From Eledone cirrhosa (taxonomy: Eukaryota): a DNA stretch of 64,000 nucleotides. The DNA lies in assembly GCA_964016885.1 (NCBI GenBank), contig OZ024758.1:39804001-39868000 (forward strand). Direction: 5' to 3'. Below, piece by piece: positions 1-64,000 of this stretch. Position numbers and translations under genes: made by a program. A model generated the notes under the pieces. It saw nothing but the letters and a program-made list of their open reading frames with translations, searched no databases and was not told where the DNA came from. Within the stretch, counting starts at the first letter, position 1. Every line of letters starts with the position of its first letter.

Positions 1-16
1 TTATGCCCTATCGCGC

Positions 17-1300
17 ATGGAGCTTAACGCAATCCACACCACTGCCACTATCGACCACCAGAAGATTGCAGCGGATCAACAGAATGACGAGGAACTGCTG
101 CAACTCCGGAAATCATCCTTGAAATTGAAGGAATGCCTGCTGCCCTCTTCTTCGGGTTATATTTGGTGTGACATCTCCACAGGCCGCGAGCGCCCATACG
201 TGCCCCGGAAACATCGACGCGACGTTTTCTCGACACTGCATGCTCTGGTACATCCTGGCGTCCGCGCCACGCAGAAACTGATGGTTGCCCGCTTTGTGTG
301 GCCCAACATCAACAAGGACACCCGCGAATGGGCTAGGAACTGCATCGCGTGCCAGAAGGCGAAAATTCACCGGCACATCAAAGCCCCGATCGCAACACCT
401 GATGCACGGTTCCAACATGTGCATATAGACATAGTTGGACCTTTGCCTCCTTCTCAAAACTACACTCATCTTCTCACCTGTGTCGACCGATTTTCTCGCT
501 GGCCAGAAGCTTTTCCCCTGACGGATATTACTGCGGAAACTGTCGCCAAAACGTTAGTGTTTCACTGGGTTTCACGTTTCGGCACACCCGCGACCATCAC
601 TACGGATAGAGGACGTCAGTTCGATTCGAATCTATTTACCGAGCTGACTCGTCTCCTCGGGTGCAAACACATCCGTACAACAGCGTATCACCCTGCCGCT
701 AACGGCATGGTAGAACGCTTACACCGCCAGCTAAAGTCATCTATCAAGGCTTACGAAGACTCCACTAACTGGTTCGAATACCTCCCACTCATTCTTCTTG
801 GTATTCGTTCCACTGTTAAAGAGGGAGTCGAACATTCTCCGGTTGAAATGGTGTATGGCACCGTACTCACTCTACCCGGACAAATGATCACTCCTGTTTC
901 GCCACAAGAACTTCCAGACCCTACAAAATATGTGCACCGTTTACGGTCATCAATGTCGCATCTGTCTCCTTCAGCCCCTAAACAGCACGTTACTTCACAC
1001 ATACCAAAAGACATCGATACATGGACGCATGTTTTCGTTAGAAATGACGGTATTCCATCGCAACTTCGTCCGCCGTATTCCGTCCGGGCCCTACAAGGTG
1101 ATACAGAAATGCCCTAAGTATTTCGTCCTCGACTTGAACGGGAAGCGAAATACCGTCTCCATTGATCGTTTAAAAAAAGCGTTCATAGAACAGGAATTGC
1201 CACCAGTACCCACCGTTTCTACAGCAGACTCACCAACAATTTTGCCCGACACAAACACGGAAAATTCTGCACACCAAATCCGGAAGAACAGTCCGATGGC
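17..1300 (+). mobile_element. Ty3/Gypsy LTR retrotransposon pol remnant (integrase), frameshifted near 1080
   Basis: ORF 17..1117 has the H2C2 zinc-binding motif (HALVH...CIAC) and rve DDE core (HIDIVG, TTDRG, MVER). The C-terminal 'GPYKV...VSIDRLK' continues in the frame of ORF 930..1370. Confidence 0.92.
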
Positions 1301-2513
1301 CCACGCCATGGGATACGTACAAGTTTATCGGGTAAGTACAAATTATGCATCTGGTCGACATTTTGGCTAATTTGTACATTTCAACGAATCGGCCAATTTC
1401 TGTGGTCATGAACTATTGCTACACACAAATCAATTAACTCTGTGCATCACCCACATCAAAAGAACAGACAAAAGAACATTTTTCTGTTTCTATGAAATGA
1501 ACAAACTTTTAATCAACAAACTTTTCGTACGAACATTTTCAATATTATGTAACATCACAGTACATTTTCCTGAATGTAAATTTCTTTTGCTTTGCATGTT
1601 TTCTTCCATGTCTCCTGTTTGTAAATGACTTTCGTGTGTTTTTTTATTTTTACTGATTTTCTTCAACAACACACCTAGTCATACCTATCTTTATTTCACA
1701 TGCACCTAGATCGTTCAATCTTAACTTGTTTACGCTCAAGAGACTAATCCCTTGGGAGAGGCTAAACGCAGATCAGAGGTGTTTACGCCTGACAGAAAAT
1801 AGGTCAGAGGATATATCCATCTTTATGACTTGTTTACGCTTGTCAAACTAATCCCTTGGGAGACTAACCAAAGTTTAGAGGATATATCTATCCTTCTAAA
1901 TTCTACTCTTATAAAGACAGGGATTGTTTACGCCAAAAACAGAAAAGAAGTGGGATACAGACAAGACAAGACGTTTTACAAGCTCTCGTCACGAAAAACC
2001 AGTCTATCACTTATTCTCACCTTCCTGGCTGATCGCTGACTCCTGCAATACAAATAAGTAAATATACTGATACGCCGCACACACGCATTCATAGTGAGTC
2101 CAGCATTTGTACACGTATCATTCATTTCTGTTTACACGTATTATAATCGTATTCTGTGATATTTGAATTTACGTGGCTCGAAGAGCCACCAAATTATTGT
2201 ATGAATATTTTGTGTCAATTATTTTATCATTCAATATTCAAATTGAATATTGTTGTAATAAAATAAACTTTGTAACAACACTCCTGGTATTTTTCTTTAC
2301 ACCGAAACCACCATACCAACAGTTACATCCATCCATCCACTTGTCGTTACAACCACACATAATATTCCGTTACACCTCCGTCTATATTTCAACCACTGGA
2401 ACAACCTCACACAAGAAACAGTTGTCGCACCCTCAGTCAACATTTTAATGTCAAACATCGAAATAAATGTTATGAGTGTATATAGATAGATGTATATTGT
2501 GTGTGTATATATA

Positions 2514-2665
2514 CAGTAATCCCCCGCTATATTGCGGTTCACTTTTCGCGGTCCCGTTACATCGCGGATATTTCTTTGGAACGTATCTAATTTCCTATCG
2601 CGGTAATCCTCGCCACATCGCGGATTATTCGTTAGAACATATCTATTTTCTTATCGCGGTACGTC
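2514..2665. mobile_element. Tc1/mariner-pogo-like DNA transposon end fragment
   Basis: TA followed by CAGTAATCCCCCGCTATATTGCGG with repeated ATCGCGG subterminal motifs. No partner TIR found. Confidence 0.4.
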
Positions 2666-2875
2666 TGAGTAAAAAGTGTTTAAAATTTAAACTTATTAAA
2701 TAAGTTTCGATGTTATTAAAGAGTATATCGTAAGGAAGGGACATCTTAAGGCTTTAATTATGAACAAATTTTTATATTTTCATTCCATTATTGTTTTACT
2801 GATTGTGTTTTGCTCTAATCTACTACAAACAATTCATAGATTGGTCTCTCTGTAACATGGTTGTTTCTGGAACGT

Positions 2876-3066
2876 ATCATGGCTTAGTGGTTAAAGCATT
2901 GGGCTTGCAATCTAAAGGTTGTGAGTTCGATTCTCGGACAGGGTGTTGTGTTGTGTCCTTGAGCAAGACACTTTATTTCACGTTACTCCAGTTTACTCAG
3001 CTGTAGAAATGAGTTGTGATGTCACTGGTGCCAAGCTATATCAGTCATAACCTTTCTCTTGGACAT
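2876..3066 (+). mobile_element. tRNA-derived SINE
   Basis: A-box TGGCTTAGTGG and B-box GAGTTCGATTC, then core 'GTCCTTGAGCAAGACACTTTATTTC'. Related copies at ~22340, ~42055, ~51765. Confidence 0.85.
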
Positions 3067-3111
3067 ATATATAGTGTATATATACTGTACACAGTGTATA
3101 TATATCTATAT

Positions 3112-4640
3112 CATCATCACTGTTTTACGTCCCTTCTTCCATGGTAGTATGGGTTAGACAGGTTGTCCTGTTGTGGGCAGTGCCAGATAGGGTGACCTTG
3201 TCTTGCTCAGATGGGAACCGATTTTGGCTTGATTTCTACAGCTGGATGCCCTTCCTAACACCAACCTCACAGTGAGTGATGGGTGTTTTTTTGTTGTGAC
3301 ACCTCCACGGCCACTTTACAGTGGGAGGGGGTGGGGCATATTGTCTATGTGCTTCAGCTTGTACCCAGGGGCTACAACACAACCTCCTCTGCTGCACGCA
3401 GCATTTGATTCCTCTTATGTTCAGTCTCTCTCTCAATTTGTTAATGCTTTACCGTTCGCGTATATTACTATTACACGTCCATCGGAGCATGCAAGCTTCG
3501 TTTCTTTCTAATCTACGCAAGTCTTCTACAGACAGTGCCCAGGTCTCACTACCATGTAGCATTGCTGTTCGTATGCACGTATCATACTGTCTGCCTTTCA
3601 TTTTGAGGGAAAAGCCTTTTGCAGCTAGCAGTGGCAGTAGCTCCCTAAACTTCTTCAATCCTGTTACTGTACTTTCAGAACACCCACCTCCGCTGCTCCT
3701 TTCGTCACCTAGGTAGCAAAAGCAGTCTACTGTTTCTACAGATCTCTCCCAGAGTTTGGTGGTGCTTGTTTCTTTAGTTCTGCCATAGATTCAGCTATAA
3801 GTCTAAGATCATCCGCATATAGGAGTTCCTATGGGCATCAGGTCTTAAACTCCTCTGTTATAGCCTGCAATACTATTATAAACAGAAGAAGGTTAAGAAC
3901 AGAGCCCTGGTGTACACCGACCTGTATGCTACATTCCTCGCTATAGTAATTGTTAACTCTAACTTTGCTGACTGCTCCCCTATACATGGCTTGTACAGCT
4001 TTCACAAGCCACTAATCTACTCTTAGTTTTCTAAGAGCCCACCAGATTATAGCACGGAGCACTCTGTTGAAGAATTTTTCCATATCGACAAGAGCCAGGT
4101 AGAGCGGCTTGCTTTTAGCTAGGTACTTTACCTGTAACTGCCTCACAAGGAAGAGAGCATCAGTGGTGCTTTTTCCTGGCACAAGCCCAAACTGCATCTC
4201 ACCTAGTTTTACCCACTCCCTGATCAACTGTGCTATGACTCTTTCGATTACTTTCATGACCTGGTCCATCAGCTTCATACCTCTATAGTTTATTCTATCT
4301 AGTGCATCTACTTTACCCTTGTAGCAGTTGACGATGCTGCTGCTGCACCAATCCTTTGGTATGACACCCTCTAGTATTACCTGGTTAACAATATGTGTGG
4401 TTATTACTTTATCTACCGATTTGTCAGCTAATAGTATACCTACACCACCCATCCCATTGTCATTTCCCACCCAGAAAAATTTATAGCACTAACTTTTGCC
4501 TACAAGGACTCTAGCGAACTCTCCTCTCCACCTAGTCTCTTGCACACAGCATACGTCAATATCCTTTCACTCTAGCATGTCTATAATTTCTCCTTCCCTT
4601 CCTTTCATTGTGCTTATGTTGATGCTGCCGACTCAGAGTT
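3112..4640 (-). mobile_element. Degenerate RTE-clade LINE (APE/RT fragments with internal deletions) plus RTE-type 3' tail
   Basis: Minus-strand fragments 'QFGLVPGKSTTDA', 'LYADD' (~3810-3825) and 'MLHGSETW...MLRW'. (GAT)n tail near 3112. Confidence 0.88.
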
Positions 4641-5334
4641 TTGGACATTTGCCATCATTTGTGGGAAAAGGTGAATTTTTGCAGGGGAGTGTGTATGCTT
4701 CCTGTCTCTGAATTAAAGCTTTGCATGGGTGCTTGGTAACTCGCAGATTCATATTCATTTATTTATTCGGGGTTGTTCCATTTATCCTTCGCTCCTCCAT
4801 ACATAACAGTAATCAAGTATACTTTGGTGCAGGGCTAGAAGGACAGTAGTAATAATGGCAGAGTTTGTTGGGGCTGGTAACGGCTAGAAGGACAGTAGTA
4901 ATAATGGCAAAGTTTGTTGGGGCTGGTAATGGGTAAGGACATGTTGCTGTGGTTTGATTGGTCAAATAGCCAATGGTGGTGAGTGGGAAATTGTGAGATA
5001 GGTAGCCATCATGACATATATCATCACAGGAGATTCGGGGGAAATAAGCAGATATAAGTAGGCATATTAGACAAGGCAGATATGCAAGAATTTCGAAGAT
5101 TGTCACCTAGCTTTGAGAGAAAGGAGAGGTAATTGCAGGGGTTAGGGATGAGTTTGTAGAGAAAGACACAGTGTCCAACATGGTTTATATCAAAAACAAG
5201 GTCGAAGTATATACATTGTGGAAACAAGTCAATGATAATAATAATGTAAACAGAACATTTTGAAATTGGGGAAGAGAGATAGCTGTAGAATAGAAATAAT
5301 CTATGGAAGTCTGGGATATAAGTTATATATATAT

Positions 5335-5655
5335 GTTGTGATGTCACTGGTGCCAAGCTGTATCAGCCATTGCCTTTCCCTTGGACAACATATATAGCAT
5401 ATAATATATATTGTACACATCGTATATATAATATATATATTGTGTATATATACTGTAGACAGTGTATATATGATATATATATAGTATATATATATGTAGT
5501 GATGTTACTGGTACCAAGCTGTATCAGCCATTACCTTTCCCTTGGACAACATCGGTGGCGTGGAGAGGGTAGACTGGTATACTTGGGTGACTGCTGGTCT
5601 TCCTCAAACAACTGGACTTGTGCCTCAGAGGGGAACTTTCTAGTTGCAAATCACA
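5335..5655 (+). mobile_element. SINE 3' portion, partly duplicated around a TA-rich tract
   Basis: 'GATGTCACTGGTGCCAAGCTGTATCAGCC...TTGGACAACA' at ~5340 and ~5500 matches the SINE body at ~3018. Confidence 0.7.
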
Positions 5656-5822
5656 TGGTCATTCTTGACCGACAGAGGTCTTCGATATGTTAGGTTTGTA
5701 TATATAGATGTGAATTGATGTCCATGTGGGAGTCATTGATACCAATACTAGGGATGGCTGGTCTTCTATATTACTGTATAACACCAAAGATCTCGATCCT
5801 GTGTCATTGTCTTTGAGAAGTG

Positions 5823-7716
5823 CAATTGTGTGAGGTCAGCTTTTATCACCTCATCCCAGGTCTTCCTACTCTATAGCTTCCATCAATTGTGTGAAGTCAG
5901 CTATTATCACCTCATCCCAGGTCTTCCTACTCCATAGCTTCCATCAATTGTGTCAGGTCAGCTTTTATCACCTCATCCCAGGTCTTCCTACTCTATAGCT
6001 TCCATCAATTGTGTCAGGTTAGCTATTATCACCTTATCCCAGGTCTTCCTACTTCATAGCTTCCATCAATTGTGTGAGGTCAGCTGTTATCACCACATCC
6101 TAGGTCTTCCTACTCTATAGCTTCCATCAATTGTGTGAGCTCAACTTTTATCACCTCATCCTAGGTCTTCCTACTTCATGGCTTCCATCAATTGTGTGAA
6201 GTCAGCTTTTATCACCTCATCCCAGGTCTTCCTACTTCATAGCTTCCATCAATTGTGTGAGGTCAGCTTTTATCACCTCAAACTAGGTCTTCCTACTTCA
6301 TAGCTTCCATCAATTGTGTCAGGTCAGCTTTTTCACCTCATCCCAGGTCTTCCTACTTCATAGCTTCCATCAATTGTGTGAAGTCAGCTTTTATCACCTC
6401 AGACTAGGTCTTCCTACTCTATAGCTTCCATCAATTGTGTGAGATCAGCTTTTATCACCTCATCCCAGGTCTTCCTACTCCATAGCTTCCATCAATTGTG
6501 TGAGGTCAGCTTTTATCACCTCATCCCAGGTCTTCCTACTTCATAGCTTCCATCAATTGTGTCAGGTCACCTTTTATCACCTCATCCCAGGTCTTCCTAC
6601 TTCATAGCTTCCATCAATTGTGTCAGGTCACCTTTTATCACCTCATCCTAGGTCTTCCTACTCTATAGCTTCCATCAATTGTGTGAGGTCAGCTATTATC
6701 ACCTCATCCCAGGTCTTCCTACTTCATAGCTTCCATAAATTGTGTCAGGTCACCTTTTATCACCACATCCCAGGTCTTCCTACTTCATAGCTTCCATCAA
6801 TTGTGTCAGGTCAGCTTTTATCACCTCATCCCAGGTCTTCCTACTCTATAGCTTCCATCAATTGTGTCAGGTTAGCTATTATCACCTTATCCCAGGTCTT
6901 CCTACTTCATAGCTTCCATCAATTGTGTGAGGTCAGCTGTTATCACCACATCCTAGGTCTTCCTACTCTATAGCTTCCATCAATTGTGTGAGCTCAACTT
7001 TTATCACCTCATCCTAGGTCTTCCTACTTCATGGCTTCCATCAATTGTGTGAAGTCAGCTTTTATCACCTCATCCCAGGTCTTCCTACTTCATAGCTTCC
7101 ATCAATTGTGTGAGGTCAGCTTTTATCACCTCAAACTAGGTCTTCCTACTTCATAGCTTCCATCAATTGTGTCAGGTCAGCTTTTTCACCTCATCCCAGG
7201 TCTTCCTACTTCATAGCTTCTATCAATTGTGTGAAGTCAGCTTTTATCACCTCAGACTAGGTCTTCCTACTCTATAGCTTCCATCAATTGTGTGAGATCA
7301 GCTTTTATCACCTCATCCCAGGTCTTCCTACTCCATAGCTTCCATCAATTGTGTGAGGTCAGCTTTTATCACCTCATCCCAGGTCTTCCTACTTCATAGC
7401 TTCCATCAATTGTGTCAGGTCACCTTTTATCACGTCATCCCAGGTCTTCCTACTTCATAGCTTCCATCAATTGTGTCAGGTCACCTTTTATCACCTCATC
7501 CTAGGTCTTCCTACTCTATAGCTTCCATCAATTGTGTGAGGTCAGCTATTATCACCTCATCCCAGGTCTTCCTACTTCATAGCTTCCATAAATTGTGTGA
7601 GGTCACCTTTTATCACCTCATCCCAGGTCTTCCTACTTCATAGCTTCCATCAATTGTGTCAGGTCACCTTTTATCACCTCATCCCAGGTCTTCCTACTTC
7701 ATAGCTTCCATCAATT
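5823..7716. repeat. 61-bp tandem array (~31 units) with 853-bp higher-order period
   Basis: Unit caattgtgtgaggtcagcttttatcacctcatcccaggtcttcctacttcatagcttccat. Variant units recur 853 bp apart (6011 vs 6864). Confidence 0.97.
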
Positions 7717-7817
7717 TTATAAAATACTTGAAAAAAACTTAGAAAAAATGTTAATCAAAATCAAAATTTAATCCCAAAGAGAGGAAATTGGAACATTATC
7801 CACTGAAAGTTGCTTAA

Positions 7818-8024
7818 CCCTTTAGTGTCCAAACCAGCCAAAACCGGCCAGAATTCTCTACCTCTTTCTGTTGAAACTGGCTGTAACTGGTCGCTCAGAC
7901 TGATGTTAAGGTATTGTTCTCAAAATAAATACTTTCAAAATCTGATAGATTCAATATTATGTGAGATAAAGCCTTTACCATGAAAATATAATAGTATATA
8001 TAAAATAATGTGAATGCTAAAGGG
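7818..8024. mobile_element. piggyBac-type MITE
   Basis: TTAA-CCCTTTAG ... CTAAAGGG-TTAA. Confidence 0.85.
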
Positions 8025-8028
8025 TTAA

Positions 8029-8406
8029 CCCTTTAACATTTAAACCGGCAATAACTGGCCAGAGTTCTGTCCTCTTTTTCTTTTTAAACCACCCGTAACT
8101 GGCCACTCATACTGATGTTAAAGTATTGTTCTCAATATAAATAATATCAGATTCGATATTATGTGAGGTAAAGACTTTACCATGGAAATATAATAGTATA
8201 TATAGAGTAATGTAAATGTTATGTGAGATAAAGACATTACCATGGAAATATAATAGTATATATAGAGTAATGTAAATGTTATGTGAGATAAAGACATTAC
8301 CATGGAAATATAATAGTATATATAGAGTAATGTAAATGTTATGTGAGATAAAGACATTACCATGGAAATATAATAATATATATAGAGTAATGTAAATGTT
8401 AAAGGG
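8029..8406. mobile_element. piggyBac-type MITE with an internal 60-bp tandem expansion (x4)
   Basis: TTAA-CCCTTTAAC ... GTTAAAGGG-TTAA, sharing the TTAA at 8025-8028 with the previous copy. 60-bp units at 8161-8400. Confidence 0.85.
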
Positions 8407-9020
8407 TTAAACCCTGAAGTAAGGACTTTTAGGTCCCGAAATATTGGACAGATAAAAGAACAACAACAAAAAAACAAAACAAAGATTACCAGGTAACTTT
8501 TACTTTTCCTTACCTCATCTTATTGTCCATTTTGCATTGTTTAGCCTTCTATCTCTTTCAACGTTATATTTTATATAGAATGCTTTAAACAAACTACAAC
8601 ATTTAATTATATATCATCATCATCATCTTCAATTAACGTCCATCTTCCACACTAGCATGGGTTAGACGGGTCCCATTTAGAGGCAAGTGTGGGCTGGATG
8701 TTTTTTTGCTGTCTTCTACACGTCCAGTGTGGGTGAGATATATATATATGTATATATCATCACCATTTAGCGTCCATTTTTCCATTCTTGCATGGGTTAG
8801 ACGCTCTAGCGTAACTAGCGGGGGGGGGCGACCCCCCCCCCCCGGCTTTCCTCTCGGTCTAGGTGGGCCCCCTAGGCTATAATTCTAAACACATAACTTA
8901 TTACACATGTAATTACGAATCCTTAACTACAACAACTTAAAGAAAACCCTTAATCTCTAATAAGACTAGAAGTTAAGACCAATTTCTTGTTTATTTAAAG
9001 AATATAATATTTCGGATAAA

Positions 9021-9266
9021 ATGGCAACTGCATCTAAAAAATGTGTGGAGAATATTCAGTGGAATAAAAGCGTTACATTTTTTTTATTTGCTTTCTCCAC
9101 ATCTTATTTAGTTGAGTCAGGTTTCAGTCGGGTTATGCATCTGCTTTCAAAAAGTGGAAATCGCCTTGATATAGAAAGAAGAGGTGGTTTACGACTCTCT
9201 CTAACGGCTTTGACACCAAACATTGACAAATTAGTAGCCTTGCCTCAATCACAGGGATCTCATTAA
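9021..9266 (+). pseudogene. C-terminal fragment of a Buster/Charlie (ZBED5/SCAND3-like) hAT transposase
   Basis: 'FSTSYLVESGFS...RLDI..RGGLRLSLT.LTPNIDKLV...QSQGSH*' matches the Buster-type C-terminus. Confidence 0.75.
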
Positions 9267-10207
9267 AAACCGATTGTTATATTCTTTGATTTGTAAATAT
9301 ATATAAATGATTTGATATCTAAATTCTATATTATTCTATTTGTTTGAAATGTTGTAATACATGCTTATGTTAATCTCGATACTCAGGTTTTTAACCTAAT
9401 ATTTAATTAAAAGTATAATTATGCATGAGTATATACACACAAATATATATTTAGTTGGAATAAAATATAATGAACTTTCTAAAGTTGTAACTTGGTATCT
9501 GACATTCTGCTGTCCTTAAATATTCTGTCCAGAACTTTGACCTAATTGTCTTCCTCTATTGTAACACCCCTCCTCATCCTCTAACTGCTTTCCATTGAAT
9601 TTCATCTTTTATCTCCTTTTCAGCCGATGGATTTTGTTGATTTAGAAACCAGCCAATGAATACCATCGGTCAATATTCCTTTATATTTTGATATGTTTTT
9701 TATTCTTGTAATAAAATTAGTTTTCATTCAACACTGACGATAGAGAGCGGATGGAGGTATGTTGTATTTTCTTTGTATAATTTGTAAAATATAAAATATA
9801 TATATATATATCTTAATGAAAATACACATGCCAATATCTGATCCCTTGAAACGATCGTCTGTTAAAGTGTAAATCAATATTAATAGGAAGAACATGTTCT
9901 TTGTTTAATTTTTCATTGTTTTTCAATGTCTTATTTTGACTCTGTCTTCCAATTGTTTTACATTATTAATTAACTACATGTATTTTTTATGATTTTTCCA
10001 CATTTGGATTACATTGAGTTCTCTATACGGATTCGACACTACCGTTTACTCCGGTAGATTAATCTGTTATATATATATATTTCCTGGACTTTTGCTCTAT
10101 GTTTTGTTTTTCGTCGATTATTTGACGTGTTTTACATTCTTCGGTGTTGAATATCAAATCAAGCGAATTGCATTATTCCAACTGTGTCAATATAGTGCTC
10201 ATTAAGA

Positions 10208-12925
10208 ATGTTGCCTAAAAAAAATTACAAGACTGGAGCAACAAAGAGGAAAGAAGCTAGACAAGCTGCCAGGGAAGAATCTGCAAAGAAATGTCATCTA
10301 ATCACAAGTTTTCTGAAAAGTCAACAGTCTTCGTCAACAAGTAGTGACGCATCCCAAACCAATGTAACTGCCGGAATTTCCGGCGAGTCGGTCTGGTCAG
10401 ATGAACTGGAGAAACAGAAAAGCACTGGAGAGTCGCGAGAACCTGACGTCGAAGATGCCTCAGGTCCATCGACTATCTCAACAACCGTCGTAGTCACTGA
10501 AGATATAGTTCCAAATGGGGATCCAAACTCAATAGAGGGAAAAATGGCTGTATCGGAATCTGAAAATGAAAATGATTCAGAGGAAACTACATCGGCAAAA
10601 CAAATCCCAGAGCATGGGCCAGTAGAGTGCATGTTGAATTTACAAGAGAAGTATCCAAGCGACCCGAAACATTTCGAAGACAGACCATTGACGACACCTC
10701 TAATTCGTGCCCTCATGACTTTTGGTCCTTGTCAGCCAGGATTGAAAGATCATTTTGCTGATTTCCCTCTCGACTCGAACCACAGAAAATTCAACATCAG
10801 TTGGTACAAGAGAAAGTGTGCTGGAATCCATGAAGTTGACCGACACTGGTTAGTATACTCTCCTGAATCCAACAGACTATATTGCTTTTGTTGTTGGCTG
10901 TTTGCTGATAAAAATGCCGAATCTTACTCGAAGACTTGGGGTAATCCAGAGTGTGGGATGGCAAACTTCAAAAAGGGAATCGAAAAAATTGCCAATCATG
11001 AGAAAAGTACCATTCACATCAATGCACAAAAGCAATACTTCATGACAAAATATCGTTTGGACGCAAATAAAACGGTGATCGATAACCTCATCCATGAAGA
11101 GAAGCGAATTGAACGAAATCGCCAGATATTGGGGCGATTGCTTGATTGTACGTTATTTCTCACAAAACAAGGCTTGGCCTTCAGAGGTCACAGGGAATAT
11201 GCTGGACTTGGCGCCAAATCAGAAAATGAAGGAAACTTTATTGAATTGTTGAAATTGATAGCCAAGTATGATACGATCTTGGAAAGCCATTTCTTCTCAC
11301 CTGGGCGCACTAAAAGACAGCCTATGTACTTAAGTCCAAAATTACAAAACGAATTCATAGAATGCCTGGCGAACGAATGTACTCAACAAATAATCACGGA
11401 AGTGAAAGCGGCAAAATACTATTCAGTCATTGTCGATTCCACAATAGACATTTCGCATCAGGATCAATGCTCTGTGTCACTCCGATATGTATCGAAAAGT
11501 GGCCACGCACAGGAGCGTTTCCTGTCATTTTGTGAACTAAAATCAGCAGCCGCTGAATCATTTTTCGATACGCTTGTGAAAGTTCTTTTCCAGGATCTTT
11601 CTTTGGATGCTCAATATATTAGAGGACAAGCTTACGACGGAGCGTCAAATATGTCCGGCCATATTTCTGGGCTTCAGGCTAGAGTTAAAGAGGGATGCTC
11701 TTCGAAAGCTGTTTACGTCCATTGTTGTGCTCATAACCTGAACCTGGTGTTAATCGATGCTAGCCAATCGTCAATGGATGGTAAATTATTTTTTGGTACA
11801 TTGGAGAGCCTGTATGTTTTCTTAACATCAAGCTTGCCAAGGCTGAAAATCCTCGAAGAAGAACAAGAAAAACTATTGATTTCAACGGTATTAACATTAA
11901 AACGACTCTCAGATACCCGCTGGTTTAGTCACATTCAGGCTGTAGAGGCTACCATTAACAACTTACCGGCAGTAATGAGTGCACTAGAGAGGATAGTAAG
12001 TGGGGATGTTCGCAACACTGCTCCGAAAGTATTAGCTGAGGCCAGAGGTTTGCTACTAAATGTGAGCAAGTTTGAATTCATTTTCATGTTGAAGTTTTTT
12101 CAGAATTTACTTAAAAAGCTGCATTCTGTTTCACAATATTTGCAGAAGGAGGCTATCGACTTATATTCCGCGGACGTCATGATTAAAAATGTAGTAAAAG
12201 AAATTGAAGAAATCCGCTCAAATGAATATTTTGACCGAACATTATCAGACACTAAAAATCTCGCCGAGCAATGTCAAGTTGAACCAGAGTTTACAACAGA
12301 AAAACGGAAAAGAAAAAAGAAGCGTTTTCATGACGAAAATGCCAGTGACGAACCTCATGAGACGATGAGTCAGCATTTTAAACGGGACGTTTATTTCACT
12401 ATCCTAGATAGAATCATTAGTAGCTTTAACGAACGTTTTGCCGACTTGCACGGTCTAGTGAAGGATTTTTCGTGCTTGATACCGGCGCACTTCGACGACG
12501 ACGACACATGCAATAAAGAGAGAATCGATAATCTTGCGAAATTCTACGAGGGTGACATCAAAAATGACACTATCTTCGATGAATATTTATCATTCAAAGA
12601 TTTTTACAAGGAAGTGTGTTTAGATAAATCCATATCGAGTTCTGAGATCGTTCCGTTTATGATTTCTAAGGACTTAGATAGAGCCTATCTGAACGTGTTT
12701 GCCTTATACAAAATGTTCATAACTATTCCGGTTAGCTCGGCGCAGGCTGAGCGAACCTTCAGCAGGCTCAAACTGATAAAGAATTATTTGCATAGTACCA
12801 TGAGTGAAGAGCGGTTGAATGCTCTGGCAATGATGTACATAGAGCGAGAACTGGCTGAAAAAATTGACTTCAGCATCGTGATTGAAAAATTTTCTAAAGT
12901 AAAACATCGCAAATTAGAACTGTAG
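10208..12925 (+). CDS. hAT transposase, 905 aa (TTF-type zinc finger, DUF4371, hAT dimerization domain)
   Basis: Uninterrupted ORF with WLVYS...YCFCC, LAFRGH, IVDSTID, YDGASNM, HCCAHNLNL, TRW, AERTFSRLKLIK. Confidence 0.95.
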   Translation: MLPKKNYKTGATKRKEARQAAREESAKKCHLITSFLKSQQSSSTSSDASQTNVTAGISGESVWSDELEKQKSTGESREPDVEDASGPSTISTTVVVTEDIVPNGDPNSIEGKMAVSESENENDSEETTSAKQIPEHGPVECMLNLQEKYPSDPKHFEDRPLTTPLIRALMTFGPCQPGLKDHFADFPLDSNHRKFNISWYKRKCAGIHEVDRHWLVYSPESNRLYCFCCWLFADKNAESYSKTWGNPECGMANFKKGIEKIANHEKSTIHINAQKQYFMTKYRLDANKTVIDNLIHEEKRIERNRQILGRLLDCTLFLTKQGLAFRGHREYAGLGAKSENEGNFIELLKLIAKYDTILESHFFSPGRTKRQPMYLSPKLQNEFIECLANECTQQIITEVKAAKYYSVIVDSTIDISHQDQCSVSLRYVSKSGHAQERFLSFCELKSAAAESFFDTLVKVLFQDLSLDAQYIRGQAYDGASNMSGHISGLQARVKEGCSSKAVYVHCCAHNLNLVLIDASQSSMDGKLFFGTLESLYVFLTSSLPRLKILEEEQEKLLISTVLTLKRLSDTRWFSHIQAVEATINNLPAVMSALERIVSGDVRNTAPKVLAEARGLLLNVSKFEFIFMLKFFQNLLKKLHSVSQYLQKEAIDLYSADVMIKNVVKEIEEIRSNEYFDRTLSDTKNLAEQCQVEPEFTTEKRKRKKKRFHDENASDEPHETMSQHFKRDVYFTILDRIISSFNERFADLHGLVKDFSCLIPAHFDDDDTCNKERIDNLAKFYEGDIKNDTIFDEYLSFKDFYKEVCLDKSISSSEIVPFMISKDLDRAYLNVFALYKMFITIPVSSAQAERTFSRLKLIKNYLHSTMSEERLNALAMMYIERELAEKIDFSIVIEKFSKVKHRKLEL

Positions 12926-14466
12926 AACAAGTGATATGCTCGAATGTGAAAGTAAAGGTTTAGATGGACGATTTGTTGCACATACGAATTTTTGTTTGTG
13001 AATAATCGATTGCAAGACTAGTTTTACTGGATATTGTTTTTTTTTCTGAAGATAGACCACCGTCTTTGCAGTTAATAAAGTTTTCACGGAACATGCTAAC
13101 TCTGTAATCTATGATGTATTCTACTCTATTATAAATTATCTATTCTAGACGCCCGTATGAACATATTTTCTTGCAGCTGATGGAAATGAGCGTATGGAAT
13201 TGGTGGGCCCCCTTTAGATCGGATTTTTCCCCCCTGGCTTTAAAAGCTAGTTACGCCACTGGTTAGACGGGTCATCCACGCCAGGAGGCAAGTCTGGCCA
13301 GGGTTGGCCATGTGTCGCACCTTGCTCAGGTGAGGTCTGTAAATTTGGTGGGGTATTTTACAGCTGGATTCCCTTCCTAACATCAACCATGTTTACAGTG
13401 TGGAACTGGATGGCTCTGTTATGAGGAGGGACAGGCCAGTTGGCTGCACTGAACTCATCTCACAGTGGAACTATAATTTTGGGGGGCCTGGTACTGGGTG
13501 GCACCACTGTGAGGAGGGGTAGCCAGTCAGCTGCTCCAAACTCATCTCACGAGGTTACCACAGTTTTGGGGACCTGTACTAGATGATCCCGCTATAGTGA
13601 TGGTGTAGCTAGTTTATATGAATAAGTAAATCTGACGCAGGTATATTTCTACAGTTTACCAATGTACCGTACATACTGGCGCCAATGACGACCAATTTTT
13701 GAAAAAAAATAATAATCAACCTTCGGCCTCCAGGACATATGGTAGATATTTTGGACTTATATTATGGAAAAAGTAATGTCTTCGATGCTAGGAAATATGG
13801 TGAAAATGTAAAATTTCCACTGTTAAATCTATCCCTGCATTTTAAGTATTCTCTATTATCTCATACTGTTACTTTCTTATAAGTCCTATAAGAATGCATT
13901 TTTTGCTAAACTGCCATAGAGCAGACCTCTGAAGTGATAGAAGGATATAATTTATAGAGCATGCTGGAATACCACTGCTTACATTGGAGAGAATTTCTCT
14001 GGACAGAATGTTGATATCTACAGTTTACCAATATAGAAATATAACATTTCCACTGTTAAATCTATCTCTGCTTCTAAAGTATTCTCTATTATCTCATACT
14101 GTTTCTTTCTTATTTCAGAATATCAGATGACATTGGGATAAATTATTATTTTCAATCTTGGATACATCACCTCTATTTATCATCATTTGAAGACTAAAAC
14201 CTTCTAAACAGAACTTATATAACACTGTTTATATAAATCTATAGTTCAATTAGTGTGAAATATTTCCTCAAAACTGAGTTTATTTTCTTCACTATAAGAT
14301 GGTTTTGTATTTTAACTAAACTTGGATGAAACAGAAGTTTGTGTTATCTTCAGATATTAACTGAAATCACAGTTGAGGGAAATATAGAAGAATATTTTAT
14401 AAGAAATATAATATAAAAAATATTACAAGAAAAACATCTGTATATTCTGTTGAAGAAGAAATCATT

Positions 14467-15260
14467 ATGCCAAATAAATTGACAAAGAAGATTAAATGTG
14501 AAACACAATCTAAAGTGTTTAGTATTGCTGGTGAGATGACAAAGGTTAGAGAACAGAAGCCATATCACTGTGATATCTGTGGTATATCATTCTCTCAAAG
14601 AGGTACCTTAACTACTCACAAACGTATACATACAGGTGATAAGCCATATCACTGTGATATCTGTGGTAAATCATTCTCTGGGAAAAGTAGCCTAACTACT
14701 CACAAATGTATACATGCAGAAGAGAAATCATAATGCATTGATATCAGTGATAAATCATTCTCTCAAATTTGTGAATTAATGAGAATACAAATACATATCA
14801 TTGTAACATCTTAGGGAAAGCATTCTCTTTGAATGTTACATTAACTACACACACACATATACATACAGCTGGGAAGCCATATCACTTTGATATATTTGGT
14901 ACATCATTCTCTAAATGTTGTGGCTTCACTAGACACTAACATCTACAGGAGAGGAACCATATCACTGTGATGTCTGTGATAAATCCTTCTGTAAATGTGG
15001 TTTCACTAGACACCAACATATACATACAGGAGAGGAACGATATCACTGTGATGTCTGTGATAAATCCTTCTCTAAATGTTGTGGTTTCACTAGACACCAA
15101 CATATACAGGAGATGAACCATATCACTGATGTCTGTGATAAATCCTTCTCTAAATGTTGTGGTTTAATTAGACACTAACATATACAGGAGAGGAACTATA
15201 TCACTGTGATGTCTGTGGTACATCTTTCTCTTATAAAGATTACTTAATGCAACACAATTA
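14467..15260 (+). pseudogene. C2H2 zinc-finger array: two near-intact fingers, then a stop and several frameshifted fingers
   Basis: [40 protein letters not shown]. 'CATATCACTGTGAT' finger heads recur to ~15210. Candidate acceptors tttcag (~14119) and cttcag (~14353). Confidence 0.85.
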
Positions 15261-15359
15261 GATAAAAACCATGTCACTCACCTAAAATAGTGCCATCAAT
15301 GTTGTTAATATTTTGAATAAACCTGTTTTACTAAGAAATTCTCCTTTCATTTTATGTCT

Positions 15360-15770
15360 GTACAAACACAGTCTTCTCTCTTACACACCACTTCAGCTCA
15401 CTCTTAAACCCAGCTTCTTCTTCAACTTGTCCAAGGTCTCCCTTTCTCTCACACTTACACAACATATCCTACAAAGCATGGTTGTTTCATATCTCTCCAG
15501 TCTACATAACCTCTGCAGTCACAGCCCTTATTTCGTTACCATGCATCATTGCATATCACCCACATGTGTCATACAGTTGTCCTTTTGTACAGAGAGAGAG
15601 AAACCTTTTGTGGTCAACTGTTGCAGTAGCTCTAAACTTTTTCCATCCTATCCTTATTCTAGCTATACATCTTTCAGAGCAGCCCCCTCCACTTCTAATT
15701 AACTCACCTAGATTGCAAAATATATTTGTCAGCATACTTTATGAAGGGTCTGTTTGGAAGTGCCTCGCCT
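15360..15770 (-). mobile_element. RTE LINE RT C-terminal fragment
   Basis: Reverse complement is similar to the RTE at 46300-46650. Confidence 0.7.
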
Positions 15771-15899
15771 AATAAACAATGGTGCCATAACTGGACTCAG
15801 AAACCAATGGTCACACATACATGGTAAGTTAGCTAAGAATGTAGGTTTTACATTGGTTCACTGCGCTGCAGAAGTAAGCAGCAATCACGTTTAGGAGAC

Positions 15900-16460
15900 A
15901 AGCTCTATCAAATATTTAAAGGGTTCCATAGAAGCAGTTGACAGTTTCTGTTACCTGGGGTATCAAATAAGCAGTGGAGGTAGGTGTTCTGAAAGTACAG
16001 TAACAAGAGTAAGAACAAGATGGCAGAGGTTTAGGGTGTTACTACTGCTGCTAGCTACAAAAGGTTGTTTCACCAAATTGATGTGAGCATATGAACAGCA
16101 ATGCTGCATTGCAGTGAGGACCTCAGAAGATTGGATAGAAATGAAGCTTGAATTCTCCGATGGATGTGTAATATTAATATACATGAAGGGGAAAGTGTTA
16201 ATAAACTGAGAGAGAACCTGGGCATGAGAGGGAAAAGATACAGTATGCAGGAGAGGAGATTGCTGTGGTATGGACATGTGATGTGTATGAAGGTAGAGAT
16301 GCTGTATAAAAGGTTGACCACTTGAAATTGATGGAAGGGGAAGACCTAGGTATGCTTGGGATGTGGAGGTAAAAACTGACCTGACACCATTGTACCTCTC
16401 AAAGGTGATGACACAGGATTGAAATCTCTGGCATTATACATTACTGCAGGAGACCTGCAT
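15900..16460 (+). mobile_element. RTE LINE 3' fragment
   Basis: 'VDSFCYLG...SSGGRCSE' and 'LLWYGHV' remnants. Confidence 0.75.
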
Positions 16461-16714
16461 TCCCATGTCCACAGGTTGACACAACATTTAGTGGTTTGAA
16501 GTATGCTCCAATTTTATTCCCCTTCACATCTTAACACTCCACCCCCTTACCAGCTAAGTACACCACCCTGACACACCTCTCCAATCCCCACCCTACATAC
16601 ACACAACCCCACCCCCACTTTCACATCTGATACACCTCTCTTGACCAACCCATGTATACAAGTATGGAAAGCTTAACATGCTCTCCTCCAATGCTGCTGA
16701 AATGGCTAAACCCT

Positions 16715-16980
16715 CAGGCAACCCTGTAAGGTGGTCATGCAGGTGTCATGACAAAAGAGCACCAAGTCCTCTCTGTTAGGTAACATGACAAAAGAACACC
16801 TAACCCTCCCTGCAAGGTAGTCATGCTGATGACATGACAAATAAGCACCCAGTCCACCCTGTGAGGTAGACATGACAGAAGGCCCCTAGCCCACTCTGTA
16901 AAGTAGTCATGCTAGTGCTAGTGGCAAGACTGAAGGGACCCGAAGCACCCTTCAAAGTGATCAAATTGGTGACATGACTT
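16715..16980. repeat. Degenerate tandem repeat of roughly 40-55-bp units
   Basis: Recurring 'CATGACAAAAG..CACC...CTGTAAGGT.GTCATGC' (~6 units). Confidence 0.55.
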
Positions 16981-18221
16981 GACACCATTTTTTAGTTTAC
17001 TTCTAAAATATCTCATTTTTATTTTACTTCTAAACTATCTCATATATTTAAAAATTACTTATTTTAAAAAATTATTATTTATTTCTTAAAAAAATTACTT
17101 TTTAAAGATTATTTAAAATTTTTTAATATTTTTTAATATTTTTTAAATATTTTTAAACATTTTAAATAGTTTAAGTACTTTTTAAGTATTTTATTTTGTT
17201 AAAAGGGTTTTTTGAGTATCTTCTGAGATTAAAAAACATTTTTTTTTTTATTTTTCCAGAAATTTTTTCCAGAACTTTTAATATTTTAATATTTTTAATA
17301 TTTTTTAATTATTTAATATTAGAGTTATAACCAATAACTAATTCTGGCTATATATATCTTTCAACATTTATATCTTCGTCAAAATGGTCTCTTACTAACT
17401 AATAAATAAACAAAGCTGGGTTTTTCAGTATCTTCCTAATTTAAAACATTAAAAACATATAAATAATCTTATTAACTCAGTTAATTTAATTACTTACACT
17501 AAATATAAACCAGTATCCCTCATAACTTATTAAAACAATTATCTATAACATGATATAGCCATTTATCCACTCATATATCTATTCTTCTATCTATTGATTC
17601 TCCTATTTTCTACTTTATATCTATTTATTTTCAATTTATTATTCAATGTCTTTATATATATTTATTTTTTCTATATATCTATTTTTCTATATACTTATAA
17701 TAGTAAATATTATATTGTATTATATTAGAATTCTAACAATAATTAGTAAATATACGTAACATTAATATAAACGTAATACTTATTTACGTTACATGAGTTC
17801 ATCCTCTATAAATGTCTTTCTTCTCTCTATCTCTCTATCTATCTCATAACAAGGCGCCTCCTCTCTATTGAGGATTTTGTTAAAAATTTTATTTTTTGTT
17901 ATATCTTATTTTATTTTTATATTTTGTTATTGCCTCCTCCTTATTGAGGACGCCTTTTTGTGTAAACTCCCCCCTTTGTACTTGTCCCACTTTTGATGCC
18001 CTAGTGGCAAATAAAAGAAATATATCTATCTCATAACAGTAATTTTTTTCTCTCTCTTTCTTCTCTTTCTTCCCTATCTTTCCCCAGCGTAATTTAAATA
18101 AACGGTTGTTTTTTCAATTTTTCATACATTCATTTGCATATTCACACATAACTTTGAATTACCCCTAATAAGTTTCCCCTATCCAGCGAATTTCCGACCG
18201 TTATTTATAAAACAAATTTTG

Positions 18222-18286
18222 TATTTTATCTGATGAAAGAGCACCAAGATTGACTTGGTCGCCCTTGAAATATATATAATAAAATA
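18222..18286 (+). ncRNA. Type I hammerhead ribozyme motif (Penelope-like)
   Basis: TATTTTAT CTGATGA AAG..ACCAAG-loop-CTTGGT..CTT GAAA TATATA TA ATAAAATA. Confidence 0.7.
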
Positions 18287-19401
18287 AATATGCAAAAGTT
18301 CTATTTAAATTGTTGGGATACAACAAGCAAATATGTTTATAACTGATATAAAGCACTCAACAAGTATTTGGAATAAACATACGATATTAACAATCCTTTT
18401 GTATTTTATGTACTCAATTATATTATGTACTATATTGATTTATACTTCTCTCTATATGTGAGTATATATGTATATGTGTATATTGACATACATGTACATG
18501 CGTTCTATGCATTTTTATGAATATATGTCTGTCTGTATGTATGCATGCGTGACGCGTATCTACCAATTGGCTGAGGATGCACACACATGTATATATATGT
18601 ATATGTAAGAATTGTGTGTGTACATGTACATGTATACCCATACAATTTGATTGCAGATAGACATTACTAACAGCCATAAATGCATACCAGCTAATCTTAT
18701 ATATTTATATATATATATTAAAAACATTTTTTATAAAAAATATTTTATTTAATGACACAAAGGATGGATAACATTAAATTAAAAATTCATTTATGCTTTG
18801 TATGTATATATTATATACGTGGTTAGATATGGTGTGTATTTTGTGAGTGTGTGTGTATATATATATATTTATGTGTATTTTTGCGTGTGTGTACGTGTTA
18901 TATGATATGTAGTTCTCTAGCAATATATAGATTTCTTAATGTTTAGATTCCAAGTTTTAATATATTGATCTCAATTTTTAAACTAAATATCTAATCATAG
19001 TTAAACAATGATTAATTTCTCATATTATGTATGTATATTCCATTCATGATTATTAATATTTCTAATTTTATTTATTCATTTCATCTCAATTGTTAAGTTA
19101 ACTTAATATGACATGACTTAATGTGTTCATTCTTTCCCCCTCTCTCTATCTCTCTATTTTTCTCTCTGTCTGGTGTTTTGATATATCTCTCTCGTTTTTC
19201 TCTCCTTTTTCTTTTTTCTTGTTTTCTTTCTTTCTTTCTCCCTTTTCTCTCTCTCCGTCCTTTTCCTTATCTGTAACACTACGACTTATTTTAAAAATAC
19301 TAATATAAGTAAACAACTCCACTATCCCTGAGTCTTCCAAAAGTAACGGTTGCATTTTGTAAGGGTATGTCAATATTTATTTATAAAACTGTTATATATT
19401 G

Positions 19402-19466
19402 TATTTTGTCTGATGAAAGCATACCATAATTTAACATGGTATCCTTGAAATATGTATAATAAAATA
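19402..19466 (+). ncRNA. Type I hammerhead ribozyme motif (Penelope-like)
   Basis: TATTTTGT CTGATGA AAGcATACCAT-loop-ATGGTATcCTT GAAA TATGTA TA ATAAAATA. Confidence 0.72.
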
Positions 19467-19534
19467 GATATGGTTTTATAAATATAGTTTCCATTTGTTA
19501 ATATCGTATAATAAAATAAATATAGTTTTATAAA

Positions 19535-19915
19535 TCATCATCACCGTTTTACGTCCGTTCTTCCATGCTAGCATGGGTTAGACGGGTTGTCCTGTTGTGG
19601 GCAGTGTCTGGTCGGCTGACCATGCCTTGCTCATACAGGAACTGATTTTGGCTTTTCTATAGCCGGATGCCCTTCCTAACACCAACCTCATTTACAGTGA
19701 GTGTTGCGTGCATTTTTCCGTGGCGCCTATACGTCCACTTTACAGTGTGGGCTGGGTGCTTTTTTTGTGTGGCACCTCCACGACCACTTTGCAGTGGGAG
19801 GGTGTGGGGGCATATTGTCTATATGCTTCAGCTTGAACCCATGGGAGGTCGGGTACTCTGTATTACTGCGTGACGCCAGAGGTCACGGTCGTGTGTCATC
19901 GCCTTTGAGAGGTGT
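19535..19915 (-). mobile_element. Non-autonomous retroelement with RTE-type tail
   Basis: Homologous to 3112-3370, with the same 'CATGGGTTAGACGGG' tail and (GAT)n end. Confidence 0.75.
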
Positions 19916-20174
19916 GTGTTTATATATATATATATACAAATAAATTATCGAGAATCGGAATCTCGGCCCATGAAATAATGAAACACAATCAAAGTGCTCA
20001 ATAGTTTGGATAAACCAGAGCTATAACTAACGTTTAAATACCAACACACTGAGATAATGCTTAAAATCATTCGCACAGCCGAAAAAAACGACCAAGAAAA
20101 TTCGGGTCAGACAAATAATAAATATATATATATATATTTTTTCTTTTAACATATATGTGTATATAAAATATATA

Positions 20175-20249
20175 CAGGGGCTCCCCAAAAATGTATACAC
20201 TCTTCAACTACAGTCTATGTAAGTGTGTATACATTTTGGGGGGACACTG
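20175..20249. mobile_element. Tc1/mariner-type mini-MITE
   Basis: TA-CAGGGGCTCCCCAAAAATGTATACAC...GTGTATACATTTTGGGGGGACACTG-TA. Related copy at 49837-49912. Confidence 0.75.
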
Positions 20250-20702
20250 TAATATACATATCATTAAACGTATCTCCTACATGTGTATAAATAAATATAC
20301 ATGTATTTTATTAACAATTTTCTGTAGAATCTGTTAAACATGGAAGAAAATGTGGAGACTAAATAAAATTAACGTGTTGGTCACATTAACTTAATAATAT
20401 AACTATATATTAATGAAATATGTCGAAATAAAAGTTGTAATTGTGACAAAAATATTGATTCGGTAGTTTATTATGACCAAGACTACTCATTATCCCACTA
20501 CATCTTTTGTATACTATATATATACTGTATATATACTGTTTATATATATATACACACACACATATAATTGCGTATTCACACATTATCTTAGTAATGAAAT
20601 AATAAGTTTAGTAAATTGTTCAAAAGGCAATTCCTTCCTCAATCATTACATAGATGTGTGTATGTAATAATTATTTTGTATTGTGTGTCTATTTAGGAAT
20701 AT

Positions 20703-21805
20703 GTATGTGTAGATGTGTGTGTGTGTAACACAGTAGATGTGTGTGTATGTAACACAATAGATGTGTGTGTATGTAACCCAGTAGATGTGTGTGTATGTAA
20801 CTCAGCAGATGTGTGTGTGTGTAACACAGTAGATGTGTGTGTATGTAACTCAGCAGATGTGTGTGTATGTAACACAGTAGATGTGTGTGTGTGTGTAACA
20901 CAGTATATGTATTTGTATGTAACACACTAGATGTGTGTGTATATATAACACAGTAGATGTGTATGTAACACAGTAGATGTGTATATATAACACAGTAGAT
21001 GTGTGTATATATAACACAGTAGATGTGTATATATAACACAGTAGATGTGTATGTAACACAGATGTGTATATATAACACAGTAGATGTGTGTGTATGTAAC
21101 ACAGATATGTGTGTATGTAACACAGTAGATGTGTATGTAACACAGTAGATGTGTATATATAACATAGTAGATGTGTGTGTATGTAACACAGATGTGTGTA
21201 TGTAACTCAGCAGATGTGTGTGTGTAACACAGTAGATGTGTGTGTATGTAACTCAGCAGATGTGTGTATGTAACACAGTAGATCAGTAGATGTGTGTGTG
21301 TGTAACACAGTATATGTATGTGTATGTAACACACTAGATGTGTGTGTATATATAACACAGTAGATGTGTATGTAACACAGTAGATGTGTGTGTATGTAAC
21401 ACAGTAGATGTGTATATATAACACAGTAGATGTGTATGTAACACAGTAGATGTGTATATATAACACAGTAGATGTGTGTGTATGTAAACAGATGTGTGTG
21501 TATGTAACACAGTACATGTGTGTATGTAACACAGTAGATGTGTATGTAACACAGTAGATGTGTATATATAACACAGTAGATCTGTGTATATATAACACAG
21601 TAGATGTGTGTGTATGTAACACAGTAGATCTGTGTGCATGTAACACAGTAGATGTGTGTATGTAACAGTATATGTATGTGTATGTAACACACTAGATGTG
21701 TGTGTATATGTAACACAGTAGATGTGTATGTAACACAGTAGATCTGTGTGTATGTAACACAGTACATGTGTGTATGTAACACAGTAGATGTGTGTGTATG
21801 TAACT
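20703..21805. repeat. Variable ~20-26-bp minisatellite GTAACACAGTAGAT(GT)nAT
   Basis: Direct inspection. A shorter array is at 50792-51228. Confidence 0.95.
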
Positions 21806-22339
21806 AAAGTGTAACGTACATTACGAATGGACAACTAAAAGATTTTAACTTGTTTTTTAACAATTCATGGTGGAAAAAAATTTAAATTGTCTCAATTCAG
21901 ACCATAAAGGGCCGCAACACATGGTGTTTGACACACTTACCGGCTACATAGCCTCGGGGTCTATTTTACTGAGACCGGCTACATATCTTCTTCCTAAAAT
22001 CTTCCAACATAATTTTATACAAGAACCACATGTGAAGTTACTAATAAAATAATTAATAATTAAACACTTCAGTAAATCCTTCAAATGATATCTCAGTAAT
22101 GAAATAATTAATAATTGTTATAAATACCTCAAAATTCCTCATTAATTAAACCCAAGACAGGTAAAAACTCCAGAGTCTTTCAATCGGACATGAAACAAAT
22201 TAATTTCTAATGGAAGAAGTAAAGATTTTAAAGTCAGCCAAGGGAGATCACTCTCAGCGACTTATCGTAATTCTCGTTCCGGAATTAATCCGGATTAAAA
22301 TATTCCGGTGTATTTTGTGTGGAGGAAACCGGATTTAGG

Positions 22340-22660
22340 CGGTGATAGCACGCAGTACATGAACGTATGGTTCGTGAGTTCGAATCCCAGACCGGGTGGT
22401 CTGTACGTCGGGGCCTTGAACAAGACACTTTATTTCTCTTTGTTTTATTTTACCCAGCTGGCAAAGATAATAAGTTGTAATAATTATAGTGGAAACGTTG
22501 TTACATAGAATTGTCACACTGAATCTCCCTGAGAAGAATGTCAACGGTATACGTGTCAATGAAATACTCAGACACATTATAATATAAGACGGGTTCTACA
22601 TGTATTTCAAAGGGAAGCCATGCCATACGTCTTACTGAATCTCCCTGAGAACTACGTATA
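22340..22660 (+). mobile_element. tRNA-derived SINE
   Basis: B-box GAGTTCGAATC and core 'CCTTGAACAAGACACTTTATTTC'. Confidence 0.7.
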
Positions 22661-22663
22661 TAC

Positions 22664-23887
22664 TAGTGACTATCAGACATAGTGTATCTAGGATCACATT
22701 ATCTAATGTACAGTACAGTAGTTAGTATTAGTGGCTATAAGACATAGTTTATCTAGGACTACATTATCTAATGTACAGTACAGTAGTTAGTATTAGTGGC
22801 TATAAGACATAGTATATCTAGGACTACATTATCTAATGTACAGTATAGTGGCTATCAGACATAGTGTATCTAGGACTCCATTATCTAATGTACAGAATAG
22901 TGGCTATCAGACATAGTGTACCTAGGACTACATTATCTAATGTACAGTATAGTGGCTATCAGACATAGTGTACCTAAGACTACATTGTCTAATGTACAGT
23001 ATAGTGTCTATCAGACATAGTGTATCTAGGACTACATTGTCTAATGTACAGTATAGTGGCTATCAGTCATAGTGTACCTAGGACTACATTATCTAATGTA
23101 CATTATAGTGGCTATCAGACATAGTGTATCTAGGACTACATTATCTAATGTACAGTATAGTGGCTGTAAGACATAGTATATCTAGGACTACATTATCTAA
23201 TATACAGTATAGTGGCTATCAGACATAGTGTATCTAGGACTACATTATCTAATGTACAGTATAGTGGCTGTAAGACATAGTGTATCTAGGACTACATTAT
23301 CTAATGTAGAGTATAGTGGCTATCAGACATAGTGTATCTAGGACTACATTATCTAATGTACAGTATAGTGGCTATCAGACATAGTGTATCTAGAACTACA
23401 TTATCTAATGTACAGTATAGTGTCTATCAGACATAGTGTACCTAGGACTACATTATCTAATGTACAGTATAGTGGCTATCAGACATAGTGTATCTAGGAC
23501 TACATTATCTAATGTACAGTATAGTGGCTGTAAGACATAGTATATCTAGGACTACATTATCTAATGTACAGTATAGTGTCTATCAGACATAGTGTATCTA
23601 GGACTACATTATCTAACGTACAGTATAGTGGCTATCAGACATAGTGTATCTAGGACTACATTATCTAATGTACAGTATAGTGACTATCAGACATAGTGTA
23701 TCTAGGACTACATTATATAATGTACAGTATAGTGTCTATCAGACATAGTGTACCTAGGACTACATTGTCTAATGTACAGTATAGTGTCTATCAGACATAG
23801 TGTACCTAGGACTACATTGTCTAATGTACAGTATAGTGTCTATCAGACATAGTGTACCTAGGACTACATTGTCTAATGTACAGTATA
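22664..23887. repeat. 52-bp minisatellite (~23 units)
   Basis: Unit gtatagtggctatcagacatagtgtatctaggactacattatctaatgtaca, with internal hairpin TACATTA-TC-TAATGTA. Confidence 0.96.
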
Positions 23888-23927
23888 GCAGTTAGTATTT
23901 GTGGCTATCATTATTATAGACTTCAAG

Positions 23928-24097
23928 TCGGTAGAGGGTCAGACGCCATGCTTTCCAGCATAGTTACGTCCCTTTACGATCTGAGTTCAAATCCCGCCGA
24001 GGTTGACTTTGTCTTTCATCCTTACGGGGTCGATAAAATAAAGTACCAGTAATGCACTGGGTAATTGCTGGCCTTGTGCCTAAAGTAGAAATAATTA
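23928..24097 (+). mobile_element. tRNA-derived SINE (second family)
   Basis: GAGTTCAAATCC B-box and 'CTTTCATCCTTACGGGGTCGATAAAATAAAGTACCAG' core. Confidence 0.85.
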
Positions 24098-24584
24098 TTA
24101 TAGACTTCAAGTAAATCTTTGTCAACTTACCTCCTTCACATATAATCAATGTGTTGTGTTGTTAGTTGTTACTAAACAACCAAAGAAATAATCTCTTTGT
24201 TATCAAATTAAAAGTTTCAAAGATGTTATCAGCTTTATTTCACGACATTAACGTTGGTGTATCTTCTTCATCTTTAGTCATGAATTGATATCTTGTCAGA
24301 ATGAAGTAGTGAGGCTGACTTTATGTCTTTAGCTACAGATTTGATAGGAAATATATATATATTAGGTTGATATGTGGTCTAAAATATATATATTGTCTAT
24401 AAATGACTGATAGCAGATGTTCTGGTGAAATAGTAGTTTTACTACTACAGATTGTAATGGAACTCTTAGTAGACACAATTGTAAAGTAAGAATAGATATG
24501 ACAGTGTAAGACTGATGTCGGGGAAATAAACTTGTGTATATATATATAATTGTTACACAAGATATAATTAGATTAATTAAAGTT

Positions 24585-24772
24585 ATAATTGTTTCTACTC
24601 TAGGCACAAGGCCAGCAATTAACCAGTGCATTACTGGTACTTTATTTTATCGACCCCGTAAGGATGAAAGGCAAAGTCAACCTCGGCAGGATTTGAACTC
24701 AGATCGTAAAGGGACGTAACTATGCTGGAAAGCATGGCGTCCGACCCTCTACCGATACTGCCAATTCACCGC
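24585..24772 (-). mobile_element. tRNA-derived SINE (second family), inverted relative to 23928-24097
   Basis: Near-perfect reverse complement of 23928-24097. Confidence 0.85.
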
Positions 24773-25670
24773 AATGAAGGCAGCAGGTACTCGGTGTCGT
24801 TGTGCATGTTTCAACTCTCTTCCCGGTGTCATACGTAAAAAGTCCCTGATATAATTTAATACCTTCAGACACAGTTCCAATCGTTTTTAGTTTATTGTAA
24901 ATCAGAAAGTATCACTCAATAAAATATCAATTATATATCAATAAGAAAACCTCTAGGTAGTCTCACTGACTGCTAGAAATAGCAGCGATATTACCCATTA
25001 CAACTGCTCTCTCTCTCTATATATATATATATACACACATATATGTACGTATGTATGTATATGTGTATATATGTGTATGAATGAGTGTGTATGTGTGTAT
25101 ATGTGTACATAGGGTTTTGGTATATGTACGTTTGGTGAACATATGTGTATTTACCTGTATGTATGTGTGAGTGTGCGTTCTATACGCATTTATGCGTGTA
25201 TATTTATATATGTATTTATAATTATATGTATATATACACACACGAACATATATTTATATGTGTATTTGGTGCATACAATCGTATGTGTGCGGGTATATGT
25301 GTTGCGCCGGTTTACGTCCGTGCGCGCCTGTTTATGTGTACGTATATGTATATGCATGCATGCCGTGAGTTTTCGCATATGCTCGTGTATAAATGTGTGT
25401 ATGTATATATTTAATTATTATTACTTTTATGATTTTAATAACATCTGTCATTTTCGTTCAACTAATTTATTTACATTATTCTGGACTCCGAAGCCGAGCA
25501 TCATTCAGTTTCCTTAATAGAATATTAGTCTACGACTCCATTTACACCATAAACGTGGTTTTGTCTTTACGTGTAATTGTTGTCACCGCTCCACATAACG
25601 ACGTATTATCTTCTTTTTCCCGTTCATTGCCAGGGAACGTCTTCACGAATCAAAGCATAAATTATTTTCA

Positions 25671-28600
25671 CGAGCTGACGTACCCGGCTTCGCCCGGGTA
25701 AACAGATGATAAAAGAAAAGGTCCCTATTTACTCCCTTCACAACTCTGTATGTTAGACTGACAGACAGGCACACAGACAGATAAACTGGGTGGCGATTGT
25801 GGAACGCCGCACGTATACACACATACACGCACACAAACTTACACACACACCCGTGCACTTACACACACGCACACACTCACACATGTTGATAGTTTTTACT
25901 TTCTGTGGAACGCTGCACGCACGCACACATACATAAACATACGCGCACGTACATACACACGCACACATGTTAATAGTTATTGCTTTCCTTCCCCTCTTAT
26001 TTCCACACACATCACACACACACACACACACGTCTCTACACTGACACATATACATAGTGTATCCAACACAGCGTTCACTTTGCCTCTCTCTCGCCTCTCT
26101 CTCTCATTGGCATTATACATATTAATTTAAGTTTGGCGTCGTTGAGGTGGGCGGAGTTGTTTGAAACCTATGAACCAATGATAATCGAGAATTATGACAC
26201 ATGGAATATTGACATTGTTGAAATTAATATATAGACTAGCTGACGTACCCAGCTTCGCCTGGGTAAACAGATGATAAGAGAAGACAGGTAAAAGAGAAAA
26301 TGTCTGTATTGGGTGTTTCTCTGGTTACAGTGTGAGGCGAGTCCGTGGTGTCTGTGTGATACAAAAAAACAGTAAAAATAATCTTCCAGATATACCAGAT
26401 TCTTCGTTGTCCGGTTTGTGCATAGTATATGAACAATTCTAGGTGCTCCCACCTAGAATAGTGACCTCTAGGAGATGGTTCCTCTTCTGCCTGACTGGAA
26501 AACGTGTATCATTGCATAGACGTGGTTGTTCCACGTTTCTCAAAAGGATGATGGAAGTTCCAATCTGTTATATTATATGTAGATATAGATATAGATAATT
26601 AATAAAAAAGATGTCCGTCAATGTAAAGAAGGTCCCTATTTACTTGAAATGGTTTATACAAATGCCAAATTAATATGGATATGGATAACATGCTTATCTA
26701 TAAGTGGTCAGCTATAATAATAAACCAACAAATTATATGACACAAACATTTATTCAGTAATTTCCAGGCTCTTAGCCACTGAGTAATAGACAGTCAATAT
26801 TGCCCAGAGTTCAACTCGGGGAGGTGGCCTGGTTTAAACTCAAAATGGCGGATCCTTCTACTTCGAAAATAGAATCGTTTTTCAATATTACTCTAGCCCT
26901 GGCCGGCCATAGGCACCAAACTTTTTGCCAGACTCAGCATATGATGAGGTTCTATTACCACTGCAATCAGAAGCGATAAATTTGAAGGCAATTTCTACCA
27001 ATACTTGTTGGTTTTTATTGCTCATTATCGACAATAAATGACATTGAACATAAATGATAACTCTGCCAAAGCTCACAATACAGATGAAAGGAAACCAATG
27101 TCCGAATCATATACGTCACTTATCGATAGCATTAAAGATATGCATACATCAGCTCAAAGCTTCATTATAGACAATATTTAGGTTTGTTCCTCTGTTAGTG
27201 GTATCAATTGCAAATTGTATACCATCAGGATCGCACACTCGAGATGCAGCAACATAGAGTTGCCCATGGCTGGATCATTCAAGCAGACACCGACTCGCTT
27301 GAAAGTCTGTCCCTGTGCCTTGTTGACAGTCATGGAGAAGGCCAAATTGACGGGAAACTGTCTCCTTTGCCAAATAAATGGCAGCAGATCTTCACTTGGT
27401 CTCAGCATGATCCTCGGAATGAGAACCGATTCCTCTCTGCCTGGGAGTTTAGCTTCTAAAACTCTTCCATTAATCAATCTCTCAACAATCAATCTGGTAC
27501 CATTGCAAAGACCCATTTTATGATTGATATTTCTAAGCAATATAATCGGCAAACCCTTTTTCAACCTCAAAATATGTGGGGAAAATCCGGGTATTTGAAG
27601 TGAATTCAGATACTCAGTCGGAACATCCATACTGTTCTGCTGATTAGGCTCCATTGCATCCGCACTGACGGTCAACCATTCCTCTCCAGGAAACATTCCG
27701 GCTACTTGTGAATTTATTTCATCGACCGTTGCATTCGTATGAGTTAGAATAACACGTTCCGATATTCAGGAGATATTCTGCCAAAAAGTTCTGTCCAATG
27801 CCTCCAGCAAATATCTGTGTGCCATTGGAGCCTTGTCCCAAATAATCAGAGACGTATTGCGTATAAGGCCCGCGAGTTCACTTTGTCCTGTAATATTACA
27901 GAAACTCAACTCATCTGGAGCCAATGGAGCCTTGAAGCATGAGTGGAAGGTCCTTCCACCACTCAGCAAAGTGGCAGCGATGCCCCTGGTGGGCACAGGG
28001 AGAGCAATCTTCCTCTGAGCTCTGACTGCCGATAACATAGTGTTGAAACAGAATGTCTTTCCGGTGCCTCCTGGAACATCTATGAAAGCACAAAGTTGCT
28101 CATTAGTGGAAATCGAGTGGAGAGCGCCATCAACCAATTCTCTGTGAGATTGGGTCAACATTGGCATACGTTCATCCACAATACGTTGCTGTTCCAGTGG
28201 AACAAACTGGAATAGTTCCCTCCGATCGAGTGGCAACCGTCTAAGCTGCAATCTCATGTTCAATGCTAAGACACGTTGCCGCATTTCTTCATCAGGAATT
28301 GGTAAATTGAAATCTGTTAAACATTTCAAATGAACTTCGAGCAGTTGCTCAATATTGAGCAAAACAATAGCCTTCATCAAATGTTCATCATAGACCTGAA
28401 GATGATGCCTAAAATCATCAGCCATAATTCCCCAATGGCGTTCAAATAACTCTCTTGGATCGGCAGGATTGCAGAATCCTAGAATCGTGACAAACAACTG
28501 CCTTATTCGAGCTGGCATCTGTGTTGTTCCTGCAGCTTCCATGGCGTTATTCCATTCAGCGTCATCCTGAAGGAGTCCCAGATGCTGACACACAGCCTGG

Positions 28601-31600
28601 TATCTTTTATATTCCACGGCATTGATTGTTTTCAAATCAGCGAAGCTCTGTTTACCTCTCGAAAAATCACTATGCAACAGAATTCGGAGATGAAACACAT
28701 CACCAGATGCTGGATGGACATTACAAACCAGTCCAATAGTCATGAATCTCAACTTTTGTTTTCTATCATTCCATTTCTTTCCCTTCTTATCCCACGTATA
28801 GTGCGAAGGGAAATCGCAGTAGAGTTGCTTTTGATCCGGGTTCAAAGCATGTTCCCTATTATGCTTGAACCACTCAGTCAATTCCGTCTTAGGAGGTGGT
28901 GCGTTAGCAATTCTTTCGGCACCTCTTCTAGTGTCCTTAAAACAGACCATTTGCCTATTCTCTAAGTAAACCGTCAGTTTCTGAACGCTGGGTTTGCGTT
29001 CATTGAGATCAAAATCGAACAATCTCCAGCAAGCTTCGCTAGATCCAATCAAGCGAACATCCTGGAACCTGCCAACTTCATCTCCTTGGTTCGCTTCCTC
29101 ATTCCTGACATTCATCATTGCCCCATCATGACCTTTGTAAACATATTTGAATAGATATTTGCAAGCTTTCACTGAGCTACAAATTTCCACATTAATATGA
29201 CAACGATATTTCATAATCAAATATGGATTGTATGGCACAACCCATTGATTTGTAACCTGTCGACCGTTTACATTTCCGACCAAACCGCCATCGGCAGGCG
29301 ACCGTCTTCTGTATGAGGGATGACATCCCCATCATTCCAGGAAGTGTTCGTGACAAAAGATTTCGGAAAGTGCTTACTGCATTGGCCATTTTTCATGCAA
29401 GGCGCTTTCCGATTTGCCACTCCGCATTGGTTGTGCACCATTGACTTTGCCACCAAGTTGCATAGTGCCTCATTCTCCGGCAGTTCAGCACACACAATGC
29501 TGTCGACATCCTCAGCACATCACAATTTGCAATCTCTATGTAAAATGATCAGCAAATGTGCATGTGGCAATCCTCTTTTTTGGAATTCAATTACGTATGT
29601 AAAAGCAACTATACCTCCAAAGATTCCCTTTTTTTCCACATCATCCATTATCTTTTTCAGATATCCTTTGAATACTCTTGCCACAATATCAGGACGGTCC
29701 TTTGGCTGTTGTCCTGGCAAAAGTGAATCCTTAATATCAGTCCATTCAGGATTGCATGTAACTGTTATAAACAAATCTGGCTTTCCAAACTTTCTGACAA
29801 TAGCCATTGCATCCTGATAGCGAATGTTCATATATCTCGGGCCGCCGATGAACGACGATGGCAAAATGATGCGTCGACCAATTTGCTTGTAATTGGCATC
29901 ATCGGCTGTTATCGCATCCTGTATATTATTATACAATTCAGCTCTGATATGTTGCTGATGTGTAGCTATATAATTTAGCCTTTGATTTTCGATCTTTGCG
30001 TATGCCATACAACAGTATTCCTGGAACAATCTGCTGGCTTGAAATAGCGCATTTCTCTGTTGATTCCTCTCGTTCAAATGGAACGCGTAAAAGTCGCAAA
30101 TCGAATTATTGTGTCTATTGCCACCTCCCTGTTGATGCTGATTCTCATGATCATCTAAATGAACAGACATGTTCCATCCATTTTCACCTTTTGGGAATAA
30201 AAGAACATAATGCAATGGATGGTATGTCCTATTTGACTCATTGATAGTTTTGAGACCACCATCTCTGCGATTGAGGGCGATATCTCTCGATCCAGGCTTA
30301 TCGTCCATCAACACAGCAACTTCACGAAATCCTTCAGGGGCATTATATCGCCGTTCGTGTTGATTCCTTGGCACTGCGTCAGCCTTAATCACCAATGTTT
30401 GTTGCTGAATATTTTGCAGTTCAGCCACCAACATGAAATCCATAACATAAGGATTACACTGTCTAAGCCATGATTGCAAATCACGGATCAAATCACTTAA
30501 CCTTTGCCGTTCAAGTTCAGTTATATTTCCCGGCAACTTCATCCAACCGATCCTGATATCCTCCTCCGATTCACTATAATTTGGATCGTTAATGTAAATT
30601 TGAGCGAATCAAGGCCTCTCCCCTGGGGTAACTTCTAAATTACCGATACAATGATACAAACGGCATTGAATGACAACATTCGGTTGCCATGCTCCACTCT
30701 CAAACATCTCACTAACTCTCTGCGATGCTAAAGCTAATAAATTGTTAATTTGCCGCGAATATTTGCACAGTAATCTACCTCGGTCTCATTGATCACCCCA
30801 CATACTTAGTATTTTAAACTCCGGTGACTCCCCATCATCCGGCATTCGCAAGGGTTCTAGTTGAACTGCTCCTTTGTGACAGCACATTGTGGTCCACGTC
30901 TTTTCGTGCCACCAAAGCAATGCTCCACAATGTGGAGACCCTGCTCGTCCACCAATCTGACAATGACACGGTTGCCATGATCCATTTTTAATATCATTTG
31001 TTCGCCTTCTAGCCTCTTTACTGGAATGAGGAGCACTTTGCGACGCATTCCTTGAACTTCTGTATTGCGCTGGCGCTGTTCAGCCAGCTCCTCTTCATCC
31101 ATCGGAGCACGCCATTGCTGCTGAATTCTGGCCACCTGCTGATGATGCTCAGCCAGTTCGTTTTTCAACCATCGCAGCACTCCGTCGCCGCTGTAGTTCA
31201 CTGTTTGATAAAGTCGAATTGCTTTTCTTATCAGTATTCATTTGGAGCAATTGTAAAAAAAATGACACAATAATAAATATAAAAGATGTCCGTCAATGTA
31301 AAGAAAGGTCCCTATTTACTCCCTTCACAACTCTGTGTATGACAGACAGGCACACAGACAGATAAACTGCGCGGCGATTGTGGAACGTCACACGCATACA
31401 CGCATGGAAACGCGCACACACACGCAAACTTACACACTCACACATGTTGATAGTTTTTACTTTCTGTGGAACACTGCACGCACGCACACAGACATAAACA
31501 TACGCGCACATACATACACACGCATACATGTTAATAGTTATTGAACACAGCATTCACACTCTCCCCTCTCACTCCCTCATTGGCATTATGCATATTAATT

Positions 31601-31708
31601 TCAGTTTGGCGTCGTTGGGGTGGGCGGAGTCCTTTGAAACCTATGAACCAATGATAATCGAGAATTGTGACACACGGAATACTGACGTTCTTCAAATTAA
31701 TATATAGA
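25671..31708 (-). mobile_element. Composite Helitron (RepHel module plus two non-autonomous units)
   Basis: 5' A|TC at 31708. 3' hairpin ACCC(G/A)GGCGAAGC(C/T)GGGT followed by CTAG (26236) or CTCG (25671). RepHel ORF fragments inside. Confidence 0.9.
27178..31201 (-). pseudogene. Helitron RepHel (HUH replication initiator + Pif1-like helicase), disrupted
   Basis: LFITVTCNPEW, EFQKRGLPHAH, KYLFKYVYKG, GGTGKT, FSMTVNKAQGQT. In-frame stops, frameshifts and a 360-bp deletion at 27788/9. Confidence 0.95.
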
Positions 31709-32505
31709 TATATATATATCATCATCATCATCATCATCATTTTACGTCCGCTTTTCTCTGCTTGCAAGCCATGTGCCTCTTCCTATATATACATATATAC
31801 TATATACATATACACACATATACATATATATATGTATGTATATATATATATGTATATATATATACGTACTTAATACATGCATACATTTATTTTTTAAAAA
31901 TTAATTCAGTTCTTAACACGCAGGATTAAAATTGTTTTTTAAAAAACTAATTAACCCACGTGTATATTATTTTACTTTCTTGTGTTTCGCGATTGCCTCT
32001 CTTTTACGCTTTGTGACGCTGTGAAATTCCTCAGTCTAGGACTGCTGGAATTTCAAATTTGGCGGTCATTATGATGCGTGAAAGGACGACTTAGCTGACA
32101 CGAAAAATAACTGCGGTAAGAAATTTTTTCTTATATCAATGTTTGAAGGGCATCCAGTGATGATTTATAAGGCCCACCTGCATATGTTCTTACAGAAAAA
32201 TATGTAGGCTTCTACATAAACCGGAAACATTCTCCCAACTTGTAGAAAACTTATAATGAAACAATTGTTTGGAAAGAGAGATATATTTTAATTTTAATTA
32301 TATCTTATATAAAATAATACAACTGGCTTTCCACAAAATACATATAGTTAGCACCCCAAACACAAAATTGGGATTATACTAAGGTATATCCTAATGTTTG
32401 TTGAGTGAGATGGTAGCCAGTCAGAGTTTAGCTTAAAGCTTTCTCTGTTATTGTATTAAATATATGTATATATATATATATATATGTATCTATATATATA
32501 TATAT

Positions 32506-35464
32506 CACCTTGATCGACCAGTCTGTCGGGCGTCCATTCGGCGCCGCTGGTCACAGCACGCCGTCCATTCCTCTCTGGATCGTGCTTTCCTCATCCATCT
32601 AGTCCCAATCATATTCCTAAAATGATCTGCCACCTTCATGGAGGCCTTCCGAGTGGTCGCTTCCACTCGCACGGGTACCACTCGGCAACTGCGCAGGTCC
32701 AGTGATTATCGGTGAACCGGGCGACGTGTCCAGCCCATCTGAACTTGCTGCGTATATATTGCGCGATGACGTCCCTCACACCGGACTTCTAGCATTGATC
32801 TCTCCATGGCTCTTTGAGCCGTTACCAGCCTCTGCTCTTCTCTCTTCGTTGTAGCCCAAGATTCACTGCCATATAACATTGCAGGTAAAACTGTGCTATT
32901 GAAGGGGTTGGCGCGGGTGGTCTTGTCCAACCTCCCCTTGAGCACATCCCTTATGCCGCTGAACGCCTTCCATCCGGCCCTTACTCTCTGCGAGATCAGC
33001 CTCTCAATGTATTGGCGCATGTTCACTTCTTGTCCTAGGTAGACGTATTCCTCCACCTCCTCTATTTCATCACCGCCAACCACCATTCGACCTGTTGGTA
33101 CGTTGTCGGACCGCATGAAGTTCGTTTTCATGCTGTTCATCTTGAGGCCTACTGCAGATCTTTTGATGTCGAGCTCCGTCAGCATGGTCTGAAGCCGATC
33201 CGTGGTTTCAGCGATGAGTACGATGTCATCAGCGAAACGGATGTGGGTAAGTATCTCCTCATTGATGGTGACACCGCCTTGCCAGTCAATGCCTCTGATG
33301 ATCTGCTCGAGACACGCGGTGAAAACTTTTGGAGAGATCGTATCTCCTTGCTTCACTCCCTTCTCGACCGGCACTCGTACGGGTGATGACAGCAGAGCTG
33401 TGTCGGTGGTGCATCCGGAATTCGCCTCCTTGAGCAGTTGAACGTATTGCGTCTCGACTCCTTGCCTCTGCAGCGAGTTCAGCACTGCGTTGATTTCGAC
33501 GCTGTCGAAGGCCTTCTTGTAGTCTACGAACGCGACGCAAAGAGGCATCTTGTACTCTTTTGCTTGCTCAAGCAGTTGTGTCAGAGTAAATATGTGGTCC
33601 ATCATGCTGTAGTTCTTCTGGAAGCCAGCTTGCTCTTTCGGTTGCTGTTCGTCCAGATGATGTGATAACCTGTTCAGGATTATCTTCGTGAACAGCTTGT
33701 ACACGTGAGACAGCAGGAATATGGGTCGGTAGTTCTTCAGATCTTCTCTATCGTCCTTCTTTTATAGCAGGATCGTATTCGACTCTTTCCACTGCGAGGG
33801 TATTCTTCCCTCGTCCAGATCGTGTGTGAATCGCTCGGCGAGGATTTTCCAGAGCTGCTCTCCGCCTGACTTCAACACCTCCGATGTTATGCCGTTTTTC
33901 CCTGGCGCCTTTCCGCTTTTCATCACGCCGACGGCTCTTTCGACCTCACCGACAAGGATGGGTGGCACATTTTCTTCCTGTTGGAGTGACGGCAACGGCT
34001 GCACATTCCGGGCAGACTTGAAGAGCTTGGTGTAGAAGTCTTCGTAAATCTTTTCCATCTCATTCTTGTCGCTGACCGGTACTCCAGCTGTGTTCTTCAG
34101 GGTCGTCACCTCCGATCTGTACATTGCCATGTCCGTCTCGCATTTCTTGAGGTTCTTCTTTTCCTCTGCGGCCTTCAGGAGCTTCCCCATCCGGTATGCC
34201 TCGAAGTCACTCTTCAGTTGACGCATCACTCTGCTGAGAAGGGAATATTCGAGGTGATCTTCAGCTGTCCCCTTCATAATCTTCCTCTTCTCAAGCAACT
34301 TCATAGTTTCCTCCCAGACTCTTCCCTTCCACTCCTTCGGGCACACACCCTTAGCCTTCCTCAAGCACTCCTTCAGTTTCCTTATCAGTGAGTCGTAGTC
34401 AGCGTCTATGCCGTCTCCTTTACACCACTTTTCCTGCATGATGGCTTCCTGCTGCTGCGCCTCGTTGAAGACCCAGACGCGTTCTCCCTTTGCCGCCAAA
34501 TGCAGCGCCTTCTTCTCCCTCGTCCGATCGATGACGACCTTCGCCCTCACCAGACGATGATCACTGCCAGTGTTAAATGGCGTTATGACGGAGACGTCCT
34601 GCAGTATACGTGGCTTGTCGACCAGGATGTAGTCGATCTCGTTTCCGTGCTCAGAATTTAGCGATACCCAGGTCCATCTTTTCTCCTCCTTCTTCCTGAA
34701 TAGGCTGGTTCCGATGTAGAGCCGTCTCATCTCCGCCATGGTGACCAGACACTCTCCTCTCTCATTTCGATCTCCTAGGCCGAATTTTCCTACATACTCT
34801 TCCCCTTGCCGTCCCTGTCCGACCTTTGCGTTGAAGTCTCCCATCACGACGGTGTAAGTGGACTTCACAGTTAGCACTTTGTCTAGCTGGCGATAGAATT
34901 CTTCCACTTCCTCGTCGTCGCTGGCACTTGTGGGAGCGTAGGTCTGGATGATCTTGAGGGTGGCCTTCCCTGAGAGGTTTACGTTCAGTACACCAATCCG
35001 TGACGATATGAACTGGCAAGAAGCGACCTTCGAAGCCCATTCCTTGCTTACGATAAACCCTATACCAATCTGGCATCCTCTGCTTTCCCGAGTCTCACGG
35101 CGTATCCATCTTGCCATCGGGAATTCTCCTCCTTCTTCTGGCGGGTCTCGCACAGCCCTAACACGTCCCACCTGATCTTCTTCTTCTCCTCCATTAGGTG
35201 GTTCAGTCCTTGCCCCCCTGCCAAAGACCTGCAGTTGTATGTGCATATGGCAAGGTTAGTCCTGTTCCATGGCGGCCTTCGGGAACCTGTGATTCTTAGC
35301 AGCCTTTCGTCGCTCGGGTTGCACTCCGCCGTCATGGAGTAGCCCGATTGACTCGCAGGGTACTGAGGCCCTTTTCTTCGTGCTGTTTTAACCATAAGAT
35401 GACGCCATCCTATTGGCTGGGCGGGCAGGCCGGTACCTCTTCAGTTTAGCTAGCTTTTGAACTC
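32506..35464 (-). mobile_element. Near full-length RTE-clade LINE (APE + RT), frameshifted
   Basis: CTYNCR, YAPTS, MGDFNAKVG, IDYIL, SDHRL, QAGF, GVKQGD, RFADD. GC-rich, embedded in (TA)n. Confidence 0.95.
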
Positions 35465-35739
35465 TATATATATATGCAAGTATGTATATGCAAGTATATA
35501 TATGCAAGTATATATATGCAAGTATGTATGTATGTATACATACATACATATATGTATACAGACGTACAGTAGTATGTATATATATACATACATGCACACA
35601 TATATATATGTACGTATCAGTTTACCGAACATTTATTATAATGTTCGGTTTGTTTGTTTGTAAACAAACAAACAGCCCGAATTACGCCGTACAGTGTTTA
35701 GGCAACCACGTCACCTTTTTGTTCAACACTGACACAGGA

Positions 35740-35782
35740 ACGATGTACTAGTTTCAAGCTTATTAGCTATCATCAGCACCGT
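35740..35782 (-). ncRNA. Minimal type I hammerhead ribozyme motif
   Basis: ACGGTG CTGATGA T AGCT AATA AGCT T GAAA CTAG TA CATCGT, with palindromic CUAG in the stem III position. Confidence 0.75.
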
Positions 35783-36303
35783 ATACCTTCCTGCTAGATG
35801 GTTGACCGTCTGAAAGTATATACTTTCCTTATGCATATTAACGGCTGAGCAGCCTAATTTGCATATCGAGTGAGTTCAGTCGCCGGGCACACCGAAAACG
35901 ATAAATGGAATAGAATGAAACGAAATTTCATTTCTCACTCTTAGTACGGCACTTACTTAAATGTAAGTATGTATGTATGTATACATACATACATATATGT
36001 ATACAGACGCACAGTAGTATGTATATATATACATACATGCACACATATATATATGCACGTATCGGTTTACCGAACATTTATTATAATGTTCGGTTTATTT
36101 GTTTGTAAACAAACAAACAGCCCGAATTACGCCGTACAGTGTTTAGGCAACCACGTCACCTTCGTTTCATTCTATTCCATTTATCGTTTTCGGTGTGCCC
36201 GGCCGACTGAACTCACTCAATATGCAAATTAGGCTGCTCAGCCATTAATATGCATAAGGAAAGTATATACTTTCAGATGTTCAACCATCTAGCAGGAAGG
36301 TAT

Positions 36304-36346
36304 ACGGTGCTGACGATAGCTAATAAGCTTGAAATTAGTACATTGT
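36304..36346 (+). ncRNA. Minimal type I hammerhead ribozyme motif (variant copy)
   Basis: ACGGTG CTGACGA T AGCT AATA AGCT T GAAA TTAG TA CATTGT. Confidence 0.65.
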
Positions 36347-36557
36347 TCCTGTGTCAGTGTTGAACAAAAAGGTGACGTGGTTGCCTTAACACTGTACGGC
36401 GTAATTCGGGCTGTTTACAAACAAACAAACCGGACATTATAATAAATGTTCAGTAAACCGATACGTGCATATATATATGTGTGCATGTATGTATATATAT
36501 ACATACTACTGTACGTCTGTATACATATATGTATGTACGTATACATACATACATACT

Positions 36558-36617
<60 letters not shown>

Positions 36618-36618
36618 C

Positions 36619-36653
<35 letters not shown>

Positions 36654-36781
36654 ATTATATAGAACAATAAAATATGGCACCAGATGTTCAATCCAAGACC
36701 TTATGATTGAGAACAGCACAACTGTAACCTCTAAGCTATATATCTTCACACAGACTTTCTGATAAAGACAGAAGTACCCAC

Positions 36782-36919
36782 CTGACTGACAGTTGTCTCC
36801 CCTGAAACCAGCTGCACATCCAACACTAGAACACACCCCAGATTTAATGTCGCAATGATCGTTGTCAGCACAGTGGCACAAATACTGACAGTTCAAGCCA
36901 AAATAACCCTTTTTACATT
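36782..36919 (-). CDS. Internal exon of a multiple-EGF-like-domain (MEGF10/11/SREC-like) protein
   Basis: tttttcag|...|gtgggt, 138 bp, phase 1-1. Encodes CKKGYFGLNCQYLCHCADNDHCDIKSGVCSSVGCAAGFRGDNCQS. Confidence 0.88.
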
Positions 36920-37044
36920 CTGAAAAAAAAAAAAAAAGAAAATAGAATTATATACACAACATATATATAAAATTATACACAATAACACATATATACAATT
37001 ATACACAGCTATAACATACATATACACAATTATACATAACTATA

Positions 37045-37400
37045 ATGCCAATGTGCGTGAATGACCAAGCATAGACGAGTTGAGAAAGAAACTGGGTATA
37101 AGAGGGATAAGTTGTGGTGTGCAGGAGAGAAGGCTGAGCTGAGATGGTATGGACATGTGATGCGCATGGAGGATGACCGCTGGGTAAAGAAGTGCCAAGA
37201 AATCCCAGTAGAAGGAAGACGCAGTAGAGGTAGACCATGAAAAACATGGGCGGAGGTGGTGAGAGAAGACCTCAAATTGCTGAAACTCATAGAGGAGATG
37301 ACAAGGGACCGTGACGAATGAAGAGATGCCATGCTTAATAAGACCCGTCCCACCCTTGCAAGCAGGGAAAAGCGGACATAAAATGATGATGATGATGATA
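37045..37400 (+). mobile_element. 5'-truncated RTE LINE 3' end
   Basis: Highly similar to 46560-46900, with (GAT)n tail. Confidence 0.85.
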
Positions 37401-37409
37401 ATAATAAAA

Positions 37410-37872
37410 TTATTGTGTACAGTGCTCAGGTGCACTACAACTCATCAATGGTGAATGTATAGTACATTAGTGAACAGACAGTGAACAGTGTATGAGTCAT
37501 GAGATACACACAGACACATGCATGCGTGTGTATGGAGGGGGAATATCAGGTGTAGTGTTGGCGCAAAAAAAAAATAAAAGGAAATGCTTACAGCACCTAG
37601 GTTTCTCAAGTGGTTTCCCATCTAAGTACTAACTAGGCTCGAGTCAAGATATATGTGTGTGTGTGTGTATGTATGGAGGGGGAATATCAGGTGCAGGGTT
37701 GGCGAATTTCAGGCAACATTGAGGTTTTAAAGGATGCAGAGTCCCGGCAGCTAACAACTGATGCAGGTAGTTTGTTCCATGCTTTAGTGAATTTCAGGAA
37801 GCATGGAGGTTTTAAAGGATGCAGTGTCTTGGCAGCACACAACTGATGCGGGTAGTTTGTTCCATGCTTCAG
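37410..37872 (-). mobile_element. CR1/L2-group LINE 3' end with internal duplications
   Basis: 'WNKLPASVVSCRDSASFK' RT C-terminal motif. Confidence 0.65.
37586..37642 (-). pseudogene. 5S rRNA 3'-half fragment
   Basis: TCGAGCCTAGTTAGTACTTAGATGGGAAACCACTTGAGAAACCTAGGTGCTGTAAGC aligns to the 3' half of metazoan 5S rRNA and is followed by T-runs. Confidence 0.8.
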
Positions 37873-38261
37873 CAAATTTTTATATATATTGATTGACCAA
37901 CAGTTAAAAAATATAAATATAAATATAGTTTCTCCGAGTTTTTTCATCACACATCTGTGACATCATCAGTGATATTTCAATGCTTGTCATATTCCTGTGA
38001 TGTTTTCTTATTCTATTTTATTTATTTGCAGTAGTTCCAACGTAAAAGACTTTCATAATAGTTGATCACTATAAATAACAGTTAGGAAAACCAGATAAAG
38101 TACATGTGGAGATAGAAAGAAGTAGACGGAGGGTCCTGTAAGGAACAGGTGCAAGTTTGCTTCCTTGCAAATACTTCTGTCTACATCTACCTTTCTCCTG
38201 AGATACTTTACTACCCACATTAACCTGTCACCTGTGGTCCATTACTGTCCACCAGGAATAA

Positions 38262-38440
38262 TAATTGTTTCTACTTTAGGCACAAGGTCAGCAATTATCC
38301 CAGTGTATTACTGGCACTTTATTTTATCGACCCCGTAAGGATGAAAGGCAAAGTTAACTTCGGTGGGATTTGAACTCAGATTGTAAAGGGACATAACTAT
38401 GCTGGAAAGCACGGCATCCGACTCTCTACCGATACTGCCA
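38262..38440 (-). mobile_element. tRNA-derived SINE (second family)
   Basis: Homologous to 24585-24765. Confidence 0.85.
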
Positions 38441-39156
38441 TAATATAGTTAGACTAGTTAGAGGTAGAAATAAAAGACTATTAAACATATGTAGTCATTA
38501 ATAATATAGTTATACTAGTTAGTAGTAAAAGTGAAAGAGTAATACACCTATGTAGTCATTAATAATATAGTTATACTAGTTAGTAGTAAAAGTAATAGAG
38601 TAATAAACCTATGTAGTCATTAATAATATAGTTATACTAGTTAGTAGTAAAAGTAAAAGAGTAATACACCTATGTAGCCATTAATAATATAGTTATACTA
38701 GTTAGTAGTAAAAGTAAAAGAGTAATAAACCTATGTAGACATTAATAATATAGTTATACTAGTTAGTAGTAAAAGTGAAAGAGTAATACACCTATGTAGC
38801 CATTAATAATATAGTTATACTAGTTAGTAGTAAACGTAAAAGAGTAATAAACCTATGTAGGGATTAATAATATAGTTATACTAGTTAGTAGTAAAAGTGA
38901 AAGAGTAATAAACCTATGTAGCCATTAATAATATAGTTATACTAGTTAGTAGTAAAAGTGAAAGAGTAATACACCTATGTAGTCATTAATAATTTAGTTA
39001 TACTAGTTAGTAGTAAAAGTGAAAGAGTAATAAACCTATGTAGCCATTAATAATATAGTTATACTAGTTAGTAGTAAAAGTAAAAGAGTAATAAACATAT
39101 GTAGACATTAATAATATAGTTATACTAGTTAGTAGTAAACGTAAAAGAGTATTAAA
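38440..39156. repeat. 61-bp AT-rich minisatellite (~12 units)
   Basis: Unit taataatatagttatactagttagtagtaaaagtaaaagagtaataaacctatgtagtcat. Confidence 0.95.
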
Positions 39157-39161
39157 CCAAC

Positions 39162-39299
39162 CAGTTTGACAATCAGTTCCTATATAGCCTGGTTCACAGT
39201 TGCCCTCTTCACAAACACCATTGGTTCTGTTGCAGTATTTACTTTCTTCACAATGACAAACCTTTTGACAGTTAGACCCAAAAGTATTGCTTGGACAGA
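39162..39299 (-). CDS. Internal exon of the multiple-EGF-like-domain protein (upstream of 36782-36919)
   Basis: tttcatccag|...|gttggt, 138 bp, phase 1-1. Encodes CPSNTFGSNCQKVCHCEESKYCNRTNGVCEEGNCEPGYIGTDCQT. Confidence 0.88.
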
Positions 39300-39341
39300 C
39301 TGGATGAAATAAAGGATCAAACAGAAATTTAGTAAATTTAA

Positions 39342-39535
39342 CCCTTTAGCATTTACATTACTTTATATATATATACTATTGTATTTTTACAGTAAACACT
39401 TTATCACATATTATGGAATCTACGAGATTTTGATGATGATATTATTTATTTTGAGAAGAATACCTTAATGTCAGTATTGGTGACCGGTTATTGAAAGAAG
39501 TCAATATATAACCCTTTAGCATTTACATTACTCAT
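39342..39535. mobile_element. Truncated piggyBac-type MITE ends
   Basis: TTAA-CCCTTTAGCATTTACATTA at 39338 and a second CCCTTTAGCATTTACATTA at ~39512. Confidence 0.65.
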
Positions 39536-39739
39536 AGACATTCAATGTAGAAGAGAACTGGGAGTTCCTAAAAAATAACTTACTAGAGGCGACGGATGAG
39601 GTCTGTGGCTGGAGTAAGACCTCAAGCAGGAGGAGAGTGACTTGGTGGTGGAACAATAAGGTATATGAGGCAGTTAAGGCCAAGAGACAGGCATGGAAAG
39701 AATGGAAGAATGGGGGGAGCAGGGTACATTACATAGAGA

Positions 39740-40115
39740 CCAAGTACAACCTGTCTCATGGTCGGGTCGTTGGCGACTAAACTGGCAACCCCACCAAGGT
39801 TTCTTGGTGAGGAGGGTGACTTTGGACATCCTGCAGGACTAAAAACAAAACCTGTCAAAGGGCAAAGAAGCTCTTAAGAGTCAATGGCCATCCAAAATCA
39901 CCGGGAGAGATGACCCGTTAGCCTTTGTCAAGGCAGAATTCTAGGAGAAGGAAAACTCTGATATAACACCTGCAACCCTGATGGTATCCAATGATGTTGA
40001 CCTGTTCTTCTTTTTGGTAAATATAATCTTCGTTAAGAGAGTGGGACTGGCTTTGTGCAGTGCCTTTGCTCACTATAAAAGCTTCACAGCACAGGCATTG
40101 CTTTATATCTGGAGA
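39740..40115 (+). mobile_element. Probable RTE 5' UTR fragment
   Basis: Near-identical to ~42532-42879. 'GGAGAAGGAAAACTCTG' motif. Confidence 0.55.
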
Positions 40116-40129
40116 TATATAGATATATA

Positions 40130-40433
40130 TTAACATGTATGTATATATATATACATGTATATATATATACATGTATGTATATATATATACAATAATTGTA
40201 TATATATATATATACACGTATATATATATATATACATGTATGTATATATATATATATATACATATATACACGTATATATATACATGTATGTATATATATA
40301 TATATATACATATATACATGTATGTATATATATACATGTATGTATATATATATATACATATATACATGTATGTATATATACATATATACACGTATGCATA
40401 TATATACATGTATGTATATATATATATACATAT

Positions 40434-40472
<39 letters not shown>

Positions 40473-40751
40473 TACACGTATGTATATATATACATGTATG
40501 TATATATATATATACATATATACATGTATATATATATATACATGTATATATATACGTGTATATATATATATATACATGTATATATATATATACATGTATA
40601 TATATATATATACATGTATATATATATATATATATACATACATGTATATACATATATACATGTATATATATATATATATATACATACATGTATATATATA
40701 TACATGTAGATATATATATACATGTATATATATACATACATGTATATATAT

Positions 40752-40806
<55 letters not shown>

Positions 40807-40814
40807 CATACATG

Positions 40815-40873
<59 letters not shown>

Positions 40874-40929
40874 ATTATATATATACATGTATATATATAT
40901 ATATATAATTGTATATATATATATACATG

Positions 40930-40960
<31 letters not shown>
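40130..40960. repeat. Compound (TA)n/TACATG microsatellite
   Basis: Low complexity. Similar tracts at 41776-42050, 42335-42492 and 43075-43231. Confidence 0.97.
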
Positions 40961-40961
<1 letters not shown>

Positions 40962-41033
40962 ATCAAGGTTTAGCAAATAATGAAAACATTTCAAAATAAA
41001 TTTTTAAAAATTAACTTTACTTACTATAGTTAG

Positions 41034-41113
41034 CTTTACCGAATCGGTTTCGAATCTCAAAAATAAACGGAGACCATACAGCCTTCGTTGCAAAGAAAGA
41101 TTCTCGTCAGAAG
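41034..41113 (-). ncRNA. Possible hammerhead ribozyme with long stem II
   Basis: CTT CTGACGA GAATC...GATTC GAAA CCG ATT CGG TA AAG. Stem I is only 3 bp. Confidence 0.5.
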
Positions 41114-41157
41114 GTTCTTTATACATGTATATATATACATGTATATATATATTTATG

Positions 41158-41775
41158 TCTCTACTTTTGCCCGACCACACCTTGAATACTGTTGTCCACT
41201 GTGGTCTCCCCAAACGAAACAAAGTATCATGAAACTTGAAGCTCCTCAAAGGGCAATCACGAAAAAGATAGATGGCATGTCAGACATTGACTACCGGGGT
41301 CGACTAGAAAAGCTGAAACTTTACTCACTCCAACGTCGCCGTAAGCGTTATATTATCTGCATGATGTGGAAAATGTTTCATCAGCACTGCCCAAATGATG
41401 TTGGCATCACCTTCAAAATACACCCAAGGCTTGGGCCCCGTGCTATCCGTCCCAAACAAAAATCTAAATCGCAACTCATAACAACAATACGGCACAATTA
41501 TTTCACCTCAATTGGCCCTGCTCTCTTCAACATCACACCAGGACACGTCAAAACAGAAACTGACCACACAAAATTCAAGAAGTCTTTGGACAAATTCCTC
41601 CAAGTAATCCCGGACAAACCACCCACACCCGGATATGTCTCCGCAAACAGTAATTCTCTTCTCGAATGGGTCATGGTGCCCAAATCCTGAATTGAAAGAC
41701 TTCGCCAGGTGGTGCTATTAAGTTAGACATGGCCTGGGCCAATACTGGCCAAAACATTTCAAAGTTATTCAAAGT
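41158..41775 (+). mobile_element. 5'-truncated CR1/Jockey-group LINE 3' end
   Basis: 'RPHLEYCCPLWSP...LKLYSLQRRR...FKKSLDKFL'. Confidence 0.85.
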
Positions 41776-41888
41776 TATACATGTATATATATATATGTGT
41801 ATAAATACATGTTTATATATATGTATATATATATATATGTGTATAAATACATGTTTATATATATGTATATATATATACATGTATATAC

Positions 41889-41960
<72 letters not shown>

Positions 41961-41961
41961 G

Positions 41962-42007
<46 letters not shown>

Positions 42008-42010
42008 TAT

Positions 42011-42051
<41 letters not shown>

Positions 42052-42052
<1 letters not shown>

Positions 42053-42335
42053 AGGCACATGGCTTAGTGGTTAGAGCATTGGCCTTGCAATCGAAAGGTT
42101 GTGAGTTCAATTCTCAGACCGGATGATGTGTTGTTTCCTTGAGCAAGACACTTTATTTCACATTGCTCCAGTTTACTCAGCTGTAGAAAGTGGTCGTGGA
42201 GGTGCCACGGCAAAAAAGCACCCAGCACTCACTGTAAATGATGTTGGTGTTAGGAAGGGCATCCAGCTGTAGAAATCAAGCCAGAATCAGTTCCCGTCCC
42301 ACCCTTGCAAGCAGGGTAAAAGCGGACGTAAAATG
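42052..42335 (+). mobile_element. tRNA-SINE head joined to an RTE-type tail
   Basis: A/B boxes TGGCTTAGTGG and GAGTTCAATTC. Ends with '...CTTGCAAGCAGGGTAAAAGCGGACGTAAAATGA'. Confidence 0.8.
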
Positions 42336-42417
42336 AATACATATACATATACATATATATGCATGTATATATATATACATGTATATATATATACATGTAT
42401 ATATATACATGTGTATA

Positions 42418-42468
<51 letters not shown>

Positions 42469-42494
42469 GTATGTATATATCTGTATATATATGT

Positions 42495-43075
42495 GTCAGG
42501 TCACCAGTTGGTGCTACTAGTAACATGTATCCCAGTACAACCTGTCTCATGGTCGGGTCGTTGGCGACTAAACTGGCAACCCCACCAACGTTTCTTGGTG
42601 AGGAGGGTGACTTTAGACATCCTGCAGGACTAAAAACAAAACCTGTCAATGGCCATCCAAAATCACCGGGAGAGATGACCCCTTAGCCTTTGTCAAGGCA
42701 GAATTCTAGGAGAAGGAAAACTCTGATATAACACCTGCAACCCTGATGGTATCCAATGATGTTGACTTGTTCTTCTTTTTGGTAAATATCATCTTGGTTA
42801 AGAGAGTGGGACTGGCTTTGTGCAGTGCCTTTGCTACTATAAAAGCTTCACGGCACAGGCATTGCTTTATATCTGGAGATCTCTCTGCACTTGTCGTCAC
42901 ATGGTACCATGGGCCCAGCACTATGTGTCAATAATTGTCACAGGTGTAGTGTTTGTACCAGAGTTTTCAAGTCGCTGGCTGGACTAAAAAGTCCCACTCG
43001 TTCAGCGCATCGGTAGGGGTTCTCCTACATGGATATACAGTAGTGGCCGTACTCGAAAACGAGTTGGCAGCCACC
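42495..43075 (+). mobile_element. Probable RTE 5' UTR fragment
   Basis: Longer copy of 39740-40115, bounded by microsatellites. Confidence 0.55.
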
Positions 43076-43165
43076 ATATATATATCTATATATATATATA
43101 TACATGTATGTATATATACATGTATATATATATCTATATATATATATACATGTATGTATATATAC

Positions 43166-43209
<44 letters not shown>

Positions 43210-43231
43210 ATATACGCATGTATATATATAT

Positions 43232-44070
43232 TTGTGCGTACCATCCTGACTAGGACGTAGTCCAAAAGATGCCATTCCTTAGATGCAGGATGCATCCATG
43301 TGGTCTTGAATTTGTTCTTTTGTTGGAACATGGTGTTGGTAACACACAGATCCAGCTCCTCACACATCTGCAGCAGGAGCATACCATTGTTGTTACACTT
43401 TCCCACCCCATGCCTTCCGATTACATTCCATGTGTTAAAATCCCTACCCACTCTAGGATTAAAGTCACCATGCACGATGACTTTGTCTGCCTGAGGGATA
43501 TTTCTTAGAACACCTTTCAAGGCATGGTAAAAGGACACTTTTTCTTCATCGACAGAATTCATAGTTGGAGCATACACACTCACCAGGGTCGCATATCTTC
43601 CTTTGTCCAGCGGAACTCTCATGGACATAAGATGCTCACTAATCCCTACTGGGAATTCTTCTAATTTATTCACAAGTACAGTCTTAACAGCAAATCCTAC
43701 CCCAGCCTCTCTTCTGGTCCCTTCATCTCTTCCTTTCCAGAAGAATGTATATTCTCCACAAAATTCCGTAAGATGACCATCTCCAGCTAACCTCGTCTCA
43801 GATAAAGCCACGATGTCAAGATCGTAATGTCGAAGCTCCTTTGCAACAAGAGCGGTCCTTCGTTCAGGACGCTCCAAGGAATCCCTGTCAAGCAGCGTCC
43901 GTACGTTCCAGCAGCCAAGACTAAATGCCTTGTTTGGCTCTATTACAATGGCACGATGACGAGCGGCCCCCGGCTGTGATAACCTGGGACCCCTGCCCTT
44001 ATTGCCAATTATCTTTTTTGTTCCAGAACCTAAATTGCCAATTATCTCTTTTATATTGTTCTGGAACATC
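43232..44070 (-). mobile_element. RTE (BovB-like) LINE 5' part: APE endonuclease
   Basis: WNVRTL...RPERRTALVAKEL, LSETRL, YAPT, GDFN, TWMHP.SK.WHLLDY. Confidence 0.9.
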
Positions 44071-44129
44071 ATTGAATTGGAAGAAAAAAAAAAAGAAAAA
44101 AATAATAATAATAGTAACAATAATAATAA

Positions 44130-45160
44130 TGATTTCATTTATTAGCCACAAGGGCCGACATGTAGGGGACAATACAAAGACAGGGACAGTGGGGGTTTAG
44201 AATAAGGTCGAGTAAAAGTGCACAATGGCAAGTCTAATTTAACAATGAAGATATAAAAATATAAAATAAACTATTCATAAATATAACAAAATAAATTCCC
44301 CGATAGGGGTGGACGACCCTGAACCACCCTGCGCTTCTAGGGCACCCAGGGAGAGCACCCCTCTCCTCAAGTTAGCTAGCCTATAGGCGCATGGTCAGAG
44401 TAGGCCCATTCACACAGGCCATTCTCGCCACATTCACCCACCTTTTAGCAAATGTACTGGGGGGGCAGCACTTCTCTCTCCACCCTCACCTTCCTTTCCA
44501 GGTGAAACTTGAAGAAGTTGATGAGGGATTGGCTGAAGAGAAAAGTGTCTGTCTTTAGTCCTTTCAACCTGGTCCACCATATAATCTCTTTCGCAACTGC
44601 CACCAGACAGAGGAAATGTCCTGCTCTTTCTGACCTAAGGAAGGCGGTGGATCGATCTTCACTATGGACTCGGCCGATAGCCGGATTCGTTCCACACGTG
44701 ACAGTAGCTGTTCGACATAACTCTACAAGTCAGTAATGCATGGACATTGGACAAGTGCGTGCAGAACGGTTTCGTCGTTCTGTGCGCATCTTGTGCAGGT
44801 TCATCTGACAGCACTTCCGTGCCTGTAGAGTTTATCCCGAACCGGCAGTGCCCCCCGGTAGCACTGCCAAGCGAGGGATTTCTGGAAATTGTCCATCGTC
44901 CCCAGCTCAAAAGTCCTCCGGTACAGACTGGTCAGTTCGACTTCGTCGAGGCCCAAAGCTTCTCCGAGTGCGTCATTGCACTTGCCCACCATTAATCCTC
45001 TATAGAACTCGAGAGTGGAAGTTCCACTGATCGCATTGCCTGCTTGGTAGAGGGCAGTGAGTGCCTGGCAACATTCCAGGTGCCAGTCACCCACTCTCGG
45101 TCTCTTCTTGCTAGTACAGCGTTCCTTTGTCAGTGTTGAACAAACGAGCAACGATGGTTG
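44130..45160 (-). mobile_element. L1/Tx1-like LINE 3' end (C-terminal CCHC zf-RVT + 3' UTR)
   Basis: 'SLAWQCYRGALPVRDKL...CTRCAQNDETVLHALVQC', AATAAA and (ATT)n tail. Confidence 0.75.
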
Positions 45161-45387
45161 CTGGACACTACGGCTTCATGCGGGATGTTTGTTTACAAAC
45201 ACACCGAGCATTATAATAAATGTTCGGTGAATCCATACGTACATATATATATGTGTGCATGTATGTATATATATATACATACTACTGTACGTCTGTATAC
45301 ATATATGTATGTACGTGTACATACTTATATTTAAGTAAAAGCCGTACTAAGAGTGGGAAATGAAATTTCGTTTCATTTTTTCCGTTT

Positions 45388-45419
<32 letters not shown>

Positions 45420-45420
45420 G

Positions 45421-46901
45421 TATAAGGTAAAGGGGATGCTCTGGAGAGGAGCAATTATAGGGGCATAAAGCTGATGGATCAGGTTATGAAAGTGGCAGAG
45501 AGAATATTAGCGCAACTGATTAGAGAAAGGGTCAATTTAGATGAGATGCAGTTTGGTTTTGTGCTCTCGGAAAAGTACAACAGATGCCCTCTTCTTAGTG
45601 AGGAAACTACAAGAGAGGTTCTTAGAGAAGAACAAGCAACTATACTTAGCTTTTGTTGACCTAGAGAAGGCCTTTGATAGGTACCCCGATCTGTCATCTG
45701 GTGGTCCCTAAGGAAACTAGGTGTAGAGGAATGGCTTGTGAGGACAGTGCAAGCTATGTACAGGGGTGCTGTCAGTAAAGTGAGAATAGGAATGGAGTTT
45801 AGTGAGGAATTCCAGATGCAAGTAGGTGTAAATCAAGGTTCGGTCCTCAGCCCACTCTTGTTCATTATAGTCCTCCAAACCATAACAGAGGAGTTTAAAA
45901 TTGGATGCCCATGGCAACTTCTCTATGCTGATGATCTGGTTCTTATAGCAGAATCAGTAGAGGAGCTAGAGAATAAATTCTACCTATGGAAACAGTAGTT
46001 GGAATCAAGAGGCCTGAGAGTGAACATAGCTAATACAAAAGCGTTGATGAGTAGAAAAGAGGACAATACTCTGATTCCATCAGAGAAATGGCCATGTTCG
46101 ATATGTAGGAAAGGAACTGGCATAAATCCCATAAAATGCAGATCTTGGGTACACAAGAGATGTAGTGGGATAGTAGGCAAACTAACAGGTAGGGAAAACT
46201 ACATATGCAGTAGATGTACAGGGACATTTGACAGTAGGAGTCGCAGTGATAGACACATTTTTCAAATGCAGGTGGGTTCTATAGAAGTGGTTGATATTTT
46301 CCGGTACCTAGGTGATCAGATTAGCATGGGAGGGGGATGTTCCAAGGCTATAGTATCCAGAATAAGGACGGGTTGGAAGAAGTTTAGGGAGCTGCTTTCT
46401 CTGTTGACAAAGAAGGGTTTCTCCCTGCATATGAAAGGGCGGTTATATGATGCCTGTGTGAGATGCGCGATGCCGAATGATAGTAAGACATGGGCAGCAA
46501 TTGCAGAGGATATGCGACAGTTGGAGAGAAATGAAGCAAGCATGCTCCGTTGGATGTGCAATGTCAATGTGTGTGAACGACCAAGCATAGATGAGTTGAG
46601 AAAGAAACTGGGTATAAGCGGGATAAGTTGGGTGTGCAAGAGAGAAGACTGAGATGGTATGGACATGTGATGTGCATGGAGCATGACCCCTGTGTAAAGA
46701 GGTGCCAAGAAATCCCAGCAGAAGGAAGACGCAGAAGAGGTAGACCACGTAAAACATGGGTGGAGGTGGTGAGAGAAAACCTGAGATCACTGAAATTCAC
46801 AGAGGAGATGACGGAGAACAGTGACAAGTGGAGAGATGCTGTGCTGAATAAGACCTGTCCCATCCTTGCAAGCAGGGAAAAACGGACGTAAAATGATGAT
46901 G
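45421..46901 (+). mobile_element. 5'-truncated RTE LINE (RT + Cys-rich insert)
   Basis: GVNQGSVLSPLLF, LYADDL, KWPCSICRKG, LRWYGHV, GRPRKTW, (GAT)n tail. Confidence 0.92.
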
Positions 46902-47495
46902 ATATATATATATATATATACTAGTATTCAAGTGTTTAGAGGGAGACCGATAACATTGTTAGAACTCATTGCAGCCTTGAAGAGATGGTTTCAACAAGAT
47001 TGGGTGGTGAAAGTTATAGTTTTTGTAGAAGGATCTCATCACATAAGGTTCCTTCAAAGATTCTTCTAGAGTTACAGAGTCATTTATATATATGTGTGTG
47101 TTTTGAACAATGAAAATAAAACTTGAAACAAAGATATGTTCTTAATTAGTTCATTGTTTTACGGTCATTTCAGAGGTTTGATTGATCATGGTTGATTGAT
47201 GTATTGACAAACAGGTAGTTGTTATGTCACTAACTATTTCTAGTCTCAAAATCCCTGATCAATCACACCGTATCAATATATTGATTTACCATGTTCAATC
47301 AACCCTCTGAAACGATCGTAAACAATGAACCATATCTCAGACTTTTGTTTTATTTTCAATGTTCAATACCCACAAACACATATATAATTGACAATTTCTT
47401 TGAAATAATTTATGAGACTTGTGGCTGGAACAAATTACCAGCCAGACAGAGAGGGAGACCTAGTGGTGAAACAGCACAGTAGATAGAGCTATTAA

Positions 47496-47703
47496 CCCTG
47501 TAGCATTTACATTACTCTATATTTACTATTATGTTTTCATGGTAAAGTCTTTATCTCACATAATATTGAATCTATGAGACTTTGATATTACTTATTTTGA
47601 GGACAATACATTAACATCAATATGAGCTGCGAGTTACAGCCGGTTTGAACAGAAAGAGGTGAGAGAACTTTGGCTGGATACGGCCAATTTAAATGATAAA
47701 GGG
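47496..47703. mobile_element. piggyBac-type MITE (opposite orientation to 7818-8024)
   Basis: TTAA-CCCTGTAG ... ATAAAGGG-TTAA. Confidence 0.8.
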
Positions 47704-47709
47704 TTAAAG

Positions 47710-49115
47710 ATAAGTGACAGGCATGGAAAGACTGGAAAAATAAGGGTATCAGACAAGGACCAGGTAGTTAAGAGAGAAGCTAGAAGACAGGTATACATAA
47801 CACAGAGAGAGGCTGAAAAAAGAAAGTTTGCCAACGTCTTGAGACATGAGAATCAGAGGTGTGAAGTGTTCCACGTTGCAAGACAGGGAAAGGTGTGTTA
47901 AAAATGACACTGGTACACTTAGCACCACTGATGCTAAAATGAAAGAGGCCTGGAAATGTTACTATGAGAGATTGATGAATGTAGAGAATAAATTAAGAAT
48001 CAATCTTAGACTTTTGTTTTATGTTCATTGTTCAACACACATACACATATAATTAACATTCTCTTTGGAATTACTGATGAAACTTGTTAGTGACACAACT
48101 ACAAAAGAGGTTCCTAGCCAAGATTAAGCTGCAATATTTAGCTTTTATAGATGTAGAAAAGGCCTTTGGCAGAGTACCTTACTCTGTTATCTGGTGGTCC
48201 TTCAGAAATTTAGGTGAAGAATGGCTTGTGAGAGCAGTGCAAGCCATATACAGAGGAGCTGTCAGTAAAGTGAGAGTAGGAAGGGAGTTTAGTGAAGAAT
48301 TCAATGTACAGGTTGGTGTTCATCATGGTTCAGTTCACAACCCACTGCTGTTCATCATAGATCTCCAGGCCATAACCAATGGGTTTAAGACTGGCGCTGT
48401 TCATGGGAAACAGTCTATGTGAATGATCTGGTCCTTATAGCTGACTCCATAAAAGAACTAGAGAATAAGTGACCCTACTGCATATGTAGAAAAGGAGTGG
48501 GCATAAATTGTACACAATGATAGCTTCCCCTATCTAGGTAACCTAATTAGCAGTAGAGGAGGGTGCTTCATAAGAGAGGATAGGATTGAAGTTTAGAGAG
48601 CTACTTCCACTGTTGGCAAATAAAGTTTCTCCCTACGTACAAAAATGTTGGCTGTACAATGCCTGTGTGTAAAGTGCAATACTGCATGGAAGTGACACAT
48701 GGGCAGTAACTAAAGAAGACATGCATAAGCTGGAGAGAAATGAAGCAACCATGCTTCGTTGGATGTGCAACGTAAATGTGAGAGGAAGGCAGAGCTTGGA
48801 TAAAATGAGGAAGAAATTGGACATCAGAGGAAACCGAAGTGGTGTGCAAGAGAGAAGACTGCTTAGGTAGGGATATGTGATATCCATGGATGGTGATCAC
48901 AGGTTAAAGAATTGCCACGGAATACCAGAAGAGGGAAGCCATACTAGAGGTAGACCAAGGAAGACCAGGGTAGATGTGGTGAGAGCTGATCTCAAATTGC
49001 TGAGACTCACAGAGGAGATAAAGAAGGAACAAGCGAGTGGGGAGATGTTCTGCTTAAAAGAACCCATCCAACCCATGCCAGGATTGAAAAACGGACGTGA
49101 AACTATGATGATGAT
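47710..49115 (+). mobile_element. Degenerate RTE LINE fragments
   Basis: AFIDVEKAF, GVHHGS, GRPRKT, (GAT)n tail. Confidence 0.85.
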
Positions 49116-49177
49116 GTAGATGAAGTAAACTAATTCTAAACAGATTTCGACTAAAACGAACAAAGCTTCCCTGAAAC

Positions 49178-49498
49178 AACAAGGTACAGCTAAATATAAA
49201 CTATATTTTATAATGTAAAGTAGTGAACCACATAATTAAATAGACGGAGGTAACTTAAATAATAAAAATATCTTTAATTTACTTAAAGCAATAACAAGGT
49301 ACAGCTAAATATAAACTAGATTTTATAATGTAAAGTAGTGAACCACATAATTAAATAGACGGAGGTAATTTAGATAATAAAGATATCTTTAATTTACTTA
49401 AAGCAATAACAAGGTACAGCTAAATATAAAATATATTTTATAATGTAAGGTAGTGAACAAGATAATTAAATAGACGGAGGTATTTTAAATAATAAAGA
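49178..49498. repeat. 115-bp tandem repeat (~2.8 units)
   Basis: AAGGTACAGCTAAATATAAA at 49181, 49296 and 49411. Confidence 0.92.
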
Positions 49499-49836
49499 CA
49501 GTCATGATAATATATTTTATATCACATGTAACAGTGGAATCGGTTAATTACTGGATCGTTGAAGAGTTCACGTAATTCTATAATTTACACACATTAATAT
49601 AGACATTAAGTAAATCTTTGTCAACTGTACATGGCTTGCACTGCTCTCACAAGCCATTCTTCTACACCTAAAAGCGGAAGAGGAGGCGCTCCATTTGTGT
49701 CAGATTTGGGCCGGGACAATATTTCCCAATTCCACTTAATTCCATTAAATATTCAATCTTGGTCGAAATAAATATTTTCATCGGTGACGATCTGTACAAC
49801 CAATAATAGTAGGAGTCACGTTACATGATATATATA

Positions 49837-49912
49837 CAGGGTGTCCCTAAAATATGTATACACATTTACATAGACTGTAGTTGAAGTGTGTATACATTTT
49901 AGAGAGACCCTG
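49837..49912. mobile_element. Tc1/mariner-type mini-MITE
   Basis: TA-CAGGGTGTCCCTAAAA...TTTTAGAGAGACCCTG-TA. Confidence 0.75.
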
Positions 49913-52087
49913 TATATATTTTATATATACATATATATGTTAAAAGATGATTGATATATATATCTACACACAAATGTATATTTATATATATATATATAAA
50001 TATATATAAATATATGTATATATATATATAAAGATATATATACTCTTACGTGTATACGTCTGAAAATGTATATATGTATGTAAACACATACCTAAAAATG
50101 CATGTATACATATAGATGGACAGTTATACATATACAATAACTTATTTCTATACATATACCACAAGGCATGGAGCTGCCAACTAACCAGATCTCCCTCATA
50201 ATGGACCAGCTAGATCCCAAAATACAGGCCTGCTAGCCAACACACAGTCCCAATAAATGTAAGTTACAGTGCAGCTATCTGGACAGACTTAAGACTACAC
50301 ATTATCCTACTACATCTTTTGTATACTATATATATACTGTATATATACTGTTTATATATATAATTATACATATAATTGTGTATTCACACATTATCTTAGT
50401 AATGAAATAATAATTTTAGTAAATTGTTCAAAATTCTTCATTAACCCTTTTCGTAGAAACCCAGCCAAAATAGGTTCTCCTTCTATGGAAATGGTTCCTA
50501 TCTAAATTAAAGTCTTCCAACGAAATTCTATATAACAACCATATGTTAAGTTACTATGTTAGTAATTAACTAACAATTGTGATAAATAGCCCAAATTATT
50601 CATAATTATTTGAAATACAAGGTTCATAATTATAATAAAATCTTCGAATAGGCTACGAAGCCGGTAAACCTTAAAGGTACGCAACACACACGTCGCTATA
50701 GCGTTTCACCAGGCAATTCCTTCCTCAATCATTACATAGATGTGTGTGTATGTACTAAATATTTTGTATTGTGTGTCTATTTATGAATATGTATGTGTAG
50801 ATGTGTGTGTGTGTAACACAGTAGATGTGTGTGTGTGTAACCCAGTAGATGTGTGTGTATGTCACTCAGCAGATGTGTGTGTATGTAACTCAGCAGATGT
50901 GCGTGTATGTAACACAGTAGATGTGTGTGTGTGTGTAACACAGTATATGTATGTGTATGTAACACACTAGATGTGTGTGTATATATAACACAGTAGATGT
51001 GTATGTAACACAGTAGATGTGTGTATATGTAACACAGTTGATGTGTATATATAACACAGATGTGTATGTAACACAGTAGATGTGTATATATAACACAGTA
51101 GATGTGTATATATAACACAGTAGATGTGTGTGTATGTAACACAGTAGATCTGTGTGTATGTAACACAGTACATGTGTGTATGTAACACAGTAGATGTGTG
51201 TATGTAACACAGTAGATGTGTATGTAACTAAAGTGTAACGTACGTTACGAATGGACAACTAAAAGATTTTAACTTGTTTTTTAACAATTGATGGTGGAAA
51301 AAAATTTAAATTGTCTCAATTCAGACCATAAAGGGCCGCAACACACGGTGTTTGACACACTTACCGGCCACATAGCCTCGGAGTCTATTTTACTGAGACC
51401 GGCTACATATCTTCTTCCTAAAATCTTCCAACATAATTTTATTCAAGAACCACATATTAAGTTACTAATAAAATAATTAATAATTAAAAACTTCAGTAAA
51501 TCCTTCAAATGATATCTCAGTAATGAAATAATTAATAATTGTTATAAATACCTCAAAATTCCTCATTAATTAAACCCAAGACAGGTAAAAACTCCAGAGT
51601 CTTTCAATCGGACATGAAACAAATTAATTTCTAATGGAAGAAGTAAAGATTTTAAAGTCAGCCAAGGGAGATCACTCTCAGCGACTTATTGTAATTCTTG
51701 TTCCTGAATTAATCCGGATGAAAATATTCTGGTGTATTTTGTGTGGAGGAAACCGGATTTAGGCGGTGATAGCACGCAATACATGAACGTATGGTTCGTG
51801 AGTTCGAATCCCATACCGGGTGGTCTGTACGTCGGGGCCTTGAACAAGACACTTTATTTCTCATTGTTTTATTTCACCCAGCTGGCAAAAATAATAAGTT
51901 GTAATAATTATAGTGGAAATGTTGTTACATAGAATTGTCACACTGAATCTCCCTGAGAAGAATGTCAACGGTATACGTGTCAATGAAATACTCAGACACA
52001 TTATAATATAAGATGGGTTCTACATGTATTTCAAAGGGAAGCCATGCCATACGTCTTGCTGAATCTCCCTGAGAACTACGTATATAC

Positions 52088-52843
52088 TAGTGACTATCAG
52101 ACATAGTGTATCTAGGATTACATTATCTAATGTACAGTACAGTAGTTAGTATTAGTGGCTATAAGACATAGTATATCTAGGACTACATTATCTAATGTAC
52201 AGTATAGAAATTAGTATTAATGGCTATCAGACATAGTGTACCTAGGACTACATTATCTAATGTACAGTATAGTGTCTATCAGACATAGTGTACCTAGGAC
52301 TACATTATCTAATGTACAGTATAGTGTCTATCAGACATAGTGTACCTAGGACTACATTATCTAATGTACAGTATAGTGGCTATCAGACATAGTGTACCTC
52401 GGACTACATTATCTAATGTACAGTATAGTGGCTATCAGACATAGTGTATCTAGGACTACATTATCTAATGTACAGTATAGTGTCTATCAGACATAGTGTA
52501 TCTAGGATTACATTATCTAATGTACAGTATAGTAGCTATTAGACATAGTGTACCTAGGACTACATTATCTAATGTACAGTATAGTGGCTACCAGACATAG
52601 TGTATCTAGGACTACATTGTCTAATGTACAGTATAGTGGCTATCAGACATAGTGTATCTAGGACTACATTATATAATGTACAGTATAGTGGCTATCAGAC
52701 ATAGTGTACCTAGGACTACATTGTCTAATGTACAGTATAGTGGCTATCAGACATAGTGTACCTAGGACTACATTATATAATGTACAGTATAATGGCTATC
52801 AGACATAGTGTACCTAGGACTACATTATCTAATGTACTATATA
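52088..52843. repeat. 52-bp minisatellite (~14 units)
   Basis: Paralog of 22664-23887. Confidence 0.95.
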
Positions 52844-53488
52844 GCAGTTAGTAATTGTGGCTATCATTATTATAGACTTCAAGTCGGTAGAGGGTCAGAC
52901 GCCATGCTTTCCAGCATAGTTACGTACCTTTACGATCTGAGTTCAAATCCCGCCGAGGTTGACTTTGTCTTTCATCCTTAGGGGGTCGATAAAATAAAGT
53001 ACCAGTAATGCACTGGGTAATTGCTGGTCTTGTGCCTAAAGTAGAAACAATTATTATAGACTTCAAGTAAATCTTTGTCAACTTACCTCCTTCACATATA
53101 ATCAATGTGTTGTGTTGTTAGTTGTTACTAAACAACCAAAGAAATAATCTCTTTGTTATCAAATTAAAAGTTTCAAAGATGTTATCAGCTTTATTTCACG
53201 ACATTAACGTTGGCGTATCTTCTTCATCTTTAGTCATGAATTGATATCTTGTCAGAATGAAGTAGTGAGGATGACTTTATGTCTTTAGCTACAGATTTGA
53301 TAGGAAATATATATATATTAGGTTGATATGTGGTCTAAAATATATATATTGTCTATAAATGACTGATAGCAGATGTTCTGGTGAAATAGTAGTTTTACTA
53401 CTACAGATTGTAATGGAACTCTTAGTAGACACAATTGTAAAGTAAGAATAGATATGACAGTGTAAGACTGATGTCGGGGAAATAAACT

Positions 53489-53567
<79 letters not shown>

Positions 53568-54688
53568 GTTACACAAGATATAATTAGATTAATTAAAGTT
53601 ATAATTGTTTCTACTTTAGGCACAAGGCCAGCAATTATCCAGTGCATTACTGGTACTTTATTTTATCGACCCCGTAAGGATGAAAGGCAAAGTCAACCTC
53701 GGCAGGATTTGAACTCAGATCGTAAAGGGACGTAACTATGCTGGAAAGCATGGCGTCCGACCCTCTACCGATACTGCCAATTCACCGCAATGAAGGCAGC
53801 AGGTACTCGGTGTCGTTGTGCATGTTTCAACTCTCTTCCCGGTGTCATACGTTAAAAGTCCCTGATATAATTTAATACCTTCAGACACAGTTCCAATCGT
53901 TTTTAGTTTATTGTAAATCAGAAAGTATCACTCAATAAAATATCAATTATATATCAATAAGAAAACCTCTAGGTAGTCTCACTGACTGCTAGAAATAGCA
54001 GCGATATTACCCATTACAACTGCTCTCTCTCTCTCTATATATATATATATACACACATATATGTACGTATGTATGTATATGTGTATATATGTGTATGAAT
54101 GAGTGTGTATGTGTGTATATGTGTACATAGGGTTTTGGTATATGTACGTTTGGTGAACATATGTGTATTTACCTGTAGGTATGTGTGAGTGTGCGTTCTA
54201 TACGCATTTATGCGTGTATATTTATATATGTATTTATAATTATATGTATATATACACACACAAACATATATTTATATGTGTATTTGGTGCATACAATCGT
54301 ATGTGTGCGGGTATATGTGTTGCGCCGGTTTACGTCCGTGCGCGCCTGTTTATGTGTACGCATATGTATATGCATGCATGCCGTGAGTTTTCGCATATGC
54401 TCGTGTATAAATGTGTGTATGTATATATTTAATTATTATTACTTTTATGATTTTAATAACATCTGTCATTTTCGTTCAACTAATTTATTTACATTATTCT
54501 GGACTCCGAAGCCGAGCATCATTCAGTTTCCTTAATAGAATATTAGTCTACGACTCCATTTACACCATAAAGGTGGTTTTGTCTTTACGTGTAATTGTTG
54601 TCACCGCTCCACATAACGACGTATTATCTTCTTTTTCCCGTTCATTGCCAGGGAACGTCTTCACGAATCAAAGCATAAATTATTTTCA

Positions 54689-57600
54689 CGAGCTGACGTA
54701 CCCAGCTTCGCCCGGGTAAACAGATGATAAAAGAAAAGGTCCCTATTTACTCCCTTCACAACTCTGTATGTTAGACTGACAGACAGGCACACAGACAGAT
54801 AAACTGCGTGGCGATTGTGGAACGCCGCACGTATACACACATACACGCACACAAACTTACACACGCACCCGTGCACTTACACACACGCACACACTCACAC
54901 ATGTTGATAGTTTTTACTTTCTGTGGAACGCTGCACGCACGCACACATACATAAACATACGCGCACGTACATACACACGCACACATGTTAATAGTTATTG
55001 CTTTACTCCCCCTCTTATTTCCACACACATCACACACACACACGTCTCTACACTGACACATATACATAGTGTATCCAACACAGCGTTCACTTTGCCTCTC
55101 TCTCGCCTCTCACTCTCTCATTGGCATTATACATATTAATTTAAGTTTGGCGTCGTTGAGGTGGGCGGAGTCGTTAGAAACCTATGAACCAATGATAATC
55201 GAGAATTATGACACACGGAATATTGGCATTGTTGAAATTAATATATAGACTAGCTGACGTACCCAGCTTCGCCCGGGTAAACAGATGATAAGAGAAGACA
55301 GGTAAAAGAGAAAATGTCTGTATTGGATGTTTGTCTGGTTACAGTGTGAGGCGAGTCCGTGTTGTCTGTGTGATACAAAAAAACTGTAAAAGAAATCTTC
55401 CAGATATACCAGATTCTTCGTTGTCCGGTTTGTGCATAGTATATGAACAATTCTAGGTGCTCCCACCTAGAATAGTGACCTCTAGGAGATGGTTCCTCTT
55501 CGGCCTGACTGGAAAACGTGTATCATTGCATAGACGTGGTTGTTCCACGTTTCTCAAAAGGATGATGGAAGTTCCAATCTGTTATATTATATGTAGATAT
55601 AGATATAGATAATTAATAAAAAAGATGTCCGTCAATGTAAAGAAGGTCCCTATTTACTTGAAATGGTTTATACAAATGCCAAATTAATATGGATATGGAT
55701 AACCTGCTTATCTATAAGTGGTCAGCTATAATAATAAACCAACAAATTATATGACACAAACATTTATTCAGTAATTTCCAGGCTCTTAGCCACTGAGTAA
55801 TAGACAGTCAATATTGCCCAGAGTTCAACTCGGGGAGGTGGCCTGGTTTGAACTCAAAATGGCGGATCCTTCTACTTCGAAAATAGAATGGTTTTTCAAT
55901 ATTACTCTAGCCCTGGCCGGCCAGAGGCACCAAACTTTTTGCCAGACTCAGCATATGATGAGGTTTTATTACCACTGCAATCAGAAGCGATAAATTTGAA
56001 GGCAATTTCTACCAATACTTGTTGGTTTTTATTGCTCATTATCGACAATAAATGACATTGAACATAAATGATAACTCTGCCAAAGCTCACAATACAGATG
56101 AAAGGAAACCAATGTCCGAATCATATACGTCGCTTATTGATAGCTTTAAAGATATGCATACATCAGCTCAAAGCTTCATTATAGACAATATTTAGGTTTG
56201 TTCCTCTGTTAGTGGTATCAATTGCAAATTTTATACCATCAGGATCGCACACTCGAGATGCAGCAACATACAGTTGTCCATGGCTGGATCATTCAAGTAG
56301 ACACCGACTCGCTTGAAAGTCTGTCCCTGTGCCTTGTTGACAGTCATGGAGAAGGCCAAATTGACGGGAAACTGTCTCCTTTGCCAAATAAATGGCAGCA
56401 GATCTTCACTTGGTCTCAGCATGATCCTCGGAATGAGAACCGATGCCTCTCTGCCTGGGAGTTTAGCTTCTAAAACTCTTCCGTTAATCAATCTCTCAAC
56501 AATCAATCTGGTACCATTGCAAAGACCCATTTTATGATTGATATTTCTAAGCAATATAATCGGCAAACCCTTTTTCAACCTCAAAATATGTGGGGGAAAT
56601 CCGGGTATTTGAAGTGAATTCAGATACTCAGTCAGAACATCCATACTGTTCTGCTGATTAGGCTCCATTGCATCCGCACTGACGGTCAACCATTCCTCTC
56701 CAGAAAACATTCCGGCTACTTGTGAATTTATTTCATCGACCGTTGCATTCGTATGAGTTAGAATAACACGTTCCGATATTCAGGAGATATTCTGCCAAAA
56801 AGCATTCAAATTAGGGAACACCCAGTCAATCAAGCCTTGGCGGTCCAGTGGCATGACCAAATGGTCTGGGATTTATACAGTCTGATTATCACCAGCGTGT
56901 GGCAATTCATCGTTTCCCAACTGCATCAACCATCGGCCGTATGTCTCAGCCTCTTCGTTTTGCCCGAACATAGGAAGTCGCATATTATCGTGTAATCGCA
57001 AAACTCTGAAATGGCGCCACAACGGGGACTTTTTCAGACATGCATCGACAATTTGCGCTCTTTGAGCATTCCTAACAATTGGTAGCACCTGTCTGAAATC
57101 GCCACCAAGAACGATAGTCTTACCACTGAATGGCAGGTCACTACCGCAGATATCTCTCAAAGTGCTGTCCAATGCCTCCAGCAAATATCTGTGTGCCATT
57201 GGAGCCTCGTCCCAAATAATCAGAGACGTATTGCGTATAAGGCCCGCGAGTTCACTTTGTCCTGTAATATTACAGACACTCAACTCATCTGGAGCCAATG
57301 GAGCCTTGAAGCATGAGTGGAAGGTCCTTCCACCACTCAGCAAAGTGGCAGCGATGCCCCTGGTGGGCACAGGGAGAGCAATCTTCATCTGAGCTCTGAC
57401 TGCGGATAACATAGTGTTGAAACAGAATGTCTTTCCGGTGCCTCCTGGAACATCTATGAAAGCACAAAGCTGCTCATTAGTGGAAATCGAGTGGAGAGCG
57501 CCATCGACCAATTCTCTGTGAGATTGGGTCAACATTGGCATACGTTCATCCACAATACGTTGCTGTTCCAGTGGATCAAACTGGAATAGTTCCCTCCGAT

Positions 57601-60600
57601 CGAGTGGCAACCGTCTAAGCTGCAATCTCATGTTCAATGCTAAGACACGTTGCCGCATTTCTTCATCAGGAATTGGCAAATTGAAATCTGTTAAACATTT
57701 CAAATGAACTTCGAGCAGTTGCTCAATATTGAGCAAAACAATAGCCTTCATCAAATGTTCATCATAGACCTGAAGATGATGCCTAAAATCATCAGCCATA
57801 ATTCCCCAATGGCGTTCAAATAACTCTCTTGGATCGGCAGGTTTGCAGAATCCTAGAATCGTGACAAACAACTGCCTTATTCGAGCTGGCATCTGTGTTG
57901 TTCCTGCAGCTTCCATGGCGTTATTCCATTCAGCGTCATCCTGAAGGAGTCCCACATGCTGACACACAGCCTGGTATCTTTTATATTCCACGCCATTGAT
58001 TGTTTTCAAATCAGCGAAGCTCTGTTTACCTCTCGAAAAATCACTATGCAACAGAATTCGGAGATAAAACACATCACCAGATGCTGGATGGACATTACAA
58101 ACCCGTCCAATAGTCATGAATCTCAACTTTTGTTTTCTATCATTCCATTTCTTTCCCTTCTTATCCCACGTATAGTGCGAAGGGAAATCGCAGTAGAGTT
58201 GCTTTTGATCCGGGTTCAAAGCATGTTCCCTATTATGCTTGAACCACTCAGTCAATTCCGTCTTAGGAGGTGGTGCGTTAGCAATTCTTTCGGCACCTCT
58301 TCTAGTGTCCTTAAAACAGACCATTTGCCTATTCTCTAAGTGAACCGTCAGTTTCTGAACGCTGGGTTTGCGTTCATTGAGATCAAAATCGAAAATCTCC
58401 AGCAAGCTTCGCTAGATCCAATCGAGCGAACATCCTGGAACCTGCCAACTTCATCTCCTTGGTTCGCTTCCTCATTCCTGACATTCATCATTGCCCCATC
58501 ATGACCTTTGTAAACATATTTGAATAGATATTTGCAAGCTTTCACTGAGCTACAAATTTCCACATTAATATGACAACGATATTTCATAATCAAATATGGA
58601 TTGTATGGCACAACCCATTGATTTGTAACCTGTCGACCGTTTACATTTTCGACCAGACCGCCATCGGCAGGCGACCGTCTTCTGTATGAGGGATGAGCAT
58701 CCCCATCATTCCAGGAAGTGTTCGTGACAAAAGATTTCGGAAAGTGCTTACTGCATTGGCCATTTTTCATGCAAGGCGCTTTCCGATTTGCCACTCCGCA
58801 TTGGTTGTGCACCATTGACTTTGCCACCAAGTTGCATAGTGCCTCATTCTCCGGCAGTTCAGCACACACAATGCTGTCGACATCCTCAGCACATCACAAT
58901 TTGCAATCTCTATGTAAAATGATCAGCAAATGTGCATGTGGCAATCCTCTTTTTTGGAATTCAATTACGTATGTAAAAGCAACTATACCTCCAAAGATTC
59001 CCTCTTTTTCCACATCATCCATTATCTTTTTTAGATATCCTTTGAATACTCTTGCCACAATATCAGGACGGTCCTTTAGCTGTTGTCCTGTCAAAAGTGC
59101 ATCCTTAATATCAGTCCATTCAGGATTGCATGTAACCGTTATAAACAAATCTGGCTTTCCAAACTTTCTGACAATAGCCATTGCATCCTGATAGCGAATG
59201 TTCATATATCTCGGGCCGCCGATGAACGACGATGGCAAAATGATGCGTCGACCAATTTGCTTGTAATTGGCATCATCGGCTGTTATCGCATCCTGTATAT
59301 TATTATACAATTCAGCTCTGATATGTTGCTGATGTGTAGCTATATAATTTAGCCTTTGATTTTCGATCTTTGCGTATGCCATACAACAGTATTCCTGGAA
59401 CAATCTGCTGGCTTGAAATAGCGCATTTCTCTGTTGATTCCTCTCGTTCAAATGGAACGCGTAAAAGTCGCAAATCGAATTATTGTGTCTATTGCCACCT
59501 CCCTGTTGATGCTGATTCTCATGATCATCTAAATGAACAGACATGTTCCATCCATTTTCACCTTTTGGGAATAAAAGAACATAATGCAATGGATGGTATG
59601 TCCTATTTGACTCATTGATAGTTTTGAGACCACCATCTCTGCGATTGAGGGCGATATCTCTCGATCCAGGCTTATCGTCCATCAACACAGCAACTTCACG
59701 AAATCCTTCAGGGGCATTATATCGCCGTTCGTGTTGATTCCTTGGCACTGCGTCAGCCTTAATCACCAATGTTTGTTGCTGAACATTCTGCAGTTCAGCC
59801 ACCAACATGAAATCCATAACATAAGGATTACACTGTCTAAGCCATGATTGCAAATCATGGATCAAATCACTTAACCTTTGCCGTTCAAGTTCAGTTATAT
59901 TTCCCGGCAACTTCATCCAACCGATCCTGATATCCTCCTCCGATTCACTATAATCTGGATCGTTAACGTAAATTTGAGCGAATCAAGGCCTCTCTCCTGG
60001 GGTAACTTCTAAATTACCGATACAATGATACAAACGGCATTGAATGACGACATTCGGTTGCCATGCTCCACTCTCAAACATCTAACTCTCTGCGATGCTA
60101 AAGCTAATAAATTGTTAATTTGCCGCGAATATTTGCGCAGTAATCTACCTCGGTCTCATTGATCACCCCACATACTTAGTATTTTAAACTCCGGTGACTC
60201 CCCATCATCCGGCATTCGCAAAGGTTCTAGTTGAACTGCTCCTTTGTGACAGCACATTGTGGTCCACGTCTTTTCGTGCCACCAAAGCAATGCTCCACAA
60301 TGTGGAGACCCTGCTCGTCCACCAATCTGACAGTGACACGGTTGCCATGATCCATTTTTAATATCATTCGTTCGCCTTCTAGCCTCTTTACTGGAATGAG
60401 GAGCACTTTGCGACACATTCCCTGAACTTCTGTATTGCGCTGGCGCTGTTCAGCCAGCTCCTCTTCATCCATCGGAGCACGCCATTGCTGCTGAATTCTG
60501 GCCACCTGCTGATGATGCTCAGCCAGTTCGTTTTTCAACCATCGCAGCACTCCGTCGCCGCTGTAGTTCACTGTTTGATAAAGTCGAATTGCTTTTCTTA

Positions 60601-61086
60601 TCAGTATTCATTTGGAGCAATTGTAAAAAAAATGACACAATAATAAATATAAAAGATGTCCGTCAATGTAAAGAAAGGTCCCTATTTACTCCCTTCACAA
60701 CTCTGTGTATGACAGACAGGCACACAGACAGATAAACTGCGCGGCGATTGTGGAACGTCACACGCATACACGCATGGAAACGCGCACACGCACGCAAACT
60801 TACACACGCACACACTTACACATGTTGATAGTTTTTACTTTCTGTGGAACACTGCACGCACGCACACACACATAAACATACGCGCACATACATACACACG
60901 CATACATGTTAATAGTTATTGAACACAGCGTTCACACTCTCCCCTCTCACTCCCTCATTGGCATTATGCATATTAATTTCAGTTTGGCGTCGTTGGGGTG
61001 GGCGGAGTCCTTTGAAACCTATGAACCAATGATAATCGAGAATTGTGACACACGGAATACTGACGTTCTTCAAATTAATAAATAGA
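54689..61086 (-). mobile_element. Composite Helitron, copy 2
   Basis: Same termini as copy 1 and retains the 360-bp helicase segment. Confidence 0.9.
56192..60571 (-). pseudogene. Helitron RepHel, disrupted
   Basis: HUH/Y motifs plus GGTGKT, IIWDEAPM, GGDFRQVLP, LHDNMR. Stops shared with copy 1. Confidence 0.95.
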
Positions 61087-61274
61087 TATATATATATCAT
61101 CATCATCATCATCATCATCATCATTTTACGTCCGCTTTTCTCTGCTTGCAGGCCATGTGCCTTTTCCTATATATACATATATACTATATACATATACACA
61201 CATATACATATATATATGTATGTATGTATATATATGTATATATATATATATATATGTATCTATATATATATATA

Positions 61275-64000
61275 TCACCTTGACCGACCAGTCTGTCGGG
61301 CGTCCATTCAGCGCCGCTGGTCACAGCATGCCGTCCATTCCTCTCCGTATTGTGCTTTCCTCATCCATGTAGTCCCAATCATATTCCTAAAATTATCTGC
61401 CACCTTCACGGAGGCCTTCCGAGTGGTCGCTTCCACTCGCACGGGTACCACTCCGCAACTGCGCAGGTCCAGCGATTATCGGTGAACCGGGCAACGTGTC
61501 CAGCCCATCGGAACTTGCTGCGTATATATTGCGCGATGACGTCCCTCACACCGGACATCTGTCTGATGACTTCGCTCCTGATGTGCTCTCTCAACGAGAT
61601 TCCTAGCATTGATCTCTCCATGGCTCTTTGAGCCGTTACCAGCCTCTGCTCTTCTCTCTTCGTTGTAGCCCAAGTTTCACTGCCATATAACATTGCAGGT
61701 AAAACTGTGCTATTGAAGGGGTTGGCGCGGGTGGTCTTGTCCAACCTCCCCTTGAGCACATCCCTTATGCCGCTGAACGCCTTCCATCCGGCCCTTACTC
61801 TCTGCGAGATCAGCCTCTCAATGTCTCAGCGCATGTTCACTTCTTGTCCTAGGTAGACGTATTCCTCCACCTCCTCTATTTCATCACAGCCAACCACCAT
61901 TCGACCTGTTGGTACGTCGGACCGCATGAAGTTCGTTTTCATGCTGTTCATCTTGAGGCCTACTGCAGATCTTTTGATGTCGAGCTCCGTCAGCATGGTC
62001 TGAAGCCGATCCGTGGTTTCAGCGATGAGTACGATGTCATCAGCGAAACGGATGTGGGTAAGTATCTCCTCATTGATGGTGACACCGCCTTGCCAGTCAA
62101 TGCCTCTGATGATCTGCTCGAGACACGCGGTGAAAACTTTTGGAGAGATCGTATCTCCTTGCTTCACTCCCTTCTCGACCGGCACTCGTACGGGTGATGA
62201 CAGCAGAGCTGTGTCGGTGGTGCATCCGGAATTCGCCTCCTTGAGCAGTTGAACGTATTGCGCCTCGACTCCTTGCCTCTGCAGCGAGTTCAGCACTGCG
62301 TTGATTTCGACGCTGTCGAAGGCCTTCTTGTAGTCTACGAACGCGACGCAAAGAGGCATCTTGTACTCTTTTGCTTGCTCAAGCAGTTGTGTCAGAGTAA
62401 ATATGTGGTCCATCGTGCTGTAGTTCTTCCGGAAGCCGGCTTGCTCTTTCGGTTGCTGTTCGTCCAGATGATGTGATAACCTGTTCAGGATTATCTTCGT
62501 GAACAGCTTGTACACGTGAGACAGCAGGAATATGGGTCGGTAGTTCTTCAGATCTTCTCTATCGCCCTTCTTTTATAGCAGGATGGTATTCGACTCTTTC
62601 CACTGCGAGGGTATTCTTCCCTCGTCCAGATCGTGTGTGAATCGCTCGGCGAGGATTTTCCAGAGCTGCTCTCCGCCTGACTTCAACACCTCCGATGTTA
62701 TGCCGTCTTTCCCTGGCGCCTTTCCGCTTTTCATTACACCGACGGCTCTTTCGACCTCACCGACAAGGATGGGTGGCACATTTTCTTCCTGTTGGAGTGA
62801 CGGCAACGGCTGCACATTCCCGGCAGACTTGAAGAGCTTGGTGTAGAAGTCTTCGTAAATCTTTTCCATCTCATTCTTGTCGCTGACCGGTACTCCAGCT
62901 GTGTTCTTCAGGGTCGTCACCTCCGATCTGTACATTGCCATGTCCGTCTCGCATTTCTTGAGGCTCTTCTTTTCCTCTGCGGCCTTCAGGAGCTTCCCCA
63001 TCCGGTATGCCTCGAAGTCTCTCTTCAGTTGCCGTATCACTCTGCTGAGAAAGGAATATTCGAGGTGATTTTCAGGTGTCCTCTTCATAATCTTCCTCTT
63101 CTCAAGCAACTTCATAGTTTCCTCCCAGACTCTTCCCTTCCGCTCCTTCGGGCACACACCCTTAGCCTTCCTCAAGCACTCCTTCAGTTTCCTTATCAGT
63201 GAGTCGTAGTCAGCGTCTATGCCGTCTCCTTTACACCACTTTTCCTGCATGATGGCTTCCTGCTGCTGCGCCTCGTTGAAGACCCAGACGCGTTCTCCCT
63301 TCGACGCCAAATGCAGCGCCTTCTTCTCCCTCGTCCGATCGATGACGACCTTCGCCCTCACCAGACGATGATCACTGCCAGTGTTAAATGGCGTTATGAC
63401 GGAGACGTCCTGCAGTATACGTGGCTTGTCGACCAGGATGTAGTCGATCTCGTTTCCGTGCTCAGAATTTAGCGATACCCAGGTCCATCTTTTCTCCTCC
63501 TTCTTCCTGAATAGGCTGGTTCCGATGTAGAGCCGTCTCATCTCCGCCATGGTGACCAGACACTCTCCTCTCTCATTTCGATCTCCTAGGCCGAATTTTC
63601 CTACATACTCTTCCCCTTGCCGTCCCTGTCCGACCTTTGCGTTGAAGTCCCCCATCACGACGGTGTAAGTGGACTTCACAGCTAGCACTTTGTCTAGCTG
63701 GCGAGAGAATTCTTCCACTTCCTCGTCGTCGCTGGCACTTGTGGGAGCGTAGGTCTGGATGATCTTGAGGGTGGCCTTCCCTGAGAGGTTTATGTTCAGT
63801 ACACCAATCCGTGACGATATGAACTGGCAAGAAGTGACCTTCGAAGCCCATTCCTTGCTTACGATAAACCCTATACCAATCTGGCATCCTCTGCTTTCCC
63901 GAGTCGCACGGCGCATACATCTTGCCATCGGGAATTCGCCTCCTTCTTCTGGCGGGTCTCGCACAGCCCTAACACGTCCCACCTGATCTTCTTCTTCTCC
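61275..64000 (-). mobile_element. RTE-clade LINE, copy 2 (5' end off the window)
   Basis: ORFs 62573..63982, 61826..62515 and 61406..61759. Confidence 0.95.

Follow-up and report, generated by a model that had tools for sequence, protein, structure and literature searches.

The DNA analysed here (the window: 64,000 nucleotides of Eledone cirrhosa, contig OZ024758.1, positions 39,804,001 to 39,868,000 of the forward strand) contains two hammerhead ribozyme motifs, both of them type I hammerheads of a single many-copy, non-coding family. This family was likely moved in the manner of Penelope elements, and the two copies were probably joined when a younger insertion entered an older copy.

Results

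The features of the locus are given below with their window positions and strand.

17300-18201, plus strand: repeated upstream flank of copy 1, with no Pfam match
17852-18038, no strand assigned: separate repeat inserted in the copy 1 flank, with a 16-base target duplication (17836-17851 and 18023-18038); a contig with the empty site exists
18202-18213, plus strand: outer helix I of copy 1, 5' strand only; same sequence as 19378-19389, with no partner strand immediately behind copy 1
18222-18286, plus strand: hammerhead copy 1, type I, with 8-bp helix I, CUGAUGA, helix II, GAAA and AUA triplet
18275-18291, plus strand: left copy of a 17-base direct repeat that spans the predicted cleavage site of copy 1; candidate target-site duplication
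18284-18393, minus strand: inverted piece of the family 3' tail (about +37 to +146 past the predicted cleavage site)
18394-18885, no strand assigned: middle of the spacer, TA/TG/CA-rich, including a low-copy stretch
18886-19377, plus strand: upstream flank of copy 2, the last bases of which resemble the pre-motif letters of most family contigs
19378-19484, plus strand: hammerhead copy 2 with a complete 12-bp outer helix I (core unit 19402-19466)
19485-19509, plus strand: first part of the family tail, up to +48 to +51, including the inverted match at 19495-19509
19507-19535, plus strand: right copy of the 17-base repeat (19507-19523), then an 11-base outer helix I strand (19525-19535)
19531-19913, no strand assigned: interrupting repeat related to several other stretches of the window (e.g. 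3107-3371), followed by a TA tract

The window consists of animal DNA rich in repeats; C2H2 zinc-finger genes, a hAT transposase, and Helitron and AP-endonuclease/RT remnants occur in it. The hAT-type transposase frame is uninterrupted over 909 amino acids (10196-12925; DUF4371 and hAT dimerisation domain), and C2H2 zinc-finger repeats in decay lie at 14377-15231. The stretches 21380-35189 and 50797-64000 form a duplication with an offset of about 29 kb and 93-98% identity, inside which lie an AP-endonuclease/RT element and a Helitron with Rep and PIF1 domains. An imperfect palindrome at 20116-20313, with a relative at 49809-49966, is probably a small inverted-repeat DNA element.

Two type I hammerheads on one strand

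The first-pass annotation had proposed two hammerheads on the same strand, and both were indeed found on the plus strand, with a start-to-start distance of 1180. Both possess the CUGANGA and GAAA core, the U16.1-H17 site and the type I order, that is helix I, CUGAUGA, helix II, GAAA, an AT-rich 6-base linker, UA and the 3' strand of helix I. In copy 1 the CUGAUGA occupies 18230-18236, GAAA 18267-18270 and the AUA triplet 18276-18278, the palindromic helix III strand reads AUAUAUAU, and the cut is predicted at 18278/18279; in copy 2 CUGAUGA is located at 19410-19416 and AUA at 19456-19458, with a predicted cut at 19458/19459. Since both copies show the ordinary type I order, they are not type-SGC non-circularly permuted hammerheads, with which, as far as the accessible text of PMC10085705 describes them, they have the core alone in common.

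A strict descriptor fitted 2 of the 41 CUGANGA sites in the window, and two motifs were obtained in none of 100 block-wise dinucleotide shuffles of it; the shuffle mean was 0.04 per 64 kb at the loosest of three descriptor settings and 0.0 at both stricter ones. A relaxed descriptor fitted 4 of the 41 sites, adding another hammerhead family, at 35776 (minus) and 36310 (plus), which the strict descriptor used for the shuffle test misses. These two cores, with palindromic helix III, GUA site and a 10.1-11.1 mismatch, lie in a stretch (35612-36470) whose two arms, each about 310 bases long, face head-to-head with 92% inverted identity; it also has an inverted tail piece at 35958-36162 and TA tracts on either side. 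This is probably the family counted as the first in the first-pass annotation. A further CUGAUGA, at 16826, is followed by no GAAA and belongs to a tandem of about 86 bases (16721-16913) that folds no better than shuffles (z -0.6).

The hammerhead model was absent among the 25 Rfam matches at E<=10 in 16000-21000, and likewise at gathering score in the whole window. The microRNA matches of Rfam were discarded as microsatellite noise. A partial tRNA match at 2880-2937 (33.9 bits) is possibly the head of a tRNA-derived SINE, and sequence near 42090-42130 (plus strand) is similar to it, by translation only.

The two copies are 79% alike. Outside helix II, the 51 aligned bases hold three differences (copy 1/copy 2 positions 18228/19408, 18274/19454 and 18287/19467), each an A in copy 1 and a G in copy 2 on the ribozyme strand; they may be compatible with fossil A-to-I editing in copy 2, a pattern of three sites that was spotted post hoc. 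No third copy of the motif, the tail or the flanks was detected in the window by nhmmer, and a candidate decayed inverted hammerhead near 18721-18781 was dropped, its score being reached by 11 of 100 shuffles.

Pairing of the helices and computed folds

Helix I has 8 of 8 pairs in each copy. In copy 2 it continues beyond an internal loop as the outer helix, in which 19378-19389 pairs with 19473-19484 over 12 bp. With regard to a loop 1-loop 2 tertiary contact, this copy thus has an internal loop in helix I, but the helix lengths depart from the canonical 6/4 geometry. Helix II is composed of AAG/CUU (3 bp), a mismatch and a further 7-8 bp, which is longer than had been given before; in copy 1 it amounts to 11 bp with one mismatch and one bulge. 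Comparison of the two full copies, on which the covariation test rests, gave ten helix II pairs common to both: seven are identical, three are altered on both sides (G-C to A-U, C-G to U-A and A-U to U-A, all Watson-Crick) and none is altered one-sidedly. The rough chance that the six differing sites make up three whole pairs out of ten is 1e-4, or by estimate about ten times higher if the bulge can be placed freely. These compensatory pairs back the earlier statement that the structure is conserved, with a stem II that has diverged and is still paired.

In the fold z-scores against shuffles copy 1 reached -2.9, the 65-nt copy 2 -1.3, and copy 2 including its outer helix -3.0. As a monomer, helix III is predicted to consist of 2 bp and a 4-nt loop, at a cost of 2.9 kcal/mol each, and its eight palindromic bases could form an 8-bp duplex between the copies. 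The strand-swapped double hammerhead was computed at -25.7 kcal/mol versus -21.3 kcal/mol for two free monomers; the best cofold, at -26.4 kcal/mol, is not a hammerhead. The dimer action suggested in the first-pass annotation stands as a structural possibility, at the level of the computed fold. Dimer action is also implied by the short palindromic helix III, in the present family as in the variants described in the available part of PMC4209133; according to the same source, such hammerheads of Penelope pseudo-LTRs (pLTRs) cut poorly in vitro and only as dimers.

The monomer ribozyme would be weak, given a helix III of 2 bp, the A10.1-U11.1 pair and the AUA site; AUA is a natural triplet, yet it was the slowest of four tried in one viroid hammerhead (PMC1636495, from the text available). 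Cutting would occur as a strand-swapped dimer or with protein help, and would then trim multi-copy transcripts. At the present locus the ribozyme is probably a passive relic.

A many-copy family in public sequencing contigs

Contigs from four public runs (X1, X5, X6 and X7) were matched at 80% likeness to 17300-19100, a range outside which copy 2 and the 280 bases before it lie. Within X1, one within-motif variant is common to 115 contigs, 55 contigs run on past 18292 with the sequence found behind copy 2, and 95 plus 19 contigs have different letters upstream of 18202, ending like the copy 2 flank. A paralogue in X7 differs at eight sites, six of them in stem-loop II and the remaining two not displayed, and X5 contains the locus itself with 99% identity (2 differences, 18074-18287). 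These contigs indicate a multi-copy family comprising about a hundred variants or more. At copy 1 the summed depth was very unequal among the runs (534,000 in X1, 105 in X5, 0 in X6 and 15 in X7) and was therefore rejected as a measure of copy number; it drops upstream of each motif, which is a weak measure of 5' truncation.

Letters of (TA)n type precede 18284 in 35 X1, 2 X5 and 1 X7 contigs (38 in total, from three runs), which places the 3' end of the family, about +140 after the predicted cut site, in TA microsatellites. One X1 joint, with a depth of 675, has an inverted tail head-to-head with a truncated motif and is, judged by its sequence, a join of two arms in other copies of the family.

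The pattern scan of viral contigs gave no match; in metagenome contigs the 3' pattern had none and the 5' pattern 16, of which 0 fitted the hammerhead descriptor. No description of the family was found in the literature, exclusive of supplements, on hammerheads in octopus or retrozymes in cephalopods, and the words 'ribozyme', 'hammerhead' and 'retrozyme' are absent from the main text of the octopus repeat annotation (PMC13282606).

Layout of the flanks and the spacer

The summed depth of the copy 1 flank in X1 is about 3,000-13,000 outside the insertion nested in it and 25,000-100,000 beside the motif. That insertion (17852-18038) has 187 bases, is high-copy and contains two similar small hairpins; 44132-44309 is a diverged relative (E 0.0016). 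In the same run, depth in the copy 2 flank climbs from about 6,000 to 43,000 over 18886-19100. No significant likeness between the two upstream flanks was detected beyond pyrimidine tracts: the scores of the flank-to-flank and tail-to-flank alignments were reached by 1, 12, 31, 21, 65 and 96 of 100 shuffles, the best alignment being a pyrimidine tract. Sequence comparison likewise gave no recurrence of the family tail upstream of either motif.

The inverted tail piece directly follows copy 1, overlapping it by 9 bases (18284-18292), and holds one 6-bp hairpin; the whole tail folds no better than shuffles (z +0.3). Its last 15 bases (18379-18393) are the exact reverse complement of 19495-19509, a match with an expectation of 0.0006, and its outer end adjoins (TA)n-like letters in other copies of the family. 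Past 18390, two X5 contigs match the sequence behind the motif in reverse complement; one X1 contig crosses the motif and then switches to the opposite strand at 18364.

Further into the spacer, 18733-18830 is low-copy, with a depth of 2-4 and 0 differences in X5 and X7; part of 18394-18885 was skipped as repeat in the contig matching. X7 gives low-depth cover of 18733-18830 and 18913-19100 and little of the copy 1 upstream flank, a gap that is not evidence. Summed depth in X1 is 821,000 and 541,000 over 18276-18397 and 95 at 18703-18763. The question raised before, whether the 1.2-kb spacer is itself a repeated unit, can be answered in the negative, as it is a mosaic of the inverted tail piece, low-copy microsatellite DNA and the flank of copy 2.

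The same mosaic bears on the proposal that the motifs bound one retrozyme monomer of 1.18 kb, or act as direct pLTRs around captured DNA, to be released by double cleavage as a dimer. The copies do lie on the same strand, their helices I and III are cross-compatible, the double-hammerhead fold has the energy given above, and captured host DNA of 0.9-1.5 kb with direct pLTRs on both sides is on record (in the part of PMC3846280 available). Against this, the copies are far from identical and their flanks unrelated, the depth of the spacer spans four orders of magnitude in one run (about 95 to 820,000), and the spacer starts with an inverted piece of the family. Moreover, the tandem units of animal retrozymes typically measure about 300 bp (PMC7229834), and the maximum in a vertebrate survey was 972 bp (10.64898/2026.07.22.740005), as far as these accounts could be followed in the text available. 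The retrozyme-like unit of the first-pass annotation is therefore unsupported, because of the uneven depth and the inverted piece at the start of the spacer, and we regard this alternative as very improbable.

How the two copies came together

Judged from the sequence, we somewhat favour a nested insertion, in which a younger two-armed insertion (18293-19506) would have entered an older copy beside its predicted cleavage site. The 17-base direct repeat is identical at 17 of 17 positions, and 19525-19535 pairs 11/11 with 18203-18213, the orphan strand of copy 1; consequently, excising 18293-19506 together with one copy of the repeat restores copy 1 in full, up to the point where the repeat at 19531-19913 and the TA tract truncate it. 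The piece 18293-19506 itself has the inverted tail on its left and the direct arm with copy 2 on its right, and the overlaps at its junctions are 9 and 3-4 bases. No contig bridging the 18292 junction is present among the pieces listed (32 of 7310). Since the middle of the insertion is low-copy and host-like, nesting needs a capture step.

The same family might have given rise to this arrangement without nesting, if copy 2 were a partial tandem for which the reverse transcriptase copied an already cleaved RNA to its 5' end and then switched templates at +51; in that case the inverted tail next to copy 1 would be an independent event and the duplicate a fossil of cleavage in vivo. In accordance with this, the duplicate at 19506-19535 begins at most 4 bases from the cleavage site, and 28 of its 30 positions agree with copy 2 itself, one site alone favouring copy 1, and one X1 contig turns back after 18279, the first base past the cut site. 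However, two extra coincidences have to be accepted: the downstream part of copy 1 is lost exactly where the overlap of the duplicate ends, and an isolated inverted tail shares 15 bases with the copy 2 tail at a place where the loose ends in X1 and X5 differ. We consider the partial tandem unlikely, though it is the foremost of the alternatives.

The probable Penelope link

That the family moved as a Penelope-type element is the part of our interpretation in which we have the most confidence, and it appears quite probable. The earlier suggestion of a Penelope relic holds as far as the architecture is concerned (a tail piece in inverted orientation, an end with (TA)n beside it in other copies, and varied upstream flanks) and fails for the protein, as no RT or GIY-YIG remnant was detected. 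The 19 stop-free pieces of 16973-18517 gave 0 relevant Pfam matches for Penelope RT or GIY-YIG; none was found in the 12 long ORFs of the window, and the frames of 18520-19530 were inspected by eye. Since no remnant of a Penelope protein was found in the window or the flanks, we infer the mobilising protein from the architecture alone.

In the available portions of the literature, Penelope insertions are characterised by an inverted 5'-truncated copy, a one-sided tail and a bias for (TA)n or microsatellites (10.1101/2021.04.23.441226), and solo pLTRs with unrelated DNA captured between them and target duplications are described (PMC3846280). Here, too, one arm is inverted and truncated and carries the longer tail, 18284-18393 reaching about 90 nt past the end of the direct arm. 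In the in vitro system of PMC11167929, again from the accessible text, cleavage and extension affect both strands, copying begins at two internal positions, the targets are AT-rich and include the element's own pLTR, and the hammerhead is active only with protein; the anole element could insert in vitro without its ribozyme, and RNA ends at the ribozyme's cut site were not observed. What the hammerhead does in Penelope elements is described as unclear in the part of 10.1101/2021.04.23.441226 at hand.

That a LINE-type enzyme (RTE, CR1, Tx1) or a DNA element moves the family, the paired changes in helix II being the product of hairpin-driven template switching and not of selection on the RNA, can almost be dismissed: inverted repeats can be perfected by strand switching, AP-endonuclease/RT elements are abundant in the window and no Penelope ORF was seen, but this would leave unexplained why the catalytic core is exact, the AUA site is present, the helices follow a three-way layout and the inverted arms end in (TA)n.

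Discussion

The motifs resemble the pLTR hammerheads of metazoan Penelope elements (Cervera and de la Pena 2014, PMC4209133) in being type I with a long helix II and a short palindromic helix III, and in occurring as many dispersed single copies without ORF, with covarying families within a genome. They differ from these, as far as the text available goes, in several details: helix I is 4-5 bp there and 8 bp with a 12-bp outer helix here, the present family has no extra nucleotide between A9 and 10.1, and A10.1-U11.1 replaces the usual G-C, a G variant being found in 69 X1 contigs and in the X7 paralogue.

The locus shares further features with Penelope insertions in the accessible parts of PMC3846280, 10.1101/2021.04.23.441226 and PMC11167929, namely an inverted truncated arm together with a direct arm, unequal arm ends, a short candidate duplication on the flanks, targets rich in AT or of (TA)n type, a probable secondary insertion into a relative and unrelated DNA between the ends. 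Compared with what these accounts give, the offset of the arm ends is about 90 nt against a published Penelope tail of 30-40 nt, the candidate flanking duplication has 17 bases versus 8-10 in the rotifer cases, and the tail has no open frame, whereas in anole and rotifer elements an ORF starts within the pLTR plus tail.

Animal non-LTR retrozymes (PMC7229834; Li, Clavereau and Pollet 2026, 10.64898/2026.07.22.740005), which in the portions available are proposed to be non-autonomous derivatives of Penelope, are likewise non-coding, AT-rich and of type I, with many monomers. Unlike them, as described there, the present locus has no head-to-tail tandem unit and the flanks of its two copies are unrelated; other copies of the family could form arrays.

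As a route to the nested arrangement it can be envisaged that a Penelope-type RT/GIY-YIG protein binds the tail of roughly 150 nt behind the ribozyme and nicks the AT-rich DNA of helix III/helix I in copy 1 in a staggered way, at a distance of about 17 bases. Both ends would then prime copying, which would start at two internal positions within the RNA, +48 to +51 (overlap of 3-4 bases) and +138 to +146 (overlap of 9 bases). Of the two arms so produced, the short one would be inverted, and the long, direct one would contain copy 2 and its flank along with, probably, host DNA that was captured.

A much more speculative extension, to which we give little credence, is that the ribozyme-plus-tail cassette of roughly 250 bases targets itself: the nuclease would prefer the palindromic AT-rich DNA of helix III and the cut site, new copies would home into old ones, a second same-strand hammerhead would be placed within dimer reach, upstream host DNA would be carried along and many chimeric subfamilies might be founded.

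Hammerheads in Penelope terminal repeats, their action as dimers, inverted arms and the capture of host DNA are already published, and the locus adds one hammerhead family to a class known from many animals. Its value is that of a clean test case, with a possible target duplication across a ribozyme cleavage site and priming overlaps at both ends. Such a case would reveal the position at which the nuclease cuts relative to its own ribozyme, and the transport of host DNA by short cassettes.

What the first reader, a model, noticed from the sequence alone, without database searches (positions are those of the whole stretch)
35519..36560. Two minimal hammerhead ribozymes on opposite strands inside a fold-back repeat within a host intron
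Seen: blocks are arranged X-Y-Z-X-Y'-X'. Y carries ACGGUG-CUGAUGA-U-AGCU(AAUA)AGCU-U-GAAA-CUAG-UA/CAUCGU (minus, 35740-35782), with a variant on plus (36304-36346). Known: Penelope-like elements carry minimal hammerheads with a palindromic loop in place of stem III in their pseudo-LTRs, and these cleave as dimers. Inference: this is an ORF-less Penelope/retrozyme-like unit. The minus copy is sense to the EGF gene, ~1 kb downstream of an exon, and the ~400-bp arms would form long dsRNA. The U.U pair at the base of stem II is atypical.
Basis: partly seen in the sequence, partly recalled or inferred. Interest (0 to 1): 0.8.

Follow-up and report, generated by a model that had tools for sequence, protein, structure and literature searches.

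The report
Aged ribozyme repeat, Penelope-type double insertion
This 1-kb mirror-image repeat just after an exon is a slightly aged copy of a very abundant non-coding jumping element that carries a predicted self-cutting RNA motif, was likely pasted in from both ends of a DNA break by a Penelope-type retrotransposon enzyme, and is predicted not to cut the host RNA here.

Summary
Both hammerhead motifs are real (minus 35782-35740, plus 36304-36346; 0 as tight in 200 shuffles). They are not 'minimal': helices of 6, 4 and 2 bp with a palindromic helix III match the canonical metazoan type I form, and a U.U at the base of helix II is already described in an axolotl retrozyme. The six blocks are one 445-nt ORF-less unit read twice, back to back: 1.45 units on minus, 0.9 on plus. 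Both arms stop at the same unit position in (TA)n and share a rare allele. Public reads show a very abundant family; among the variant rows shown, changes inside the motif fall only on N7, loop II and one helix I pair (G.U, U.G, A-U). Best reading: a retrozyme-like parasite of Penelope-like elements, copied from both ends of a break. At this locus each strand has one ribozyme, the plus copy is decayed, and the fold-back is predicted to mask both. Cleavage, circular RNA and a partner element were not shown. This scan reported the same layout before, on other DNA of this and other genomes.

The parts
35516..36162 (-). Arm A: 647 nt, 1.45 head-to-tail copies of the 445-nt unit (unit positions +29 to +445, then +1 to +230; +1 is the base after the predicted cut)
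35718..36162 (-). One full 445-nt monomer; 37% G+C; longest stop-free frame 50 aa sense, 83 aa antisense; folds far below shuffles (z -8.6, 0 of 100 as low), partly through simple-sequence hairpins
35740..35782 (-). Type I hammerhead, intact copy: helix I 35782-35777 with 35745-35740, core 35776-35770 and 35755-35752, U.U at 35769/35756, helix II 4 bp, palindromic helix III segment 35752-35747, predicted cut after 35746
36161..36562 (+). Arm B: 402 nt, inverted 5'-truncated copy (unit +267 to +445, then +1 to +230); 14 substitutions in 399 aligned bases against arm A, 8 of CpG type
36304..36346 (+). Type I hammerhead, decayed copy: N7 = C is the family majority, but C15.2 to U breaks the helix III palindrome and a C to U change weakens helix I
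36161..36162 (.). Head-to-head joint of the two 5' ends with a 2-nt overlap; arm B starts next to the centre of an 18-nt near-palindrome of the unit (16 of 18; 35917-35934 in arm A)
35901..35960 (-). Block Z, unit +231 to +290: the 60 nt between the 3' end used by both arms here (+230) and the 3' end used by the third copy and by contigs in reads (+290); candidate 'tail'
35462..35523 (-). Left target: four repeats, 14 nt apart, of the arm A end, then a short (TA)n; the 5' end of an RTE-type LINE follows
36560..36655 (+). Right target: (TA)n then (CA)n microsatellite
45111..45389 (+). Third, 83%-identical copy, unit -6 to +290, ending in (TA)n; carries the same X-to-Z link independently; lacks the ribozyme core
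36782..36919 (-). Host EGF-like exon, 138 nt, AG and GT ends; context, not part of the element
39162..39299 (-). Preceding EGF-like exon, 138 nt, AG and GT ends; context

Best explanation
This is one insertion of an abundant 445-base non-coding repeat with a type I hammerhead motif, laid down as two back-to-back copies that end at the same base in a (TA)n tract, likely because a borrowed Penelope-type enzyme cut both DNA strands and copied the same uncut or circular RNA from each end. Shown: the unit, its closed order, the absence of an ORF, the two arms, their common end, the microsatellite target, the abundance and the variant pattern. Inferred: fixed internal start sites for reverse transcription at +230 and +290; a template continuous across the cut site and longer than one unit (tandem transcript or circle); joining of the two truncated 5' ends through a 2-nt overlap; cleavage as a dimer in the source copies. 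Predicted: at this locus the ribozyme is silent, because each strand holds one motif, the monomer prefers a fold that pairs the core with the cut site, and the fold-back sequesters it; the likely footprint on the host RNA is about 400 bp of double-stranded RNA.
For: Period 445 with arm A covering 1.45 units and both arms crossing the cut site. X-to-Z link repeated in the 83% copy at 45111-45389; Z-to-Y link in both arms and in contigs of other copies, e.g. X5 record 18 (35773-35931) and X2 records 4 and 6. Both arms end at +230 and both carry the base at 35795 that at most 0.4% of contig depth (X1, X2) and 4-5% of raw reads (X23, X24) carry. A second end at +290 into (TA)n: third copy, 3 contigs in X6, and 44 and 45 contigs in X1 and X2 whose loose-end consensus matches it. 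12 of 15 joints shown (105 in all) in X23 change strand; 8 of the 12 read as head-to-head from their side lengths. 8,595 and 8,039 contigs, and 69,286 of 12.47 million and 34,313 of 12.79 million raw reads, lie on the unit. Motif variants among rows shown: only N7, loop II and the pair 35779/35743, whose two changes track each other (0.54/0.50, 0.05/0.06, 0.51/0.47, 0.04/0.06 in the two read directions of X23 and X24). Active dimer of the minus motif scores -19.0 kcal/mol against -20.8 for the best dimer and -17.4 for two monomers. Papers: partial tandem plus inverted 5'-truncated copy plus optional tail plus (TA)n bias are the usual Penelope-like layout (PMC8557442, passages); a purified Penelope-like protein cuts and extends both strands and starts at two internal sites that bound the tail (PMC11167929, parts 1-2 of 4).
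Against: No Penelope-type RT or GIY-YIG frame in the window and no partner found elsewhere, with no genome to search. No run of two complete motifs on one strand was seen anywhere. Contig depth falls about tenfold over 35870-35900, the Z-to-Y link; indels and 3' ends explain part, but many copies may not close the unit. The +230 end could not be tested across the family, as the tool skipped 35951-36055. 48 of 88 and 13 of 53 variant rows were not shown, so rarer core changes are not excluded. The helix I frequencies do not track in X5 (0.57/0.13), are not phased, and may be one inherited event. The strand-changing joints come from restriction-based libraries with 1-10 start places each; 2 of the 12 and both sit on likely restriction sites, and none of those shown is in contigs. 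The same layout has another published explanation, self-priming on an antisense template (PMC3846280, passages).
Confidence: 0.68

Rival explanations
1. The repeat is made of stubs of an ordinary autonomous Penelope-like element (pseudo-LTR plus tail); the closed 445-nt order arose from an internal deletion or from stubs landing on each other and is a minor form.
For: Inverted and partial-tandem stubs are the norm for these elements (PMC8557442; PMC4209133 reports pairs of motifs 100-700 bp apart on opposite strands and reads them as truncated elements). Tenfold depth dip at the Z-to-Y link. A divergent upstream sequence leaves the unit at 35787 in 1,183 reads of X24 and 3 contigs of X5.
Against: The same Z-to-Y link stands in both arms and in other copies; loose ends shown at 35876 and 35882 continue as unit sequence and those at 35901 and 35914 run into (TA)n, with no ORF-like continuation among 22 of 546 and 18 of 416 rows shown. 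The motif is of the canonical, retrozyme type, not the min-HHR type.
Confidence: 0.2
2. Same element, other chemistry: the inverted arm arises from one priming event followed by fold-back self-priming or a template switch at a hairpin, not from priming at both DNA ends.
For: Arm B starts beside the centre of an 18-nt near-palindrome; PMC3846280 (passages) reads palindromes at head-to-head joints as self-priming on an antisense template.
Against: The joint is not a mirror: arm A starts at +29 and arm B at +267, and arm B is not a copy of the adjacent arm A sequence. Head-to-head joints in X23 use many different 5' points. Both outer ends coincide at +230.
Confidence: 0.08
3. The minus motif is an active intronic ribozyme that cuts the EGF-like pre-mRNA and regulates the gene.
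For: The minus copy is intact, sense to the gene and 1 kb from the donor site.
Against: One motif per strand; monomer helix I probability 0.02 or less; 41 of 43 bases predicted paired to the other arm, which is transcribed first. The element is one of a very large family and shows neutral-looking CpG decay.
Confidence: 0.04

Closest known systems
Metazoan non-LTR retrozymes (Cervera and de la Pena 2020, PMC7229834, parts 2-4 of 6 read, supplement not readable; Li, Clavereau and Pollet 2026, bioRxiv 10.64898/2026.07.22.740005, parts 1-3 of 5 read)
   Same: Non-coding unit within 150-450 bp, G+C under 50%, one type I hammerhead per unit, strongly self-paired, head-to-tail order; U.U at the base of helix II and a 2-bp helix III as in axolotl HHR_Amex2 (text only; figure not seen); common in introns (42-44% of Xenopus copies).
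   Different: Only 1.45 units here, so no two motifs in a row; an inverted second arm and fixed 3' ends in (TA)n, which I did not see described for retrozymes in the parts read; cleavage and circular RNA not shown.
Insertions of endonuclease-bearing Penelope-like elements (Craig et al. 2021, PMC8557442, passages; Arkhipova et al. 2013, PMC3846280, passages; Frangieh et al. 2024, PMC11167929, parts 1-2 of 4)
   Same: Partial tandem, adjacent inverted 5'-truncated copy in head-to-head order, (TA)n target, hammerhead upstream of the 3' end, two alternative 3' ends.
   Different: No RT-GIY-YIG ORF; candidate tail is 60 nt, not 30-40; both ends of this insertion lack it.
min-HHR of metazoan pseudo-LTRs (Cervera and de la Pena 2014, PMC4209133, parts 1-2 of 4 read)
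   Same: Type I topology, palindromic 15.2-16.2 segment, probable dimer requirement, opposite-strand pairs 100-700 bp apart.
   Different: Helix I 6 bp and helix II 4 bp instead of 4-5 and 7-8 bp; U.U instead of G10.1-C11.1; helix III present.
Non-autonomous Chlamys elements such as MRC1 (PMC8557442, one passage)
   Same: ORF-less dependants of Penelope-like elements with head-to-tail insertions.
   Different: Green-algal, and their clade mostly lacks canonical hammerheads; no sequence relation tested.

Membership tests
Type I hammerhead, canonical metazoan form | Core CUGANGA, GAAA, UH in type I order | tested here: met
   both copies
Type I hammerhead, canonical metazoan form | Helix I about 6 bp, helix II 4 bp, helix III 1-2 bp with a small palindromic loop | tested here: met
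   palindrome intact in minus copy, broken in plus copy
Type I hammerhead, canonical metazoan form | Core and stems kept across genomic copies | tested here: met
   among 40 of 88 and 40 of 53 rows shown, motif changes only at N7, loop II and one helix I pair; rows not shown leave rarer changes open
Type I hammerhead, canonical metazoan form | Loop 1-loop 2 tertiary contact | tested here: inconclusive
   an extended helix with a bulge is predicted, but common variants at 35735 and 35788-35790 break it
Type I hammerhead, canonical metazoan form | Self-cleavage | not testable with these tools
   needs transcription assay
min-HHR of pseudo-LTRs | Helix II 7-8 bp, helix I 4-5 bp, G10.1-C11.1 | tested here: not met
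   against PMC4209133
Metazoan non-LTR retrozyme | Non-coding unit of 150-450 bp, G+C under 50%, one type I hammerhead | tested here: met
   445 nt, 37%, no frame over 83 aa
Metazoan non-LTR retrozyme | [quoted passage not shown] 2026) | tested here: not met
   this locus has one motif per strand; so it is not filed as an active retrozyme
Metazoan non-LTR retrozyme | Multimeric arrays elsewhere in the genome | tested here: inconclusive
   no genome; contigs too short, though some bridge the Z-to-Y link
Metazoan non-LTR retrozyme | Expressed as linear and circular monomer RNA | not testable with these tools
   no RNA run could be laid
Penelope-like insertion layout | Partial tandem with adjacent inverted 5'-truncated copy | tested here: met
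Penelope-like insertion layout | AT-rich or microsatellite target | tested here: met
   third copy and loose ends likewise
Penelope-like insertion layout | Optional tail between two alternative 3' ends | tested here: inconclusive
   ends at +230 (two arms of one insertion) and +290 (third copy, contigs); +230 not testable in reads
Autonomous Penelope-like element | RT plus GIY-YIG ORF | tested here: not met
   34 of the window's 61 frames of 120 aa or more scanned with Pfam and a six-frame motif look found none

The most novel reading that the evidence does not exclude
A circular 445-nt ribozyme RNA is copied round the circle by a Penelope-type dimer from both ends of one double-strand break, starting at fixed internal sites 60 nt apart; insertions like this one would then be direct sequence proof that animal retrozymes ride on Penelope-like enzymes and that the inverted pseudo-LTR comes from twin priming.
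Probability: 0.4. Interest if true: 0.6.

Novelty: new member of a known kind. Interest (0 to 1): 0.33.

Why it matters
Which enzyme spreads animal retrozymes has been proposed from co-occurrence and pseudo-LTR similarity (PMC7229834; bioRxiv 10.64898/2026.07.22.740005), and how the inverted end of Penelope-like insertions forms is named as open (PMC8557442). A short ORF-less template with two arms, fixed ends and a shared rare allele is a handy test object for both. This locus is a modest example: aged, under two units long, without a partner. For the host it would be a long double-stranded RNA in a probable intron, the preferred substrate of A-to-I editing, which is very high in octopus and hits Penelope repeats in lizard (PMC5625713, passages); this is inference only.

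Tried and rejected
Rfam: no hammerhead at gathering score; the microRNA matches are simple-sequence noise. No whole genome held. Motif pattern: 0 matches in metagenome, viral and prokaryote contigs. Read ends at 35856, 35859, 35924, 35927 and the large loose-end piles at 35922-35924 sit on AATT sites, and the one at 35833 on ATGCAT, so I treat them as library artefacts, not as element ends. The joint 36162 to 35718 (10,363 reads, 21 contigs in X2) only shows that X follows Y, not tandem arrays. 5' truncation at the cut site was looked for and not found: arm A starts at +29, the third copy at -6. The exon peptide found no relative (weak search). The hAT frame did not name the host; a LINE fragment had one named animal match among 26, Octopus bimaculoides, 64% over 37%, so an octopod host is only probable. 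Paper searches; none listed a paper on cephalopod hammerhead repeats, and two cephalopod repeat papers have no occurrence of 'hammerhead' or 'ribozyme' in the main text; the supplement of PMC7229834 could not be read and may list molluscan examples, as may Repbase or Dfam, which were not searched. No look-alike of this sequence among earlier scan findings.

Full report
Observation. Both motifs stand at the stated places. The minus copy at 35782-35740 has helix I of 6 bp, the core CUGAUGA, a U.U pair, helix II of 4 bp with a 4-nt loop, GAAA, a palindromic 6-nt helix III segment and a predicted cut after 35746. The plus copy at 36304-36346 differs at three places. A descriptor found 4 motifs in the window; 200 shuffles gave 0.055 loose and 0.0 tight motifs on average. 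Rfam gives only a sub-threshold HH9 match to the minus copy. Two 138-nt EGF-like exons with AG and GT ends lie on minus at 39299-39162 and 36919-36782. No later exon was found in the window, so the intron is probable, not shown. The host is probably an octopod: one named animal match for a LINE fragment, and earlier scan notes on this genome say the same (unchecked).

Anatomy. Read in the ribozyme's sense, the six blocks are one 445-nt unit. With +1 as the base after the cut, arm A (36162 to 35516, minus) runs +29 to +445 and on to +230; arm B (36161 to 36562, plus) runs +267 to +445 and on to +230. The 5' ends meet with a 2-nt overlap. Both 3' ends stop at the same base and run into (TA)n; the last two bases are ambiguous with the target. 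The unit has no frame over 83 aa, 37% G+C, and folds strongly (z -8.6). A third copy at 45111-45389, 83% identical, runs -6 to +290 and also ends in (TA)n. The arms differ by 14 substitutions in 399 bases, 8 of CpG type, so the insertion is not fresh. No Penelope-type coding frame was found: Pfam on 34 of 61 long frames gave hAT, Helitron and AP-endonuclease LINE parts only, and a six-frame motif look gave nothing credible.

The family. No genome is held, so I used public runs. Twenty runs under 17 coded organism labels hold part of the stretch; three runs of one sample hold 73% of its words. I laid 7 of the 24 listed runs. In organism A, 8,595 (X1) and 8,039 (X2) contigs and 0.56% (X23) and 0.27% (X24) of raw restriction-library reads lie on the unit. 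These are not copy numbers, but they mark a very abundant repeat. Of the variant rows shown (40 of 88 at 5%, 40 of 53 at 10%), those inside the 43-nt motif are N7 (U to C, about three quarters of contig depth in X1 and X2), one loop II base, and the helix I pair 35779/35743, seen as G.U, U.G and A-U. The two changes behind U.G have matching shares in both read directions of two samples (0.54/0.50, 0.05/0.06, 0.51/0.47, 0.04/0.06), roughly in X1, X2, X4 and X6, and not in X5 (0.57/0.13). They are unphased and may be one event. No core, helix II, helix III or U.U change is among the rows shown. A post-hoc chance for four variable positions to fall on seven tolerant places is 0.0003, or 0.02 if all of helix I counts as tolerant. 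Loose ends at 35901 (3 contigs, X6) and 35914 (44 and 45 contigs, X1 and X2) match the +290 end into (TA)n. Twelve of 15 joints shown in X23 change strand; in 8 the side length equals the distance back to the restriction site at 35924, which makes them head-to-head like this locus, with varied 5' points. Both arms here carry the base at 35795 that is rare in the family (0.4% of contig depth, 4-5% of reads), which fits one template or one source copy for both arms; gene conversion between arms is not excluded. Against: depth drops about tenfold across 35870-35900, the +230 end lay in a stretch the tool skipped, and library chimeras cannot be ruled out for the joints.

How it likely works. Penelope-like insertions are described as partial tandems with an adjacent inverted 5'-truncated copy, an optional tail and a (TA)n bias (PMC8557442, passages). 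A purified protein of this class cuts and extends both strands of AT-rich DNA and starts at two internal sites downstream of the hammerhead that bound the tail; uncut RNA is the main substrate and the ribozyme needs the protein (PMC11167929). Read against that, +230 and +290 are likely the two start sites, both DNA ends were primed at +230, and the two truncated copies were joined. Because both arms cross the cut site and arm A exceeds one unit, the template was a tandem transcript or a circle; the sequence cannot tell which. Self-priming on an antisense template is the published alternative for head-to-head repeats (PMC3846280); arm B starting beside a palindrome centre keeps it alive, but the joint is not a mirror.

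The ribozyme here. Folding predicts that a lone motif pairs its core with the cut-site strand (helix I probability 0.02 or less). For the minus copy the active dimer lies within 2 kcal/mol of the best dimer and below two monomers; for the plus copy it is 13 kcal/mol above. These energies ignore tertiary contacts. In a read-through RNA of either strand the complementary arm is made first, and 41 or 42 of 43 motif bases are predicted to pair with it. Cleavage of the host RNA is therefore unlikely; long double-stranded RNA is the likely product if the region is transcribed.

Comparison. By PMC4209133 the motif is the canonical metazoan type I form, not the min-HHR, and opposite-strand pairs 100-700 bp apart were already noted there. 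PMC7229834 describes retrozymes with units of 150-450 bp, an axolotl motif with U.U at the base of helix II that cleaves 22% as a monomer and better as a dimer, and proposes Penelope-like elements as the mobiliser. The 2026 preprint supports that by co-occurrence and pseudo-LTR kinship, and found cleavage in only 1 of 9 dimers tested. The element works like a retrozyme and sits like a Penelope-like insertion. It fails the two-motifs-in-a-row criterion at this locus and has no ORF, so I file it as a retrozyme-like, non-autonomous Penelope-type repeat. Searches listed no paper on such a family in cephalopods; supplements and repeat libraries were not seen. Earlier scan notes describe the same two-armed layout for other units on other DNA of this genome and in other genomes; my reading was recorded before them, and they are not independent support.

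Verdict. Real, correctly spotted, partly mislabelled. New member of a known kind. Interest 0.33; the twin-priming and circle reading would deserve about 0.6 if shown.

Noticed in passing
window 18222-18285 (+) and 19402-19465 (+): Two further type I hammerhead-like motifs of another family, 1,180 nt apart on one strand, with an extra base after A9, a longer helix II that differs between the copies on both sides, and TA-palindromic helix III; about 95 nt alignable; closer to the min-HHR of pseudo-LTRs.
   Followed up: partly
window 35472-35523: The end of arm A is repeated four times at 14-nt spacing, all with the same changed base; repeated priming or later slippage.
   Followed up: no
window about 20600-35189 and 50700-64000: Segmental duplication about 29 kb apart, 93-98% identical, holding a Helitron and an RTE-type LINE; it runs to the window edge, so the element may be duplicated just beyond it.
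   Followed up: no
window 10196-12925 (+): Open 909-aa hAT-type transposase frame (DUF4371, dimerisation domain); best named relatives 45% in fish and frog.
   Followed up: partly
window 5823-7716, 38318-39158, 22656-23897, 52085-52853: Minisatellite arrays with periods of 61, 61, 52 and 52 nt.
   Followed up: no
window 45999-46652 (+): LINE RT fragment whose best matches are short contigs, one labelled as bacterial, several with a PHD-finger domain; likely animal LINE DNA in metagenome bins.
   Followed up: no
window 35787: A different upstream sequence leaves the unit here in 1,183 reads of X24 and 3 contigs of X5; may be a subfamily or the end of a partner element.
   Followed up: no
window 2880-2937 (+): tRNA-like match at 33.9 bits, probably a SINE head.
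   Followed up: no
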